Shown: one piece after another, positions 1 to 64,000 of the stretch
How the letters are laid out: each line of letters begins with the position of its first letter
How positions within the stretch are numbered: position 1 is the first letter of the stretch
DNA from: a virus
IMG/VR virus record: IMGVR_UViG_3300035698_012962
Location: 72,267-136,266 of that record
DNA: 64,000 bases
Direction: 5' to 3' (one strand)
The notes under the pieces: model-generated
The model's input: the letters and a program-made list of their open reading frames with translations, nothing else
The model's database searches: none
Told to the model about the DNA's origin: nothing
Position numbers and translations under genes: made by a program

Positions 1-324
1 AATTTCATTATTCAATATTTGAAGTTGTGAAATTGAATTGGTTTTACCTGTCATGCTTTCTTCCAATTCGATTTGAAGTTGTTCTATTGCGGAATTTAAA
101 TCTCCAATTTCTTGTTGTAATTGATCATCTTCATTAACTAAATTATTTAACTCACCTCTTAAACTATCATTAGATAATAACTTTTCATTATATATTTCAG
201 TTAAAACTAAATCAGAATTCACATTTGGAAAATTAGGCTTTAACTCTACTACATTCGTATCTATCGCCCTTTTAAGTTGTGATACGTCATATATAGGTTT
301 TTCTAAATTAGTTTTAACATTCAT
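1..324 (-). CDS. Partial coiled-coil protein running off the window edge; paralogue of 37134..37760
   Basis: Not in the ORF track. ATG at 324, open to base 1: MNVKTNLEKPIYDVSQLKRAIDTNVVELKP...; shares KPxY...L(K/R)xA(I/V)DTNVVEL with 37134..37760. Confidence 0.8.
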   Translation of the reverse strand, partial: MNVKTNLEKPIYDVSQLKRAIDTNVVELKPNFPNVNSDLVLTEIYNEKLLSNDSLRGELNNLVNEDDQLQQEIGDLNSAIEQLQIELEESMTGKTNSISQLQILNNEI

Positions 325-325
325 T

Positions 326-1309
326 TTATTTTACAACTTTAAATGTAAATTTATTTTTATAATATTTTGTATCGTTATTTATAATTGTTTTAATAACTAA
401 TTCGTATACTCTTCCACTTTCCCAATCATTAAAATCTAATATAATGTAGTTTCCTTTTTCATCACAACTAACTTTAGAATAATCTGAAAATGGAATTATA
501 GTATCTTTTGTGATAAAATCTTGAACAGAAAAGAATGTTGATGTAGGTAAATATTTATTAACACTGAATCTAAAATACTCATCAAAATCTTTTATTGGGA
601 ATTGATCCCTTGCGTTTATTCTAATTGTATAAATATTATCTACTTTATATGAATCATCAAATAATATAACTATTCTACTTTCATCAATATCAACAGGTAG
701 TAACGAACCAGTAACGTGAGTTTGGTCATCCCACCCTATTCTCAATTTCGGTTGATGTATTGTGTGTGATTCTTTACTAAAGAATTTTAATACACCTGTT
801 CCATTAGTAGATGTTTCACCAAACTCATCAAATTTAATTAAAAATCCATCGTTAATAATTGAACCACTTATTACTTCACCAACTAATGGTAAAATATCTA
901 ATGCTAAATCTGCAGTGGAATATTCAAATGTATGAGATCCGGAAATGCTTGAATAATAATCACTTCCACTTTCTGCCCATTGTACATTTTCACTTTTTTC
1001 ACTCCAATTAACACCTGTTATATCATTTTGTTCTAATTTTTTACCAATTCCCATATCCCAACTTCCAGATACTAAATATCCTTCGATGGAATAATCTAAT
1101 GGTATTTCGGTACTTTCCGTTTCAGATAACAATAAAGTAGCTTCTTCTATATTATTGATATCTTCTAAATTAAAATGAATAAGAATCCTGCTTACACCAC
1201 CTTCATAGTGAGTACTCCCTATCTCTAATATAGAATCTAACCCAGTGTTTGTATTAGGGTTATTTTGATATATAGTAGCATCTTTTGTTGATTTTAATAA
1301 TTTATACAT
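326..1309 (-). CDS. Putative virion/baseplate-associated beta-rich protein (DNRLRE-like)
   Basis: 327 aa; KDATIY...SRILIHF...FFSKES..PKLRI pattern; directly downstream of the baseplate wedge gene. Confidence 0.5.
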   Translation of the reverse strand: MYKLLKSTKDATIYQNNPNTNTGLDSILEIGSTHYEGGVSRILIHFNLEDINNIEEATLLLSETESTEIPLDYSIEGYLVSGSWDMGIGKKLEQNDITGVNWSEKSENVQWAESGSDYYSSISGSHTFEYSTADLALDILPLVGEVISGSIINDGFLIKFDEFGETSTNGTGVLKFFSKESHTIHQPKLRIGWDDQTHVTGSLLPVDIDESRIVILFDDSYKVDNIYTIRINARDQFPIKDFDEYFRFSVNKYLPTSTFFSVQDFITKDTIIPFSDYSKVSCDEKGNYIILDFNDWESGRVYELVIKTIINNDTKYYKNKFTFKVVK

Positions 1310-3321
1310 TATAGTACTCGTCCTCGGATATCTTGGTTTGGGTATTTCAATTCAAACACACATGGATCTAATGAAGGGTAAATCATGCGGTTCTGTGTAG
1401 AATCTTTAATATTATATGAGTTAGGTGAATATACACCCCCACATTTATTTTTAATTTCTAAAGATGGAACAGCTGATACACCTTCTATTCTTGCTATCAA
1501 TACTTCTATTTCACTTAAATTTATCGGCATGTTAAATGTCCAGTTATCAATATTGAAATAATCTTTTAGTTCTTCAATGGCCTCTAATAATACTTCTCTT
1601 TTATTATAGTTTGGATATACAATAATATCAAATTCTACTCCGATGTTTACGATAAACCCATCAGTAATATTAACACCATCTGTTAGCATTCGATATTCAT
1701 TTAAATATGTTTTTAAATTTTGCTTGATTGCGGGATTAATATTTGTTAAATTTTGATTAGAATCATAACCTAAAACATATAAGTTAACGGCAAACGGATT
1801 GTTTTTTTCATCATAGTTATTTTTCTTTCCAACTAAAAAGTTCTTAACACTTTCTTTCACTTCATTCTTATCTATATCAACGCGAGATGAATATTCCAAT
1901 ATCAAATTAGAAAATTCTTCTAATGAAGAAGGGGTAGATAGAATAGAAGCAGGTGAATTATTATCCAATTCTCCGTCTGCAGTAGCGTATGCCTTTGTTA
2001 CACTTCCATATTTTGGTGGAAGTGATAATGTTCGAACTATATAATCTTTTTTAGTTACTGCTCTGTTCTGTGCTCCAAAATTTGCTAAAGAGTTTTCTCT
2101 TATTTCCTCTAATGATTCAGCTCCTCTCCCACCAACTGCTGGTACTTCATTTTCAACTGCCACTGAAGATTGAATGGATGTTACTAATTGAACTTGTTGT
2201 GGAGATAACGTAGAAAAGTCCACATCAAATTCTATATTCACGATTCTAGTCAGATCACCTACTGCTACGTTTGTTTCTAAACCACCTCCTTTAAGATATT
2301 TAATTGTTAATGTTGTGTTCGCAGGCGATAGACCGTATGATCGTGTTTTTAAAAAGTTTGTAGGATCGAATGAATCATTTACCCTACTGATTGAATTTCT
2401 TGAACCAAGACCTACATTTTTAAAGTTGGGAACTAATAATTCATCTCTATTTTCTGGGTTTCCTACTCCAAATGTCAATGTAGTTGTATTATTTTCATTA
2501 ACCTTTGTTACAAATCTTCTTGGTGTTTTTAATAATTTTAAAACGTATGGTACTGAATTTTTATACTGTGATAATGAAGGATCGTTTATCTCTGTATTAG
2601 GATAATCTATATATATCATTTCTTGTGCTAAATACGGAACTTCATACCATTTTGTTCCATTTTCATCCCTAACATCTTCTATTGAGATAACATTTGTATC
2701 TGTTAAATTAATCGTATTAAATGGTGTTGGTGAACCAAAATCAAATGATCTAGTTTCAACTGTAGCTGATATCGCATCTATGTATTTTTTAACCAAATAA
2801 AACTCTGGCACATCAGTTGTTTCATTAGTTTGATACACAGAAATCTCTCTGTCATATTCAACTGAAAAATCTAGCGATTCAGTAGTAACAAATCGAAGTT
2901 CGGAATTAGATTGTGATTCCACTTCCATTCCAGGTTTAATCTTTATAAAATATCGTTCATCAGGTACGTATTCTCCACTCTTTTCAATAGATGGTACTAA
3001 CTGATATACCGTTAGTGTCGTTATTGCAGGTGAAGTTACTTTTGGTTTATATCCTAAGTATTGCGCTAATGATAAAACATTTCGCTTATCTTGTGCGTGA
3101 ACCATTAATGATTCTTTTAATGTATCGTCAATATAATATGATAGTACATCACCTACATAAGAACTCATTTCAATAAATAACATTCCCGGTGATGATTCAT
3201 TAAAATCCGAAAATGTTTTTGGAAAGTATGTTTTAGAAAAATCAATAAGTTGTTCTCTAAAAGATGAAAAATCTTTATTTAAGTATTGAATATTTCGTTT
3301 TTGTATTTTTGGTGTTGCCAT
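1309..3321 (-). CDS. Baseplate wedge subunit (T4 gp6/BpJ-like)
   Basis: YLNKDF..FR..L, DFNESSPGMLFIE, GG..AES.EEIR, QNRAVTKKDY motifs. Confidence 0.9.
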   Translation of the reverse strand: MATPKIQKRNIQYLNKDFSSFREQLIDFSKTYFPKTFSDFNESSPGMLFIEMSSYVGDVLSYYIDDTLKESLMVHAQDKRNVLSLAQYLGYKPKVTSPAITTLTVYQLVPSIEKSGEYVPDERYFIKIKPGMEVESQSNSELRFVTTESLDFSVEYDREISVYQTNETTDVPEFYLVKKYIDAISATVETRSFDFGSPTPFNTINLTDTNVISIEDVRDENGTKWYEVPYLAQEMIYIDYPNTEINDPSLSQYKNSVPYVLKLLKTPRRFVTKVNENNTTTLTFGVGNPENRDELLVPNFKNVGLGSRNSISRVNDSFDPTNFLKTRSYGLSPANTTLTIKYLKGGGLETNVAVGDLTRIVNIEFDVDFSTLSPQQVQLVTSIQSSVAVENEVPAVGGRGAESLEEIRENSLANFGAQNRAVTKKDYIVRTLSLPPKYGSVTKAYATADGELDNNSPASILSTPSSLEEFSNLILEYSSRVDIDKNEVKESVKNFLVGKKNNYDEKNNPFAVNLYVLGYDSNQNLTNINPAIKQNLKTYLNEYRMLTDGVNITDGFIVNIGVEFDIIVYPNYNKREVLLEAIEELKDYFNIDNWTFNMPINLSEIEVLIARIEGVSAVPSLEIKNKCGGVYSPNSYNIKDSTQNRMIYPSLDPCVFELKYPNQDIRGRVL

Positions 3322-3322
3322 A

Positions 3323-3757
3323 TTATCCTGTTATAGTAAATTGTATTGTATCTGTTTCTAGCGTCTTTCCCATTTTAAACTCTAACGTAACATCTATTCT
3401 ATTTCTATCTATATTTTCTGGTGATAAATCTACATCTATATTTTCTATTACGATATAAGGTAACCATTTTTTAATAGCACTATCTATTGAATCAAATACT
3501 CTATCTGAGAAATTTTCATCATTAATTTGTTCAAACATTAATTTATGAAGATCTGTACCAAAATCAGAGTGTATTATTCTCTCACCCTTTCTAGTTTGTA
3601 ATAAATTTCTTAAATTTGATTTGGCTTGCTCTATTGTTGTGTAGTTAATATCGAAATATGAACGATTACCTCTTTCAATGGGAAGTTTTAATCCTAGTCC
3701 GTAATCACCAAATTCGGTAGTATCAACTACATTCTTTCTTCCTATTTCGTAAGCCAT
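3323..3757 (-). CDS. Baseplate protein, gp25/GPW-like
   Basis: NLRNLLQTRKGERIIHSDFGTDL...KWLPYI signature; next to the wedge gene. Confidence 0.9.
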   Translation of the reverse strand: MAYEIGRKNVVDTTEFGDYGLGLKLPIERGNRSYFDINYTTIEQAKSNLRNLLQTRKGERIIHSDFGTDLHKLMFEQINDENFSDRVFDSIDSAIKKWLPYIVIENIDVDLSPENIDRNRIDVTLEFKMGKTLETDTIQFTITG

Positions 3758-3761
3758 TTAT

Positions 3762-4391
3762 TTATTTCTTTTTATTCATATGTTTCATTAATTCTGAGTA
3801 ATCTCTTGTTAATGCCTTTATAACTGGCTGTGTATTCGGATCGTTAATATCAACAGTCCTACCAGAGTGAGTTGAAGAAGGAATCATAGATGCTTTAGAA
3901 AACTCACCATATCCTAATTTTTGTGCTAAATCTCCCTGTCCATTTGAACTTCTACCTGCTACACTATTTACATTACTTGAATTTACACTAATTGTACGTT
4001 CATCTGTTTCAAACGGTATAGTAGAATCATACCCACCCGCCATTTGTCCTGGTTTATAATTAGATGCAGTTTCATTTAACATTTTATTAATCATAGGATC
4101 TTTACTAAAATTCTTTTCCTGTTCTCTATGAGTGTTCAGTGCTGCTTCCGCTTTATCGAACGGATCTTCAATTTCATCTAATTGTGTTTGTTTAGATGGA
4201 GTAGTATTGCTTGAAGTTACAGTTACTTTTTTAGTTTCCTTCAAAATTCTCTTTTCTGCTTTCTTTACTTCAAATTTAACCACTTCTTTAACTAATTTTG
4301 GAAGATTCTTTTTAATCTCTTCTTTAATTAGTATTTGTATAGCTTCTAATAACTTATCAGTATTAATTTTATTTTTTTTACCAGTATTCAT
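3762..4391 (-). CDS. Hypothetical late-region protein
   Basis: 209 aa ORF ending ALTRDYSELMK; TATTTATA motif upstream. Confidence 0.7.
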   Translation of the reverse strand: MNTGKKNKINTDKLLEAIQILIKEEIKKNLPKLVKEVVKFEVKKAEKRILKETKKVTVTSSNTTPSKQTQLDEIEDPFDKAEAALNTHREQEKNFSKDPMINKMLNETASNYKPGQMAGGYDSTIPFETDERTISVNSSNVNSVAGRSSNGQGDLAQKLGYGEFSKASMIPSSTHSGRTVDINDPNTQPVIKALTRDYSELMKHMNKKK

Positions 4392-4448
4392 TTTATTAAT
4401 ATTTTGTTTGTACTATATAAATATAAAAAACATAAAAAATGGATAAAA

Positions 4449-5027
4449 TCATTTAACCATATAACCAGTCCAAAAAATAATACCTGGACCCGGAGTGCCA
4501 AATGGTGGATATAAAGAAGTAGTCGTTATTAATCCTGATACGGTTTGAAGATGTGCCTGTGCTATAATAATAAAATTATCTAACCATCCTTCAACATTTT
4601 GTGTAGGTAGTGTAGGTAAGTCAATTGTCCACTGTCCTGGATTGACTATTGTGTGTGAAATAATTCCTATATTGGAAAATGAACCTGGAGCTGGTATCCA
4701 AGGGATTCCTGTTCCTGGTGGTGATTTAGGTGAGGGAAATGTTGCACCAATTCCTCCTGTCCAATAACTCATAACTGCATTTCCTAAATTTCGTAATAAG
4801 GGTCCTTGGTTTGGATTTCGCTGTTGTATTAATAATGTACCATTCACTATTGTAGACATTATTTCAGTATTTCCTTTTTGTAGTGGTACGTAGTTTACCA
4901 TATCGTATCCTCTACGGATGCAACTATCATATTCACTTACAAACTTACGAACATAATCATCTACTGAAACAGAATTTGGATTCTGTTGTAGTTGTGTCAT
5001 TCGTTGTTTAAAGATTTGCCATGACAT
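4449..5027 (-). CDS. Hypothetical baseplate-region protein
   Basis: 192 aa Pro/Gly-rich ORF directly after the spike-like gene. Confidence 0.65.
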   Translation of the reverse strand: MSWQIFKQRMTQLQQNPNSVSVDDYVRKFVSEYDSCIRRGYDMVNYVPLQKGNTEIMSTIVNGTLLIQQRNPNQGPLLRNLGNAVMSYWTGGIGATFPSPKSPPGTGIPWIPAPGSFSNIGIISHTIVNPGQWTIDLPTLPTQNVEGWLDNFIIIAQAHLQTVSGLITTTSLYPPFGTPGPGIIFWTGYMVK

Positions 5028-5028
5028 T

Positions 5029-6297
5029 TTAAGAAGTTTTATTCTGTTTACTTAACATTGTTCTTAATTTAGATTTTATATTTCTAAATTGTGTTTGATT
5101 TAATGGGGCAACGGATGTTGGCCCTGAAGGGGTAGCGTATGATTGTTTAAGAATAGCATCAATCATGTCCGACATCAAATCTAATAAAGTATCACCCAAT
5201 ACCACAGGTTCTAATCCCTTATTACCCAAATTGATCTTACCGTTACCAGTATTAAGAAATATGTTTTTATCGTTTGTAATAATATCAATATTATCTTTTA
5301 CTTCACCAAAAATACCACCTCTTAGATCAAATGAGAAATTGCTATCACTTATTATCCCTATATTCCCCTTTGAATAGAATAACGTTTCAGCACTTCTAGA
5401 TGAAAAAATTAATCTACCAGATGAGAGGATAACTTGATCACCTTTCAGTGTGTTTGGGTAATTTTTAAATGAATTAGGTTTGGTTTTAAAATCACTATTG
5501 AAGTTTTTATCAACAGTACCAGGAATAAAATTAACAATTCTACTTCCAGATGTTATCCATATAGAAGTACCATCTCTATTCACATCTTCTGTTGTTATAT
5601 CACCTATTAGCTTATCATTTTTAGAAAGAGAACTTTCGCTATTTCTAATTAAGATAGATGGATTAAAATCTTTCTTTGATTTTCCACCTTCATACCCATT
5701 AAATCTAATTGATTGTCCAAATCGGCTTTCTAATAAAACATCTCCTTCGAATAACTCCAATCTATGTATTTTTTCATCACCTTTAAACTTATCACCTAAT
5801 ACATTGTCTTTATTATTTTTTACTGGATTATTTCTTGGTATACCTGTTTTACTATTTTTTGAGTAAGATGGGATTGGATTTGGGGTAGGTTCATTAAATT
5901 CCTTTGCATCCTTTAATGATTCTAAAAGAGTAGAATCTGCTGTAACATTTGGAGTATTGTGTGAGAAAATTACTTTATAGTAGAAATCTCCCGATACTTC
6001 AATTAATTCAACTATTTCGTTTTTTAAAGGTAGTCGAATGAAGTTTCTATCATATGGGAATGCAATGTCAAAGTTATTTTCATCAATAACTCCCTGTGAT
6101 ATGTGTGAGAATCGAATTGCTCCAATATAATTTGTTCCTTTTGGTAAGGTATCATTTTCTACGTCTAAATCTGGGATAATATCATTATACTCATCAATAT
6201 TTAGAATAATATCGTTTACTACACCTAATTTATTAGATTTAGAATGAGAAGGAGTTTGGGATAGATTGGTAGATATATTTGAAATACTTTTTATCAT
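5029..6297 (-). CDS. Baseplate hub/spike protein (gp5/gpV-like)
   Basis: LPLKNEIV, EGD..LESRFGQSIRF, beta-rich C-terminus, INLG...EPVVLGD, TPSGPT. Confidence 0.7.
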   Translation of the reverse strand: MIKSISNISTNLSQTPSHSKSNKLGVVNDIILNIDEYNDIIPDLDVENDTLPKGTNYIGAIRFSHISQGVIDENNFDIAFPYDRNFIRLPLKNEIVELIEVSGDFYYKVIFSHNTPNVTADSTLLESLKDAKEFNEPTPNPIPSYSKNSKTGIPRNNPVKNNKDNVLGDKFKGDEKIHRLELFEGDVLLESRFGQSIRFNGYEGGKSKKDFNPSILIRNSESSLSKNDKLIGDITTEDVNRDGTSIWITSGSRIVNFIPGTVDKNFNSDFKTKPNSFKNYPNTLKGDQVILSSGRLIFSSRSAETLFYSKGNIGIISDSNFSFDLRGGIFGEVKDNIDIITNDKNIFLNTGNGKINLGNKGLEPVVLGDTLLDLMSDMIDAILKQSYATPSGPTSVAPLNQTQFRNIKSKLRTMLSKQNKTS

Positions 6298-6689
6298 TAT
6301 TCTATTTCAAATTTCTTTTTTAGGGAATTTACTTCACTTTCAAATACTTCTACTTCATTATTAATTCTTAATTCTTCAACACTATCGAGTAATTGCTTCT
6401 TTTCATCTTCTGTTAATATATTACTACCCTCATCTACCTTATTGGTAACAGATTGAATCTTTTGTGCGATTTGAGCTAATTTGATTAATTGCTCATCGTT
6501 TTTTACAGCCTCTTTCATTAAATCACTAATCAATGGAAGTAAATTAAGTAAATCTGCTTTCTCTACTATTTTAAGACGTACCTCGTCTATAAAAGAATTG
6601 ATTTTTATTTTTTTCTGTACTTGGTTAGTGTAAATATCTTCGAATAAATCTGATAGTTTTTTTCCCTTAAATAATGTATAATCTTCCAT
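6297..6689 (-). CDS. Hypothetical helical protein
   Basis: 130 aa ORF coupled to the spike gene; TATTTATA motif upstream. Confidence 0.7.
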   Translation of the reverse strand: MEDYTLFKGKKLSDLFEDIYTNQVQKKIKINSFIDEVRLKIVEKADLLNLLPLISDLMKEAVKNDEQLIKLAQIAQKIQSVTNKVDEGSNILTEDEKKQLLDSVEELRINNEVEVFESEVNSLKKKFEIE

Positions 6690-6733
6690 AATATAGTTAT
6701 CCCTTTAACTATAAATATATAAAGAAATTATTT

Positions 6734-7459
6734 TCAGTACCAAAACCCGTTTTCTTCTGTATCGCTTATATCACCATTTTCAAAGAAGTCACTCATTATC
6801 TGTTGATTATATTCTTTCATTACTTTAATAACCTTTGTAATGTAGTGAGTTTTAACACCCGTCATTTCTCTGATAAGAAGATATAAATGTTTTTTATTGA
6901 AGTTTTCTACATATTTAGATCTTCTTAATAACTCTAATATAGAATCCGCGATTTGCATATCTCTCTTTTTGATAAAGATTGAGTTTAGATTTGCTTCCCA
7001 AAAATCTAATATAATGTGTTTTAGTTCTTGGTATTCATCACTTAATTCTTGTTCATCAAAATCATTTTCAATATCCCAATACACCGGCATTTCCGATATA
7101 TGAGTAAGTTTCTTGACCTTTTTATAGCCCTTCATATTACTCATCGTTAAATGATTTCTTGCAATAACCGTGAAGTATGAAAAGGCCTTTCCCTTCCCCT
7201 CCTCATACATATGAATTTTTTCAATTAACTGTGAAACAATTTCTGCTTTACTGTCTTCAACATCCGTTTCTAAATAAGAAGTGGATGACTTGAATGTATG
7301 ATATGCATTTTCTGCTAATTTTTCAAATGGGTATTGAATATACTCATTATATATTTTATTTTTCTTAGCTCTATCATTTGTATTATTATACCGTATTATA
7401 GCTTCTTCTGTCTCTTTTGTAAAGTAATTTTTACTCTTTTTCTTTTTCGTTTTCGTCAT
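6734..7459 (-). CDS. Phage sigma factor, T4 gp55 (late sigma)-like
   Basis: NYFTKETEEAI...KLAEN...GKAFSYFTVIARN resembles the region-2 AF(A/S)YFT motif; start placed at MTKTKK. Confidence 0.65.
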   Translation of the reverse strand: MTKTKKKKSKNYFTKETEEAIIRYNNTNDRAKKNKIYNEYIQYPFEKLAENAYHTFKSSTSYLETDVEDSKAEIVSQLIEKIHMYEEGKGKAFSYFTVIARNHLTMSNMKGYKKVKKLTHISEMPVYWDIENDFDEQELSDEYQELKHIILDFWEANLNSIFIKKRDMQIADSILELLRRSKYVENFNKKHLYLLIREMTGVKTHYITKVIKVMKEYNQQIMSDFFENGDISDTEENGFWY

Positions 7460-7727
7460 AAATTGTAGTATTTCCACTGATTAATTTGTAATAAAATTGA
7501 ATCATCTCTTTAAGTTGTGTAAAGATAGTTCCAACTTCATCGTCTTTTTCAAACATTTGTTGATTATCAATCTCTCGTAAGTCTGATAGTAATTTATTAA
7601 TTAATACAAAAATTCGAATACGATCTTCTTCGTACGTTTCTATTTTCTTTATAGAATTCCAACATGCATATGTTAGTACTAAATTAATTATCATTGAAAT
7701 GATTAATACGATTACAATTGTTTCCAT
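7431..7727 (-). CDS. Small membrane-anchored protein
   Basis: N-terminal hydrophobic helix; FEKDDEVG motif. Confidence 0.65.
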   Translation of the reverse strand: METIVIVLIISMIINLVLTYACWNSIKKIETYEEDRIRIFVLINKLLSDLREIDNQQMFEKDDEVGTIFTQLKEMIQFYYKLISGNTTIYDENEKEKE

Positions 7728-7736
7728 ATTCTTTGT

Positions 7737-8291
7737 TTAAAGGTTAAATGAATATCCACTAAAGTTATGTAGATATTCTGTTATTGAGGTTCCATTTCCA
7801 TCTTGTGATACTTCACCATATTGTAAGTATCTACGTGTTCGATATGGTCCCAGTAAATGTGCTGCTGCCAATATTCCGCTTTTTGTTATTTGATTTCCGT
7901 TTATAACAGATCCATCATATTGGTAAATGAAATCTTCTAATATTTCTTTATTATGATTTAAAAGAGTGATCATTACTTCATCTTGCAATAAAGAATTATT
8001 AAGGAACTCGTATCGTGTAATATCATAACCTAGTCGTTTAATTAATGAAAAGGAAAACTGATATTTACCCATATACCCAAATCTATTAATTACATAATGT
8101 CTATTATTAGATTCTTTATATGCTATCGCTGTTAAAAAATCATTTAGACCAGGAGGTGGTGGCAACTCTTTTATTTCATCTATATATACCACTTTAGTTT
8201 CAGTTGGTATATAGTGATTAATCTTTTTTAATGATATTCCTGATAAATTTGCTATTAAAAATATTAATACAAATGTTATTTTAGTTTTCAT
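7737..8291 (-). CDS. Lysozyme-like/lytic transglycosylase with N-terminal signal anchor
   Basis: AIAYKES (catalytic Glu), GYMGKYQF, AAAHLLG. Confidence 0.7.
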   Translation of the reverse strand: MKTKITFVLIFLIANLSGISLKKINHYIPTETKVVYIDEIKELPPPPGLNDFLTAIAYKESNNRHYVINRFGYMGKYQFSFSLIKRLGYDITRYEFLNNSLLQDEVMITLLNHNKEILEDFIYQYDGSVINGNQITKSGILAAAHLLGPYRTRRYLQYGEVSQDGNGTSITEYLHNFSGYSFNL

Positions 8292-8322
8292 TAGTTTTAT
8301 ATTAAGTTAGTATTAGTATAGA

Positions 8323-8785
8323 TTATGCATCTCCACCTTCACCCCAGTATAATTCAGAAATTTCAGATGGATCAGCTTTTTTATTTATTGATTTTTTTTC
8401 TTTAATCTTTTCAATTCGGTTTTTTAAATTAACAGAATATTCATCTTTATCAATAATATTATTAATATACAACATATCTAACAAAGAGTCAATTATTGCA
8501 CCATAAAAAACTAAAGTTGTTTGTAATACTTTAATTTGTTTCTCATCCATTTAATAAAAATTTGGTTTTTTCTACAAAATCTTCTTCATCCTCATCATCT
8601 CCAAATGATTTTCTTATACTTGAATTTGCATATCCTACTGAATACGCAAGTCGCATACACATCCTCTTAAATTCTTTTATATCCATATCAATAGGTACTT
8701 CAAATTTAATTTTCGTAGCTTCCCTGTTATCATTAGATTGTACCTCATATGATAGTATACATTTTTCTTCTTTATAATAATTCAT
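8323..8785 (-). CDS. Two small hypothetical proteins (8323..8550, 8543..8785)
   Basis: Overlapping start/stop packing with neighbours. Confidence 0.6.
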
Positions 8786-9530
8786 AATTTCCTGTTTTCA
8801 TTAGTTTAGTAGCATGTTTGTACTTTATATACATCGTCGTATCATCATCCACATTTTTAATCATAACTTTTTCGTTTCTACCATAAGTATTAGTTTTTTC
8901 AATTTGTGGATTATAACGTACTAAATCATCTGTGATTAACAACCCATCCAAATGCCCAATCTCATGTTGAACTACTACAGATTCAAGTAAACCTTCGTCC
9001 TTCAATAATTCATTTCCACCTTGTTTCCATTTAGTAGAATCTGGGCCGAATTCAATTATACCCAAATTATCTGTTTTAATAGTTATATGAGAAACCCTCA
9101 TTGTTCGTTTTGGTTTTTTAATTGTCTTTGGTATAGATAAGCAAGATTCTACATATACGATTCGCTCTCCAGCAGTATCCGTACTCACATGGCCCCATTT
9201 AACAATTGTAGGGTTAATAAGAACCAATGGTTCTTTTACGTTTACAATACATGCTCTATGTGGAACTCCTATTTGATTTGCTGAAAGACCTAACCCTCCT
9301 TCTTTTATTAAAGTAACAAACAACTCTGCAGTTACCTTATCCATTTCATCTTTAGTCATTTCCGATTCTTCTACCTTTTGTTTTAGTATAGAAGTATCTG
9401 TTGTGATTTGTCTAGGTGTAGTATTTTCTACAACTTCTTTTGATAAATACTCTAACCCTTCATTGGCTTGGTTAGGCACATTATCTGATATGTTTATATC
9501 TTCATCCATTTCTTGTATTTTATTTTGCAT
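8772..9530 (-). CDS. def: Peptide deformylase
   Basis: GLGLSANQ, ESCLS and QHEIGHLDG motifs. Confidence 0.9.
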   Translation of the reverse strand: MQNKIQEMDEDINISDNVPNQANEGLEYLSKEVVENTTPRQITTDTSILKQKVEESEMTKDEMDKVTAELFVTLIKEGGLGLSANQIGVPHRACIVNVKEPLVLINPTIVKWGHVSTDTAGERIVYVESCLSIPKTIKKPKRTMRVSHITIKTDNLGIIEFGPDSTKWKQGGNELLKDEGLLESVVVQHEIGHLDGLLITDDLVRYNPQIEKTNTYGRNEKVMIKNVDDDTTMYIKYKHATKLMKTGNYELL

Positions 9531-9535
9531 ATTAT

Positions 9536-10105
9536 TTATTTTTGATTTAGTGCCTTTGCTATTTTATTTCCTAATTTTTTATATTCATCTGTTTGTTCCA
9601 ATCCTACTTGTAAATGTCTAAGTGAATTTTTAGATGGGTCTATACCTGTTATTTTCGGTGGTAATAATTTCCAAATAAAATCTTTTTGTTCTTGTGTAAT
9701 TCCATCTTTATTTATCACTTCAGATGCTGTGATAGGTGGAGTTCGAGGCCAATTCCTCTCCGAGCCAACTCTTAATCTAGCTCTAATTACTTTTTTGTCT
9801 TGAAAATAATCATCTGTAGCTTTGTTGAATTCTTCAATTTCTAATAAGTTTTGTTCTAATATAGTATCTATTAATTTACCAGCTAGTTGTCTTCGTACTT
9901 CTTTTAACAATGCTTCTCTTTCATGTGGGTGATGGTGTGGATGATTCATTGTGTCATCTATAGTTACCTCTGCTACAATTTCGGTTGATTGTGGTTTTGA
10001 AGGTGGTTGATAGGTTGGACGATATACACCCTCAAAATCAGCTATTGATGCGTTGTAATTTTTAATCCACTCTTTATCTATATTGTTAAAATTTAAAAGT
10101 GCCAT
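9536..10105 (-). CDS. Hypothetical protein
   Basis: 189 aa ORF between thyA and def. Confidence 0.65.
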   Translation of the reverse strand: MALLNFNNIDKEWIKNYNASIADFEGVYRPTYQPPSKPQSTEIVAEVTIDDTMNHPHHHPHEREALLKEVRRQLAGKLIDTILEQNLLEIEEFNKATDDYFQDKKVIRARLRVGSERNWPRTPPITASEVINKDGITQEQKDFIWKLLPPKITGIDPSKNSLRHLQVGLEQTDEYKKLGNKIAKALNQK

Positions 10106-10113
10106 TGTTATAC

Positions 10114-11160
10114 TTAATTACTTAATGGGAATTTTATTGTAGGGTGTGGATTGTAATTTTCTAATATGAAATCACCTTCTCCACATGAGTGCATTCCATC
10201 TCTGATATGAAGTGTGGGAAGTTTTCTGGGTTCTCTTTCTAATTGTTCCAATACGCCTGAAATTTGATCTTCATAAATATGACAATCTCCAAAATTACCT
10301 ATTAACATTTCTGGTACCATTCCTACTTCATCTGCTAACATAAGTAATAATATCCCATAACTAGCAATGTTAAACGGAATCCCCAATGGAAAATCACAAG
10401 AACGTTGATTCCATAATAAAGAGATACCCCGTCTTGGCGCTTCTTTATCTAAATCTACCTCACTCAAATCAATTTCTTCTTTACCAATAGTTCCCAAATC
10501 TCCTGTTAGTACTCTTTTTGCAAGATAATCTGCTCGTTCTTTACGTGTCAATTCTCGTGCCCACACTTGAAACCCATAATGACAAGGTGGAAGAACCATC
10601 TGTGATAACTGTTGTGGATTCCAAGCAGTAACCATCAATCGTCTACTATCTGGATTTTCCTTTAAATCATTTAACAAGTTTTTTAGTTGGTCAATTCCTG
10701 TCCTTGTATATTTAAGTTCACTTGTAATAGAATTGAATGATTTATGACCATTCCAATGTCTCCATTGGAAACCATATATTTTTCCTAGATCCCATATTGA
10801 ATCGTGGAATTTCTGGGAACGGTTCTTCTGTGTTCCCATTTTGATCATTTTTTCTAATGTATAAGGTACAGATGTAGAATTTAAGTAATTCTTGTACCAA
10901 TCACCATCCCAGATGTGTACCTTGTTTTTCCATAAATCACGAATATCTGAGGAGCCTGATATAAACCACAATAATTCTTCTTTTACAATTCGGAACGGAA
11001 CCCTTTTTGTGGTAAGGAGTGGGAATCCTTCTGCCATATTATGTTTAATCTGTTTACCAAATACAGAAAGTGTATCAACGCCAGTTCGATTTGTTTTCTT
11101 AACTCCATTTTCCAGTATCTCATTTAAGATTTCAAGGTATTGTTTATCTAAATTATTCAT
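10114..11160 (-). CDS. thyA: Thymidylate synthase
   Basis: NRTGVDT, FPLLTTK, PDSRR, LPPCH, QRSCDFPLGIPFNIASY, GDCHIY. Confidence 0.97.
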   Translation of the reverse strand: MNNLDKQYLEILNEILENGVKKTNRTGVDTLSVFGKQIKHNMAEGFPLLTTKRVPFRIVKEELLWFISGSSDIRDLWKNKVHIWDGDWYKNYLNSTSVPYTLEKMIKMGTQKNRSQKFHDSIWDLGKIYGFQWRHWNGHKSFNSITSELKYTRTGIDQLKNLLNDLKENPDSRRLMVTAWNPQQLSQMVLPPCHYGFQVWARELTRKERADYLAKRVLTGDLGTIGKEEIDLSEVDLDKEAPRRGISLLWNQRSCDFPLGIPFNIASYGILLLMLADEVGMVPEMLIGNFGDCHIYEDQISGVLEQLEREPRKLPTLHIRDGMHSCGEGDFILENYNPHPTIKFPLSN

Positions 11161-11191
11161 ATATCAAATCGTATTATATTACTAATATAAT

Positions 11192-11220
11192 AATATACAA
11201 AAAAATATATAAAATGTCAA
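11192..11220 (-). promoter_or_regulatory. Sigma70-type promoter for thyA
   Basis: Minus strand TTGACA-N17-TATATT. Confidence 0.75.
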
Positions 11221-11237
11221 ATTAAATATATAATAGT

Positions 11238-12551
11238 TTAATAAATCTTTGAGTCAAAATTATCTGGATATCTAGAGTTAATGCGTTTATCTCTAATGTT
11301 TGTAACCCAATAATTTACAGCGGCTTGGTCATCTTGCCACTGTGAAATGTTTGACCAATCAAAATCATTTCTCGTATAATATGGCTTTTTTGCATCCGCA
11401 TACCTTCCTTTCATAGAATGTGTTGGTACGTCAATTCTACCATCACCATCTGTATCATATCCATCAATTTCTTTTGAATTTTTGTCTATGTGAACGGGTA
11501 CTCTGCCTATTTTCTTTTCTAAATTTGGAGTTTGTACAACTTCTTCTTTTACTTCTTCTACATCACTTTCCGGCTGTAGATGAGATTCTTCTATAGGGGG
11601 TTCTAATTCTTCTCCAGAATCATCTACTATAGGAGTACTACTACTATCATCTACTTTTTCATTATCATCCTTTACAACCGATTTTTGTGGTTTGGATTTT
11701 CGTTCACCATACACCTCATAGGTATTAGGAGACTTAACGGTGACCTTCGCATCTTTCTCTAATCTATTATAATAAAGAGATAAGTTAAATGCAATTACCA
11801 ATGATATCGCCAATGGGTCGAATGTTATCATTATAACAATTGCTATAATGTTTACTACTGTTGACATTGGTACATTTAATACATCAGCTAAGAATTGTAA
11901 AGGTCCGAGTTCATTTACTACATCGGTTTCGTCTCTTAGTTCATAAATTCGTTCATCAAAAGTAGTGATTGAATCAGTATATGCATCTATCCTTTCAGTA
12001 AGAAGATCTCTTCTTTCTTGAGCATTTTCTAATTGAGTGGTAAGAACATTACGTGTAGCGGATGAAGTGGTAGTAACTAGTTGTCCTGTTTCTTGATCTA
12101 TATATTGAATGGTATTACCTGATAATCCTTCAGATAATGTTAATATGGTAGATGTTAAATTACCTCTTTCTTCATTAAATGCATCTATTTGTTCATTGAA
12201 CCTATCTTTTCTCAATTCAATAACTTCTACTCTACGATCTAATATATTCAACTCATTCGATGATGACTGGAACGCTGAAGTTAGGTATCCATAAAACCCC
12301 ATTGAAGTAATACATACTAATATTATTACTGCTATAGTTAGATAAGTTTTCATAACAAATTTTACTCTATCCCAATATAAATATAAGAATGAAGCTGTTA
12401 TGATTTTAGAAAACTCCATAACCCCTGCCATTACCATTATTTCAGTTTTAGAACCTGAAAATAGTGCACCTAGCCCCTGTACGGAGAAGTATGCACCAAC
12501 AATAGCCATAAGTAGTGCGGCTAATCCAATGAGTAATGTTCTAACGTTCAT
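11238..12551 (-). CDS. Membrane protein with coiled-coil and acidic tail
   Basis: Three N-terminal TM helices, coiled coil, ELGPLQFLA...FDPLAISL TM segment. Confidence 0.75.
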   Translation of the reverse strand: MNVRTLLIGLAALLMAIVGAYFSVQGLGALFSGSKTEIMVMAGVMEFSKIITASFLYLYWDRVKFVMKTYLTIAVIILVCITSMGFYGYLTSAFQSSSNELNILDRRVEVIELRKDRFNEQIDAFNEERGNLTSTILTLSEGLSGNTIQYIDQETGQLVTTTSSATRNVLTTQLENAQERRDLLTERIDAYTDSITTFDERIYELRDETDVVNELGPLQFLADVLNVPMSTVVNIIAIVIMITFDPLAISLVIAFNLSLYYNRLEKDAKVTVKSPNTYEVYGERKSKPQKSVVKDDNEKVDDSSSTPIVDDSGEELEPPIEESHLQPESDVEEVKEEVVQTPNLEKKIGRVPVHIDKNSKEIDGYDTDGDGRIDVPTHSMKGRYADAKKPYYTRNDFDWSNISQWQDDQAAVNYWVTNIRDKRINSRYPDNFDSKIY

Positions 12552-12561
12552 CTGTTATTAA

Positions 12562-12750
12562 TTATTGAGTTGGTACTATTTCTATAATAGCCTTATTTGA
12601 ATCTGATAAGTGTTTTACTTCTTTTACTAATTTAAGTATTTCATCATTTGTTAAAACACGATTTCCTTGTGCTACATCCATAATGATACCTAATCGTTTT
12701 TCCATTGCGGAAATATTGTCTAATACTTTTTGTTGATATGCTAATTTCAT
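12562..12750 (-). CDS. Small hypothetical protein
   Basis: 62 aa; TACTTATA motif at 12772-12779 upstream. Confidence 0.55.
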   Translation of the reverse strand: MKLAYQQKVLDNISAMEKRLGIIMDVAQGNRVLTNDEILKLVKEVKHLSDSNKAIIEIVPTQ

Positions 12751-12793
12751 ATATATTTAGTTTGTTTGATTTATAAGTATAAGTATAGAAAAT

Positions 12794-12831
12794 AAAAAAA
12801 ATGGTGATAAGGCTATCAACCCTACCACCAT
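12794..12831 (-). terminator. Rho-independent terminator
   Basis: Minus strand ATGGTGGTAGGGT-TGATA-GCCTTATCACCAT (13-bp stem with G-U pairs) followed by T7. Confidence 0.85.
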
Positions 12832-12862
12832 ACCTAACCTAATATTTTAATTTCTACTTATA
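12794..12862 (-). ncRNA. Candidate ~70-nt small RNA
   Basis: Lies between a TTGACA-N17-TATATT promoter (12897-12869) and the terminator; no credible ORF; contains AUUAGGUUAGGU. Confidence 0.5.
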
Positions 12863-12893
12863 ATATATAATATACGAAAAAATATACCAATTG

Positions 12894-13430
12894 TCAAATT
12901 AATATTATATTAATAAATGTTGAAACATCTATATCACTTTCTCTATAATAAACCTGTACTTGCATTGTATCACCTCTCATTGCAAATATTGGTGCAATTA
13001 ATCCTGAAAATTCACCACTATCTTTTGTGATGGAAACTGGATTAACAGTTGGTACTTCCATACCCTTAAATCCCTGTACATAAATAGTATCCACTGTTAC
13101 CCAAGTACCTGTTCTACGAATATATCTCCGTACTTCAATACCAAGAGAATCACCTAATACCCATTTATGTGAAGATTCCCATCCTAATTTTTTTCTTCTA
13201 TCTATTTGACCACCATCTTTTTCAATCATACCTTGGACACGATGAATGGTTTGGTTTGAATGTTCATTTAATTGAAGTTCATAGTAACCATTACTATCTT
13301 TGTTCAACCTACCGTCTAAATATATTTCATAATCAGGTAGATATTCTACATTAGATATATCATTGCAATTGGTAAATATAAATAAACTAATTCCTAGCCA
13401 CATCCATAAATACTTCATACTCCACTCCAT
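12894..13430 (-). CDS. Putative lipoprotein
   Basis: MKYLWMWLGISLFIFTNC signal ending in Cys; start possibly 13418. Confidence 0.6.
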   Translation of the reverse strand: MEWSMKYLWMWLGISLFIFTNCNDISNVEYLPDYEIYLDGRLNKDSNGYYELQLNEHSNQTIHRVQGMIEKDGGQIDRRKKLGWESSHKWVLGDSLGIEVRRYIRRTGTWVTVDTIYVQGFKGMEVPTVNPVSITKDSGEFSGLIAPIFAMRGDTMQVQVYYRESDIDVSTFINIILI

Positions 13431-13628
13431 TTATTATTATCGTTTTGGGGTTAGGTGCTTCCTTTTTCATTTTTAAATCATTATACTCCTCTTCTGTGAT
13501 CACTCTATATACAATTCTGTTTTCTATAGCACAGTCGATTACTATTAAATGGTCTTCTGCTAGTTCGTTTATTTCACCAGTATCCCATCTATCGAAAACT
13601 TCTTGTTTAAATTCTCTGTATGTTTGTG

Positions 13629-14336
13629 TCATGACGCCGAAACTCTATCTGAAGTAATAATTATATCAAAATATCTATCTACTAACATTCTATAATAGGT
13701 ATCGTTGGGTACTCCATAATTTCCAATTGACCACATATCATTAAACTCCACTACTACGTTTAGCTCATTTCTTAATATACCTACATCAATAATATATGTA
13801 GAAGGAAAATCTTTTTTATTTTCTTCTATTATATCCTCTATAAATAATCTATGTGGTATCTGAAAAAGATCTCCACTATAATTATGCATATCCTTAATTT
13901 TATTTTTATGTACGTACACGCGTACATACGTATCATCGGATATATTTGCTATAGAAGAATACACCATCTCATCAATAACAAATCCAGTAAATGATTTCAA
14001 TTCAGTTGGTAATGGTTTAATAAAATACTTACCACCTGCCTTTACTCTATTCTTTACTTCTCCTAATGTTAGAATTTCACTAAATCTATCAGAGTTTCTA
14101 GGTAATTGAATACAATCAAGTGTTATTCCAACTCGTCTAAATACCTCAGTCATAAACTCAACAGAACCTACGAATAAATTATTATCTATTACTAAATCAT
14201 ATTTACCTTCCTTTACTTCATCAAAAGTAACTAATTTATATTTTAATACACCACTATCAAACGCTCCATAAAGAGCACTTGCAGCATCAAAGTGATGAGG
14301 TAGTATTCCATAATGGGATTTTTGAATAAATATCAT
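13629..14336 (-). CDS. ATP-grasp domain protein (R2K/DUF4343-like)
   Basis: FVGSVEF, FIKP...K.FTG, IDVG...VVEFNDMWSIGNYG. Confidence 0.7.
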   Translation of the reverse strand: MIFIQKSHYGILPHHFDAASALYGAFDSGVLKYKLVTFDEVKEGKYDLVIDNNLFVGSVEFMTEVFRRVGITLDCIQLPRNSDRFSEILTLGEVKNRVKAGGKYFIKPLPTELKSFTGFVIDEMVYSSIANISDDTYVRVYVHKNKIKDMHNYSGDLFQIPHRLFIEDIIEENKKDFPSTYIIDVGILRNELNVVVEFNDMWSIGNYGVPNDTYYRMLVDRYFDIIITSDRVSAS

Positions 14337-14341
14337 ATTTG

Positions 14342-15738
14342 TTAAACTTTAAGTAATGGATCAACTTTCTTTTCTAACTTCTTTAATTCTTCATAAATTT
14401 CATTGGTGAAGTATCCATAAATCCGTAACGTTCCATATTTCTCTTTTACATCATTAATAAGGATACCTTTTGCAAGTTTTCTATGGAGTTTATGCGCCCA
14501 CCACCATCTGACCCTTACAATAGAATTATCATTTCCTACGAGGTGTAGTAATCTTAAAACTGTTTTAGGACACCACTTTGATCTCATTTGGGAATCTACA
14601 TATTCAAAAAATGTATCTATATACTCATATCCTTCTGTTCCTTCTCTGAACAGATTGTATCCATATCCCATATATACCCATCTTCTTTGTTTGCCAGGGA
14701 AGATTGTATTCCAGAATGTTTTTGGTGTTAATTTATTAAAATAATATTTCTTTTTTTTGTTCATTTATCTATTGTAATACTCTTCGTAAGGTTTTTAATA
14801 CGGTATTTAGCTCTTGAAGTTTTCTATAAGAATTATATTTCATTTCAAAGAGATTATGGTATTGATCTGAATTCAGAAACTCTAATAATTCTTTACGGGT
14901 TTTGATCGTTTGAATTTCTTCTTCAATCTTTCTATATTCTTCAAAAAACTTATTAGAATATTCTATTTTTTTCGAGGTATCATATATTAAGAAGCCCGCC
15001 ATTACCCCGAATAGACTACCCACCGTTAATGCTAACAAAAACAGATCCGGATTGTTATAATACATTACACTGAAAAATAGTAAGAAAATAAATAGAAACA
15101 TATAAATAGATAACTTCGATGGAGAAGTGTTTTCAATTTTTCTAATAAATTCATATATTTTTTATCTATAAAGGGTTACAAAACTTCCAAAGTATTTATC
15201 GAACGTATCTACTAAGTGATCGTAACCACTTTCAGTCATTTCTTTTTGAACAGTTTCCCAATCTAACTCTAATTGATCAGCAAATCGCTTTGCCTTACCT
15301 AAAAGAGAATATGCATTCCCCTCTGGCCCAGTTAAATCAATTTCAATTCGTCTATTTTCGATTTCTTTTTTTGATTTTATCATACTAACTCTGATTTTGG
15401 GTTTGTTTTTTAATTGCTTCTTCTAACAGTTGTTTTTTATACATCATAATTCTTGGTCGATTCTTTTTACCTATCGGTCGTTGCCAGTAATCTATTTGTT
15501 TTGGGGTTAAAAACCCTCTTTTCATATAAAACTTTGCCATTGAAGTTCCAATCTCACCATGGGCACCTGTGAATCCAATACCGTTATTTCTGTTAGTGGT
15601 TTCGTAGATTTGTTCTTCTCTGGTCTGTCGATTGAATAAATGAACAAGAGCCTTACCAACTGCGTGAACTCTCATTGGTTCTTTACTCGTCAATACCGCC
15701 TCAATTTGTTCAATTAACTTTTTTTTATCAACTTTCAT
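14342..15738 (-). CDS. Four hypothetical proteins (14342..14764, 14769..15101, 15162..15383, 15385..15738)
   Basis: Co-oriented ORFs below the promoter at 15806; motifs KEKYGTLRIY and IDLTGPEGNA recalled as common in phage proteins. Confidence 0.65.
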
Positions 15739-15978
15739 AATAATTAGGTTAAGTTGTTGTTCTCATTCAACACCAGTAATATAGTGTATAGTATGATAAA
15801 AGTCAAGGATTATTTCACTCTTCGGAAATATTTACTAATGACGAGTATACTTCCTCACTCATTTGATTTATTAAATCTGAAATTTCATCTACTGATAGTT
15901 TATGATGATTGGATAGAGTTACATCTACCTCGATTTCACATTTATCTTCTATATCAAAATTAAATACGTAAGATTGTC

Positions 15979-16295
15979 CTAACATTGCTCTACCACCGTT
16001 TCTCCCAGTTTAGTTAATTTTAATGTGTAATGCCATGCCATAGTATCAAAATCTAATAGATTTTTATCAAAAAGAGAGTTTGCGGTTAGAAGAGTGCCGT
16101 TTTCATTTCTTGCATTGAATCTTGATTCTTCTGGCATAGTATCCAATTTCGTTTATAATGTTCTGCATACTTTTCAAACGAATATGATCCGTCATCTCTA
16201 TACTCCAAATATCCTTTTTCTTTAGCTCGTTTTAACAGTGATACTTCATCATCTGTTAATTCTAATTCGATAGAAATTGTATGTTTATATTTCAT
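15979..16295 (-). pseudogene. Small gene interrupted by a 1-nt frameshift near 16150
   Basis: A second frame continues LDTMPEESRFNARN...LTKLGETVVEQC* from an A-run. Confidence 0.55.
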
Positions 16296-17305
16296 AATTT
16301 TCTAAATTCTGGTCTTATTAAAGCCCAAATTAATTGTTTGTAAGATTTCCCATCTAACATTTTGAATAAGATAGCGGGTTTGTTAGTAGAGTTTATTGCA
16401 TATTCAGCGAATAATTTTCTATCTTCAACAATATCCCTTTTTTTTGCTTCTGCGAATAGAGATAAATAGAACTCTTTTGTTTCTAAATACTTCATTTTTA
16501 GTTCTTCTTCATATGATCTTATTTTGTCATAGAATTCATCTGGAACATCTTCTAATATTTTAGTCATATCATCACCGTTCCGTAATATATCCCATACACC
16601 TAATGTAGATATTTCTGTCATAATTTTATGAAGTCTAAAGTACTCTTCGAATTTTACCTTTATAAAATCACCATTAGAAAATCTAACAACGAATCCTTCT
16701 GAATTATCCCACTCTAAATCTTTCAGTTCTTCCAATTTTAAGTTAGGATACTCTTTAACTACGTCAAATCCAAATTCTCTGTAGTGTTGAATTTCTTTAT
16801 ACTCACCTGTAGTAAAATTTCGTTTACCTAACATAACTAATCGCTCTTCCTCATATAACACCACAATACGATTCTCAGGATATATAATTTCCCACATGTA
16901 CGTGAAATTTTTATCCAATTTATCTTTATCATATCGTTCAATAAGTTCGTATGCCTTCATTGCTTGGTCTGAAATGAAGGAGCCACGTGAAGTAATAATT
17001 AATGTATCATTATAGTAAAAGGAAGAAATATAGGAACCATCTAACTTTTCATATACAGTGTAATCTTCAGTAGGTGTATGCTTATCTTCTTCAAGATTAA
17101 AGAATTTATCAAATCCACGAGATACAACATATCCAGTAGTGTTATCAGTAACCAATCCTCTACAAGCAATTGTTACTTCATCCCAATGTTGTTCGTATGT
17201 AGTGGAAAGTGAATAATTCCAAATTGTTAAAGGAAGAGTCGGATGATCTTGTGAAATTAACCAACCATCAGCTTCGTACAATCGTAATGTTTCTTCGAAA
17301 TTCAT
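16292..17305 (-). CDS. RNA ligase, T4 Rnl1-like
   Basis: CRGLV, FDKFFN, EKLDGS (motif I), SRGSF, ENRIVV, EGFVV, KVK. Confidence 0.9.
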   Translation of the reverse strand: MNFEETLRLYEADGWLISQDHPTLPLTIWNYSLSTTYEQHWDEVTIACRGLVTDNTTGYVVSRGFDKFFNLEEDKHTPTEDYTVYEKLDGSYISSFYYNDTLIITSRGSFISDQAMKAYELIERYDKDKLDKNFTYMWEIIYPENRIVVLYEEERLVMLGKRNFTTGEYKEIQHYREFGFDVVKEYPNLKLEELKDLEWDNSEGFVVRFSNGDFIKVKFEEYFRLHKIMTEISTLGVWDILRNGDDMTKILEDVPDEFYDKIRSYEEELKMKYLETKEFYLSLFAEAKKRDIVEDRKLFAEYAINSTNKPAILFKMLDGKSYKQLIWALIRPEFRKL

Positions 17306-17370
17306 TTATTCAATTAAATTAGTAATTATTAATACTCTATTATACATAAAGTTTTTATCAAAGTCAAATA

Positions 17371-18612
17371 CTAATTTTTTAAATCAGAATCATACCGATC
17401 TGGGATGTATTCGTTAATAAAATCCCATTCACTGTTAGAAAGTTTAAAGTACTTCTTTAATTTTCTATCAGACCATTTTTTTGAAAAATCTAAATATGGT
17501 ACTGCTTTCAATTCACCACTTTCTAAATGTTGATTAACTTTAAATAAAGATAAACAAAATCTTGCAAACTTAGTTAATAAATAAGATTTCCCATTTTCTA
17601 ATTCCTTTTCATTTTTGAACGAAATTTCATTATACGGTGTACCCTTTTTATTTTTACCAATTGGGGTTTGAGTTATTCTAGATGATATATCATGTTCGTG
17701 CATCTTTCCTAGAAATGTATTAAAATTTGGGTGCGGGGCTCCGTTATTAGGAATTCCCGTCGCTATTGTATTAACTCGTAGATAAACATTTCCACCCGTT
17801 GCGCCATTTCTATATGTATAATCCTCAAGTGATTGGTTCATCTTTTCAAAAATCTTATCTCTTATTGATAATACTATATCGTTACCATGAATGAATACAT
17901 TATCAAGTGAATTATATTGAATACTATCATCAGTATTGTAATGAGAATATATAACATTTATATTTTTATTCTCTCTTTTTATAACAGTTGTAATAGAAAG
18001 AGGTATTTCTTGTTGAACATTAAAGAAAGAGTTACCATTTATAATTTTCAGTTCAGTTTCATATGTATTTATAATACTTTGAATCTTTTTTACCCTTCCT
18101 TTAAAGTTTAAAGGTTTTCTTGTTATAAACGGTGTTGCTGGATGTATACATACAATAGTTCCACCTTCTTTTAATAACTCAAATGCGTTATTAAAATGAT
18201 TCATATGCGAACCATGGGAATATGATGGATTCATTACAATTCCAGCGAATTTTATTTTCTTCAATTTGTTAAGGTCTTTACCAAACTTTTTAAAGTCGGC
18301 TTTTGTAATATTAACAAACCCCAAATTTATTCCAAACTTTTCCGATGTTGGTGATATATCGTTTCCGTAGATCATATTATTTATAATATGTTCATGTGAA
18401 TGATATTTTATCAATTTTCTATAAAGGGCGATGAGAAACGAACCTGTTCCACTAGTTGGATCTAAAAACTTCGAATCTGGATTTTGAAATAACAATTCAT
18501 CAAATTTTGAAATCATTTCATTTACTAATTCAATAGGTGTAGGTTGTAATGAACCGGCCCGACACATTGAATATTTACTTAGTTGTATTTTTCTCTGTTC
18601 TTTTGTAATCAT
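17371..18612 (-). CDS. N6-adenine DNA methyltransferase (Eco57I-like)
   Basis: TP..LV, FLDPTSGTGSF (motif I), MNPSY (variant motif IV), TKFARF...VP.LDFSKKWSD..L..YF.L. Confidence 0.8.
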   Translation of the reverse strand: MITKEQRKIQLSKYSMCRAGSLQPTPIELVNEMISKFDELLFQNPDSKFLDPTSGTGSFLIALYRKLIKYHSHEHIINNMIYGNDISPTSEKFGINLGFVNITKADFKKFGKDLNKLKKIKFAGIVMNPSYSHGSHMNHFNNAFELLKEGGTIVCIHPATPFITRKPLNFKGRVKKIQSIINTYETELKIINGNSFFNVQQEIPLSITTVIKRENKNINVIYSHYNTDDSIQYNSLDNVFIHGNDIVLSIRDKIFEKMNQSLEDYTYRNGATGGNVYLRVNTIATGIPNNGAPHPNFNTFLGKMHEHDISSRITQTPIGKNKKGTPYNEISFKNEKELENGKSYLLTKFARFCLSLFKVNQHLESGELKAVPYLDFSKKWSDRKLKKYFKLSNSEWDFINEYIPDRYDSDLKN

Positions 18613-20864
18613 AAATAATAGTTTAGTTCAAATTCATTAATAACGTTTTCTGATAGTAATAATCGTACCGATCCTAAATTACAATGAGTATTTTCATATA
18701 ATACATCTTCTTCCACTTCATTGAGTAAGTCTGAAACCGTAGCCACCTTATATAAATCGGCTAACATAGGAAATGAAGATACTATTGAAGCTACATTATC
18801 AAATGCCGTTTCAATATCCTTCTTATCTTTTTTATTTATATCTCTTTTTTCTCTATTTTTTATTGTATAATTCTTCCCACCTTTCAATTCACTATCACTA
18901 AATTTAGTTGATACTGCTTTATTTTTTTTGAAGGTTTTATCAAGAAACTCACTGAGTACTTTATGTAGATTATCCATATTAATCCAAGATTTAGCAGTGG
19001 CATGTAATTTGTGTTCCCGGTAATCACCATTGTTGATTACACCCATTACATCTTCTATATCAACTTCTTCAAAATTGGGCCCAGTTCCATTTCTATAGAT
19101 ATTATTATTATCCAACCACTCTTTAATTATTTCTTTAGGATCTTTTTCACCTTGTATAATTGCTCTTGATTTTGCAAATTCAAACACCATTTCAAATGTT
19201 CTATTAGGAACAAAATCAAAAACATATGCTACGTCCTTTCCTTTTAATGGGGATGATGCTCTAAATATAAATTGGAAATAACGTTCGGGTGACGTTGTCT
19301 CAGATAATACAAAACAAGCGTTCCAAGGTTCAACTGTAGTTCCTTCGATAAATCTACCAATAGTAACTGTTATTGATTTTTCAAACTTATCGACCGCTTT
19401 TAATACCTCACTTACAGCTTTCACATTATTTCCAGATGCGTTAATAATTTTTGTGTTTTCATCTGTTAATCTTTCTAGCATTTTTGATAGTGCTGTTGCA
19501 GATGCTACTGAATTTCCAGGCAGTAACCAAACTGTGTGATTTAAATTTGATACTATACGGTATGGAGAATATTTAGCCTTTCCATTTAATATTTGCGTCA
19601 TCCAATGTTCCACATCTCCTTCAAATACAAATTTACCTTTTTTATCAGTTGCTAATAATTTTGTTATTCTGAATTGTTCATCATCTTTAAACGAATTCTT
19701 TTTAATAATAGAATTAGGAATTGATGGAATATAGGTTTTAAGAGTCACTGCATCATTCGGGATTCCATTTTCAATATCTTTTCTTTTATCTTGTTGTTGG
19801 TCGATATAATCATAAAAATAACTATCTTCATCTCCAAATCCTCTATTAACATAAGTCTTTAATGGTGTTCCTGATGCCCATGTTCTATGATCTGATTTGA
19901 TAAGTTTTATAAGTTTTTCAAAGTTCTCTGTGTTTGTTCCTGAATGGCATTCATCAATAAAAACATCAGTGAAGTGAAATTTCTCTAAAAACTTTTGAAC
20001 TTCTGATCCAGATTTTTCATTATAGATTAGTTGAGTGGATATGGCAATAACAGTCGGATTACTATAGTTCACAATATCAGGAGTTCTATCTTCTTCTTTT
20101 TGTAATTCTATATAATCCCAATCCTTATAATATACGTGTTTATTTATATCCTTTTCCAAAGAAGCAAATACATTGGGTTTAGAAGTCAATACAAGGAAAA
20201 CACTTTCTCTGTTTAAATATTTATCTTCAATCAATGTTCGATTTGCAGTTAACCATGCAAAATTCTTTCCCCATCTCATAATTGCGGCTAATAAGTAATC
20301 AGTTCCACCTGATTTCCGATGTTTCACATATCCATTAATAAATTCAATTTGCCGATCTCTAGGCGGATATGCAAGACGTTTTTTACTACCATATAAAATA
20401 TAATTCACATTTTCAATGATCCGTTCTGGTTCACACTCGTAAATTTCAGTACTCGTTCCATCTGGATATATCCCTACTCCCTCTGACAATAAAGTTCGTC
20501 TTACAACTTGTTCAATTACATACGGTTCTTTTTTAATTTTAACACTTGATCGGTTGAAATTAACAGCCCATAATATAATTACAAAATCTGTAGTTGTCCC
20601 AAGATACCCATCAATTGTTGATTGGGGTGTTGACCCGTATTCTGCTTTGGTTCCATATTCTCCGAATTTGGGTACTAGTGGTTCAAATCCCCTCTCTGCG
20701 TTCATATAAGAAGTTCCCCAAACCCACATATACAACCCCTTACCATTTTCTCTAAATACATCAAATTCATTTGGACTCATAGTGGTTTTAAATTTTGCAC
20801 CACCTTTGTTGCTCATAGAAATCGTAGGTAGATTTTTTACATACCTTGCTACTTCATCAATCAT
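18609..20864 (-). CDS. SF2 helicase/restriction-like subunit
   Basis: MRWGKN (Walker A variant), IDECH, SGTP, EGTTVEPW, YFQFIFR, YVFDF; coupled to the MTase. Confidence 0.75.
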   Translation of the reverse strand: MIDEVARYVKNLPTISMSNKGGAKFKTTMSPNEFDVFRENGKGLYMWVWGTSYMNAERGFEPLVPKFGEYGTKAEYGSTPQSTIDGYLGTTTDFVIILWAVNFNRSSVKIKKEPYVIEQVVRRTLLSEGVGIYPDGTSTEIYECEPERIIENVNYILYGSKKRLAYPPRDRQIEFINGYVKHRKSGGTDYLLAAIMRWGKNFAWLTANRTLIEDKYLNRESVFLVLTSKPNVFASLEKDINKHVYYKDWDYIELQKEEDRTPDIVNYSNPTVIAISTQLIYNEKSGSEVQKFLEKFHFTDVFIDECHSGTNTENFEKLIKLIKSDHRTWASGTPLKTYVNRGFGDEDSYFYDYIDQQQDKRKDIENGIPNDAVTLKTYIPSIPNSIIKKNSFKDDEQFRITKLLATDKKGKFVFEGDVEHWMTQILNGKAKYSPYRIVSNLNHTVWLLPGNSVASATALSKMLERLTDENTKIINASGNNVKAVSEVLKAVDKFEKSITVTIGRFIEGTTVEPWNACFVLSETTSPERYFQFIFRASSPLKGKDVAYVFDFVPNRTFEMVFEFAKSRAIIQGEKDPKEIIKEWLDNNNIYRNGTGPNFEEVDIEDVMGVINNGDYREHKLHATAKSWINMDNLHKVLSEFLDKTFKKNKAVSTKFSDSELKGGKNYTIKNREKRDINKKDKKDIETAFDNVASIVSSFPMLADLYKVATVSDLLNEVEEDVLYENTHCNLGSVRLLLSENVINEFELNYYL

Positions 20865-20897
20865 TGTATCTTTATTTTATATTATATGTCAAACTAT

Positions 20898-21686
20898 TTA
20901 ATTACCAAACACTAATTTTACTTTATCTTCCACTTCATTCAATGGTGGAAAATGAACTACTTGAATCCTTGATCTTTCTACTACTAAATCTGGATTTGTA
21001 TGTGCTTGGTGTTTTGGTGGGAGTGTATCTAATTCTTCCTTTGTGAAAGCTGATGATACAATACTTCGTTTTACGTATGTACCTTTCCTAAATTTATCAG
21101 GCAAATCCTTCCAATTTACACCTACAGAATGTAACATCAACTTTTTCATTTCATCTCCGTTTTTGTTCTGTAGTTGTTTATGTGAAAAGAATGATTGTGC
21201 CAACATAGAAACTGAATTCTTTGTGGCATCGTTCTCTCGCCATAGTAATTGCGCAACAGCATCTTCTAATGTAGGTGTTTGATAAATTCTACTATCGAAG
21301 ATTGCAATTTTATTGTGATTTGGTAAATGAATATCAACCAATCTATTAAACTCAACAGATGCCTTAGAAGTTAATTTAGAAAGTATTTTTTGTTTTTTTC
21401 CTATATGATATAATGAAGAGTGTCGATTTGCTTCATATAATACAAGTGTAATTTCATCTGATTGAGTATATCCTATTACTGCATTCGTTTCATCTACTAA
21501 ATATTTAGTAAGTTCAATCATTATATCGGTTAACTTTTCATCGAAAGGTCTTTCCAACCCATTTGTCCAATTATGAAAGTTGTTTCCATCTAATCTAATA
21601 ATAACTGGAAGCGTTGGTATCATAATTTCTGGAGAGAAGCTCTTCTCTAACCATTTACACCAATCTCCTAATGTTTCAAATTTCAT
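20898..21686 (-). CDS. tRNA(His) guanylyltransferase Thg1-like protein
   Basis: RLDGNNFH, YTQSDEITL, FDSR, WR..DATKNSVSM. Confidence 0.92.
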   Translation of the reverse strand: MKFETLGDWCKWLEKSFSPEIMIPTLPVIIRLDGNNFHNWTNGLERPFDEKLTDIMIELTKYLVDETNAVIGYTQSDEITLVLYEANRHSSLYHIGKKQKILSKLTSKASVEFNRLVDIHLPNHNKIAIFDSRIYQTPTLEDAVAQLLWRENDATKNSVSMLAQSFFSHKQLQNKNGDEMKKLMLHSVGVNWKDLPDKFRKGTYVKRSIVSSAFTKEELDTLPPKHQAHTNPDLVVERSRIQVVHFPPLNEVEDKVKLVFGN

Positions 21687-21688
21687 AT

Positions 21689-23498
21689 TTATTTATCCAT
21701 GAGGTCTGTGATTAAAAGGTAAGCGCCTAATAATGTAAATACAGGCCATAGTATTATTACTATTATTGTTAATGGAATTGCAACGGGTAAGGTTACATCA
21801 TTACATCTATCAATGTATTTTCTCAATGAAAAATCCATAACAATTCCTAAAAAAAGTATTCCTATTAGTAAATAAGTGATCATAATTAATAATGTTTATT
21901 TGTAAATTTACCTTGTCTAAAATTATATCTATATCTATCATCTATGGATATTTGATGAAACTCATTTTCATTTACTTTCCATTTAAACGGAACATCTTTT
22001 TTGATATATCCAACTAAAATATATTGTGGAATTGATTTTTCAATGAAATGTTTTTCAGTTACTTTTATATAAACTGTTTGAGATGTTCCTAATACATAAT
22101 CACTTAGGGCAAAACTAATACTAATAAATATAAGTCCCCACCCGATGATACAAATTTGATAAAAAAGCCCAAAGTTCCAATATCGAACTAGTTTTAATAT
22201 ATACTTTTTCATTCACTATCTCCATTTTTCAAACCATTCATATATATATATGGTACAGTGAAAGCCATACTACCAAACCATCCTACGAAAAATTCATCAA
22301 ATTCCAAAGTTCTCATAATAATTACAACTATAATGGCAAATAGAAATCCAACAGTAAATTGTTTTAGTGCATTTTTTAAACTCATAGTTCTCGTTTTCCC
22401 TTAAAAATTTCTAATTTATCATTAATGTTTTTAATTATACGTCTACCCATTTCTAGTTTCGATATGTTAATATTATAATCATATAACGTATCAATCTCTT
22501 CGTTGACAGACGGTATAACCTTATCTAATGTGAATTCTGCTAACAGTTTTCTAGCATAATCCTCTGTAGTACCAGCTTCTTCAACCAATAATGTTAATAG
22601 TGTATGTTCAACTACGTCTTTTCTTGTAATCATAATTTTTCAGTTAAGGATTCTTTAATATTATTTCGAACAAACTCTTGTCCATTCAGACTTGACAACT
22701 TATATGATTTTTCAATGAGAGCTGATATTACATTTGGCGCACATAAATGATCTACACGGTTCATATTAATAGTCACTTGTGAACCAAATACATTACTGTG
22801 TGTTACTAAATCACCATCTACTCTCAATCCCATTTCTTTAAGAGAACGGATGCAGTAATCTTTATTTTCTTGTTTATCCATTTTTATCCTCTTCTATTGG
22901 TTCATCTGGTCTTCTGTTTAGTAATAGTTTTTCTTTAATATTTACTTCTACACCACTATGTTCAACAAAATCGTTTACTATCCAACCAGCTTTACCAATT
23001 AATAGTCCTGGTTTTCGTAACTCTACTGTAAGAGTGTTTGTTGCTTCATCGTATGATAAATCAGTAACGCCCATTGTAAAGGTATTTGAAACTCCCTCTT
23101 TCCCAGGATAATCATATACGCCATCAAAGTAAGTTGTAAATGAAGATTTCACTTCCCATTCTTTTACTGTTTTTTCTGTTTTCATAGTTTAACATTAGTT
23201 TATCGTTTGTGTTGTTAACATACAAAAATACTCTATCAATGTCAAATTAAAAATTTAAAACTACCATTTCATTTAGTTGTTGTTCAATATCCATTGATAA
23301 GTTATATACTTCCATCACTATAGACATTGATTCCGCATCATTGTATTGCTCATATAAAAGTTCTGCTTCTTCTTTTGATGTTGCATATATAGGATAATCT
23401 ATATAATCAAACGTATCACATACAACCAACATATGAGTTGCATTCTTTTCATCTTTTTTATGTAACCAATGTCTAATTTGATTTTCTAATGTCGTCAT
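21689..23498 (-). CDS. Cluster of small hypothetical proteins, including a KH-domain-like protein (22874..23185)
   Basis: Co-oriented small ORFs; RKPGLLIGKAG GxxG loop; promoter TTGACA at 23245. Confidence 0.6.
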
Positions 23499-23503
23499 AT
23501 TTT

Positions 23504-24580
23504 TTATTTATCAAGCCTCCACCCTACGAATACAGGAAATCTAGGAATACCATCATCTGTCCATTCAAAGAATCTTATCTCTGCTGTTTTTCCAATATGT
23601 TCTTTTTTGTTTCTCAAAAGTTCTTCACGCTCTTCATGTGATAGTTTTGGATTTGCTTTAAACGTTTTTCCATTTTCTAATTCACATACTACAACACCTT
23701 GTTCTGGTCTTGCATCTGAAGGTTCAATATCAATTACTCTTACCGCTTCATCAATAAAATCTTTAAACTTTAATAAACTATCACATCTACCATTTACTTT
23801 ATATCCTTTGTTACCATGTCGGAGAATAGTTCCCTCATATCCTTCAGAAAGTAATTGAGTGTGTAATCTATCCAATTCCTCTTTAGATTTTAATTCCACA
23901 TTTTCTACTACTCTAATATGTTCTCGTGGATGTGTAGTTACGATACGAAGTAATTCATTGTACCTTTGGATAAATGGTTCTTCTGAAATAAGGTCATATA
24001 GATGGAACTTTACTTTTTCGGTTTTACCTTTTCTGTATTTCTTTATCATCTTCATATTTTCTTGAAAGGAATGCCCGTGAGCGTACAATTCTCCATCCAA
24101 CACCACATCAGGCAACCCTTTCAAATCTTCTTTAATATGATCTACTGTTTCAATTTCTACACCACCCCTCGATTGAAATTTCACTTTACCATTACGAATA
24201 ATAGCCGTACATCTCATCCCATCTAATTTTGGTTGTCCAATAACAACACCATTCCAATCTATTTTCTTATAATGATCATCAAATGATTTTGCTAACATAG
24301 GTAATATCACTTCCTCATTTTCTGCCTCATCCTTTGTTTGGAAGTATCCCTTATCTATCTTTTTATTAATTGTAGATTCGGCTTCTGAAATTGCCTGCTC
24401 ATCTGGCGTTGTTTCATTTGATCTACCAACGTTCTTTGCCTTTGCAACCTTTCTATGTTCAACAGGATTATCAGTTCCATCAATTCCACTTTGTTGAACT
24501 ATCTCAGAACCTTCAGTAAATATTGTGAAGAATCTTATATTATCTTTTGAATCTTTTTTGTATAACGTAATCGGTTTCAT
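23504..24580 (-). CDS. ATP-dependent DNA ligase
   Basis: PMLA, QPKLDGMRC, SRGG, LDGELY, GYEGTILR, LLKFK, PRFPVF. Confidence 0.93.
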   Translation of the reverse strand: MKPITLYKKDSKDNIRFFTIFTEGSEIVQQSGIDGTDNPVEHRKVAKAKNVGRSNETTPDEQAISEAESTINKKIDKGYFQTKDEAENEEVILPMLAKSFDDHYKKIDWNGVVIGQPKLDGMRCTAIIRNGKVKFQSRGGVEIETVDHIKEDLKGLPDVVLDGELYAHGHSFQENMKMIKKYRKGKTEKVKFHLYDLISEEPFIQRYNELLRIVTTHPREHIRVVENVELKSKEELDRLHTQLLSEGYEGTILRHGNKGYKVNGRCDSLLKFKDFIDEAVRVIDIEPSDARPEQGVVVCELENGKTFKANPKLSHEEREELLRNKKEHIGKTAEIRFFEWTDDGIPRFPVFVGWRLDK

Positions 24581-24605
24581 ATATTATTTTGTTTATTTAT
24601 TTAGT

Positions 24606-25241
24606 TTAAAATGGTGCAAATAAAATCGTTGGATTATTTTTCTGGATATCATCATTAGTCAATCCAAACTCCTTTATTGCAGGTAACTGTAAAAACTTTT
24701 TGATGTTGAACGGTTCCGTTAAAATATGTAATCCGTTCGGTGTTGGAATAGTTTCTAATCTTTGATATTTTTGATGTTGATCATTTGTATGTAACGTATC
24801 AATGATAAAACAAATACCATCATATACAGTTTCAAATAATCTATTAGAATCATAATCATCTCTATCTAAATCAATAATCCATCTTTTACGTGATTCAGAT
24901 TGAGTCCTCCCACATGCTTTACTGAATGCCTTCCGTGTAAATTCAAACTGTTTATTCTTTAGAATATCCACCATTTGCTTTAACATTTCAACGTATACAT
25001 CTTCCCAACTTCGTCTACTCATTCGAATATAGGCTCTTGCAGTAAAAAATGTACAGAGTTCTTTGATATGCTCTTCATGTGATTCTAAATAATCCATATT
25101 AGATACATAAAAATCCTTAATCGTTTTTACTGATTTTGAATCTTTGTTCTCTTTTTTCCTGGCAAGTAACTGAATATAGTAGAATTTACTAGGATCGGTA
25201 AAATCCAAGAGTGGTTTGATAAGATTAAAATTATCCGTCAT
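24606..25241 (-). CDS. Hypothetical protein with AEP/primase-like motifs
   Basis: WIIDLD and TPNGLHIL resemble the AEP DxD and sxH motifs. Confidence 0.4.
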   Translation of the reverse strand: MTDNFNLIKPLLDFTDPSKFYYIQLLARKKENKDSKSVKTIKDFYVSNMDYLESHEEHIKELCTFFTARAYIRMSRRSWEDVYVEMLKQMVDILKNKQFEFTRKAFSKACGRTQSESRKRWIIDLDRDDYDSNRLFETVYDGICFIIDTLHTNDQHQKYQRLETIPTPNGLHILTEPFNIKKFLQLPAIKEFGLTNDDIQKNNPTILFAPF

Positions 25242-26449
25242 TATCCTTTTTCTGTTTTAATTTTTTTAATGTGTACTCTAACTGGTCTACAATTTGATTA
25301 TAGAATTTAGGAAATTCATCTCTTATTCGTTCCATTTCTCCATTAAATGGATTAACATCTATTACTGTATTTCCAATGTGAACATATACAGTTTTGTCAT
25401 CAGCGTGTCTTGTTCTATGAACTTTGGTTTGTGCTAGTGCATAATCAAACCGATCCATTTTACCTTTAGATATGTACTTGTCTATATCTTCTACAAATTC
25501 GACGGGGTTATCTTCTATTTCATGCCACCTATCGTTATATACTGTAATTGTTGTTAAGAATCCCATAATTATTTTAATATTTTATTGTTGTTTTCTTGCT
25601 TCTATAATTTTGGGAAGATGAGTATTAATATTATTAGTTATCCCATCTTTCTTCCACCTAACATTATTTTGTATATGTAGTTGTTTTAGCTTGTATCTTA
25701 ATCTGTTGTATAGTGATGGTGTCTGTGGCATGATGTATTTATTATTTAGAAATTGTAGTCGTGGAACTTATACGGTTTCTCAGTTGGTTGAAATACATTA
25801 TATCCTGCTCCCCAATCATACACTTCATTGTATATTCTGGTTTGAGTTGTATCATCCCATCCTTTAAATATCTTTCTTGGATTTTTCTTTTTCCTTAGTC
25901 TCACAGTCTTACCATTTGGGTTACTCTCATAAAAGTATCTCTGTGATCGTTGGTTGGAACAATGGGCGGCAAACCCACCAATATGAAAATCAGGCTTCCA
26001 TGTTGGGTCAAGTTTGGATTTCATTGAACGTACTACAACAGTTTGTTCTGATATCACTTCAACCGTTTCATACGGGAAAGCATCAGAACCAATAGGGAGT
26101 GTAAAATATTCGGGTACTTCAACTTCTTTTCCTTTTTTTGTTTTCATTGTTTTCATAACTACTTAGATTAGGTTATCATTAACTCAACATTTATAATGTA
26201 GTAAGAATTTATATTAATGTCAAGTTCTATTTAATCTCTTAAATGATTTAAAGAAATCTGTGGTTCCATAATCGGATGAGATAATTCTGCTTTGGGGTGT
26301 TCCAATTTAGCTTCTTCAATTGAATCATAACTACCCAAAAAGGATTTTTTGGATTGTCCTGCTAACACTGAACTCTTATGATAATAACTCCAACCATATA
26401 CAACGTATTCAGTTTCCTTTTCTATAATTGTTTTATATAAGTAACTCAT
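25231..26449 (-). CDS. Three hypothetical proteins (25231..25566, 25746..26156, 26231..26449)
   Basis: The last two each lie directly below a conserved promoter-leader element. Confidence 0.65.
26166..26223 (-). promoter_or_regulatory. Conserved early promoter-leader element, copy 1
   Basis: TTGACA-N17-TACATT...GAGTTAATGATAACCTAATC. Confidence 0.85.
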
Positions 26450-26469
26450 TTATTTCACCATTTCTAAAC

Positions 26470-26520
26470 GTTATCATTAACTCACTACTATAATGTAGTG
26501 GTTATTTACCTTAATGTCAA
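26470..26520 (-). promoter_or_regulatory. Promoter-leader element, copy 2
   Basis: TTGACA-N17-TACATT...GAGTTAATGATAAC. Confidence 0.85.
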
Positions 26521-26646
26521 GTACTATTTAGTGAGCAGAGTTTTAAATGTTTTGTTATACTCTGATAAAGTAGTACCATGCTCATACCAATCTAATGGTA
26601 ATAAGATTAAATAACTAAATGGAATTAATATAACATAATACTAGTA

Positions 26647-27693
26647 TTAAAAAATTAATGTTTGTTTTAGTTTTTCTATTTGTTTTAAAGCTTTTGGTGT
26701 ACGTGTATCATAACCACCTTCCAATGTTATGTACTCAATATTCTTCATTCTTAAAATTGTTCGAAGTGTTCTATCAAGCTCATTCCTGTTTTTCTCAGGC
26801 ATCCTTGTTCCATCTTGTTCCCATTTTATTCCGTTTGGTGAACAATAGATATACATATCACCTACTCTATAATTTTTCTGATATGCCTTCATATCAATAG
26901 GATTTTCATCAAAACAGTATATACCATATGACATTGTCGTATGAACATCCGTATCCATAATTATAAATGGTGTTAGTTTCTTTCTAACACTTTGATACCG
27001 TTTATAATGTTTTTCTAAAATAGTATGTAACATTTTAAATTCAAAATCAGCTGAATCATCAACGAGTTCTCTTCCCACCTCACTTACCATACTTACTATA
27101 TCAGTTCCGTACGAATGTAATAAGTTATTTACTAATGTAGTTTTTCCTGTTGATTCAGTACCTACTACTACAATAGTTTTTTGAAGAGATTGTTTTACCG
27201 TATCTGGTAGATACTCCCAATTAGCTACCCAGTCAAATCGAATATCAGTTGATGAAATTGGAAATATTTTCCGTTCTTCATCGAACATTTCATGTGATAT
27301 ATTCATATACTCTGCAACGTAATCACCGTATTTTTCCGATGAAACTATTACATCCAAATCATTATATATGATACTATATCTACTTATTTCTTTTAACTTA
27401 TTTGCCCACACTTTTGATACTTCACGTGAACTCTCGGTAGCAGAAACCAATCCATCTACACCTTCTTTGTATTCAAATATATCTACCCATAAATCACTTG
27501 GTTTGTAATCTAGGCTTCGTACCCACTCAAATCGTTCCCAGCCATCTATTGATTCAGATTCTTCCGAACATATTAGGACAATCGTTTCATCTGCAATACT
27601 TCTTGCATATTCAATTAATGCTACATGCCCTTTATGTAATGGACAAAATTTACCAAGAACTAAAGCCTTCCTATATTTTTTTGTTTGTTCCAT
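26647..27693 (-). CDS. nadR: NadR-like bifunctional NMN adenylyltransferase / ribosylnicotinamide kinase
   Basis: GKFCPLHKGH (HxGH), ISSTDIR, P-loop GTESTGKTT, DTD, WEQDGTR; no N-terminal HTH. Confidence 0.9.
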   Translation of the reverse strand: MEQTKKYRKALVLGKFCPLHKGHVALIEYARSIADETIVLICSEESESIDGWERFEWVRSLDYKPSDLWVDIFEYKEGVDGLVSATESSREVSKVWANKLKEISRYSIIYNDLDVIVSSEKYGDYVAEYMNISHEMFDEERKIFPISSTDIRFDWVANWEYLPDTVKQSLQKTIVVVGTESTGKTTLVNNLLHSYGTDIVSMVSEVGRELVDDSADFEFKMLHTILEKHYKRYQSVRKKLTPFIIMDTDVHTTMSYGIYCFDENPIDMKAYQKNYRVGDMYIYCSPNGIKWEQDGTRMPEKNRNELDRTLRTILRMKNIEYITLEGGYDTRTPKALKQIEKLKQTLIF

Positions 27694-28241
27694 TGATATA
27701 GACCCCATATCGCGTTTATTAATAAAATTATGTATTGAATAACTACTATATACATATCTACCATTAGATACACATAAATAGCTACAATATCAACTACTAT
27801 CCATAATATCCACGATTCTATTCTCCGATATGCTAATAAAACCACAGCCATCATAGATCCCCACCAAATAAAAGAATCAAGATATGGATATTGTACTATT
27901 CCAAAAATTTCGGTTAAATATGTAGAGTTAGATAATAAATAACCAAATACTATCGCTCCCATTATGGATACATAAAAAGAAAGAGCTATTGCATATTTAT
28001 TTGACCATTTAATATGGTGGCCGTTATATGAACTATCTCTCCATGTCCATAACCCAACAATAGAAACAATAATGAAATATAATTGAAGTAATACACTACC
28101 AACTAAACCTACACTATAAAATAAATAAGTGAATAGTATTACACTTATTAAACTATATACCCATGTTACTTTATCGTTTAATCTAGCATACCATGCAGCT
28201 AATAGGCCAGTAATTACTGCAACTGTTTCAATAATTAACAT
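27660..28241 (-). CDS. pnuC: PnuC-family nicotinamide riboside transporter
   Basis: Multi-TM; LQLYF..S..GLW.W, PYLDS, ESWILWIVVD. Confidence 0.9.
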   Translation of the reverse strand: MLIIETVAVITGLLAAWYARLNDKVTWVYSLISVILFTYLFYSVGLVGSVLLQLYFIIVSIVGLWTWRDSSYNGHHIKWSNKYAIALSFYVSIMGAIVFGYLLSNSTYLTEIFGIVQYPYLDSFIWWGSMMAVVLLAYRRIESWILWIVVDIVAIYVYLMVDMYIVVIQYIILLINAIWGLYQWNKQKNIGRL

Positions 28242-30220
28242 CAGAAGTTATATTTAACAGTTGTAAAGTAATTTCTAGGTGACTGAATATGATATCTTGG
28301 TTCACCATCAAACATATCCACATATCCATTTGTAAAGTATCTTTCATCAGTAACATTATTAATGTATAATGATATTGTTATATCTTTTACATCAAGAGAT
28401 AATCTCAAATCAGTTACAAAAAATCCATCTATAACCTCTGTATTAGAAAAATCTATATAGGATTCCCCTTGATACCTTAACGTAGTTCCTACGTTAAATT
28501 TGCCCAATCTAACATCAATTAAATTGTTTACAATGAATTCTGGTGATAGAATAGGTTTAAATGAATTACCTTGATCTTTAATTCTATTATCACTAAAACT
28601 TCCGTTTAATCCGTATTGAAATCTATCACTATTAAACATATAATCAAATTCAACCCCACTTCGAACAGAAGTTTCTACATTTTGTGTAAGAGCTATTCCA
28701 TTCGGACCGAATTGGCCGTTCAATGTAATTTCATTTCGAAAATCCATATAATATCCATTCAAAGTAAATACATTTCTATCAGATCGTAATCGTACTCCCA
28801 CTTCGTAATTGGTTACATACTCAGGTTGAGTTTGATATACTTCAACTAAATTATCTTCACCACCGAACATATCATTTCTTGTTGGTTCTCTACCTGTGCT
28901 ACCTACGCTAGTATACACATTAAATAATCCCAATGTATAACTAGCACCAATTCTAGGATTAAAAAATAACCATGTTTGTTTATCCATCTGTACATCTCCT
29001 TCATACAAAAAGTTTGTATATCTTAATTGGAAATCCCCAAATAAAGTAAATCGGTTAATATCATTTTCAATTCGTTGATGTACACTTACTTCGTTTCTAA
29101 TACCCGTGTTTTGATATAACTCACCTAATTGTAATTCGGACCCGACGTGTCTTCGTTCATAATTATTTAAATGAATACCAGTAACAGATTCTAAACCATT
29201 GTTAACGTAAATGAGATTTGTAAAAGTACCGATCCAACCTGATCGTAAGTCGTAATTATAAAATTCATTGGTTGCAAATTCAGTTCCACTCAATCCTAAG
29301 AAAGCATCTAAATCAAAATCGTAATTACCTTCTAAAAAGTTATAATAAAAAGCGTTTTGTAGTTGGAATCTATCAGATAGAGTTACATTAGTTTGTACAG
29401 ATACCATTCCTTGTGTAAAACTATCATCTTCATTTTTAGTATTTACATTAGTCTGTGGTCTTTGATTTATTTGCTCCAATGGAACTCCTAACCAACCCAT
29501 ACCATTTCGTTGCCTTCCAATGAAGGAAACAAGTTTAATGTTATATGATGGTTTATAATAACCAGAAGAATAAAAAACAGATTGAGAATTATTCCATACA
29601 TTATCTCTATAACCATCTGATTCGATATGGGAAATACGTACATAAGTTCCTACCTCAGAATTAATTCCTGTGTTATGTTCAATAGAAAATCGTTTTGAAT
29701 TGAAAGAACCCAATCCTATATTAAAGTTTGTATATTTATCATCCCATAGAGAAGGAGACGATAACTGAACAGATCCACCATAAGATGCCGTACCATTCTG
29801 CGTCATTCCGGTTCCTCTTTGAATTTGTACTGAACTTACAGAACTAAATATGTCAGGATAATTTGAAAAGTAAACACCCTGATCTTCAGGTTCGTTTAAT
29901 GGCATTCCATCTAATGTCATATTTAATCTGGTTTGATCTATCCCACGTAATCTAAAATAAGAATAACCATTACCACTACCCGCATCCGAGTACGTAGTAA
30001 ATCCTGGCGTATTCCGTAAGATAAGGGAAGGTTCTTGTCCATAATTCACCTTTTGTATTTCTCTCTGTGAAATAGTGCGGAAAGAGATAGGTGTAGTTGG
30101 TGTTGCTCGATATGTGATAATCACATCATCCATAGTATATAAACTATCTGGATTAACTGTTGATTGCCCATACAGAGATGTACTCACAAAGAGTGTTAGT
30201 ATTAAAAATAACGATTTCAT
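28241..30220 (-). CDS. TonB-dependent outer-membrane receptor
   Basis: Signal peptide; plug LRGIDQTR...DGMPLNEPED...VQIQRG; C-terminal NNVTDERY...PRNYFTTVKYNF. Confidence 0.92.
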   Translation of the reverse strand: MKSLFLILTLFVSTSLYGQSTVNPDSLYTMDDVIITYRATPTTPISFRTISQREIQKVNYGQEPSLILRNTPGFTTYSDAGSGNGYSYFRLRGIDQTRLNMTLDGMPLNEPEDQGVYFSNYPDIFSSVSSVQIQRGTGMTQNGTASYGGSVQLSSPSLWDDKYTNFNIGLGSFNSKRFSIEHNTGINSEVGTYVRISHIESDGYRDNVWNNSQSVFYSSGYYKPSYNIKLVSFIGRQRNGMGWLGVPLEQINQRPQTNVNTKNEDDSFTQGMVSVQTNVTLSDRFQLQNAFYYNFLEGNYDFDLDAFLGLSGTEFATNEFYNYDLRSGWIGTFTNLIYVNNGLESVTGIHLNNYERRHVGSELQLGELYQNTGIRNEVSVHQRIENDINRFTLFGDFQLRYTNFLYEGDVQMDKQTWLFFNPRIGASYTLGLFNVYTSVGSTGREPTRNDMFGGEDNLVEVYQTQPEYVTNYEVGVRLRSDRNVFTLNGYYMDFRNEITLNGQFGPNGIALTQNVETSVRSGVEFDYMFNSDRFQYGLNGSFSDNRIKDQGNSFKPILSPEFIVNNLIDVRLGKFNVGTTLRYQGESYIDFSNTEVIDGFFVTDLRLSLDVKDITISLYINNVTDERYFTNGYVDMFDGEPRYHIQSPRNYFTTVKYNF

Positions 30221-30238
30221 AACTTATTGTTGTTTTTT

Positions 30239-30343
30239 TTAGTTTTCTTTTATATTTGTGTTACGAGTAACCCAAATTGGTTTGTATTTATATACACTGT
30301 TTAAGTTATCACGAATAGAAATTTCTTTGGGCTCTATATTCAT
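30239..30343 (-). pseudogene. Probable 5' remnant of the nuclease partner of the EcoRI-family MTase
   Basis: ATGA overlap with the MTase stop; MNIEPKEISIRD, then AT-rich sequence and a stop after 34 codons. Confidence 0.45.
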
Positions 30344-31350
30344 AGTCTTTTGTTTCTAATAATTATTCGGGCATAAGGTACTTTAACTTCGCCATCTTTC
30401 ATCATATATAAGTCACCATCAACGGCTCCTCTTTTTTGTACCTCTTTACGGTATTTTTTGTGATCATCTTTGTATGGTTCTACACCTATTTCTAATCCTG
30501 AACTGGATATTCCTAATCCAATTATCTCAAATTGATCTGGATTATGTCTATTTAAAAAGGTTATCGGCACTCCCATATATCCCTCAAAATCTTTAGGTAT
30601 ATGTTTTGTTACATTAACATTGATGGCATCATAGTTATCATATTTCGGGTAGGCATCTTTATTTTCATTATAAGATTTGTAAAGTATAATATCTTCATGC
30701 CTTTTGGCAATGTCTAAGTTAGTGTACCAAAAGGATCTTGCTGTTTCATACATTGAACCGTCTGGTCTTCCAAAATGCCTTACTGTATTGTAGCCAAGCC
30801 ACATTTTATTTGATTTTATTTGTTCAAAACACTCTTTATAAGAAATGGCGTTGATGTTCCCAATTATCAAAAATTTCTTTTCGCATTCGACTAATTGGCT
30901 TACATATTCTCTGAAAAGTGAAAATGGTGGATTGGTTACAACAATATCTGCTTGTTTCAGAAGTTCAATAGATTCTTTCGAGCGAAAGTCTCCGTCTTCT
31001 TTTAACTCTTTAATTCCAATATCGTCAGGGTCTGGAATTTTGTTTCCTTTCTTATCACCATCATACTCAAGGAAGATTGCTTGTTCAGAATCGTGTTGAC
31101 TGAACAAATTCATATCCTGCTTTTTATAGCAAGTTGTTATAAGTTTTTTAAGACCTAATTTTTCAAAGTTATAGGAGAAATAGTGGAAGAAATTACTTAC
31201 TCTTGGGTCATCACAATTGCAGTAAACAACTTTATTTTTAAAATATTCTCGGTAGTGTTTTAACTCTTTTTCTATATCTGAAAGTTGGGTATAAAATTCG
31301 TCCTTTTTCGCGTCTTTTGCTTTGTGTAGATTCTTATTATTGGTTGACAT
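30340..31350 (-). CDS. Adenine-specific DNA methyltransferase, EcoRI family
   Basis: KKDEFYTQ, VYCNCDDP, GDFRS.E, VVTNPPFSLFREY, KYDNYDAINV, MGVPITF; start placed at MSTNNK. Confidence 0.92.
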   Translation of the reverse strand: MSTNNKNLHKAKDAKKDEFYTQLSDIEKELKHYREYFKNKVVYCNCDDPRVSNFFHYFSYNFEKLGLKKLITTCYKKQDMNLFSQHDSEQAIFLEYDGDKKGNKIPDPDDIGIKELKEDGDFRSKESIELLKQADIVVTNPPFSLFREYVSQLVECEKKFLIIGNINAISYKECFEQIKSNKMWLGYNTVRHFGRPDGSMYETARSFWYTNLDIAKRHEDIILYKSYNENKDAYPKYDNYDAINVNVTKHIPKDFEGYMGVPITFLNRHNPDQFEIIGLGISSSGLEIGVEPYKDDHKKYRKEVQKRGAVDGDLYMMKDGEVKVPYARIIIRNKRL

Positions 31351-31647
31351 TTTTAATCTCTTTATAAATAAATTTATTATACCAAATCCAATTACTAACG
31401 TGTTGATGTGACATCTTATCAATATCAACACGGTTACCATCGAATGTTTGAACGTATGATTTCATATCTTTTGTTTTTTACCTGTCCATTTATTATAATC
31501 TTCTTCGTTTACTTTTACCCATTGTTTTGTTTTCGGTTTGTAGATGAAGTATGTATCCATAATGTAGGTATTATTTATTATTAGTTATGTTATATTAATG
31601 TTTTATTTAACATTATGTAATGATAATAGTAAATTAATTTATTAATG

Positions 31648-31893
31648 TCAAATTTTAGTTCTACTAAATGTTTTTATGATACGTTTTCTTACAAATTTAC
31701 GAAGTTTATTTAGTCGATGCTCCAGATCTTCGATTTATTGGAGCATTTCTTTCACTTGTGAATTGTAAGGTCTTCCAAAAGATTCACGAATTTCAACACA
31801 ATCCAAATAATTCATTTCAAGTTGATCATTAATACTATCATATACAGATAGCCACCATTCTAGTGAATACGGGTTTGATTTAAATTTTCTCAT
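31648..31893 (-). pseudogene. Small gene with in-frame TAA at 31735-31737
   Basis: MRKFKSNPYSLEWW...KEMLQ*IEDLEHRLNKLRKF...KI*. Confidence 0.55.
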
Positions 31894-32118
31894 ATTATAT
31901 AGCTTTGAATCAATTTATGACTTTCTTCGTTACATAAATATATTTCATTATTATCCACGTCTACCCCACTTGCAGTAATCGGTTCGTCAAATGCATAGTG
32001 TTCTTCGTCGCCCAGCTCACCTATTGTTCTGTAAACAACGGTATAATTACCCAATTCTTCTTCAGGTAATTTATTGACCCATTCTTTTAATTCTGTTAAT
32101 TTCATAATATATAAACCC

Positions 32119-33231
32119 TCATATTGTAACGTTAATTTTACGTATCCATCCACCACTCACAACGTCATCTCCTTCATAGGAAACTAAAGCCTGTCCAGGT
32201 GTTATTGCATCTCTCCCAACTGGAAAGTGAACGTGTAATTCTGTATCAGATACTTGTGTTATTTCAGAAGACGTTCCATCGTCATTATATCTGATTTTGG
32301 ATATAGCTTCATATTTTTCAGTTGGTATTGAATCATATTTCACCATATTCACCTCATCTACAATACAATCATAACTTACCAACTCTGATTTTTCACCTAC
32401 TGTGATCGTGTTTGTTGTTGGCTCTATATGAGTAACATACAACGGTTCGGTATTAGGTATATTTATCCCTCTACGTTGCCCAATTGTAAACTTATAGTAA
32501 CCCTCATGCTCTCCTATTTTGGCTCCATCTGAGTTAATTATGGAACCACCAGATAGATCACCTGTTAATCTTCCACTCTCTTTGATAAACCTATGATAAT
32601 TATTATCAGGAATAAAGCAGATTTCATAGGAATCAGGTTTGTCAGCAACATTCAACAATCCCCAATCCGTTGCCATATCTCTAATTTCTGTCTTATGATA
32701 AGACCCCAATGGAAATATAGTTCTGGCTAAATGTTTTTGTGACACACCCCAAAGTGCATAAGACTGATCTTTAGAATGATCCTTACCTTTAGAAATTACA
32801 TACCGTCCATTTTCTTCTCGTAAATTCGCATAATGACCTGTTGCAATAAAATCACATCCAAGATCATCTGCTCTACGTAAAAGTGCAGCCCATTTAATAT
32901 GAGTGTTACAAAGTACACACGGGTTTGGTGTTCTACCACTTACATAATCATCAACAAACCGATCAATAACAAATGCACCAAACTCGTCTCTAATGTCTAC
33001 AATGAAATGTTTGAATCCATGTCGGACTGCAACTTGTCTAGCATCATTCATTGATTCAACAGTACAACATCCAACTTCTTTACCTGACTTCACATCTTCT
33101 GGGTTATGAGCCCAAGTTTTCATTGTGATACCTATGATATCATACCCTTGTTTTTTGAGCATAACTGCCCCTACTGTGGAATCTACACCACCCGACATTG
33201 CAAATAAAACTTTTCCTTTATTCATTTTCAT
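32119..33231 (-). CDS. mnmA: tRNA 2-thiouridine(34) synthase
   Basis: AMSGGVDS, GRTPNPCVLCN, IATGHYA, KDQSY, DSYEICF, TIGQRRG, AITPGQ. Confidence 0.96.
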   Translation of the reverse strand: MKMNKGKVLFAMSGGVDSTVGAVMLKKQGYDIIGITMKTWAHNPEDVKSGKEVGCCTVESMNDARQVAVRHGFKHFIVDIRDEFGAFVIDRFVDDYVSGRTPNPCVLCNTHIKWAALLRRADDLGCDFIATGHYANLREENGRYVISKGKDHSKDQSYALWGVSQKHLARTIFPLGSYHKTEIRDMATDWGLLNVADKPDSYEICFIPDNNYHRFIKESGRLTGDLSGGSIINSDGAKIGEHEGYYKFTIGQRRGINIPNTEPLYVTHIEPTTNTITVGEKSELVSYDCIVDEVNMVKYDSIPTEKYEAISKIRYNDDGTSSEITQVSDTELHVHFPVGRDAITPGQALVSYEGDDVVSGGWIRKINVTI

Positions 33232-33362
33232 TATCTACTTTTGACCAATCCACACTAACCACGTATACCGAATAAAACGTCTGTTCGTTTGGTGTTAGTC
33301 GATCACCACGATCTAATTTATCTTCCAACTTTCTGAAATGTATATCAGTATAGATTTCGTAC

Positions 33363-36300
33363 TCATTTAATCACCATTGGTGTACCTTCCATGAACTGTA
33401 AATAACTCCCGTGTGAAGTTACGACCCACCAAAAAGTTTTCCCGATTTTCAGGGAACCTTTGATATCTGAAAATTCAAAAACTGCACATTCTTTGGTCGT
33501 ATTTTCTACAACATTAAATATTTCAGCTTCAAATGTTTTCGTATCATCATTAATTTCTGTGATATGACCTTTCCATATTAAACATACATCTTTATTCATT
33601 TAAGTATAGTTTTAAATTATTTAATCGGTGAAGAATTTGATTACCAAATCCGACCTGATCGTTTTGCTTGTTTTCCTATTTCTGATAACGTAGGGAATTC
33701 AAAAATATTCTCACATAGATTGCATTTAGCTTCCATGACTACTATAAATGGTGAAACACCCTTTCGTTTTTCTGTGTTTGTAACTGTAAAATCTACTGAT
33801 TCGCACTCGTCGCATTTTGTTATTCTTTCAGACATAATATTCATTGTGAAGTTTTATTATAATGCCCAGTTCTGATATAAGATATCCTAAGTGATTTTAA
33901 TAAATCAAGTTGTGCTTCACTACGCCATATCTGAAACTGTGCAAAATCTGAAGTGTTTCATCATCATAATCCAAATGTGGTTCGTATTGTTTGATAATTT
34001 CTTTTATCTTATCTCTACGTTCATCCAAATCTTTTATTAATGATGTAAAAAGTTCTTGTTGATTATTCATTTTCAATCAATTTTAATCCCTCCTCTAACG
34101 CCTTATCCATTGCTTCTTCATACGTTTTGTGTTTTGCTTTTGTTCTATCTAAATATTTCATTGTTTCTATTTGAGCCACAAACCGAAAAACATTTGTTCT
34201 TAAATAGTTAACAGGTAATATAGATATATGAATTTTATGTTCATCCCTCAACCATTTTTGAAGTAGTGATTGAGTTGGGGCGGGGTATAATATTTGCTTG
34301 TACCATCTTTCATCAACTTCATCTAATAAATCCCCATCTTCATTGTAATCGGTATAACCACCATATATGTTATAATCAAATCCCCGTTCTTTGGCTAATT
34401 TGGCTGTTTCAAAACTTATTAATTGATCATTCATCTTCCCATTCTATTTTAGGACATCTCTTTTGTTTTTTTAGCGCTAATATATTCCTTTGCCATCTCA
34501 ATTGTTTTAGTTGAATAAATTTACGGATGGTATATTTCAATTACTTTTTCCAACCTTTTTGAAAATAATTTACTGATATAATCCTTTGCCGAATAAATAG
34601 TATTAAATTGGATAGTAACGTAATTACCGGTTTTATTACATTCCAAATCCTTCCAAATACCTAACCAATTTTTTTGTTGTACTACATATTTTTTATCACT
34701 TATATTTAAACCAGTTCTGGATATTATTCGTGCGCTTTTATTCTTATTTGCTTTCATTTTTATTCTTATTTGCTTTCATTTTTATTCTTATTTGCTTTCA
34801 TTTATTTGAGTTTTACATCATTGGAATTTAAAATACAATCCATTACATAATTTCTAATTCCAATACCTCTAAATTCGTAGTTATTTGAATCTCGTGTATG
34901 TAGAGTATATTCTTTTGCACATATCTCTTTTTGGGTTTGGATTACATCATTCAATTTAGTGGTAGTACGCAACCATATCCACTCCATTAATTCTCTATCG
35001 GAATCAAGCGCATCCCAATTCATTCTTTCCACATGAATGTTATACCTTGCGACAATCAATGTAAGTATTTCAATCCACCACTGTATAGTATATGGTGTAG
35101 ATATTGTATAACGTTTTTTAACAGGTATATGTTTCATTGTAACATTTTTTCCATAGCCGCATTTACATTAACTAATACTTTTGTATAACCATCTTGCATT
35201 TCTGAAACATCTTCCCTTAATGATTTTACTTCTTTTTCCAGAATTTCATTTTTAACTAAAAGATCAGTAGTAAGTGCAGAAGTAATAGTAGCCTTATTTT
35301 CATTATCTTTAATATTATCATTAAATCTAATTAATGTACTATCTAAATGTATTAATAAATCTTGTAATGCATAGAACGTTTCTCCAACTCCTAATGTAAT
35401 TGGATTTTTGGTATCTAATTTTTCTATAAAATTTAACAGTTTATCAATTTCTTGCCTTACTTCAGTTGTGCTAATCATATAACATAGGTTAGTTTAAAAT
35501 GTTATTAATTATAATGTAAATATAAATTTAACTAATGTCAAATTATTTTAATATGATTTATGAAATGAATCTGTCCATACCCCGTCATCTATATCATCCA
35601 ACGCTAACGTATGTTTAATATACGGTTGCCTCTTAATAAGATACTCCCCCTCCATTTGTAATAACCATTGGTCTGCAGAATCTTCATTTACAAATTCTTT
35701 GGATTTTTTCATAAAAGTTGCTTTAATTTTTCCATTATCTAATACTTCTTTGTGTTGTTTAATTTTTGCCATAGTGTAACCCCATTTTATTTATTGAACC
35801 CATTTAATAATCATTAACTTTGGAAAAGAGAAAATACTACCTATAAATCCGAATGAAACATAATTTACTGAAAAGTTTCTATTACGTAAACTCCATATTA
35901 CAAACTCAATATCTATAGTTCGATATTTGTTTTCATCTATTATATGAACACAATATGTATATCCCAAATCTGCCATATTTCGAATCCTTTTATGTATAGA
36001 GAATATTAACTCATCACTCTCAGGCAATTCTTCAGGTTCATTATATATTTTTGCTATTTCCGATGCTTCTTTTGCTGTAATTAAATCTAAAGCCATTTAT
36101 CTTTCAAATTTGTTTTATTTACTTCTGTATATTCTGTAATCTCTATTTTATGAATATTAATATTTTCTTTTTTTAGTTCATCCATATCCGAATTTAATTT
36201 TGTGTATTCAATAATATCATTAATTAAAAAAGGTTTTGGATATGAATTAAATAATTTAACCTTACTAATATTCAGATCCCACTTAATTTCTTTATAAAAC

Positions 36301-37058
36301 GTTATCCCAATAAGGTATAATAATTTATCATTGGTTTTATATGATATGTAATATTGTATCATTTAGATTTCTTAGGTCTACCACGTTTCTTACCAGTAGT
36401 TGTCTTCTTTTTAACAGTAGTTCCTTTTTTTGCTGTCTTCTTTTTACCAGTAGTAGTTTTCTTTGTAGTTGACTTTTTTTTCGTAACTTTCTTTTTTCTT
36501 TTTTTAGATGGTGGATCAGTTTCTCCATTCAACGGCTCCCATTCAATTGGATGTAACATAACCTCTTCAGGATATTTTGTTCTCCAAATTATCTCACCTC
36601 TTACTTGAATTTTCACATAACCATCAGTAACCTTTTTTACATATACTTTACTTGTTCTCGTATCATCAACCAACCAACATCTTGATAGAACGTGCTTTGG
36701 TTTTAACTTTCCTTCTTCTGGAATATTTTTGAATATAGGATATGTAATTTGGTATTCATTTGTTACGAATTCTGTATCAATTTGTTTCAACAATTTTCGT
36801 TTCGTTTGTGTCCAAGTTAATTTTCGTTTAGCCATATTATTTATTTTATTAAAACCATTTATTAGTTGATTGTTCTTTTTTATCTTTCTCTTTTCGTTCT
36901 TTTATAATTCCCAAAAAGTCTTCTCTATACTCTGGATACATTCCTAAATATATCAATTCAACTTCATCTCGGTTGGTTAATACATTATCACGTGGAAGTG
37001 TAGTATCCGCTAATTCAATATCTTTTTTAAATTCATTTAGAATTAAATGTTTACTCAT
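33363..37058 (-). CDS. Cluster of about 12 small hypothetical proteins
   Basis: Co-oriented ORFs; includes a CxxC..CxxC protein (33641..33844) and a Lys-rich protein (36359..36835); promoter at 35541. Confidence 0.6.
33841..34070 (-). pseudogene. Small gene with apparent 1-nt frameshift near 33958
   Basis: MNNQQELF...DYDDE, then a shifted frame TSDFAQFQIWRSEAQ...KTSQ* whose TGA overlaps the next ATG. Confidence 0.5.
34736..34801. repeat. 22-nt tandem repeat x3 containing the start codon
   Basis: Minus-strand unit ATGAAAGCAAATAAGAATAAAA; ATGs at 34801, 34779, 34757. Confidence 0.95.
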
Positions 37059-37133
37059 TATAAATGTTCCAAAATTGAACGATTAATATTAAATCTATAT
37101 ATTAATGTAATCATAATTCCAATCAATTTCAAT

Positions 37134-37760
37134 TTATCTATTAATCAATTGTTGAATAGCTTGAGTTACTTGATTTTGAAACGTTTGTATTTGATGATTG
37201 ATTTGTGCAACTATTGATTGAGTTTGTTCCGCATCCCGTTGGATTGATCCTGCTAATAATTCTTGTTCTTCAACCCTACGATCTGTTTGTTGTAGTAACC
37301 CTTGTAGTGAATTTTCTATTTCTTTCAGTGTGTTAAATTCTGCACGCAACCCATCATTCTGTGATTGTAATGAAGTCATATCTATTTCTTCTTGAATAGC
37401 TCGTTGAAGTGCTTGTGTAAAATCTAAATTTAGTTTTATAAATCTATTTTGAGTAGTTTCCACTTTATTGGTTTCTATATTTTCTTCTACTTTAACATAA
37501 TCTACTTTTTTATTAATCTCCTCAATAGTATTTGATAGATCAGTTATAATCAAATTCTTTACTTCTATATTTTTAATCACTTTTTTTATTTCTTCATTGA
37601 TGAGTCTCTCATCCTCTAATAATTCTCTATATAACTCACCCGGGGTAGTATCTGGTTTCAATACCCTTTTGGATTTGATCAATTCAACTACGTTTGTATC
37701 TACTGCTTTACGTAATTCATCATCATTATATTTTGGTTTAAATAATGGTGTTCTATTCAT
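37134..37760 (-). CDS. Coiled-coil protein, paralogue of 1..324
   Basis: FKPKYNDDELRKAVDTNVVELIK; heptad-rich. Confidence 0.75.
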   Translation of the reverse strand: MNRTPLFKPKYNDDELRKAVDTNVVELIKSKRVLKPDTTPGELYRELLEDERLINEEIKKVIKNIEVKNLIITDLSNTIEEINKKVDYVKVEENIETNKVETTQNRFIKLNLDFTQALQRAIQEEIDMTSLQSQNDGLRAEFNTLKEIENSLQGLLQQTDRRVEEQELLAGSIQRDAEQTQSIVAQINHQIQTFQNQVTQAIQQLINR

Positions 37761-39003
37761 TTTCTTGTAAAGTTTGTTTACCTACTGCACCAACTACTAT
37801 AACAAATTTACCTGTTGAGTTCCAACTTTCTACAGTTGTATTAACTCCAATATCCATATTCGTTTTACCGAACTCATAGTATGGGAAGGTAAAACTTGTT
37901 TGTCCAAATACATTTTTTGGATATGTGTTTGCATATGCTTGTAATATTCCTGTTTGATCTGTAGTTCCCGCCCAATAATTTATACTATTCGAATCAGTAT
38001 TAAGTTTATTTAAATCTGTATCTCTGTTCCTTTTTAATATCTTATAAGTAAAATTTCCAAATCCGGACTTATTTAAATTGGATTTTCTTACTTGATCCAA
38101 GTCAAAATGTACTGAAACAAGTTTCTTATCTAGTGTAATCAGTTTACCTCTAGCAGGTTGTTGCTTACCTCTATCTGTTACGAACACATCCCAGTTGATA
38201 GGTTCATTAAAAAATTTATAACGTTGGTTATTTAAAAATATATCTACAGGTGTTCCTAATTCAAAATTCTTTGATAAAAATACCACTGATACTTGAGTAC
38301 TTCCGTTAGGAAATGTAAATGGTTGATCTGCGGGTGGATAAATCTCTCCTGGAGCAGGATTAATATCCGTACCTGTATATTGTTTAGTATTTCTACTCCC
38401 ACGCCTACCACTTCGACTACCACGTCTACCCTTATTATTCACAAACTCACCAGAAGGTTTATCTGAAAAATTATAAGTCATAGTAAGCCCATCTACCTCT
38501 ATATCCCATTCAGCGAAATCAGTTACAAGCGATTTAGATTTTTTACCTGTTGATGGGGATAGTGCCCAATTTATTTGTTTTACAATATCTTCTGGTACAT
38601 CAAGATTGAGATTTTCTACATATGTTAGTTTGACTCCTCTAATTTCTAGCGACCGCTCTTCTAACTTTCTTACTTCAATACTCTTCCGTAACTCTTCCAT
38701 ATCTACATTAATAATAGTTATAAAATCTATTGTGAAGAATGGGTTATTATTTTCCTCTGCTTCTTTTAAATCATCAACTAAGGATTTAGATGTATAATAC
38801 TCATTATTTATATTCACAATAAAACGAAGTGTAGTATCTTCTACTGAAATTAAATCTTCGATTGTAACATGGACAATTTCTGGAGACTGGATGGATATTA
38901 CGTTTCCTAATTGTGTAGATATATTTATACTATCATCAGTCCGTGTAAGGTCAGCATTTTGTAAAATATAATCGTTTTGAAATGAATCTAATGTTTTGTA
39001 CAT
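37753..39003 (-). CDS. Hypothetical, possibly virion, protein
   Basis: 416 aa; TATTTATA immediately upstream. Confidence 0.7.
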   Translation of the reverse strand: MYKTLDSFQNDYILQNADLTRTDDSINISTQLGNVISIQSPEIVHVTIEDLISVEDTTLRFIVNINNEYYTSKSLVDDLKEAEENNNPFFTIDFITIINVDMEELRKSIEVRKLEERSLEIRGVKLTYVENLNLDVPEDIVKQINWALSPSTGKKSKSLVTDFAEWDIEVDGLTMTYNFSDKPSGEFVNNKGRRGSRSGRRGSRNTKQYTGTDINPAPGEIYPPADQPFTFPNGSTQVSVVFLSKNFELGTPVDIFLNNQRYKFFNEPINWDVFVTDRGKQQPARGKLITLDKKLVSVHFDLDQVRKSNLNKSGFGNFTYKILKRNRDTDLNKLNTDSNSINYWAGTTDQTGILQAYANTYPKNVFGQTSFTFPYYEFGKTNMDIGVNTTVESWNSTGKFVIVVGAVGKQTLQENE

Positions 39004-39021
39004 ATCTATAAATATAGTCTT

Positions 39022-39573
39022 TTATAGTTTTTGTACATTTAATGATTTCTCAACATAATCTGCTATAGTAATAATTGTATCAGATGATATCCACAAAAAA
39101 CCTATACCATTTACAGTTATAGAAAAATCACCATCGAAAGGATCTAATTCTACATCAGTGAACGTAGAAATTGGATTATGTTGCTCTTGTCGTTTTTCAA
39201 ATACAGCATTCCACCGATCTACCATACCTCCTTTATAACCTTTTGCAAACTTTATTGGTTTATGTAATTCTTTATTATAAAATTGTATTGGTTTTTTTTG
39301 AAATGCACCTTGGATCGTAATCTCCAATTTTGACCAATCATCTACCTTCTCCCAATTTTCTAATATGTAGAATTTTGCAGATTCAGCTATCATATTAGCT
39401 TCTCTAAATTTACGTAAATACTCTTCCATAAAATTTGATGTTCTCCACCCTTTCTGAGCAGAATATCCTTCTCTCATTTCATCTTCATTTTCAAAACAAG
39501 GAGTAAATGCTCCATATTTTACTATATCGTTCATTGTTTCGTCCGTTAAATCTATATAATCTTCAATTTCCAT
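39022..39573 (-). CDS. Hypothetical protein
   Basis: 183 aa ORF coupled to the HNH gene. Confidence 0.65.
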   Translation of the reverse strand: MEIEDYIDLTDETMNDIVKYGAFTPCFENEDEMREGYSAQKGWRTSNFMEEYLRKFREANMIAESAKFYILENWEKVDDWSKLEITIQGAFQKKPIQFYNKELHKPIKFAKGYKGGMVDRWNAVFEKRQEQHNPISTFTDVELDPFDGDFSITVNGIGFLWISSDTIITIADYVEKSLNVQKL

Positions 39574-40083
39574 TTAAATAAATAAATAAGGTTTCCATTC
39601 TTCTGGGATATGATCAAGAGTTTTCATCAACATCAAGAAGTGTGGGCGTTTCGGCTTCGGGTGGTCTCTTCCCCATTCTACAATATCCAAGTCTGCTTTT
39701 TCGGAATTGCACATTTGACAAGATGTTACTAAGTTTTCCCATGAATCTTTCCCACCCTTACTTCTAGGGATCACGTGATCTAAAGTAAGTTGTTTTCTAC
39801 TATCACCTCCACAATATACACAACTATAATTATCTCTCTTATAGATGTTTGTTCGTGTAAGAGGAACTTTTGTATACTCTAATCGAATAAACTTAAAGAT
39901 TCTAATAATAGATGGTTTAGGAAATGCTAAATTTTTATTCACAGTACGGAAAAACGTATCATGGGTTTCAACAACTTCGGCATTTCCTTTGTATGTGATT
40001 ACAAATGCCCTTTCGGTTGTAATAACTGAACGTGGCATGTATGCAGTATCAATAACTAAACATTTCTTATCTGTGGATTTCAT
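39574..40083 (-). CDS. HNH endonuclease
   Basis: RDNYSCVYCG, LTLDHVIPRSKGG..SWENLVTSCQMCN..K. Confidence 0.92.
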   Translation of the reverse strand: MKSTDKKCLVIDTAYMPRSVITTERAFVITYKGNAEVVETHDTFFRTVNKNLAFPKPSIIRIFKFIRLEYTKVPLTRTNIYKRDNYSCVYCGGDSRKQLTLDHVIPRSKGGKDSWENLVTSCQMCNSEKADLDIVEWGRDHPKPKRPHFLMLMKTLDHIPEEWKPYLFI

Positions 40084-40113
40084 TGTGTAACGTTTTTGTA
40101 ACGGTTAGTATCA

Positions 40114-40622
40114 TTATCTTAACAATTGAGATAGTTCACTATGTTTCATATCATGATACAATGTGATATTATCTCTATCGTACTTTAACAATGCTGTTTT
40201 TGGCTTGTCTTTTTGTATTAAATACTCAGCGCCATCTGATTTAGATATCACTGATTTGGTGTTAGGATTTTTATTTAAAAAGTTCTTTTTAATTTTATCC
40301 CATTGATAAGGGAATACTTTTCCCTTTGCTCTAAAAACTGTTTCTGGTATTAAGTTTGTTAATTTCATATTTATCAATTTCTATATACGAACGGATATGT
40401 TATTGGTAGATTTGGATATTTCTTTTGCAATCCAACTGCGATAATACTATCATTAATAGATTTCTTATAATCCATTCCGACTTTATCAATTATTTTCATT
40501 GCCATCAAAATCCCCAACTTATCTTGTGGGGATATCCTGAAGTTATGTTTCTTAGATAAAGTTCTTACCCGTTCCTTCATTATGCTCAATAACTCACTAT
40601 GCCTTTCGTTATTATCATTCAT
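40114..40622 (-). CDS. Two small hypothetical proteins (40114..40377, 40374..40622)
   Basis: TATTTATA at 40626-40633 upstream. Confidence 0.6.
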
Positions 40623-40715
40623 ATATATAAATATAAGAATTATTAATTAATATTCCAAATTTTTTTATCTTATCTTTAATTGATGATTTACATAATGTTT
40701 AAGTTTTACTTTTAA

Positions 40716-41450
40716 TTATATGTGTTGTAAATGGTGATCATTCATTAAGAACGAACCATATGGTTTTGCTTGTAATATTTTAACAACATCCATTAAGTTA
40801 TATGGTTTAAGATCATTTCCGTCAATTCCTACATCCATACACTTACCTGGAAACTTCAACTTCTCTTCAGATGAAGAATGTAGATGCCCAAATAAATGGA
40901 ACCATCCCACGGACATTTTCTCCCAACTTAACATTGGTCTGTGAAATAAATCAAAATTAAATGCCATGTTTGGATAAATGATTTTAACCCAGGGGTTTAC
41001 AGTAACATACGTAAATAAATCTTGAGTTAGTACATATGGTATACTCTTATGTTCAGTACGTTCCCACGGTATGTTCAATTTTTCTGCTATTTCAATATCT
41101 GAATTATCAATGTAAATTGGTTTTGAGTCTGGAAAAATATGGTGATCGTGATTTCCCCTAACTAACAAAATATTCTTGACATTTAATCTCTTGCGAAATT
41201 CCCAAATTTGTTCGATACCTCCAAATGATACATCTCCAAGATGAATTAACCAATCATCTTCATTAACTATCATATTGATGTTACCAACAATTTCAGTATT
41301 CATTTCATACCGAGTACCAAAATCTCTAACAGAGTTTGAGGCACGTTCCATATTCCATGAAGTTTCACCTTTCACAATATTCTTATGTGAATAATGAGAA
41401 TCTGCTGTAGCAAAACATTGTTGCCCTTTTTCTAATCTAATTTTAATCAT
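40716..41450 (-). CDS. Calcineurin-like metallophosphoesterase
   Basis: ADSHYSH, HLGDV, RGNHD, FGHLH, DVGID. Confidence 0.9.
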   Translation of the reverse strand: MIKIRLEKGQQCFATADSHYSHKNIVKGETSWNMERASNSVRDFGTRYEMNTEIVGNINMIVNEDDWLIHLGDVSFGGIEQIWEFRKRLNVKNILLVRGNHDHHIFPDSKPIYIDNSDIEIAEKLNIPWERTEHKSIPYVLTQDLFTYVTVNPWVKIIYPNMAFNFDLFHRPMLSWEKMSVGWFHLFGHLHSSSEEKLKFPGKCMDVGIDGNDLKPYNLMDVVKILQAKPYGSFLMNDHHLQHI

Positions 41451-41631
41451 TAGGTTTAATATTTAGTTTTTTAACTTCCATTGGGTATAATCCAAATACT
41501 TCATATCCCCTTTTAATTTTACATATAAACTCATTTGTATTTTTTTGAATACTATGAATTGCTATCTTCCGTATTAATTCAGTATCAGTAATACTATCAT
41601 CAGATAAATTTTTAATATCAATTATTTTCAT

Positions 41632-41844
41632 TTAATCAAATACCAATTTTCCAATTTGTTTAACTTCAGTAATATCGTTTGATTCAACATATTGAGTAGT
41701 GTGCAACTCCGATCAAATTTCATTGTCCGGGTTGTGGTATCCTTTAGGTCCGATTGCAATGGAATACCCATTAGATATTTTAATGAACACATTTCCATTT
41801 GGAGCTTCCCATACATCATATATGTCTAAATCCTTTTCAATCAT
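41632..41844 (-). pseudogene. Small gene with in-frame TGA at 41713-41715
   Basis: MIEKDLDIYDVWEAPNGNVFIK...DNEI*SELHTTQYV...KLVFD*; abuts both neighbours. Confidence 0.6.
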
Positions 41845-43378
41845 CTCGTTCTACTACCAATTTAGTCTCAAATGCTGCAGGGAACTCGACAGTAGTTTGA
41901 TAATCTGTTACTGATTGTTCTATATCTCTATATTCGTAGTACTCATTAGTTTCATCACTACGAATAATTAATTGATCGTTGTGACCAACAGTTATTTGAA
42001 GTCCCATGTCATCCATGAGTTGTTCTAACTTTCTTACTTTCTGAGTAACTGGGTGTTCTTCTTTTAATTTATAATATGCCATAGAATTATCCCAACCCAG
42101 CTATTAATATTCCCACTCCAACCCAAAAAGGAATACCTGTTAAAAATCCTACGATTAAATGTGTTTTATATTTTTTAATATCTTCAAACATAATATTTCA
42201 ATTTAGGTTAATAGTTTTCTTTATCACTTTTATAATGTAATTATAAATTCAATGAATGTCAAATATTTAATTATCGTTTGAAAATTCCAATGGAAGAAGT
42301 GAAAGTTCATATCCATTTGAAATATAAAAACAACCTTCTATTTGAATCACATCCCCGATTGAGAATGATGAATGTTGTGTGGTTAATTCCCCACTTCTAA
42401 TTTTATCTGAAATCTTGGTTGGGTATGAACCAACGTTATGAGAAGTTATAATTGATCGAAAAACCTCATTATTGGAAGTTTCTGGTTGAAATTCAACTGC
42501 GGAAACTTTTTCATAATGTTTAATTGATGGAGAATGAAAAACAAACTCTACAAACTTACCATCTTCATCATACACCCTTTCAGTAATTTTACCTTTGAAG
42601 CGGAAATCAAAACCGGAAAAGTTTTCTTTAGGATAAAAAACGTTAACTTTCATTTTAGATTGGATTAGGTTATCATTAACTCAACACTTATAATGTAGTG
42701 ATTAATTTACTTAATGTCAAGTCCTATTTAAAGAAGTTATTAATTAAAATCTTCTACGGCTTCACCAGTGTGTTCCAACCATTCATCTGAATCACCATCC
42801 GCCCAAATTATATTTTCAGTATCCCAACATTCACTACATCCACCATTATCTGAATTGGATGCGTATGAATCATAAGCACCGCATGTTTTACAATAAGTCA
42901 TTTTATTGCCTCAATTTTTAAGTTGTAATTTTGATTTCTGATAATTCTCCCATTCTCTATATAATACCTCTATCATACCATCAGTGAGACCTTCGAAGTG
43001 AAGTTCCCCATCAAGATACATATTACTGAAATCATCAACTCTTGCGATTCCATTATGGATAGTGGAGTAGAATGAATCTTCTACAATGTATTCAAATTTT
43101 TCATCAACAGTTAATTCAGCTTTCATATCGGTATTGATTAGGTTATCATTAACTCACTTCTATAATGTAGTTAGAATTTATATTAATGTCAAGCACTATC
43201 TGTTTCTTTTTCTATCTTCTTTTGCTTTATTCTCTCTCCAATTTCTAAGTAATTGTTTTGAAATATCTAAGTGATCAGGTGGTACAACATAATCTTCACC
43301 TAATCTTCTAATTGCATATCCACAAGAATGGATGAATAGTGCTTCTTCATTATTTTTTAAATTTATTTTTTCCCACAT
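41837..43378 (-). CDS. Small hypothetical proteins (41837..42082, 42267..42653, 42911..43126, 43196..43378)
   Basis: Co-oriented; interspersed with promoters at 42262, 42720, 43192. Confidence 0.6.
42660..42720 (-). promoter_or_regulatory. Promoter-leader element, copy 3
   Basis: Identical over this span to the copies at 55294 and 56937. Confidence 0.9.
43136..43192 (-). promoter_or_regulatory. Promoter-leader element, copy 4
   Basis: TTGACA-N17-TACATT...GAGTTAATGATAACCTAATC. Confidence 0.85.
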
Positions 43379-43391
43379 ATTATTTATTTAT

Positions 43392-43802
43392 TTAAGTTAA
43401 AATGTAAAATGTTAAAAGTAATTGTACGTAATGTAATACTTGATCGAAACCGATGGAAGTAAATGCTCCTAAATTTGGTATTGAACTTCCCAAATGGTTT
43501 TGTTCAAATTGTCTACTTACTTTCTTTGATGTAAAATAATCAGTTATTGTATGAAACACAAATGTTATTAATGGAAACAGTATTATTAAATTGAATAACA
43601 AATCAGAATCAATTGAATATATAATACAAAACACCCCCATTACAAATACCCAATATAATGAATATGTTACTGTGTGTTTTAGTAAAGGTATAAGTGATTT
43701 AGATTTCCCAAGTGCCCATTGTTCGTCTTGAAATATAAAATCAGCTATCCAATGGTTAACTATAATCCATAATATAATCCATACTGTAGTTAAATCAATC
43801 AT
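43392..43802 (-). CDS. DUF3307-like membrane protein
   Basis: HWIADFIFQ, H...Y, HTITDY, GFDQVLH. Confidence 0.8.
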   Translation of the reverse strand: MIDLTTVWIILWIIVNHWIADFIFQDEQWALGKSKSLIPLLKHTVTYSLYWVFVMGVFCIIYSIDSDLLFNLIILFPLITFVFHTITDYFTSKKVSRQFEQNHLGSSIPNLGAFTSIGFDQVLHYVQLLLTFYILT

Positions 43803-44062
43803 ATTTTATTTTAAATCTTCCTTTCTTACTAAATCCACTGCCGTTAACTTAATCTTATGAATAATATCATCTTTGAAATTGTCTACTTCTACAAAAAATC
43901 GCATCGCAGGTTTTAACATCTTAATAGATTCCAGTGATTGGTTAATAGGTTTCAAATCTACGTATAACAAAAAACTTAATCGCATCAAATATCCAAAGAG
44001 TTTCCCCATCGGTTTTGATTCTATATGGCCAATTAATGGCGAAAAAATGCATGAAGTCTAAT

Positions 44063-45145
44063 TTACTTTTCATTTAATAGAAATTTATTTGATATAACTT
44101 TGAATGATTCATTACCATTTTCTACATTTACGAATACAAACCCCTCTTGATCAACTGTATCATTGAGAGTAGATTCAACATCGGCAATACGAATTAACTC
44201 TTCCATTCGTGAAGGAAGTTTTACATCATTCCAAACAAGTGGAACCGTTTCCAAGTTCATCCATTTAATAGTTTGATAAAAATCAGAATACTCTACGTAT
44301 GTGTACAAATCAATATCAAAAAGTGAAAAGAATTTAACAGTTTGACCTTTTAATTTGTACGGATTTCCTTGCACGCCCTCACCAATCAATTCACCCTGTA
44401 TGGCGAAATTATTAATTTGGGATTCACTGTTCCAACATTCCCTCATCTTTTCCTCAATCTCAAGATCACGAGCAACTTTCCAAAATGTATTATCGTCTGT
44501 TTCTAACAAATCAATATTTCTGGAACATACACCAAATTCACCATCACGTAAATAAAATGTTGCTGAACTACCATCTAACTTTTCTGTTGCGATCCATGTC
44601 TTTTTACGTAGATCCTCATATTCATCAACTAAATTCTGTATCCGTTCTTGGTCAGTTTTTCTAATCCATGACGGGAAGTATCCTTTTGCGACACCTGATA
44701 AATTAGCAGGAATTGGTGGTTCGTATTTTACGATCCCAAGTATATCCGATACATCCTCACCGATTAAATAATCATCAGTTTCTTTTGATTCATCTACCAT
44801 ATCAAACAATACTTCTTCTGGGATATTCTCAATCGGTAAGATCAATCCTTGCGACGTCTGCCCACGCATCCGTATCGTTTTCAGCCGGAATCCTTCAGTA
44901 CCATCGGACATTTGTTTGTACGATGTTTTACGTAAAAACTCAAACTCCTCACGAATTGGTAAGAAGGAATCTACCTCACAGTAAATAATAATATCACCTA
45001 TATTATATAATCCTTTTTTGATTACAACATCCCAACCACGTACAGTTGCAACTTCAATGTTGTCTGCATTGGGAATCGGTCTAATATCTTTAATTTTTTG
45101 TATTGTTGCTAATTGTCGCATTGCGATTCTCTTATTTTGTTCCAT
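44063..45145 (-). CDS. RNA ligase, DRB0094/Rnl2-like
   Basis: IPNADNIE, EVDSFLP, RGQTSQGL, KTDQERIQN, TEKLDGSS, VCSRN, QGELIG, EGFVF, FKVISNKFL. Confidence 0.92.
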   Translation of the reverse strand: MEQNKRIAMRQLATIQKIKDIRPIPNADNIEVATVRGWDVVIKKGLYNIGDIIIYCEVDSFLPIREEFEFLRKTSYKQMSDGTEGFRLKTIRMRGQTSQGLILPIENIPEEVLFDMVDESKETDDYLIGEDVSDILGIVKYEPPIPANLSGVAKGYFPSWIRKTDQERIQNLVDEYEDLRKKTWIATEKLDGSSATFYLRDGEFGVCSRNIDLLETDDNTFWKVARDLEIEEKMRECWNSESQINNFAIQGELIGEGVQGNPYKLKGQTVKFFSLFDIDLYTYVEYSDFYQTIKWMNLETVPLVWNDVKLPSRMEELIRIADVESTLNDTVDQEGFVFVNVENGNESFKVISNKFLLNEK

Positions 45146-45378
45146 CTTTGTATAATTGTTTTAATTGTTTTTTATAATTTGTGAAAGTTCGTCTACGATC
45201 TCATCAATATAATCGTCTCCACAATTTATATCATCACTACCTACACTAATAGTAAAGTCCTTTCTAATAATTGAGTAATCAATAGCACTTATAATGTTTT
45301 CAGATTCGATATATGTTTTATCTGTAATGTTTTGTATACTCATAATTTTTATATTAAGATGTTATTTGGTTTTAATTT

Positions 45379-45762
45379 TCAATAGAACCCCTTCCATGTT
45401 TCTCCGTATGGAACTGCATAGCCTATTTTTAGTAAGTGTTCCCCTAATGAATCTCCCTCATCAAAATGAATATTATCAGGAATCCATAACCAAGCAATCC
45501 ACCGACCATACTTACCCGTCTTCATAGTGTTGATTATTACATCTTTACCTTTTATAATGGATCGGACATAATCTCCTACAATTAAACCATCTTCACGTTC
45601 ATCACCTCGTAACTCTGGGGTATTAATATCTGCGATACGATAAGAACGATTCATCACAGTCACCGACATCCCCAAATCCGTATCTGCACGGAATGTATCA
45701 CCATCATATACACTAATCACATTTATTCGATAATAATATAAGTTATTTCCTATTTTATTCAT
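45379..45762 (-). CDS. Thermonuclease (SNase)-family protein
   Basis: VYDGDT, RIADINTPE, GKYGRWIA, GYAVPY. Confidence 0.85.
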   Translation of the reverse strand: MNKIGNNLYYYRINVISVYDGDTFRADTDLGMSVTVMNRSYRIADINTPELRGDEREDGLIVGDYVRSIIKGKDVIINTMKTGKYGRWIAWLWIPDNIHFDEGDSLGEHLLKIGYAVPYGETWKGFY

Positions 45763-45818
45763 ACGTATTATTGGTTTAATTTATATTTGATGATAGTAGT
45801 TTACAGAATAGAATCGTA

Positions 45819-46535
45819 TCAATCCCACCAACTCATTGAATGTTCACTCATAATCTTATATAACAAATCTACACAACGTTTTTGATTTGTGGTTGCAATA
45901 TACGTTGCTATTTTCTCTTTATCTAATGGATTGATTGGATCTAAATTCGGATATCTACTTCTTACTAGTTCATACTGAAGTGGATACAAATTAAAATATG
46001 AATCTAAATCTTCCCAAATAGTTTCAAATTCAATCCGTGACATATCAGAATCTTTAATTGGAATTCCCCACATTTTTCTATCCATATAATCCATATGTTC
46101 TAATTCATAATAATCATTATTAATTCTATCAATCAGCTTACATGATACTCTCATCCACTTTACATTTTTATCCCACCCTTCATAATATTTCCTATCCTCA
46201 TGGTAGATAGCCATGTTTTCAATTTTGTGTTTTAACATAATAAACATATAGTGCCGATCCCAATCTCTATCATTCCAAATGATATAGAACCATGATTTGA
46301 TACTTTTCAAACCTCTCCATATTTCTTTATGTTTAAAACTCCAATTATATTCCCAGTGTAAATTCATTCTTCGAAAAAAGTTAGGACGTTTTCTATCTTC
46401 ATCGAAGAACAAAAATCTATCTTCAGTTTCACTCTCTTCATCTATATTCCCAATTGATTTCATATATTTAAATACATAATAAAAATAACCACATAAAAAA
46501 ATAAAAACAAGTGAAGTAATTATATAAAATGTCAT
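45819..46535 (-). CDS. Hypothetical phage protein
   Basis: N-terminal TM, IWNDRDWD and terminal WWD; promoter at 46607. Confidence 0.7.
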   Translation of the reverse strand: MTFYIITSLVFIFLCGYFYYVFKYMKSIGNIDEESETEDRFLFFDEDRKRPNFFRRMNLHWEYNWSFKHKEIWRGLKSIKSWFYIIWNDRDWDRHYMFIMLKHKIENMAIYHEDRKYYEGWDKNVKWMRVSCKLIDRINNDYYELEHMDYMDRKMWGIPIKDSDMSRIEFETIWEDLDSYFNLYPLQYELVRSRYPNLDPINPLDKEKIATYIATTNQKRCVDLLYKIMSEHSMSWWD

Positions 46536-46620
46536 ATCACTTTTTCCTCTTCATATTTTACTATATACAAGCATATGTAATATAGATAATATTTATATCA
46601 AAGTCAATAAACTTCCGGGA

Positions 46621-46962
46621 TTATTTGGTTCCAGTACGGCCAGCCATAATTACAGTGCCAGTTAAAATACTACCAAACGCTAAATGAAATAAACCACCAC
46701 CCATTAAGGTTAACGGTTCATGCGTTCTGGTTAGTGTTTGTACTGTATATAAAGCTACTTCAGTTTCCATTCCCTGTGTAATGTTTACGATTTCTATAAT
46801 GGATGGGCGAGAATATCCTACGAATATTGGTAGAATAACGAAATCAAATAAACATATAAAGAAGTATAAAATTCCGGCAATGCCTTTCCAGCTATCATTA
46901 GAAACTAACCAATCTATAAATGTTCTCATTAATCTTTTCCGTTTTGGAGTTGTATTATTCAT
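46621..46962 (-). CDS. Putative holin (GTA 3TM-holin-like)
   Basis: LYFFICLFDF...PLTLMGGGLFHLAFGSIL; three TATTTATA motifs upstream. Confidence 0.6.
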   Translation of the reverse strand: MNNTTPKRKRLMRTFIDWLVSNDSWKGIAGILYFFICLFDFVILPIFVGYSRPSIIEIVNITQGMETEVALYTVQTLTRTHEPLTLMGGGLFHLAFGSILTGTVIMAGRTGTK

Positions 46963-47152
46963 AACAAACTTTTTACGTGTATATATAAATATTATATTTT
47001 TAAGTTTAACTATAAATAATATTCCGTTTATCGGAAATTAATTAATCCATTCAAATTTCGTTTCTAAGAAGTTATAAATAAATTACACTGTACTTACCTA
47101 ACCTACTGTAGTTGAATCCTCTGTGGTAAAATTTGCCCACTTACAATTGATT

Positions 47153-50100
47153 CTAAGTGTGATATAATAACTTTAATATTTCTTTGATATTATTATTTGC
47201 AGATTCTAAATTTATCTCTCTTCCTTCTTTATTTTTTTCTGTGTGGAAAATCTGGCATAGTAGAACTGCTTCATGAACGTTTTCAACGAGATCTATCAGT
47301 TCGTTATTCTTCTTTTCATTATAGTTTGCAAATATATTAAAGTCTATATAGTCACCTATAGATGGGTGGTTGATTCTAATCTTATTCCACTCTTCTTTTT
47401 GTTTGGTTATATCTTTCATTTTATCTGCCACACTCCAGTTTCTCCTTTATTAGCTAATGAATGTTGTACCCATTCACTTACATTTTTCCATGTTTTATTT
47501 GCGGCTTTACATACGGCAATTGTATCTCCTTTCTTAAAGAAATGATCTTTATTCCAGTACCATTTAATTTCATTATGAAATGTATCACTATTCTCTATAT
47601 TAGGATGGCATAAGTAAGAAGAACCTTCTTCTAATTTTTGTAAAAATTCAGCTTTCATATTATAATGATTCTGTTTTGTGCCGTTCCGTAAAGTAGGCTA
47701 CATTAATTAATGGTATCCATTTACTTTTTCCACTTATGATAAGTCGTAATAATCCACCTTCTGTTTGAAAATGCTCTACATTATCTATGTACTCAGGCGT
47801 AGGTGAATCGGTGTAGTATAAAACTATATCATACGTTCTTTTAACTTTTGATTTCATAATTCGTTATTGTTTAATGTTTTAGGATCAGTTACGGAACCAT
47901 CATCTGGCCACTCAAATGGATATACTCCTCTTGATAGAAGGTACATCAAATCCTCAGTGTATCCTGCTGTATGTGGTAGATGTGTTTTTCTGAAACTTCC
48001 TATACCACCACTGTATAATTTATAAAATGATAGATTCCGAACTTCCTCATCCGTCATATCCTCAATCCTACGTGCGATTAGGGTGCAGTCATCAACGCCT
48101 TTGCTTTCATAAAATGTGCCTAAGTCTATTGTGTGATTTCTCGGATGAATACCAAAAAACACTTCATCTTTCAATCCAAGAATAGTCGATACTTGAACTT
48201 TAAACATCCCATTTGCAAAAAGGTGTGGTACTTCTTTCCAGTTTTTCATTTTCTTATTGGTTTTTAATTCTAGTGTCTTTACAAACTTGCATTAATGTAC
48301 GTTGTACCTGTTCGATTGCATCTGAATCCTTATAGTACCAATTATGTAATGTATCCACCGTGTGGTACGAACCAGTAGGTTTTAATGCCCATCTTTCAAT
48401 ATCAATCAACGATTCTAACATTCGTTCATAATTCTTTGCTATCTTAACATCAACAGGATACGACAGACCATCTATCTCAATATACGATTTTTTAGACGGA
48501 TCGTTTATTTCTATTTTTGGTTTATATATTTTCATACAATATTCGGTTTTGTGTTTTCTACTATCTCCATTGCCTTATGAAAACAAGATAAAATTAAAAG
48601 TTCATTATCCTTAAAAACCTCATTATCAGGTTTGTCCAATGACTTAACATACTTCTTTATTTTCTTTAAAATCATATCCGTTCTATCCTCACTTACTACA
48701 CGAGCATATCCTTTCATAATTGTTATAATTTTTCGTGGAACCAATGGGTATTTTCAATCAGGTCAGCTATTACAAAAATGAGTGATACTGGGCCGGACAG
48801 TCCGGCTGAAATTAACTCCATTATATATTGGATTCGTGTTATATTTGTTGTGTTTCTGTGTACGATTATACCACAGAGTACTCCTATAAAGAGCCAAGTT
48901 GATGTAAGAATATAGATTGTCATAGTGATTGTGTTATTAGATTTATATGAGTTTAAAACCCATAGTGATTTTCAACTTCTGTTTTATATTCTTTACTACT
49001 ATCATTATCAGTTTCAACCAACCGATCAATAATTTCAACTAGCTGATCAACATATACTTCATTGGTTTCAGATACTAAGTTGTAGTGAGAATTTCGAATT
49101 TCAACATTAAACAAATCCGGAACTCTATTATAAGTGATATCGACAATTCCTTTATGTTTGAATCCTTGCACCTTAAAGGTAAGTGCCTTATTAAAAAAAT
49201 TAGTGAAATTATGTGCTCCCCATGACCATACTACTGGCCCAGAAAAGAGATTTGATAATTGTTGAACATCAAATTCATCTTTGTTTTGAACGTATTCGTT
49301 GAATTTTATTTTACTCATTTGTTTGTTGATTAGGTTATCATTAACTCAATACTATAATGTATTAATAATATTTATCAATGTCAAATATATTTATCAATTA
49401 ATTGTTGTAGTTAAAATGTTGCATTACAATTTGAACAAGGGCAAGATATATAACGAACACATGGCTCACCACGATTGGTAATACCTGTTCCATTGCACTT
49501 AGGGCATTGATAATGCATACATTGTTGGTTATCATCCTTACCCATAAATCGTTTTGGAACATTAAATATTTTACTCAATTCATTTATCTGTTCCTTATAA
49601 TCTTCTTGATTGTTATTCCTATTCATTTTTTTCAATTTTTGTATTAATTTTTTATCTTCGTCACTCAATGGAGCCTTAAAAGTTAATGGAACCATAGTCT
49701 CATGTCTTCCATTTAAGAAAAATTCTACTGTTATTTGTACTCTATTCACATATTTTATATAATGAACTCCAATTTCTTGGGTATCCTTTATATCAATTGC
49801 AAAAGTGATTTTATCATCACTATCTAATTTTCTTTCTATTTTCTTTCGTACTTTTTTAAGAAGCTTCTCTAATCCACCATTAAAGGTTTTATGATCTAAA
49901 TCTAAACGATCAAGAACTTTCCATATTATGTGTTTTTTGTCTTTTTGGCTAAGTTCTTTTCTTCTTAATAGTTCTTTAAATTTACTCATATCTAGAACTC
50001 ATAAACTCTACTATATGTTTCATACAATTTTGTTTGATGATCGTTTGTTGGTGTGTATACTCTTCAAACTGTTTACAAATAGATTCCAACTCTTCTATAG

Positions 50101-50802
50101 AATGATTTCCTTTCCCTCTATATATTGGCTTTGATGCTTTATTACCTTTGTAAGAAATCGGTAAGTACATATCATCTGTTTTATATGCATCTGAATTTTT
50201 CATTATATGTAACCTTTATTATCGTTTTTGTATTCTTCTTCTGTAATTTTTATTAGTGGTTGGCGGTGTAATTCTGGATGTCCCATGTTTGGATACCAGC
50301 TTACCAATTCCCCATCTATAAATTTATAACCAACTTCCCATTGGCCTGCATCTCTATAATAAACATCACCTCTTAATCTAAGAGCGGATATATTTAGTTT
50401 TACATATTTAGGTGGTTTCCATGTCCAATAATCCCCTTCTTCTTTGTCAACGGTTTTTACTGGTGTAGTAAGTACTTCACATTTAATATAGAGCCCATAC
50501 TCAAACTCATAGTGGATATCCCCTACTTTTATATCCTCTGTTTTGATATTTCCTTTTGTATGCATATATTATTATTTTTCTAATTGTGCTAATTCAATTT
50601 CAATCCTATTTCTATACCAATTCAGAAAACGGATTACTTGCTTCCTACCAACGGTAAGTGATCTAAAGCGTTTTATCTCAACTGATCGACCCTTTACGTA
50701 ATCATCCAAATACCCTAATTGAACAGAGTATAAATGATAGTATCCATCATCTTCTTTTTGTGCTCGTATTGATAGATCTCCATATGTATAAAAATGATTC
50801 AT
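47153..50802 (-). CDS. Cluster of about 12 small hypothetical early proteins
   Basis: Densely packed co-oriented ORFs; 49411..49989 ends in a Cys cluster. Confidence 0.6.
49328..49384 (-). promoter_or_regulatory. Promoter-leader element, copy 5
   Basis: TTGACA-N17-TACATT...GAGTTAATGATAACCTAATC. Confidence 0.85.
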
Positions 50803-50856
50803 CTATTCCTCATATTTTTCAAGTAAGTTTAAATCTATTTCGTTTTGTTTTGGTTG

Positions 50857-50907
50857 GTTATCATTAACTCACTACAGTAGTGTACGGAAAATTTAAGTGA
50901 AAGTCAA
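50857..50907 (-). promoter_or_regulatory. Promoter-leader element, copy 6
   Basis: TTGACT-N17-TACACT...GAGTTAATGATAACC. Confidence 0.8.
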
Positions 50908-50915
50908 GGATGAAC

Positions 50916-51275
50916 TTAAAATTTTTTCAAAAGGTAATCTATTTTAATTAATAACAATTCAGTGTTGATTGGCTTGACAAGATAATCAATAATCCCCAAC
51001 TCAAATAGTTGAGTTGCCTCCTCTTTATCAAATTTCTTGGATACTACAATGATTGGAATGTCCAAATCATTTTCTTTCATATAGTATAATATCTGTCTTC
51101 CATCTGAAGCATCTAAAATCAAATCCAATACAATTAAGTGAATAGGGTATGTATTTACAATAACGATTATCTCATCAACTGATAATGCAGTAAATATTGT
51201 GTATCCTTTTTTCTCAAGTATCCGTTGGATATAGGTTTGAACAAGTTCTTCATTTTCTGCTATTAAGATATTCAT
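50916..51275 (-). CDS. Stand-alone response-regulator receiver domain
   Basis: ILIAEN, LIVLDLILDASDG, IPIIVVS, G..DYLVKP. Confidence 0.85.
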   Translation of the reverse strand: MNILIAENEELVQTYIQRILEKKGYTIFTALSVDEIIVIVNTYPIHLIVLDLILDASDGRQILYYMKENDLDIPIIVVSKKFDKEEATQLFELGIIDYLVKPINTELLLIKIDYLLKKF

Positions 51276-54200
51276 TCAATGGATTGGAGTTTTACTAACT
51301 GTCTCCTACACGCTTCTAGTCTTGGTTCCACCTCATATAGTTCTGCGAAATATTCTGAGTTGTTGTCAAATGATTCAACAACGTAATGATCTTCCACGCC
51401 TAAAAATATCCGCCAATGTTGGTATATATCTACACCTTTCTCGTTATATAATAGATTGCATAAACCTATATAGCCCTTTTTCCACTTTTCGGTATTTGAT
51501 GATGCTAACCCATTGGTTTCTAAATAGTCTATAGTCCATTGTATAAGTTCTATATGTTCTTCTTTTGATAATTCGCGAAAGTAGATAAGTTTGTTCATCG
51601 TTATTGTTTTTGTTTCCATTTTATTTTAGGGCAATAGTTATCCTTCCAAGAAACATATCTTGTTTGGACTATTTGATATGCTTCTGTTTTATTTACAGTA
51701 GTTAACGCAATTATTAATAGGATCACGAATAATACTAATGCTACACCTAACGTTATACCAACCGCAATTAATACCTCATAAGGATTTAATATAATTTCTA
51801 CTGCTAATGATCCAAAAGCAAATCCTAACAGGATCAGTGTAGCATATGTTAGTACTGATACTACTATGTATATTAAGATTTTAAAAAGGATAGAATGAGT
51901 GTTGATATCATATTGATCGGTGAATTTTTCATAAATAGCTTTTCCTAAAAAACAAGGAATAACTAAAAGTAATCCGATTAATAGTTGCCAAACGTAATCA
52001 CAAAAGTTTTCAGTTGGTTCCTTACCCCACCACCATACATAAAATTTTCTGTGAAATGAATTAGTTAATAGTTCCATAATTATTATTTATTGTTATTGTT
52101 TTTATATCTATATCTTGCAACAATTTTAGCACTCCATAGTGCTACCGATGTTCGAATGAACCCAATAGTTAATACGCCTATTAATCCGTCAAGTAATAAA
52201 CAAAACGCACATAACCATTTTAGTAATTGTAATTTCATATTATTTATTGTTATTGTTTTTCGCCCATATAGCACCTGCTTTAAAGGCTTCGTATTGATAC
52301 TGATATGTTGAACTTACATCATGTTCATGATGGATAATCGCATAATCATCAGCCGCTTTGGCTAAAGATGGCGCAATTGGATATATCGTAATATGATTTT
52401 GTTCGTTCAGATGGATTCTATAATATTCAGGATCATCATATTCCCATGTCGTTGATTGAGTAACCCCTTCGCATTTTAAATACACTTCATCCCCATCAGT
52501 TAAATTACCATCTGCTATATACTGTAATATTGGATCTGAAAATTGCTCAGGTAATGCTAATATTTTTTTAACCCATTTGTTTTTATAATCTTCACTTACT
52601 TTAGAATCCTTTAACTGTAATGTAGATTCGTGATAAATTTTCCCATAAAATGGATTCTTTTTATTTCCATCAACTTCTAAATTTAGATATTTATCACCGA
52701 CTTCTATTTCTTCAGTTTCGGAAACAATCATAGGTTTTACTATATCATTACACCAATCAACGCCTGAAGTGATGGGTTCAGTATATGGTTCTTGAAGAAC
52801 CAACTTTCCTTTAACTACATTTTTACCATTAATAGTTTCTATATTAGTTACTTTAGGTTGATATTTCATGATAGTTTATTAAATTCAATTACGTATTGAT
52901 CGTATAATTCCTGTTTAGCAATAGCGTGAACATTTGAACCAAAAAATTTCATTCCCATTCCACCGTTCCCATCTCCGTTTGGAGCTTCTGGCTCATCACC
53001 GAATTCAACGATATCCATATAAAGTGCATCTGCATCTTTCGCGCTTGATCGGAAAAATCCTGCAATTCCACTACCTGAAAATCTTATTCGTACATATAAG
53101 TTTTCAATTGGTAAGGGATTGAGGTCAGTAATCGGTTCCAACTGCTCTTCCGTATGAATGATTACGCCTGCTTTCTCCAATGTATTTAAGATAAAGGTTC
53201 GATCTAAACTTCCCATATTTTTCCACACAATAGGATTACTAGCGATTCTTATTAAACCCTCAATCATATCTGGTACAGCGGATATGGCTTTTATATCATG
53301 TTCGTTGCCATGAAATTCCGTTCCACTACCTTGCGGGTGACTTAGTACATCACCAATGTTAAAATGCCCATCAGGTATATAACCTTCAAATTCGTAGTTT
53401 TTCGTTATGTTCGGTTTTTTCATATTTACCAACTATTAACGAATCTTATAAATTTCACATCCTTTGGAAGTTTTGAAACGTCAACCTCATATCCCTTTGA
53501 AGATTCATTACCCCACTCTTTACATGCATCACCCAACTTTACTTCCATTACTGGTTTATCACCGGGTTCTTCATATTCAAAGAAATCAAAAACTTCATCA
53601 GGAATAGAAACATCTGCTCCCTCACAAGTTTCCCAAATCTCTTTCATCTTATTCCATTTGTCGTCTGGTGGTTTAAATCCCACTACATATGTACTCATTC
53701 CCATAATCTATTTTGTTTTATTATATTAAAATTCAATTCGTAAGTTTTTTGAGTGTTTTTTCTGATGCCGTGATTGTATATGTTATCTGTGATCGCTCAC
53801 GTTCATTAAAATCTTCAGATAGAACTGTGTTACAGTTTTCTAATTGGAGTTTTGTCATTACTAACATATCAATTAATTCCCTAACATTCTCGGCTTCCTC
53901 TTTATATATAAACCCAAACTTAGGATTATCATCAACGAGTACAACCCAATCTCCATGTTCATGCTTTACTTCTGTTTTCATATATCAACTCCTTGTTTTT
54001 TAAGTATCGTTTCAATTTCACTCCGTACAAAACCACCTATGCCGTCTAAATAAGCATACGTTTCAATTAATGTATCCGTGATTTCTTTTTGATTAGATTC
54101 TAAGTGATTCACCCAATCAATGAGTTTGTAATACTCATCTAATGCTAATCCTTTTTGGTAAGAGTTAAGGACCCAACCAGCCATTTGTGCTTTTAAATTT

Positions 54201-55549
54201 TCTATCTCAGGCTTTTTCATAACTCAACATCCACATCTACCATATACCATTTATCACCATAGTACACTTCAATCTCAAATTCATCTGGGTGGTGTTCTCT
54301 AGCAGTAGTATCTCCATATGGATGATCAGTATAACCACCTCCTACTTGCTCCACACTTGCATCCAATTTAAATTCAGTAGGTATATGGGTGATTACCCAT
54401 TCTTCAAATCCATTATCACAGAGCCATTCAATCTGCTCCCATGTTCTTTCCAACGCTCCGATTCTGTTAAGGAACCAAACGTGATTTTCGTTATCAGTTG
54501 TAAATAAAATTTCTCTCATTTTTACCTGTTTTTTATTTGTTTTATATATTCATTGATTTCAGTTTCATCTGTAATTCGCTCAGTACGACTTGGCTTCGCA
54601 CCATAATATTCTTCATAAAAGAAATACTCACCGTTTTCTATTTCATACCAAACATCTCTATATGTGTAGTCACCACCGTATGTATCAACAACTTGCCCTT
54701 CTTCTATATAGTTCATTTTATCTCTGGTGAGTAGTTGTTTCGTATCCAATCTTTAACCGCTTCAAATGCTTTAACTGTTTCGGTTTGGTCTGAAGTTGGT
54801 ACGAATCTATACCATTGTATTCAATCATAAAATTCTTGATCATCTAATCGTTTATTTGCTTTTTCTAATTCTTTATTCATAATGCTGTTGAATTATTTGA
54901 ATGATCGTATATATGGTTTTTTCATTTCCCTTCTGATATCACCTATTCTATTATTCATGTCATCAATAGTTTCAGTTCTGATGTGTTCAAGATTTTGTTT
55001 GATGGTTTTCTTTTCACCATCTGTTAGGTCACCAAAGCAACCCCATGAATCTAATAGGTCAAATGTTCTTTCTACTTGTAGTTGTGAATTTGTCATTTTT
55101 CGTTTGATTAGTAGTTACTGATTTCTGCGATCATCTCTTTTGCGTTCTTACGTGCTACGGAAGTATCGTATTGATTTGGATAGTGATTTTTCAAATATCT
55201 CATCACATCTCTTACAGTTACTTTAGATGATTCCGCGATGGCTTGTCTGATTTTCATTTCGGAGAGTTGTTCTTTTTTATTATTCATAACTACTTGGATT
55301 AGGTTATCATTAACTCAACACTTATAATGTAGTGATTAATTTACTTAATGTCAAGTTCCTTATTTAATTTTCTTGTTCATATCCAACCCATTCATACGCC
55401 CGTTCTCTTAGTAACTCTGGATGTTGGTTCGGATGTCTACCTACTAAGATTCCAAACAGTTCATTTGCATCTTCTTCGTTGTCGTGATCCATCTCCCATG
55501 AACGGAAGTTTGCTTTTAAATCATCAGTAAAATGTGATTGTGTTTTCAT
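51272..55549 (-). CDS. Cluster of about 13 small hypothetical early proteins
   Basis: Co-oriented ORFs with overlapping start/stop codons. Confidence 0.6.
52081..52260. repeat. 23-bp direct repeat (52081-52103, 52238-52260) flanking a small membrane gene
   Basis: tattatttattgttattgttttt twice; both adjacent genes end KNNNNK*. Confidence 0.9.
54713..54880 (-). pseudogene. Small gene with in-frame TGA at 54821-54823
   Basis: MNKELEKANKRLDDQEFYD*IQWYRFVP...AFEAVKDWIR...IK*; final TGA overlaps ATG 54716. Confidence 0.6.
55294..55379. repeat. 86-bp direct repeat A (promoter-leader copy 7 plus EQEN* gene end)
   Basis: Identical to 56937-57022. Confidence 0.95.
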
Positions 55550-55594
55550 AATTGTTTTATTTAAGTGAATCCTGTTTTGAAATTGGTTTTTACT

Positions 55595-56209
55595 TTAGAA
55601 TAATTTGCTATTGTCGAATCCTATTTCTTCATTGTCTCCTATTACGACACCATCTCCGATTTTGGAATTGTATCCTATTTCGGTATAATCTCCTATTACG
55701 ACACCATCCCCTATTTCGCTATAGGCTCCTATTTCTGAATCGTCTCCTATTACGACACCATCCCCTATTTCGCTATAGGCTCCTATTTCTGAATCGTCTC
55801 CTATTTTCGAGTGACCTCCTATTAAGGCATTGGTTCCTATTTCGCTATAGGCTCCTATTGTGGAACCGTATCCTATTGTGGAACCGTAGCCTATTTTGGC
55901 ATTATCTCCTATTTTCGAGCGCCATCCTATTTTCGAGCGGCATCCTATTTTCGAGCGCCATCCTATTTTCGAATTATCTCCTATTACGACACCATCTCCG
56001 ATTTCGCTATAGGCTCCTATTTTAACATTGGCTCCTATTGCGGTATATTTTCCTATTTCTGCATTGTCTCCTATTTTAACATGATTTTCAATTACGACCC
56101 CATAATATATTTTTATATTCCTTTCTTGGAACTCCTCTTTCAATTCAGATAAGTCATTGTATTTGAAAGAAGTCCATTCATCTTTAGTTTTCAGGTATAA
56201 TGTTTTCAT
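55595..56209 (-). CDS. Hexapeptide-repeat (left-handed beta-helix) protein, paralogue 1
   Basis: Tandem IGxxxx repeats after MKTLYLKTKDEWTSFKY. Confidence 0.85.
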   Translation of the reverse strand: MKTLYLKTKDEWTSFKYNDLSELKEEFQERNIKIYYGVVIENHVKIGDNAEIGKYTAIGANVKIGAYSEIGDGVVIGDNSKIGWRSKIGCRSKIGWRSKIGDNAKIGYGSTIGYGSTIGAYSEIGTNALIGGHSKIGDDSEIGAYSEIGDGVVIGDDSEIGAYSEIGDGVVIGDYTEIGYNSKIGDGVVIGDNEEIGFDNSKLF

Positions 56210-56216
56210 AATTGTT

Positions 56217-56930
56217 TTATTTAAGTGAATTTTCTAATTCCGAATTGGGTTCTATTTCTGCATTGGTTCCTATTTCGGCTCTGTCTCCTATTGTGGAACC
56301 GTATCCTATTGTGGAACCGTAGCCTATTTCGCTATAGGCTCCTATTTCTGAATCGTCTCCTATTTTAACATTGGCTCCTATTGCGGTATATTTTCCTATT
56401 AAGGCATTATCTCCTATTTTAACATAGGCCCCTATTAAGGCATTGGTTCCTATTTCGCTATAGGCTCCTATTGTGGAACCGTATCCTATTGTGGAACCGT
56501 AGCCTATTTTGGCTCTATCTCCTATTTTCGAGTGACCTCCTATTTCGGCACCATCCCCTATTTCGCTATAGGCTCCTATTTCTGAATCGTCTCCTATTAC
56601 GACATATCTTCCTATTTCTGAATCGTCTCCTATTTTCGAATTAAATCCTATTTTAACATAGTCCCCTATTAAGGCATTATCTCCTATTTTAACATTGGCT
56701 CCTATTGCAGTATATTTTCCTATTTCTGCATTGTCTCCTATTTTAACATTGGCTCCTATTGCGGTATATTTTCCTATTTCTGCATTGTCTCCTATTTTAA
56801 CATGATTTTCAATTACGACCCTGTAATCTATTTTTATATTCCTTTCTTGGAACTCATCTTCCAGTTCAGATAACTCATTGTATTTGAAAGAAGTCCATTC
56901 ATCTTTGGTTTTTAAGTAAATTGTTTTCAT
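56217..56930 (-). CDS. Hexapeptide-repeat protein, paralogue 2
   Basis: Near-identical N-terminus; different repeat order; ends EPNSELENSLK. Confidence 0.85.
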   Translation of the reverse strand: MKTIYLKTKDEWTSFKYNELSELEDEFQERNIKIDYRVVIENHVKIGDNAEIGKYTAIGANVKIGDNAEIGKYTAIGANVKIGDNALIGDYVKIGFNSKIGDDSEIGRYVVIGDDSEIGAYSEIGDGAEIGGHSKIGDRAKIGYGSTIGYGSTIGAYSEIGTNALIGAYVKIGDNALIGKYTAIGANVKIGDDSEIGAYSEIGYGSTIGYGSTIGDRAEIGTNAEIEPNSELENSLK

Positions 56931-56936
56931 TTTGAT

Positions 56937-57022
56937 TTGGATTAGGTTATCATTAACTCAACACTTATAATGTAGTGATTAATTTACTTAATGTCAAGTT
57001 CCTTATTTAATTTTCTTGTTCA
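56937..57022. repeat. 86-bp direct repeat B (promoter-leader copy 8 plus EQEN* gene end)
   Basis: Identical to 55294-55379; supplies the last codons of the R-M gene. Confidence 0.95.
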
Positions 57023-60000
57023 CTCAACCCATACAACTCATACACCATCTGGTCTATATGTTTATCAATTCTATCTATCTCTGCTTTCAGGGCGTTAATC
57101 TCGGTTTTCTTTTTGTTGAAGTAGGTAAGCCACTCGGCTTCTTCTTCTAAGCTGAGTTTGACCTTCTTCTTTTTGAGCTCCGCCAAAAAGCCAACAGAGT
57201 CTAGACCCAACCAATTATCAAAACCATTTCCTTCTTCAAGTTGAAACTTAGAATTAAAAAATAACGCGGTAGTATTTGTCAAACCTTGTATCTCAATCAA
57301 TAGTCTTGGTAATTCGTAACAATTCGTGATGATTGATGCATAAGTGGCACTCCTATGGTCGTTCTCGAACGGGACTTTGACAATTGGTAAGTCCTTGATT
57401 TTTGATGTACTGAGCTGATTATAAAAACCATCATTAATGTACTTCTGGATCAGTGAACTGTTCAGCACAGCATTTGTGAACATTACATACTCGGCCTTTG
57501 AAGTACTTTCAGGTAGTTGGGAGAAGTATCCAGCGTTTGGTTTTGGGTAGATATAATTTTGTCCTCCTGCACCGCCACCTGATGAATAATGCTCACCCAG
57601 TGATAGAGTAAATCGGTCCATATTTTTTGTATTGACCAAAATTTTTGGTCCCTCAAACGGAATAGATTCTCTTTCATACAAAGGCAACCACCATTTTTTC
57701 CGTCTCATAATCTTTTGTACGGCACCAGCGGAGCTATACTTTGCCTTAATCTCATCTAGCGTAAAGTTCTCGAAGTCTTCCAAGGTTATTACCTCATCAT
57801 CACCGATTGTTGTAGAGCGGTTCAAAAGAATCGGTGCGAATTCCATTAGGTAATCTTTTATTATTCCTTGAAGCTTTTCAGAACCAACGTAGATTACATA
57901 AGTATCTGTCTCTTCAACAACCCATTTTTGCAAACTTTCTGTTTTGAGGTATTCTTTGATGTACTTTTGTTCTACGCCATTGATAGGAAGCCAATCGTTG
58001 TTGATTTTGAGCAAAACATCCGCACCTGAATGTTTAATATCAATCCCTTCTCTTAGGATGAAAATCCCACGACCAAGTTGATCTTCTTGCGCCAACCCTG
58101 CAACAATATGTTTTTTGGTTATTTTATCTGAGCCAGTCACTAGACCTTGCGAAACATCAAATAGGTCACCTAACGGTTTAATTGTGTCCGACAATTGCAG
58201 CTTTAGTTGGTAAAAATCCCAAGGTTTAACACCGCTTAAGTCTAACTCCCCTACATTAATTTTTCGAGGGTTTCTATTGATTATAAAGTCTAATTCAGTA
58301 AGCTTATTTTCACTAACAGAATAGAAATCAAATTGGTAATCAAGGGAGGCTTCCGTGACTTTCCTTTGAGTTAAAATTAAACTTGTTGTACCTGCATCTT
58401 CAAAAACTTTCGTTTCCAAAAAGTCAACGATTCCTTCAATTTTCGAATTAGACAAAACAGATTCTCGCACATTATTTGACCAATCTGCGTTAATGAACTC
58501 CCGTGGTACGATTAAACTCTGAAACCCCCCATCGGACATCAAATCAAGACCATGCTTGATGAAGAAATAATAGGTGTTTGACCGTCTACGATAAAAGTCA
58601 TTCCATTTAGGAATTCGCTTAAGGTCATCGAATATTTTCGTGTGACCCTTTTCTCCAACATAAGGAGGATTCCCAATCACCACATCAAAGCCGCCGTTTT
58701 CGAATACAGATGGAAATTCGGCTTCCCAATCGAAGGCTTTGTCACCGGCCACCTCGTAATCGTCGATCAGCGAGTTTCCGCACTTTATGTTATGGTTCAT
58801 CGAGGTGAGTTTTCTTCCGGGTTCAGCTGTTCTGAGCCAGAGGCTCAGCTTGGCGATCTCCACTGATTCTTCGTTTATATCTACCCCAAACAGGTTCCGA
58901 TCCAGTATCTGATTTTCTATATCTTGCAGCACCATCGACTCTCCCAGCAGCTTGGCCTGCAGTTCATCCACAGAGGTGTGCTCGGCAATCAAAAACTCCA
59001 GCGCCTGATTTAAAAAAGCCCCGCTCCCGCAAGCAGGATCGCAAATGGTAAGTCCCAGAAGCCACTCTCTGTATTTCTCTAGTTTGGCGAGTAGTTCTTT
59101 TTTGGTTTTCTTTTGACGGTTCGAGCGGTAGTCTTCGTCGTCAATATCCAGTGCGGCTTTCTGTTCCTCGCATAATTTCCCGACGGTATGCTCCACAATA
59201 TACTTAGTGATATACTTAGGCGTGTAAAACACACCATCTTTTTTACGGCGGGTTTTGGAGGTGTCCACCTCTTCCCCTTTCAGCTCCGCATTAATCTCTT
59301 CAATCTCGTTCAGCGAATGTTCAAAAATATGCCCCAATATATTTACATCTACTTCACTGTCAAAATCATATTCACTTAGCCTATCTGTATATTTGTATAG
59401 AACTTCATCCGAGATGCTAAGTTCATCCAGGAGTTCATCTTGTTGAAATAATCCCCCATTATATGCAAATACCTGATATTCTTTCCCTTTGTATCCCTTA
59501 TTTAAATAATCAAAGTTCTTTTTAAATCGTTCATACAAGGACACCTCAACATCGTATTCATCTCTTAACTCTGTCCATTCTCTAATGATTTTACGATTGA
59601 AGTTGGGGGGTATCAATCCACGATCCTCTGCAAAAAAGATGAATAGAAAGCGATCCAGCAATTTTTGTGTCTTTTGGAATAGGATGAGCTTATCGTGGTC
59701 TGGATTTCTTTCTATAAGGTCTTGATGCAACTCCATTCTAAAGTCTGAATAGTTTTTGTAAAGTTTCTTGGTGACCTGCTCCTCTTCAACGAGAGAAGAA
59801 TCTTTGATCCTTTTGGGTATATCCTTTTTGAAATTCGAATACTCCAAACAGAGCCATAATACTTTAAATCTATCTTTGGACAACTCGAATAAATCAAACT
59901 CTTCATAATCAACAGCTTTATCAATATAGAATCTCAACTTTTCGTAATTAGAAACGATCACATAGCTTGCAAACGATTGCTTACTTTGGTATCCAAAAGC

Positions 60001-60351
60001 TTGATTTACAATTTTGTCAAGATTTACAGTATTAGTTCCTTTTAATTCTATAACTGCTTTTACTTTTCCGTCGTCTAATAGAGTTCCGTCTGCTTTCCCT
60101 GAGTCCGTTTCATTTTTTTTTTCTGTGACCAAATTATGATTTGGGTCAGGATGCTGGGTATATCCTAAAACCTTCACAAACAAATCATTTAGAAACCTGC
60201 TTTGATATTTCTCCTCGTTTGCATCCCGTATTATTTGTTGTCGCTCCTTGTTATGAAAGAGCTTTTTAAATTCTTCCCAGGCTTTATCCACCTGTTTTTT
60301 TTCAATTCCCGAAACATATTTATTAAGTACCGATTTTTGGAATAGTGACAT
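57007..60351 (-). CDS. Type IIG restriction-modification enzyme (fused REase-MTase-TRD)
   Basis: KADG...IELKG nuclease motif, GVFYTP, CDPACGSGAFL, GVDIN, IGNPPY, IDQMVYELYGL; visibly more GC-rich than flanks. Confidence 0.92.
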   Translation of the reverse strand: MSLFQKSVLNKYVSGIEKKQVDKAWEEFKKLFHNKERQQIIRDANEEKYQSRFLNDLFVKVLGYTQHPDPNHNLVTEKKNETDSGKADGTLLDDGKVKAVIELKGTNTVNLDKIVNQAFGYQSKQSFASYVIVSNYEKLRFYIDKAVDYEEFDLFELSKDRFKVLWLCLEYSNFKKDIPKRIKDSSLVEEEQVTKKLYKNYSDFRMELHQDLIERNPDHDKLILFQKTQKLLDRFLFIFFAEDRGLIPPNFNRKIIREWTELRDEYDVEVSLYERFKKNFDYLNKGYKGKEYQVFAYNGGLFQQDELLDELSISDEVLYKYTDRLSEYDFDSEVDVNILGHIFEHSLNEIEEINAELKGEEVDTSKTRRKKDGVFYTPKYITKYIVEHTVGKLCEEQKAALDIDDEDYRSNRQKKTKKELLAKLEKYREWLLGLTICDPACGSGAFLNQALEFLIAEHTSVDELQAKLLGESMVLQDIENQILDRNLFGVDINEESVEIAKLSLWLRTAEPGRKLTSMNHNIKCGNSLIDDYEVAGDKAFDWEAEFPSVFENGGFDVVIGNPPYVGEKGHTKIFDDLKRIPKWNDFYRRRSNTYYFFIKHGLDLMSDGGFQSLIVPREFINADWSNNVRESVLSNSKIEGIVDFLETKVFEDAGTTSLILTQRKVTEASLDYQFDFYSVSENKLTELDFIINRNPRKINVGELDLSGVKPWDFYQLKLQLSDTIKPLGDLFDVSQGLVTGSDKITKKHIVAGLAQEDQLGRGIFILREGIDIKHSGADVLLKINNDWLPINGVEQKYIKEYLKTESLQKWVVEETDTYVIYVGSEKLQGIIKDYLMEFAPILLNRSTTIGDDEVITLEDFENFTLDEIKAKYSSAGAVQKIMRRKKWWLPLYERESIPFEGPKILVNTKNMDRFTLSLGEHYSSGGGAGGQNYIYPKPNAGYFSQLPESTSKAEYVMFTNAVLNSSLIQKYINDGFYNQLSTSKIKDLPIVKVPFENDHRSATYASIITNCYELPRLLIEIQGLTNTTALFFNSKFQLEEGNGFDNWLGLDSVGFLAELKKKKVKLSLEEEAEWLTYFNKKKTEINALKAEIDRIDKHIDQMVYELYGLSEQEN

Positions 60352-60827
60352 TCAGCAGTCTTGTTAAAAATTTGGGTTTCAATAAATTATATCTTCTGCA
60401 ATTTCATTCAGATCATCCTCTAGTATATTTTCATAGTTACCTAAGGTGTCTTTTTTCTCGTACCTAATCAAAGCTTCATTCAGACACTTTTTTAATTCTT
60501 CTTTGTTTGTAATTGTGATAATCATCTCATCTCCATTTTAGGTTAAAAGGTCGCACACTGGCAGGTAAGGTAAGTAGGCTTTATCTCTTATTATTCCTTT
60601 TAATACAGCTTTAAGTAACCAGTGTGCGGTTTTATTTTGGTTTATACTTATTATATAATTTTTGCGCAATCCAACGGAATGCTTTTAGCCTAATAGGTAA
60701 TGATTTTTCATTAGGATATTCTAGGTCAAATTCTATTACATCAATGGTTGCAATCATAGAGCCAATAGCACGGCTTATTTTAGTGCGTTCTTGTTCTTCC
60801 ATCTCATTCACTATTTAGGGGTTGTTT

Positions 60828-61266
60828 TCATAAATAATAAGACTGTCTTAGAAATTCACGCATCGCATCAACTACTTCTTTGTCATTTTCAATTAACTTG
60901 TCTTTCACAAATATATCTCCATTAGCACATAATTTTATTATTTCGGGTGTTCCGCCTGTGGAGAATACGATCTCGTTAGCTTCTTCTTTGGTTCCTAACG
61001 TTGATATATTCTCATTACTCATTAACTCTATTTTATTTTTCATTGTTTTATTTAGTTTTGGTTGTACCCTTTTCTGCTTGTAATTCCTTTCCTATATCAT
61101 CAAGTAAATAAATTATGTCCTTTGCCCATTTAATATCCGTTTGTATTCTTTGTACTTGAACATCAAAACCCAACCTTTTCGCTGTTTCAATATCGTGATA
61201 GCTTTTTTGTTTAATATCTCTATACTCTTCTTTTTTCTGTTCAATTAATTCTAATGCTTTTTTCAT
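60828..61266 (-). CDS. Two small hypothetical proteins (60828..61043, 61048..61266)
   Basis: Co-oriented ORFs coupled to paralogue 3. Confidence 0.6.
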
Positions 61267-61958
61267 AATGATTTAAGTGAATTTTCTAATTCCGATATCA
61301 TATCAATGTAGGTTTCATACTCTTTTATTTGTGCATCAGAATAATCATACTCTTTAGCTATGTATTCATAATGCATTTGCCAAAACTTAATGCTACGAAT
61401 TTCACATCCGATATGAATAACTCCAGTGCTATACCAATTTACATGGTGCCTTGTACCTGATATTTTGATGGAGTGATTTATTACCGAATTGGGTTCTATT
61501 TCTGCATTGGTTCCTATTTCGGCTCTGTCTCCTATTTCGGCTCTGTCTCCGATTTTGGAATTGTATCCTATTACGACACTGTCTCCGATTTTGGAATTGT
61601 ATCCTATTTCTGAATTGTCTCCTATTTCGGATCTGTCTCCTATTGTGGAACCGTATCCTATTGTGGAACCGTAGCCTATTTCGGCTCTGTCTCCTATTAC
61701 GACACTGTCTCCGATTTTGGAATTGTATCCTATTTCGGATCTGTCTCCTATTTCGGCACCATCCCCTATTTCGCTATAGGCTCCTATTTCTGAATCGTCT
61801 CCTATTGCGACACTGTTTCCTATTTTGGCGTTGGCTCCTATTACGACCCCATAATCTATTTTTATATTCCTTTTTTCAAACTCCTCTTTCAATTCAGATA
61901 AGTCATTGTATTTGAAAGAAGTCCATTCATCTTTAGTTTTCAGGTATAATGTTTTCAT
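61263..61958 (-). CDS. Hexapeptide-repeat protein, paralogue 3, with extra C-terminal domain
   Basis: IGxxxx repeats, then a ...IHIGCEIRSIKFW... domain absent from paralogues 1 and 2. Confidence 0.85.
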   Translation of the reverse strand: MKTLYLKTKDEWTSFKYNDLSELKEEFEKRNIKIDYGVVIGANAKIGNSVAIGDDSEIGAYSEIGDGAEIGDRSEIGYNSKIGDSVVIGDRAEIGYGSTIGYGSTIGDRSEIGDNSEIGYNSKIGDSVVIGYNSKIGDRAEIGDRAEIGTNAEIEPNSVINHSIKISGTRHHVNWYSTGVIHIGCEIRSIKFWQMHYEYIAKEYDYSDAQIKEYETYIDMISELENSLKSL

Positions 61959-62039
61959 AATTGTTTTATATAAGTGAATCTTTCTTTAAACAAAGAGAGT
62001 ATAGTTTTTGAAATTCTATTGTTTTAATTGTTATAAGAA

Positions 62040-62228
62040 GAAGCCGCCTGTCCAATTTCCAGTCTGGGATGCTTTGTTATTTTCCGCTCTCATGGCTCCG
62101 CATGCGCTTCTAAATAAACCACATCTCACAACAGGTAACGCACTTGGATTGTGCTATTGACTACAGAGTGATTACTGTTTTCTACCACATCGGGTATAAA
62201 CAACTACCTATTGTAAACAGGTGACTTC
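62040..62228 (-). ncRNA. Candidate ~189-nt rod-shaped structured RNA
   Basis: Ends pair (GAAGUCACCUGU/ACAGGCGGCUUC); nested internal helices; promoter TTGACA-N17-TATCAT at 62292-62264; boxA-like GTTCTTTAACA. Confidence 0.55.
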
Positions 62229-62372
62229 AATATGTTAAAGAACTTTTATTCTGCTTGTTATAGATGATACGAAATTTAATGGATAATGTCAAGTATTAAT
62301 ATTTAGGAAGTTGTTTAAATTCTTTGTCCGTGAGGACTCCAACTTTTTGATTCCAATAATATTCACCTATTG

Positions 62373-62558
62373 TTAATTCGGTTCATCCATTGTAAGCTCG
62401 TATTGATAAGTGATCCGAGTTGTTCCACAAGTTACTCTATATGTTCCACCCTTTCGTAATCTCTTTAGACCGCTACCAATTCCATGTCCTTCAAAAACTA
62501 CTCTATCTCCAGGTGTATGTTCTTTTAAGTAATCGGTGACACTATCATAAATTTTCAT
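62373..62558 (-). CDS. Small hypothetical early protein
   Basis: Start moved to MKIYDSV because a TTGACA-N17-TATATT promoter (62620) lies inside the longer ORF call. Confidence 0.6.
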   Translation of the reverse strand: MKIYDSVTDYLKEHTPGDRVVFEGHGIGSGLKRLRKGGTYRVTCGTTRITYQYELTMDEPN

Positions 62559-62809
62559 CTCTGTATGGGTTTGTTTTGTATTGACTACTATAATATAACA
62601 GTTATATGAATCAATGTCAATTATTATTTGCGTTAGTCTATCAAAAGGTTTTTTCATCAGAAAAATTGGTGCCGATATGTGAAAGGGTTAGACACGGAAA
62701 AATGAAAAAAGTTTTCCGAACATTTACGTGAAACCAGTCCCCCCCATGTATTACACGGTGTACGATTGAGTATAGGATAGTGTCTATGATTGTGTATACG
62801 ATTCCGCGG

Positions 62810-63066
62810 TGAGCAGAGGAAGTTGCGTGAGTGTGCTGAGCAGAGGAAGTTGCGTGAGTGTGCTGAGTGGAGAAGTGGAGAAGTGGAGAAGTGGAGAAGT
62901 GGAGAAGTGGAGAAGTGGAGAAGTGGAGAAGTGGAGTGAGTGTGCTGAGTGGAGAAGTTGCGTGAGTGTGCTGAGCAGAGGAAGTGGAGTGAGTGGAGTG
63001 AGTGTGCTGAGCAGATGAAGTTGCGTGAGTGTGCTGAGTGGAGTGAGTGGAGTAGGTTGGGAGTTG
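62810..63066. repeat. Purine-rich compound tandem repeat
   Basis: 27-mer tgagcagaggaagttgcgtgagtgtgc x2, gtggagaa x8 (62867-62930), then shuffled sub-units. Confidence 0.95.
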
Positions 63067-63285
63067 TTAGTGTTCTATACTGATTGTGTCTATATAGTGT
63101 TGTAGTGTGTCTACTCTGTCGGTAAGATACTTGTTTCTTTCTTGTAGTTGTCTTATGTGTTCTTCTTGTTGTGTTATAGTGTCTAGTAGTATTTGCTTGT
63201 CTGTCACTTTTGCTTTCTTTATTCTAGTGTCTAGATCTTTAGCAGAATTATTATTTGTGTTGTCCGAATTCTTTTTGGATTTCAT
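63067..63285 (-). CDS. Hypothetical coiled-coil protein
   Basis: 72 aa ORF ending at the repeat block. Confidence 0.5.
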   Translation of the reverse strand: MKSKKNSDNTNNNSAKDLDTRIKKAKVTDKQILLDTITQQEEHIRQLQERNKYLTDRVDTLQHYIDTISIEH

Positions 63286-63374
63286 TCTTAGTGGTTTAGT
63301 TCTATTGGAGACAGTGGCAGATATTTTTATACCCGAAGTCTTTTTGATGAGTCCAGAGAGGAGATCACCAGTCG

Positions 63375-63611
63375 CTATGCTTTGGGCGCATTAAAAATTT
63401 GGTTATCTCTTAATCTAATAAGTTCTCTAATCTTTTCAGCAGTTTCTTCCACTTCATCAGAGTAACTGCATATTATATCGCCATTTTCTTTTTTAAGTAC
63501 CATAGGTAAAGAATTAGCGTATAGTTCAAATAGTTTTTTGAATAACTGTTTTCTGTGAGGGTCATTTAAAATGGCCTCTCTTTGTTTTTTAAAATAAGTC
63601 TGGTTTTTCAT
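63375..63611 (-). CDS. Hypothetical protein
   Basis: 78 aa ORF just below an attC-like site. Confidence 0.6.
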   Translation of the reverse strand: MKNQTYFKKQREAILNDPHRKQLFKKLFELYANSLPMVLKKENGDIICSYSDEVEETAEKIRELIRLRDNQIFNAPKA

Positions 63612-63635
63612 TTTGTTGTTTATTTACCGAAAAAA

Positions 63636-63700
63636 CTAATGGTAACACTGTATAAAATCCATTGAAAAAACGGCTCTTATACCCATACGTTGTAGGCAAT
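63636..63700 (+). mobile_element. attC-like recombination site 1
   Basis: GGTAAC-act-GTATAAAATCCATT...AACGGCTCTTATAC-ccatac-GTTGTAGGC: imperfect inverted repeat bounded by AAC/GTT with asymmetric spacers. Confidence 0.6.
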
Positions 63701-63942
63701 TAGCCTAACTTTTTGCAAAAGAATATCTCCCATTCTTTACAGGAAGTATTGCAACCATCACAAGGTTGGTAGCTTTTATCATCAGCTAACTGTTCGCTTT
63801 GCCCTACAACATTAGGTATAGAGCAGTTTTTTACTCGCTCCTGTTCGCATTCATTCCACACCTTCAATAGTGCCTGTTGTACGCTTCTGCTATTTGGATA
63901 AGCAGTTTCAGCCTGTATCTCTTTTATTCTTTCAGTTGTCAT
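63700..63942 (-). CDS. Hypothetical protein reading through an attC-like arm
   Basis: 80 aa; VKNCSIPNVVG is encoded by the inverted-repeat arm at 63801-63834. Confidence 0.65.
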   Translation of the reverse strand: MTTERIKEIQAETAYPNSRSVQQALLKVWNECEQERVKNCSIPNVVGQSEQLADDKSYQPCDGCNTSCKEWEIFFCKKLG

Positions 63943-64000
63943 ATAATAAAGTTTAGTGTTTCAAATCCGTAAAAAACCGACTCCATACCCACGGGCGTTA
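63799..64000 (+). mobile_element. attC-like recombination site 2 with long loop
   Basis: CTACAAC-atta-GGTATAGAGcAGTTTTTTAC (to 63834) is an imperfect inverted repeat of GTAAAAAACCgaCTCCATACC-cacgggc-GTT (63969-63999). Confidence 0.6.

Follow-up and report, generated by a model that had tools for sequence, protein, structure and literature searches.

The window, the 64,000-nucleotide stretch of DNA analysed here, forms the last 64 kb of a 136,266-bp IMG/VR virus record that is rated 63% complete and comes from an uncultured T4-like phage. On its minus strand, a presumed early operon is followed by a promoter, a short segment complementary to the leaders of early genes (termed the anti-leader below), an intrinsic terminator, and a late-type promoter motif.

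12894-15806, minus strand: presumed early operon, with promoter TTGACT-N17-TATATT (15806-15778), a leader, and seven ORFs (15738 to 12894)
12867-12898, minus strand: promoter P12897, with a TTTG/TTGACA box at 12898-12892 and a TATATTAT box at 12874-12867, extended TTTTCGTATATT
12832-12862, minus strand: predicted unpaired 5′ part (31 nt) of an RNA of about 68 nt, according to its fold
12832-12843, minus strand: anti-leader AUUAGGUUAGGU, whose 9-nt core (12843-12835) complements UAACCUAAU
12793-12831, minus strand: intrinsic terminator, comprising a 14-bp hairpin (12831-12801) and a run of eight T residues (12800-12793)
12772-12787, minus strand: late-type promoter motif TATACTTATACTTATA, directly after the T-run and before the genes for 62-aa and 437-aa proteins

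The record has a G+C content of 31% and, by a crude gene call, 184 genes, of which 173 lie on the minus strand; a search for tRNAs found none. Its major head protein shares 50.6% identity with that of Flavobacterium phage vB_FspM_immuto and 51.9% with that of Microcystis phage Mel-JY01, also matches those of thousands of T4-type phages, and has its closest IMG/VR relatives at up to 71% identity; a megablast search against phages found no close relatives. Even when loosely defined, a Shine–Dalgarno (SD)-like 4-mer precedes 29 of the 184 genes, the upstream regions being A-rich instead. The phage's genes are without SD sequences, and its promoters are of the Bacteroidota type. In the relative G003, a complete record of 252,603 bp, promoters have the form TTTG-N20-TAnnTTTG inside tttTCGTATATTTGTA, which we take to be the Bacteroidota promoter type, and the 'TTGACA-N17-TATATT' sites of the window share this geometry (aaTTTGaca-N20-TAnnTTAT). 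Most likely, then, the host belongs to the Bacteroidota, whose ribosomes do not use SD pairing (PMC7797042, PMC6847099).

P12897 consists of TTGACA at 12897-12892, a 17-nt spacer, and TATATT at 12874-12869, and scores 11 out of 12 in a promoter scan. It shares 82% identity over 38 nt with the promoter of the thymidylate synthase gene and is similar to a third promoter located in the other half of the record. As the scan returned 44 promoter-like sites against 41.7 expected, a sigma-70-like score alone says little in such DNA. The promoter is probably real, given that its extended box, TTT[CT]GTATATT, is intergenic in all four of its coding-strand copies in the record and that it fits the promoter consensus of the relatives; in G003, the same extended box is intergenic in 19 of 21 copies. 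The stop codon of the gene for a 178-aa protein (TGA, 12896-12894) falls within the upstream box of P12897, and promoter geometry would place the transcription start near 12862.

The hairpin begins 38 nt after the −10 box and has a folding energy of −18.2 kcal/mol (z −3.26; one of 200 shuffles folds equally well). The coding strand of the 136-kb record has four terminator-like sites between genes, and this hairpin belongs to one of them. A first-pass annotation of this DNA had reported a TTGACA-N17-TATATT promoter at 12897-12869 and a strong terminator within about 70 nt of it, and both are indeed present there. A consensus promoter that fires into a terminator about 30 nt past its presumed start is unusual. 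Measured against what characterises a base-pairing small RNA (sRNA), the unit has its own promoter (as judged by sequence only), a terminator, and a predicted accessible seed. No Rfam family reaches its gathering score within the window, and at E values up to 1 the sole match between 12650 and 13000 is a chance snoRNA on the other strand. Among contigs from four DNA runs, one of 1705 nt spans 11308-13012 with zero differences, so that there is no diversity to read in this region.

One of the operon's ORFs (235 aa) encodes an R2K ATP-grasp protein, and the others belong to no family. Because the seven minus-strand ORFs are contiguous and no second minus-strand terminator-like site was found between 17000 and 10000, the hairpin most simply closes this operon of about 3 kb; gene order and the lack of another terminator suggest a single transcript running from 15806 to 12793. 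The late-type motif beyond it recurs as TATACTTATA, which is intergenic in 11 of 11 copies in the record and lies upstream of structural genes. The counterpart in G003, TTATATTTAT, is intergenic in 17 of 17 copies, and one of these stands at the homologous place, where terminator, late-type motif, 59-aa gene, and 467-aa gene follow one another in the same order. The terminator thus separates an early from a late unit, and this insulation is a sufficient ordinary reason for its presence. G003 carries three extra genes between its homologue of the 178-aa gene and the terminator, the last with its own promoter; at this place it has neither a promoter firing into the terminator nor an anti-leader.

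The unit with its seed was not found in any relative among the IMG/VR, metagenome, and G-series sequences searched. When the neighbouring 178-aa and 437-aa proteins were sought in IMG/VR and metagenomes, one locus only was returned; it is 47% identical, lacks synteny, and has leaders of the SD type. A search with the promoter pattern gave 72 loci, all of them in unrelated SD-using phages.

The leader motif and its predicted pairing within the window

The sequence ATTAGGTTA occurs eight times in the window against 1.42 expected, a number that none of 100 shuffles reached, and is absent from the other 72 kb of the record. Seven copies lie on the plus strand and one, at 12843-12835, on the minus strand. 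As the genes there are all on the minus strand, the seven plus-strand copies read UAACCUAAU in mRNA. The first-pass annotation had located the complement of the seed a few nucleotides upstream of the start codons of seven leaders, with 8-nt matches at 42203 and 60538, and had proposed that copies in leaders be counted against those in coding DNA. All seven positions hold, the 8-nt matches are real, and every coding-strand copy of UAACCUAAU in the 136 kb (7 of 7) is found in a leader. The seven sites are listed below with their predicted pairing energies, obtained by scanning 173 start regions (−50 to +15) with the 31-nt segment of the candidate RNA that is predicted to be unpaired.

15743-15754, minus strand: leader motif ACUUAACCUAAU, 4 nt before ATG 15738 (first gene of the operon ending at the terminator); best predicted partner, −13.9 kcal/mol, rank 1 of 173
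26167-26175, minus strand: UAACCUAAU in a cassette leader, 10 nt before ATG 26156; −13.3 kcal/mol, rank 2
42664-42672, minus strand: UAACCUAAU in a cassette leader, 10 nt before ATG 42653; weaker than −9.8 kcal/mol, rank below 16
43137-43145, minus strand: UAACCUAAU in a cassette leader, 10 nt before ATG 43126; −10.4 kcal/mol, rank 11
49329-49337, minus strand: UAACCUAAU in a cassette leader, 10 nt before ATG 49318; −9.9 kcal/mol, rank 15
55298-55306, minus strand: UAACCUAAU in a cassette leader, 10 nt before ATG 55287; −10.4 kcal/mol, rank 12
56941-56949, minus strand: UAACCUAAU in a cassette leader, 10 nt before ATG 56930; weaker than −9.8 kcal/mol, rank below 16

Six of the sites thus belong to a repeated promoter-leader cassette and are 10 nt from the ATG that follows, and one stands 4 nt before an ATG behind promoter 15806. 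The cassette has the layout TTGACAtt-N15-TACATTATA...GAGTTAATGATAACCTAATC-N9-ATG; a 20-nt block is invariant in its six copies, which differ from one another in the promoter spacer and in the 9 nt directly ahead of the ATG. Being copies of one cassette, these six sites are not independent of one another. The leader at 15743, with a different promoter and a different leader sequence, is an independent occurrence, as are the partial matches at 42203 and 60538 and an AACCTA at 35478. Two further cassette copies, at 26520 and 50907, keep GAGTTAATGATAAC and have lost CTAAT, the seed site, whereas leaders 42262 and 15806 keep TAACCTAA(T) and have lost the first half of the block. The leader block can therefore be divided into two parts that occur separately, and complementarity to the candidate RNA is confined to the second. 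It had been suggested that an sRNA would explain why the leader is conserved; this does not follow, since the invariant block is 20 nt long and the seed covers 9 nt of it, and since the halves are lost separately, two copies lacking the seed site. A 19-mer of the leader, with up to three mismatches allowed, is absent from all four relatives searched. The exact leader 15-mer gave 51 single matches in IMG/VR, which were read as chance.

AUUAGGUUAGGU pairs over its full 12 nt with ACUUAACCUAAU in the 15738 leader; one of these pairs is G-U, the duplex energy is −12.9 kcal/mol, and the motif is predicted to be unpaired in that leader. The 9-bp duplex with a cassette leader is weak (−8.9 kcal/mol). 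Whether the top predicted targets are these leaders had been put forward as a check: they do take ranks 1 and 2, but only five of the seven are among the top 16 of the 173.

Statistical support within the genome is marginal, suggestive at about the 0.03-0.06 level. Two intergenic 9-mers in the whole genome complement some part of the 25-nt leader block, where 300 shuffled blocks give an expectation of 2.6, and a reversed control pattern has 4 + 4 copies in the record; a single antisense copy is hence at chance level genome-wide. When 300 shuffled 31-nt RNAs were used in place of the candidate, 80% found an equal or better best target, 6.3% attained the mean energy observed for the seven leaders, a share that is 2.7% when taken relative to all targets. 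These counts are in keeping with the earlier caveat that so short a match could be due to chance. That the top-ranked match falls on the RNA's own operon is a 1-in-173 event, to be read in the light of a hypothesis that was framed after seeing the relatives. A comparison of pre-terminator segments with every upstream region was dominated by AT-rich matches and so came out no different from the reversed control.

The motif and its complements in related phages

The sequence AACC(C)TAA precedes start codons in distant relatives too and is enriched between genes. On the coding strand it occurs 16 times in G000 (9 intergenic), 32 times in G003 (11 intergenic), 41 times in G006 (9 intergenic), 26 times in G007 (6 intergenic), and 36 times in G005 (5 intergenic), the intergenic share of each genome being 5-7%. 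In G003 and G006, ATGs follow the motif after 3 to 14 nt. How far it lies from the promoter varies widely in the relatives, and some copies are located inside operons or behind a hairpin. The combination of a short distance to the ATG and a variable distance to the promoter points to a start-codon-linked role at the RNA level and argues against a DNA operator. A promoter-terminator unit that carries the complement of AACC(C)TAA was found in none of G003, G005, G006, and G007 (G000 itself apart).

Complements of leaders do occur elsewhere in the relatives. An unbiased scan of G003 for inverted matches of at least 12 nt between intergenic regions returned three pairs, two of which join a leader to an anti-leader directly past a stop codon, namely leaders AACCCTAAAACA and AACCCTAAAATA and post-stop sequences at 228443 and 1385. 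The site at 228443 ends the gene for a 403-aa AAA+ ATPase (AAA_5/CbbQ-like), just before a GC-rich hairpin, and reads TTTTAGGGTTAATCAATTAC, the complement of both G003 leader blocks. The block GGTTAATCAATTA comes after the stop codon of the AAA+ gene in G003, G005, and G006, and in G005 the complement fits that phage's own version of the leader, GTAATAATTGAT, and not the G003 version, GTAATTGA.

Eighty loci of the AAA+ gene were fetched, of which 58 were distinct, and the 18 distinct loci at 71% protein identity or more were analysed; L321, with a weak match of 4 nt, lies just under this cut and outside the 18. In these loci, a 40-nt stretch that starts with the last codons complements the locus's own leader, with sequences that are specific to each lineage. 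The complementary sequences include AACCCTAAAA/TTTTAGGGTT, AACCTTAAAACT, AACCTTAAAAC, AACCCCTTAA, GATAACCC, TAACCCC, AGATAAACATTA, and GTAATAATTGAT, and at least six different combinations of leader and 3′ end are present. The own match extends over at least 7 nt in 13 of the 18 loci and over only 5-6 nt in the remaining five (L291, L315, L296, L298, and L309). Own duplexes have a mean energy of −15.2 kcal/mol against −12.0 kcal/mol for non-own duplexes, and the own mean was reached by 9 of 20,000 permuted pairings (Wilcoxon p = 0.010), figures that overstate independence because related loci share history. The 40 more distant loci show nothing in the same 40-nt interval. Covariation of this base-pairing kind is the signature that 5′-UTR/3′-UTR pairing would leave.

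The AAA+ gene is absent from the present record, which is 63% complete, and has no close homologue in cultured phages, the nearest one (56%) coming from Microcystis phage Mel-JY01. Across all operons of G000, G003, G005, and G006, own pairing between 5′ and 3′ ends was no better than non-own pairing, with the AAA+ gene as the top case in both G003 and G005; the 15806-12793 pair fell outside this test as the splitting into operons had cut that operon. Own 5′/3′ pairing is thus not general across operons, and the parallel found in the relatives is one of a single gene family.

Readings of the promoter-terminator unit

The best explanation proposed here is that 12843-12832 specifies a working anti-leader RNA that acts in cis, in trans, or both, a reading that we hold tentatively and place somewhat below an even chance. 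The anti-leader AUUAGGUUAGGU, which adjoins on its 5′ side the hairpin terminating the early operon (15806 to 12793), could be made by two routes. It would form part of the 3′ end of the operon mRNA of about 3 kb, and it would also be contained in an RNA of about 68 nt transcribed from the internal promoter P12897 and sharing the operon's terminator, much like a 3′-UTR-derived sRNA with its own promoter. The anti-leader would pair with the start-proximal motif, over 12 bp in the leader of its own first gene and over 9 bp in the six cassette leaders. Situated 4 to 19 nt before the AUG, the paired motif would lie within the region covered by the 30S subunit, and in an SD-blind host its occlusion would be expected to lower translation initiation. 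The operon itself would be the target in cis, as for icaR and the AAA+ gene of the relatives, and the six cassette leaders may be further targets in trans. Sequences, predicted fold, and complementarity are as given above; the transcripts, their pairing in vivo, and the direction of the effect are what we infer from them.

The odds of a working anti-leader are raised by the presence of AACC(C)TAA before the start codons of distant relatives, by the covarying ends of the AAA+ gene, and by the fact that the best of 173 targets is the leader of the anti-leader's own operon. They are lowered by the chance-level number of 9-mers, the frequency with which shuffles do equally well, the weakness of the cassette duplex, and the G003 site, where the anti-leader is missing. 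As the top target is the own operon's leader, a 3′-end element acting on its own transcript suits the data no less well than a dedicated regulator in trans. The first-pass annotation had favoured the latter, a trans-acting sRNA on a dispersed early regulon; a promoter, a terminator, and a seed predicted to be unstructured are recognisable in the sequence, but the statistics are marginal and a cis element accounts for the match at least equally. A broader version is unlikely, in our estimation: AACC(C)UAA would be a phage-borne substitute for the SD sequence of early genes in Bacteroidota, regulated by anti-leader segments beside 3′ hairpins, which would be embedded in mRNA 3′ ends in the relatives and would here also exist as a free RNA of about 68 nt that titrates a dispersed early regulon.

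A quite possible alternative, again a little short of an even chance, is an ordinary architecture in which the terminator insulates the early operon (15806-12894) from the late 62-aa/437-aa unit, P12897 is a normal promoter of host type, and the 9-12 nt match is a functionless product of chance. P12897 might then be the leftover of a cassette lost by recombination, or a weak feed for read-through. Complementary intergenic 9-mers at chance level, shuffles that are often equal, and a late-type promoter directly behind the terminator, both here and in G003, speak for this architecture. Loss of extra genes such as those of G003, the last with its own promoter, would leave a promoter beside the terminator, and cassettes of a promoter plus a stem-loop that mediate shuffling are described for T4-type phages in the part of the literature that covers them (PMC2839356). 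It fits less well that the match lies in a 31-nt unpaired stretch beside one of only four intergenic terminators, that the best partner (rank 1 of 173) is the own operon's leader, and that selected leader/anti-leader pairing is found next to 3′ hairpins in the relatives; it also offers no purpose for a consensus promoter whose transcripts run directly into a 14-bp terminator.

Two further readings are each improbable. One holds that TAACCTAAT/ATTAGGTTA is a DNA operator, bound by a protein on double-stranded DNA and usable in either orientation downstream of promoters, and that the 12897 unit is an eighth regulated promoter and not a regulator. The spacing is compatible with this, the gap between the −10 box and the start of the site measuring 19 nt in each of the six cassettes, 23 nt for 42262, 26 nt for 15806, and 25 nt for 12897, where the site is inverted, and the first half of the leader block contains a short inverted repeat, GTTA-N4-TAAC. 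The site itself, however, is asymmetric; in the relatives its distance to the promoter varies while the ATG stays close, copies within operons (G003 1821 and G000 41450) have no nearby promoter, and the covariation between the leader and 3′ end of the AAA+ gene is of the base-pairing kind.

The other is a termination checkpoint, for which pR′-tR′-Q of lambda is the comparison case: transcripts from P12897 would stop at the hairpin unless a phage factor allowed read-through into the 62-aa and 437-aa genes. Promoter, short leader, terminator, and genes stand in the order required, and the 437-aa product has a hydrophobic N-terminus and a weak match to a holin family (E 9e-5), yet Pfam gives no lysis family. 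Moreover, the downstream genes have their own late-type promoter past the terminator, here as in G003, the leader has no predicted alternative anti-terminator fold, and G003 has no promoter upstream of its terminator.

The first-pass annotation had seen no credible ORF in the unit, and although a 24-codon ORF (12831-12757) does run through the hairpin, a small membrane peptide (MVVGLIALSPFFLFSILILINQTN) starting at ATG 12831, with the AGGT-rich sequence before it as ribosome site, is very improbable: the frame is open and hydrophobic, but an estimated 14% or so of 24-codon frames would be open at such base composition, the ATG forms the first three bases of the 14-bp stem and is thus buried in it, the phage makes no use of SD sequences (a loose 4-mer in 29 of 184 genes), and a reading of the G003 site sequence gave no comparable ORF. 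Even jointly, the operator, checkpoint, and small-ORF readings are unlikely.

Likeness to known systems

The components of a putative anti-leader RNA are all of known kinds, namely a small RNA or 3′-UTR element, pairing against a ribosome-binding site, and antisense regulators in phages (c4 and sar, as covered in passages of the review PMC12197685). In the literature consulted, including those review passages, there is no described case of such an anti-leader RNA acting on a phage's own early leaders. How translation is secured and timed in Bacteroidota phages is poorly understood because host ribosomes do not read SD sequences (PMC7797042, PMC6847099). If the anti-leader reading is true, its novelty would lie in the target, a non-SD start-proximal motif common to dispersed early leaders in an SD-blind host, in a phage RNA acting on the phage's own early leaders, and in covarying anti-leaders that recur next to 3′ hairpins across this phage lineage. 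A conserved start motif and a covarying complementary RNA would then offer a concrete handle on how translation is secured and timed. Should the match in the window be due to chance, the unit would amount to a promoter with a terminator next to it and no more; the motif and the 5′/3′ covariation in the relatives would still stand.

DapZ and MicL represent types of 3′-UTR-derived sRNA that are transcribed from an internal promoter and share the terminator of the mRNA. The candidate RNA resembles them in its promoter at the end of the upstream coding sequence, its short length, its single-stranded seed, and its shared terminator, and differs in that it is predicted from sequence and that its putative targets are the phage's own early leaders. 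To our knowledge, the host lineage is not known to use Hfq. In T4, the translational repressor RegA and the endoribonuclease RegB shut down many early mRNAs post-transcriptionally via an element in the ribosome-binding region; a shared element at this region of many early mRNAs is common to both cases, whereas RegA and RegB are proteins.

In the icaR mRNA of Staphylococcus aureus, a motif in the 3′-UTR pairs with the mRNA's own ribosome-binding region and blocks initiation, according to the account given in part of PMC3868564. The covarying own-leader/3′-end pairs of the AAA+ gene are similar to this, and so is the 15806-12793 operon, whose two ends match over 12 bp and whose 3′ end is complementary to the start region of what is presumably the same transcript (top of 173). 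Relative to the icaR system as described there, the target here is the non-SD AACC(C)UAA in an SD-blind host, the transcript is polycistronic and about 3 kb long, and the element has its own promoter and is known from its sequence alone.

Phages P1 and P7 produce c4 RNA, whose target is the ribosome-binding site of ant mRNA, and both c4 and the sar RNA of P22, small RNAs of phage origin, prevent translation by base-pairing in the vicinity of such a site (passages of the review PMC12197685). The likeness extends to this mode of action; as presented in the same passages, each of these RNAs controls a single antirepressor gene in a temperate phage, whereas here up to seven dispersed leaders would be controlled in a T4-like phage of virulent type.

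PeSL cassettes of T4-type coliphages, as portrayed in the pertinent sections of PMC2839356, are repeated intergenic elements with a strong host-type promoter and a stem-loop terminator that stand ahead of small ORFan genes, keep early transcription apart from late, and favour the shuffling of genes. Their stem-loop, in those sections, is located upstream of, within, or just before the start, so that no short RNA arises, whereas the hairpin described here lies about 30 nt past the presumed start (PMC2839356). By the same description, the repeated cassettes of the window also differ from PeSLs in that they carry a conserved leader and no stem-loop.

Apparent pairing between leader and 3′ end of the AAA+ ATPase gene

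The gene concerned was followed in relatives and, further afield, in phages that use SD-type leaders:

L285–L312 (IMG/VR loci) and 227239–228500 of the relative phage genome G003: 403-aa AAA+ ATPase gene
L326–L356: distant AAA+ loci of SD-using phages

In the relatives, the stretch running from the last codons of the ATPase gene to about 30 nt past its stop is the complement of the gene's own start-proximal leader, and is followed by a GC-rich hairpin. The two complementary sequences vary by lineage and covary, and the own leader/3′-end pairing was equalled by only 9 of 20,000 permuted pairings (18 distinct loci). The pattern looks like a conserved pairing of 5′-UTR and 3′-UTR in a phage gene. 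Among the distant loci, own pairing did not differ significantly from pairing across loci (n = 40) within the first 40 nt past the stop, a span that ends short of the hairpin loops. By eye, these post-gene loops are CU-rich (for example, TTTCTCCTT or TTCCTTTCTTTTCC) and complement the AAGGAG/AAAGGAA preceding the gene's own start codon.

Host-type and putative late promoters

Window 11187–11224 and 12864–12901; about 29 sites in G003: host-type promoters
G003 2901; G006 (another relative) 7123 and 58626: TTAGGTT as promoter-box variant
Window 12772–12787, upstream regions of 4391 and 6689, and upstream of 40622; G003 genome-wide: (C)TTATA(C/T)TTATA

Host-type promoters of this phage group are of the Bacteroidota type, reading TTTG-N20-TAnnTT(T/A)(G/T) and carrying an extended TTTCGTATATT box. 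In the window phage, the upstream box has become TTGACA, and the downstream one TA(T/C)ATTAT. TTAGGTT also serves as a variant of the upstream box, with aTTAGGTTt replacing aTTTGGAAt, and hence some intergenic matches in relatives to the complement of the leader motif are promoters, not anti-leaders.

The (C)TTATA(C/T)TTATA motif is exclusively intergenic (TATACTTATA in 11/11 copies across the whole record, TTATATTTAT in 17/17 across the G003 genome) and has structural genes downstream. In this phage group it probably acts as the late promoter; the T4 counterpart, TATAAATA, is different.

Endonuclease-like genes and repeats

L134 12742–15570 (full record, outside the window): portal gene, 942 aa
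L134 117–1892 and L133 18738–20117 (likewise outside): two large ORFs matching homing or HNH endonucleases
Window 62789–63070, + strand: G-rich repeat array of GAGGAAGTTGCGTGAGTGTGCTGAGCAGAG and GTGGAGAA runs, spaced ~27 nt
Window 55567–56803: long 18-nt periodic repeat run, 43 registers of a 300-nt unit

An HNH endonuclease domain lies mid-portal (residues ~467–540) and both endonuclease-matching ORFs neighbour the head gene, which together suggest invasion of the structural module by an intein or homing endonuclease. The G-rich array, in a stretch holding no − strand ORF of at least 50 codons, may be an origin or iteron region. The 18-nt run falls within two neighbouring genes (55595–56209 and 56217–56930), each preceded by a cassette promoter, and its periodicity implies a protein of 6-residue repeats.

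Follow-up and report, generated by a model that had tools for sequence, protein, structure and literature searches.

Probable edge of an integron-like array of swappable gene modules at the end of a salt-lake phage contig

Positions 63,636-64,000 of the window, the 64,000-nucleotide stretch of viral DNA analysed here, form the terminal ~360 bases of a large salt-lake phage contig and contain two hairpin sites and a small gene piece. We consider it somewhat probable, at roughly 55%, that an integron-like array of swappable modules has broken off here and left its edge in this stretch; arrays of this kind are widespread among Bacteroidota phages and prophages. In such an array, hairpin sites that can fold as single strands and carry invariant AAC and GTT triplets at their base would alternate with gene modules, each module starting with GTT and a short segment b and ending with its complement b' and AAC, and modules would swap between genomes through breakage and joining at or beside the triplets. 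The exchange would most likely proceed by site-specific recombination guided by structure, in the manner of integron attC sites, and the candidate enzyme, encoded off this contig, would be either a host factor or a small Xer-like tyrosine recombinase of the type found next to related arrays. In the subfamily represented here, the hairpin loop bears a conserved leader and start codon followed by some 45 N-terminal codons, and the frame passes the 3' arm and GTT (a valine codon) into the next module, which is the source of the C-terminus and often ends on a TAA stop that belongs to the TAAC of the following site. Since the frame crosses GTT into the next module, swapping there would recombine the N- and C-terminal halves of small proteins. 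This integron-like logic is supported because offset complementarity recurs in relatives and because breaks in similarity and in assembly graphs fall on the triplets. The helix and its covariation, the offset complementarity, the triplet breakpoints, and the conserved frame are demonstrated, and site-specific recombination, its enzyme, the strand that folds, and any function of the leader are inferred.

The larger hairpin, site 2, extends on the plus strand from AAC at 63808-63810 to GTT at 63997-63999, is about 192 nt long, and has a loop of 134 nt. Its arms, 63811-63834 and 63969-63996, match exactly over 9 nt and can be extended to about 25 nt with gaps, and its right spacer exceeds the left by 3 nt. 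On the minus strand, the 5' arm (M1, 63969..63999) opens with AAC (63999-63997) and a spacer, continues with GGGTATGGAG and an unpaired T, and closes with CGG and TTTTTTAC; locus L106, an Aequorivita prophage, has the same arm letter for letter. Within the loop, a leader with a putative role near the start codon (63943..63968, minus strand) starts with GGATTTGAAACACTAAA and ends at the ATG of ORF80 (63700..63942, minus strand, 80 aa). The N-terminal domain of ORF80, conserved and helical, takes up codons 1-34 (MTTERIKEIQ...WNECEQ); codons 37-45 (VKNCSIPNV) belong to the 3' arm of site 2 (M2, 63808..63834, minus strand), which lies in frame as GTA AAA AAC ... AAT GTT with the GTT at 63810-63808, and the final 35 aa are Cys-rich. 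In the protein Atlas, ORF80 has a model pLDDT of 0.44 and no family.

Downstream of this arm lies the B module (63692..63807, minus strand), which encodes the C-terminal part of ORF80. At its ends stand b, GTAGGGCAA (63807-63799), and b', TTGCCTAC (63699-63692), whose complementarity adds 8 further pairs to the triplets and includes one indel. Written with the triplets, and apart from a single indel, GTTGTAGGCAA (63689-63699) reverse-complements TTGCCCTACAAC (63799-63810). The compact hairpin that follows, site 1 (63644..63691, minus strand, 48 nt), has AAC at 63691-63689, GTT at 63646-63644, and a 14-bp stem pairing 63682-63669 with 63663-63650, including two G.T pairs, around the minus-strand loop TTTTC; a repeat search recovers the same stems on the plus strand as GTAT.../...ATAC at 63650-63663 and 63669-63682 (14 nt, 79%). 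On the minus strand a 6-nt spacer follows AAC and a 3-nt spacer precedes GTT, and across the window the spacers are unequal, 6 versus 3-4 nt. The 5' half of site 1, M3, is a direct repeat of M1. Locus L106 holds a similar module with the same b/b' as the B module, and site 1 is not kept there. The next small gene downstream, ORF78 (63375..63611, minus strand), starts 33 nt past the GTT of the compact site, with no fitting b' AAC after its stop. A fourth, inverted arm inside ORF78 was considered and rejected, as site 1 accounts for M3 and ORF78 has no following b' AAC. Searches of ORF80 and ORF78 against Pfam and PHROGs gave nothing at E<=0.1 except one weak PHROG.

An earlier, sequence-only reading had described two imperfect inverted repeats bounded by AAC and GTT with GTAT/ATAC inner boxes, and both coordinates and letters hold. 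The right spacer is 3 nt longer at both sites, as it had stated, and the loop that it put at about 135 nt measures 134 nt. The offset complementarity with one indel was likewise correctly seen and recurs in related arrays with cassette-specific sequences. An ORF starting in the loop and reading through the arm is found here and in 16/19 family members, and the core boxes, CTACAAC and GTTGTAG in the window, deviate from RYYYAAC/GTTRRRY, as noted then.

Taken alone, the window yields weak hairpin folds, with z values of -1.3 to -1.6. Folded as DNA, 63655-64000 reaches z -1.64, a value matched by 4/100 shuffles; site 1 folds on the minus strand at -4.6 kcal/mol (z -1.34, 22/200 shuffles equally good) and gives no fold on the plus strand; and the anchored inverted-repeat score of the window is 32 against a shuffle maximum of 30. 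The reality of the hairpin family is carried by comparative evidence, which is decisive. Over 16 related sites, the site-2 helix comprises 27 pairs, 13 of them with compensatory changes, and 94.7% of its cells are paired, compared with 82.2% in shuffles (0/500 reach the observed level) and 39-59% with the partner slid. AAC and GTT are invariant and paired in 16/16 aligned sites, the 5' arm has a single conserved T left unpaired on the sense strand, and the inner stem covaries. Extra nucleotides number 22 on the 5' arm versus 8 on the 3' arm (17 sites), and all sites share one orientation relative to genes.

The reading frame is conserved along with the helix. In 16/19 family sites the loop ORF stays open across the arm and keeps GTT in frame (codon 44-50), and among those 16, b'AAC lies 1-25 nt past the stop in 13 and AAC overlaps TAA in 7. 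A loop that bears a conserved leader, a start codon, and ~45 N-terminal codons in frame through GTT seems to be novel. The leader also stands upstream of unrelated N-terminal modules, at 11 viral loci and 10 genome loci; the 17-base leader scan of genome contigs gave 70 matches, about the chance expectation, of which only 10 passed the arm profile. The N-terminal domain of ORF80 is present in 37 viral loci and in Cellulophaga phage phi13:2. Arm and leader are absent at 31/34 loci encoding this domain, a condition that the sequence-only reading had listed among those counting against it.

Beyond the window, offset b/b' pairs of 6-17 nt, specific to each module, occur in L004, L048, L046, L106, the complete related phage G002, and Polaribacter phage P12002L. 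Examples include AGCATT/AATGCT in L004, AGCGGTTCGTTGCCCT/AGGGCAATGACCGCT in L048, a 14-nt pair flanking gp37 of P12002L, and at least 6 successive units in L046. When a pair is counted as GTT+b...b'+AAC with at least 6 further pairs, the G002 array contains 21 against 6.4 in shuffles (maximum 12), L046 contains 19 against 4.7, and L004 contains 28 against 10.2, while the remainder of G002 contains 58 against 46.9. The site P12002L_attC1 and the compact sites in L048/G002, L004, and L107 share the same layout and the same 11-nt loop.

Breaks in similarity lie at or close to the triplets. The 136-kb source record resembles L003/L004 solely at 63808-64000, with 91% identity over 193 bp, and the match ends at 63808. 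Among nine inter-locus HSPs of at least 175 nt spanning the hairpin core, 6 end at GTT+2 to +7, and the four HSPs of at least 93% identity that no sequence edge truncates begin between AAC-1 and AAC-11. The Logan graph branches at 63688/63689 and 63812 in 4/4 runs and at 63691/63692 in 2/4, and across each graph junction only the triplet (plus AT) is shared. Hairpin cores are common to loci whose left and right flanks both differ. The metagenome graph connects each end of the B module, through branch points, to other hairpin cores, and the summed contig depth of the module is 246-490 versus 17-30 for the backbone. A three-way alignment shows a mosaic, in which arm and leader are L106-like, the loop is L004-like, and the B module is L106-like. 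Breaks are seen on the AAC side, on the GTT side, and even within the core, where the loop is swapped between conserved flanks, a pattern not predicted by canonical integron recombination at G|TT alone.

The proposal that 63690-63997 is one mobile 308-bp cassette does not hold, as the core (63811-63996) and the C-terminal module (63692-63807) are found separately elsewhere. The related expectation that boundaries in relatives fall on the triplets holds for homology and graph breaks at AAC and GTT, and fails insofar as G|TT is not the sole break point. No excision, circle, or inversion joint, including the 308-bp circle or skip joint that had been suggested, was present in contigs of four runs, which cannot reveal rare forms, so the absence of a 308-bp joint says little; the sole joint in these contigs, 62826->62998, falls in a tandem repeat.

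The position of the stretch at a contig end affects how it is to be read. The source record, 136 kb and 63% complete, stops at window position 64000, one base past AAC 63999-63997, and metagenome contigs in runs X3 and X4 extend 5.9 kb past that position. In Logan contigs the terminal 250-310 bases lie on unitigs 6-10x deeper than the phage backbone, and because of this depth 63754-64000 may have been joined to this phage only by misassembly, giving a chimeric contig end. The phage of the window carries T4-like baseplate genes and RNA ligases. An arm-motif search of the whole 136-kb record found copies at the contig end only, the site-2 arm and leader profile returned just two forward copies, also at the contig end, and an anchored AAC...GTT scan gave the M2/M3 pair and one other match at shuffle level; the further sites anticipated in this phage are therefore absent as strong matches elsewhere in the contig. 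The window's own value is limited accordingly to two sites and one module at a possibly chimeric end.

The integrase that had been expected to act on the sites was not found in the 136-kb contig, where searches for tyrosine and serine recombinases (PF00589, PF00239) gave no match, and PF00589 was found in 0/3 related phage genomes, each at least 91% complete. L004 and L106 encode, downstream and on the same strand, homologous recombinases of 267-269 aa, and the short contig L077 has a 157-aa tblastn match at its end, likewise downstream on the same strand. The three are 35-60% identical, small, and Xer-like. Against the integron-integrase model these nearby recombinases score 124-153 bits, with a cut-off of 265, in two stretches that skip the model middle. 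No integron-integrase match above the cut-off occurred in the three host-type genomes carrying family members (0/3), and TIGR02249 at E<=1e-40 was absent from 201 genomes of the family of G006, a search in which the controls also gave no signal.

Which strand folds bears on the best-surviving alternative, which we judge unlikely. It holds that the hairpins form as RNA within the sense transcript and act in processing, stabilisation, or translation control, and that, being conserved blocks, they double as short homologies for Erf-type annealing in a PeSL-like manner, with no site-specific recombinase; the M1:M2 helix would close the loop around the start codon, and the b:b' stems would clamp cistrons, as rRNA processing stalks do. 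Arm mismatches on the sense strand comprise 31 G.T versus 1 A.C, and the sense strand is the better folder in 5/5 sites, an asymmetry and a stability for which an RNA helix accounts no less well than folded DNA. The single orientation of the sites relative to genes and the conservation of the leader beside the start codon also agree with a role in RNA. On the side of homology, G002 has genes for an Erf-like annealing protein and for a NinG/Rap nuclease but none for a tyrosine recombinase, the loop module of the window core has been exchanged between conserved flanks, and Arbiol et al. 2010 (Genome Biol Evol 2:140) showed that PeSLs mediate gene shuffling and mini-circle formation. In phi18:1 and phi18:2, near-identical cultured relatives, the sole clean indel (713 bp) has at its bounds a 71-bp direct repeat that starts directly after a hairpin GTT and includes the gene leader and first codons, and because of this repeat the indel is read as homologous recombination.

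Several observations weigh against this alternative. The junctions share the 3-5 nt triplet region only, with unrelated sequence on one side, which is too little for homologous exchange, and the b/b' pairs are unique to each module, leaving no homology between modules. Ribosomes would open helices that enclose whole translated ORFs or 45 codons, and no RNA role is known for invariant AAC/GTT. Rfam, which contains no attC family, gave zero matches at E<=1 for six related loci and the end of the window, and no sigma-70-type promoter or intrinsic terminator was predicted at the arms and leader on the minus strand, in a scan that does not cover Bacteroidota promoters. Strand evidence also bears on the earlier statement that the ORF is antisense to the site, which turns on the strand taken as bottom and on which the criteria conflict: better sense-strand folding, the G.T wobbles, and the HattCI call for a family member (Qi et al. 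2023) favour it, and the asymmetry of unpaired bases speaks against it, placing the ORF on the top, canonical strand.

Gin/Cin/Hin systems and plasmid shufflons contain invertible segments that swap protein C-termini, and a switch of this type appears very improbable here. A longer imperfect inverted repeat, recovered by repeat search and in the MFE structure, joins 63663-63699 with 63799-63834, and inversion over these 37 nt would flip a 99-nt C-terminal segment of ORF80. As in those systems, the inverted repeat lies at the border of a constant N-terminal and a variable C-terminal coding part, the layout of invertible tail fibres. Unlike them, the record encodes no resolvase, invertase, or tyrosine recombinase, the flipped segment meets a stop within 3 codons in either frame, no strand-changing joint occurs in contigs of the four runs, and relatives arrange the same arms in direct-order chains of one orientation rather than singly as invertible units. 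That the repeats arose by chance, without function, in AT-rich intergenic sequence at the end of a chimeric contig deserves almost no credence despite the weak folds, an anchored score barely above shuffles, and terminal unitigs far deeper than the backbone, as covariation in 16 independent sites, chain logic elsewhere, and a frame kept in 16/19 refute this for the site family. A CRISPR-repeat mimic was considered and dropped, as the paired, covarying architecture does not fit.

A fuller form of the integron-like reading is possible, and we advance it tentatively. The folded site would itself be an expression and protein module, recombination at triplets would build two-part small proteins combinatorially, cores and pieces would be separately mobile, the sense strand would be the substrate, and the enzyme would be Xer-like without the integron-integrase domain, or a host factor. 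If true, this would amount to domain shuffling by a cassette system and would offer a view of how cassette sites and their cargo meet. Cultured members of the family, namely Cellulophaga phages, Polaribacter phage P12002L, and the Aequorivita prophage, make excision, strand choice, and the recombinase testable.

Among known systems, the PeSL cassettes of T4-type phages combine a conserved stem-loop with a leader. Further work on PeSL regulatory cassettes reportedly came from Comeau et al. in 2014. As described by Arbiol et al. 2010, these elements resemble the present sites in flanking small non-essential genes in hyperplastic regions of large myoviruses and in marking module boundaries tied to gene shuffling among related phages. 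They differ in joining a strong sigma-70-like early promoter to a terminator stem-loop, neither of which is predicted here, and in recombining through homology between copies; the arms here are site-specific and covarying, junctions share triplets only, and the helix spans 134 nt of coding sequence.

The closest comparison is with integrons. They are bacterial gene-capture platforms, for which the origin of cassettes and their pairing with attC sites is a standing question. Published phage examples are few: 17 integrase-less clusters with few predicted sites each. For integron-like systems of Bacteroidota phages, our literature search returned Qi et al. 2023 (Front Microbiol 14:1091391) and no paper describing a loop-borne gene start or an Xer-like partner. 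Table S3 of Qi et al. lists attC1 of P12002L, a member of the same site family, as a predicted, HattCI-called attC; in the IntI1 assay this was the sole one of six phage sites without verified recombinants, and attC2 was positive.

Set against the attC criteria of Nivina et al. 2016 (R boxes RYYYAAC / GTTRRRY, length 57-141 bp), the R boxes of the window are unfit, whereas some relatives fit (GCCTAAC in L021; GTTAGGC in G002 and P12002L), and the window sites measure 48 and about 192 nt, with compact relatives at 53-61 nt. With attC sites as the reference, the b/b' stems here are 6-17 nt, compared with 4; the spacers are 4-7 versus 1-4 nt, compared with 5-6 on each arm; attC sites have an L box and 2-3 extrahelical bases (G, T) on one arm, next to which the sites here show a covarying inner stem and one conserved unpaired T; the loop bears a leader, start codon, and N-terminal domain, with the ORF exiting through GTT; and the better-folding strand is the gene sense strand. 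Cores and gene modules here are exchanged separately, with breaks at AAC and GTT, unlike integron cassettes, and in contrast to a complete integron no IntI was found, the relatives' recombinases being without the IntI-specific middle part.

There are also likenesses. Like the phage attC arrays of Qi et al. 2023, the sites are imperfect hairpins defined by structure and not by sequence, with a variable loop; like integron attC sites, they carry AAC and GTT as invariant basal triplets, with a less clear likeness in the unpaired spacers, which differ in length, and in the one unpaired base that is conserved. As in integron arrays, small co-oriented genes are arranged so that the segment following GTT complements the one ahead of the next AAC, similarity breaks at triplets, and arrays in virulent phages occur without an integrase. 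The window would accordingly be a fragment of a much larger phage-borne family, partly caught by standard integron criteria, in which cores and gene modules have separate histories and translation starts and protein domains lie inside the presumed recombination hairpin.

Both genes at the contig end, ORF80 (63942..63700) and ORF78 (63611..63375), read leftwards on the minus strand and have no family in Pfam or PHROG. In gene-strand order, the segment opens with M1, the 5' arm of a large hairpin (AAC at 63999-63997 plus an arm to 63969), followed by a 26-nt leader, the ORF80 ATG with 36 codons, and M2 (63834-63808), an inverted copy of M1 that is translated in frame as VKNCSIPNV and ends in GTT. 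Directly after M2 comes the sequence b, GTAGGGCAA, then the remaining ORF80 codons, and then b', TTGCCTAC, before the AAC at 63691-63689. After this AAC, M3, a direct repeat of M1 on the same strand, forms a compact local hairpin, site 1, ending in GTT at 63646-63644. The sequence-only reading had described these repeats, their boxes and the ORF, and direct inspection with a repeat search locates all of them where it had placed them.

The source virus record spans 136,266 bases, of which the window is the final 64 kb, and is rated 63% complete; position 64000 is the contig end, so sequence past it is unreadable. The window has a GC content of 31%, and its minus strand carries 105 of the 108 ORFs with 60 aa or more. 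For the larger ORFs the matches are T4-like baseplate wedge proteins, RNA and DNA ligases, thymidylate synthase, and QueC-like and Thg1-like enzymes; the source is a large myovirus-type phage, and the runs containing its sequence are labelled salt-lake or lake metagenomes. This phage contig also encodes an Eco57I/MmeI-type fused restriction-modification enzyme of 1114 aa (57007-60351, minus strand; Pfam domains Eco57I, N6_Mtase, MmeI_Mtase and MmeI_hel) and, within 6.5 kb, three PHROG 5353 hexapeptide-repeat (left-handed beta-helix) paralogues (55595-56209, 56217-56930 and 61263-61958, minus strand). An intergenic block of nested tandem repeats occupies 62761-63049, with 8.9 copies of the 8-nt unit AGTGGAGA at 62866-62936 surrounded by 27- and 36-nt units; contig depth peaks at 585 at 62870-62926, and one run holds a 171-nt length variant (joint 62826->62998).

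Taken alone, the in-window fold energies are unimpressive, with z -1.64 for the 346-nt fold and z -1.34 for site 1, on the minus strand only; an anchored repeat scan of the record scores 32 against a shuffle maximum of 30. Comparative sequence evidence from relatives nevertheless confirms the predicted hairpin, weak as it is within the window. Across 16 distinct aligned sites, RNAalifold recovers a long-range M1:M2 helix of 27 pairs, 13 with compensatory changes, and AAC and GTT are invariant. Paired cells amount to 94.7% versus 82.2% in column shuffles (0/500 reach it), and pairing drops to 39-59% when the partners are slid. The leader TTTTTTACGGANTTGAAACAC is present in 11 viral loci; a shorter form gives 70 genome-contig matches, about the number expected by chance, of which 10 also match the arm profile, and nine of these ten contigs are labelled Flavobacteriaceae, Flavobacterium, Aequorivita, Paludibacter or Bacteroidota. 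A full arm-plus-leader match also occurs on a contig labelled Methanosarcinales archaeon MAG (L104), probably a mis-binned phage contig. Unrelated N-terminal sequences follow one common arm and leader across the related loci, with the inverted arm 132-149 nt downstream in most. Sites range from compact (53-61 nt; -21.9 kcal/mol and z -7 for L048:1778-1838) to about 200 nt for the window's type, and some enclose a whole small ORF. The 11-nt compact-site loop TCGTTTTAATG also occurs, on the same strand, in short perfect hairpins of opposite polarity (GTT-stem-loop-stem-AAC) at L044 (~2463 and ~2428), L052:5516, L046:158, L094:7465 and L038:2097, which look like empty modules.

Counting ORFs whose start lies 19-27 nt beyond the arm's TTTAC, 16 of 19 subfamily sites carry a loop ORF in frame through the 3' arm and GTT, at codon 44-50; one of the three misses lies at a contig end and two have an uncertain start or arm. 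Thirteen of these 16 in-frame sites have the best b' AAC 1-25 nt beyond the stop, and seven have an AAC overlapping the TAA stop. The N-terminal 34 residues of ORF80 make up a real protein domain shared by 37 viral loci and Cellulophaga phage phi13:2, its conservation accompanied by synonymous changes. The domain is joined to many different C-termini, often Cys-rich, and also stands alone as a 44-aa protein; arm and leader are absent at 31 of the 34 loci with it.

The sequence after each GTT is complementary to the sequence preceding the next AAC and differs unit by unit: GTAGGGCAA / TTGCCTAC in the window, AGCATT / AATGCT in L004, and a 16-nt and a 13-nt pair in L048. Long b/b' pairs (10-17 nt) flank ORFs. 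L046 holds a series of at least six adjoining units, all on one strand, in which every ORF sits within a pair of its own and a hairpin separates neighbouring units. When GTT+b...b'+AAC was searched for with a minimum of six further pairs, 21 turned up in the array of G002, a complete 39-kb relative of Cellulophaga phages phi17:1 and phi18:1 (shuffles 6.4, maximum 12), 19 versus 4.7 in L046, 28 versus 10.2 in the L004 element and 6 versus 2.6 in the window's last 3 kb; outside the array, G002 gave only 58 versus 46.9.

Breakpoints between loci fall at or next to the triplets. Similarity of the 10-kb loci L003 and L004 to the 136-kb record is confined to 63808-64000 (91% over 193 bp) and stops at the GTT of M2. 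Nine inter-locus HSPs of 175 nt or more span a core; six of them stop at GTT+2 to +7, and three continue into a shared next module. The four HSPs with at least 93% identity that no sequence edge cuts start at AAC-1, -2, -8 and -11. A three-way alignment shows mosaic composition: the window has the arm and leader of L106, an Aequorivita echinoideorum prophage locus, and the loop (the N-terminal module) of L004; all three have M2 in common, and b, the C-terminal module and b' resemble L106. In Logan contigs, other sequence joins before 63689 and after 63812 in four of four metagenome runs, before 63700, immediately beyond the stop codon, in three, and after 63691 in two; at the triplet junctions the joined sequences share only the triplet (plus AT at 63811-63812).

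In run X1 the phage backbone has a summed contig depth of 17-30; depth rises to 246-490 over 63668-63838 and is 177-282 over 63839-64000. The high end depth implies that these samples also contain the modules in other genomes of greater abundance; it also means that shared words may have led the assembler to join the final 250-310 bases to this phage. A unitig of depth 30 (63357-63718) links ORF78 to site 1, b' and the module's first bases. The 77 nt at 63318-63394, covering the ORF78 end and DNA past its stop, have depth 223 versus about 30 beside them, graph branch points at both ends and a GGGTAT-type arm remnant; they look like a further module shared with other genomes.

We put roughly 55% on a reading in which recombination would be guided by hairpin structure and act at the AAC/GTT triplets, with hairpin cores and gene pieces moving as separate modules. 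The sequence-only reading had proposed one integron-like cassette at 63690-63997; its logic is supported by the offset complementarity and the triplet breakpoints, but its details are not, the 308-bp unit consisting of separable modules.

The serious rival, which we consider less likely, resembles PeSLs, the stem-loop regulatory cassettes of T4-type phages (described after Arbiol et al. 2010), and combines RNA structure with homologous recombination. It draws on the wobble bias of the sense strand. Seventeen distinct arm pairs hold 221 Watson-Crick pairs, 31 G.T on the sense strand, 1 A.C and 16 other mismatches, many of the G.T pairs lying at two fixed positions and thus not being independent events; unrelated L046 arms, read by eye, show the same bias, and the sense strand is more stable in all five folding sites. 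Over these pairs the 5' arm has 22 extra nucleotides, a conserved unpaired T among them, and the 3' arm 8.

On whether ORF80 runs antisense to the site, as the sequence-only reading proposed, the criteria point both ways. In the canonical attC bottom strand, extrahelical bases lie on the 3' arm (Nivina et al. 2016), a rule that would make the window plus strand the bottom strand; ORF80 would then be on the top strand, the usual arrangement of cassette genes. Pointing the other way, the sense strand folds better and has all the wobble pairs, and the bottom strand listed for P12002L_attC1 by Qi et al. (2023) is the sense strand of the neighbouring genes.

The missing recombinase likewise favours the PeSL-like rival. 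The 136-kb record has no PF00589 or PF00239 match; of five viral contigs with sites, the three with a completeness of 91-100% lack any PF00589 match, and a 438-aa integrase is encoded on an incomplete one. G002, whose array lies between replication genes and the small terminase, encodes an Erf-like annealing protein, NinG/Rap and three HNH nucleases. 

Some related loci do carry a recombinase. In L004, a record filed as viral, a 7.2-kb element (2178-9367) splits a bacterial gene (615-2177 / 9368-9745) identified by eye, from the split ORF translations, as putative RNase R. The element contains many hairpin-bounded small genes and two DNA methyltransferase-like ORFs (motifs by eye), and terminates with a 267-aa Xer-like tyrosine recombinase. 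In L106 a 269-aa recombinase lies 0.4 kb beyond the gene that bears the site, and in L077 a same-strand homologue with 60% identity lies 1.1 kb downstream. Recombinases of this type score best, below cut-offs, against XerA-type and Xer models, and match the integron-integrase model in two stretches omitting its middle. None in three host-type genomes carrying family members reaches the integron-integrase cut-off, and a search of 201 same-family genomes, run without a positive control, gave no integron integrase at E<=1e-40.

The rival is further favoured by a repeat-bounded indel. One 713-bp segment, located upstream of the small terminase gene, distinguishes Cellulophaga phages phi18:1 (L125:15379-16207) and phi18:2 (L126), which are 99.99% identical; the 71-bp direct repeat bounding it includes the terminase leader and first codons and begins immediately after the GTT of a perfect AAC-stem-loop-stem-GTT hairpin. 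The PeSL-like reading and structure-guided recombination at the triplets are not mutually exclusive. In the contigs of four runs, a data type that loses rare forms, no joint skips 63690-63997 or flips a segment.

For comparison with published systems, attC features were defined after Nivina et al. (2016) and Cury et al. (2016). A literature search found no description of gene starts inside such hairpins or of an Xer-like partner for them. Seventeen attC clusters without an integrase are described in phages, including the virulent Polaribacter phage P12002L, by Qi et al. (2023), who also show recombination by IntI1 at five of six tested phage sites, the exception being P12002L_attC1. The attC1 primer insert maps to about 30036 of the P12002L record, where attC1 has the same layout and 11-nt loop, TCGTTTTAATG, as the compact sites of L048/G002, L004 and L107, and gp37 of P12002L lies between the halves of a 14-nt b/b' pair. 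By this likeness, the site family is partly known already, as attC.
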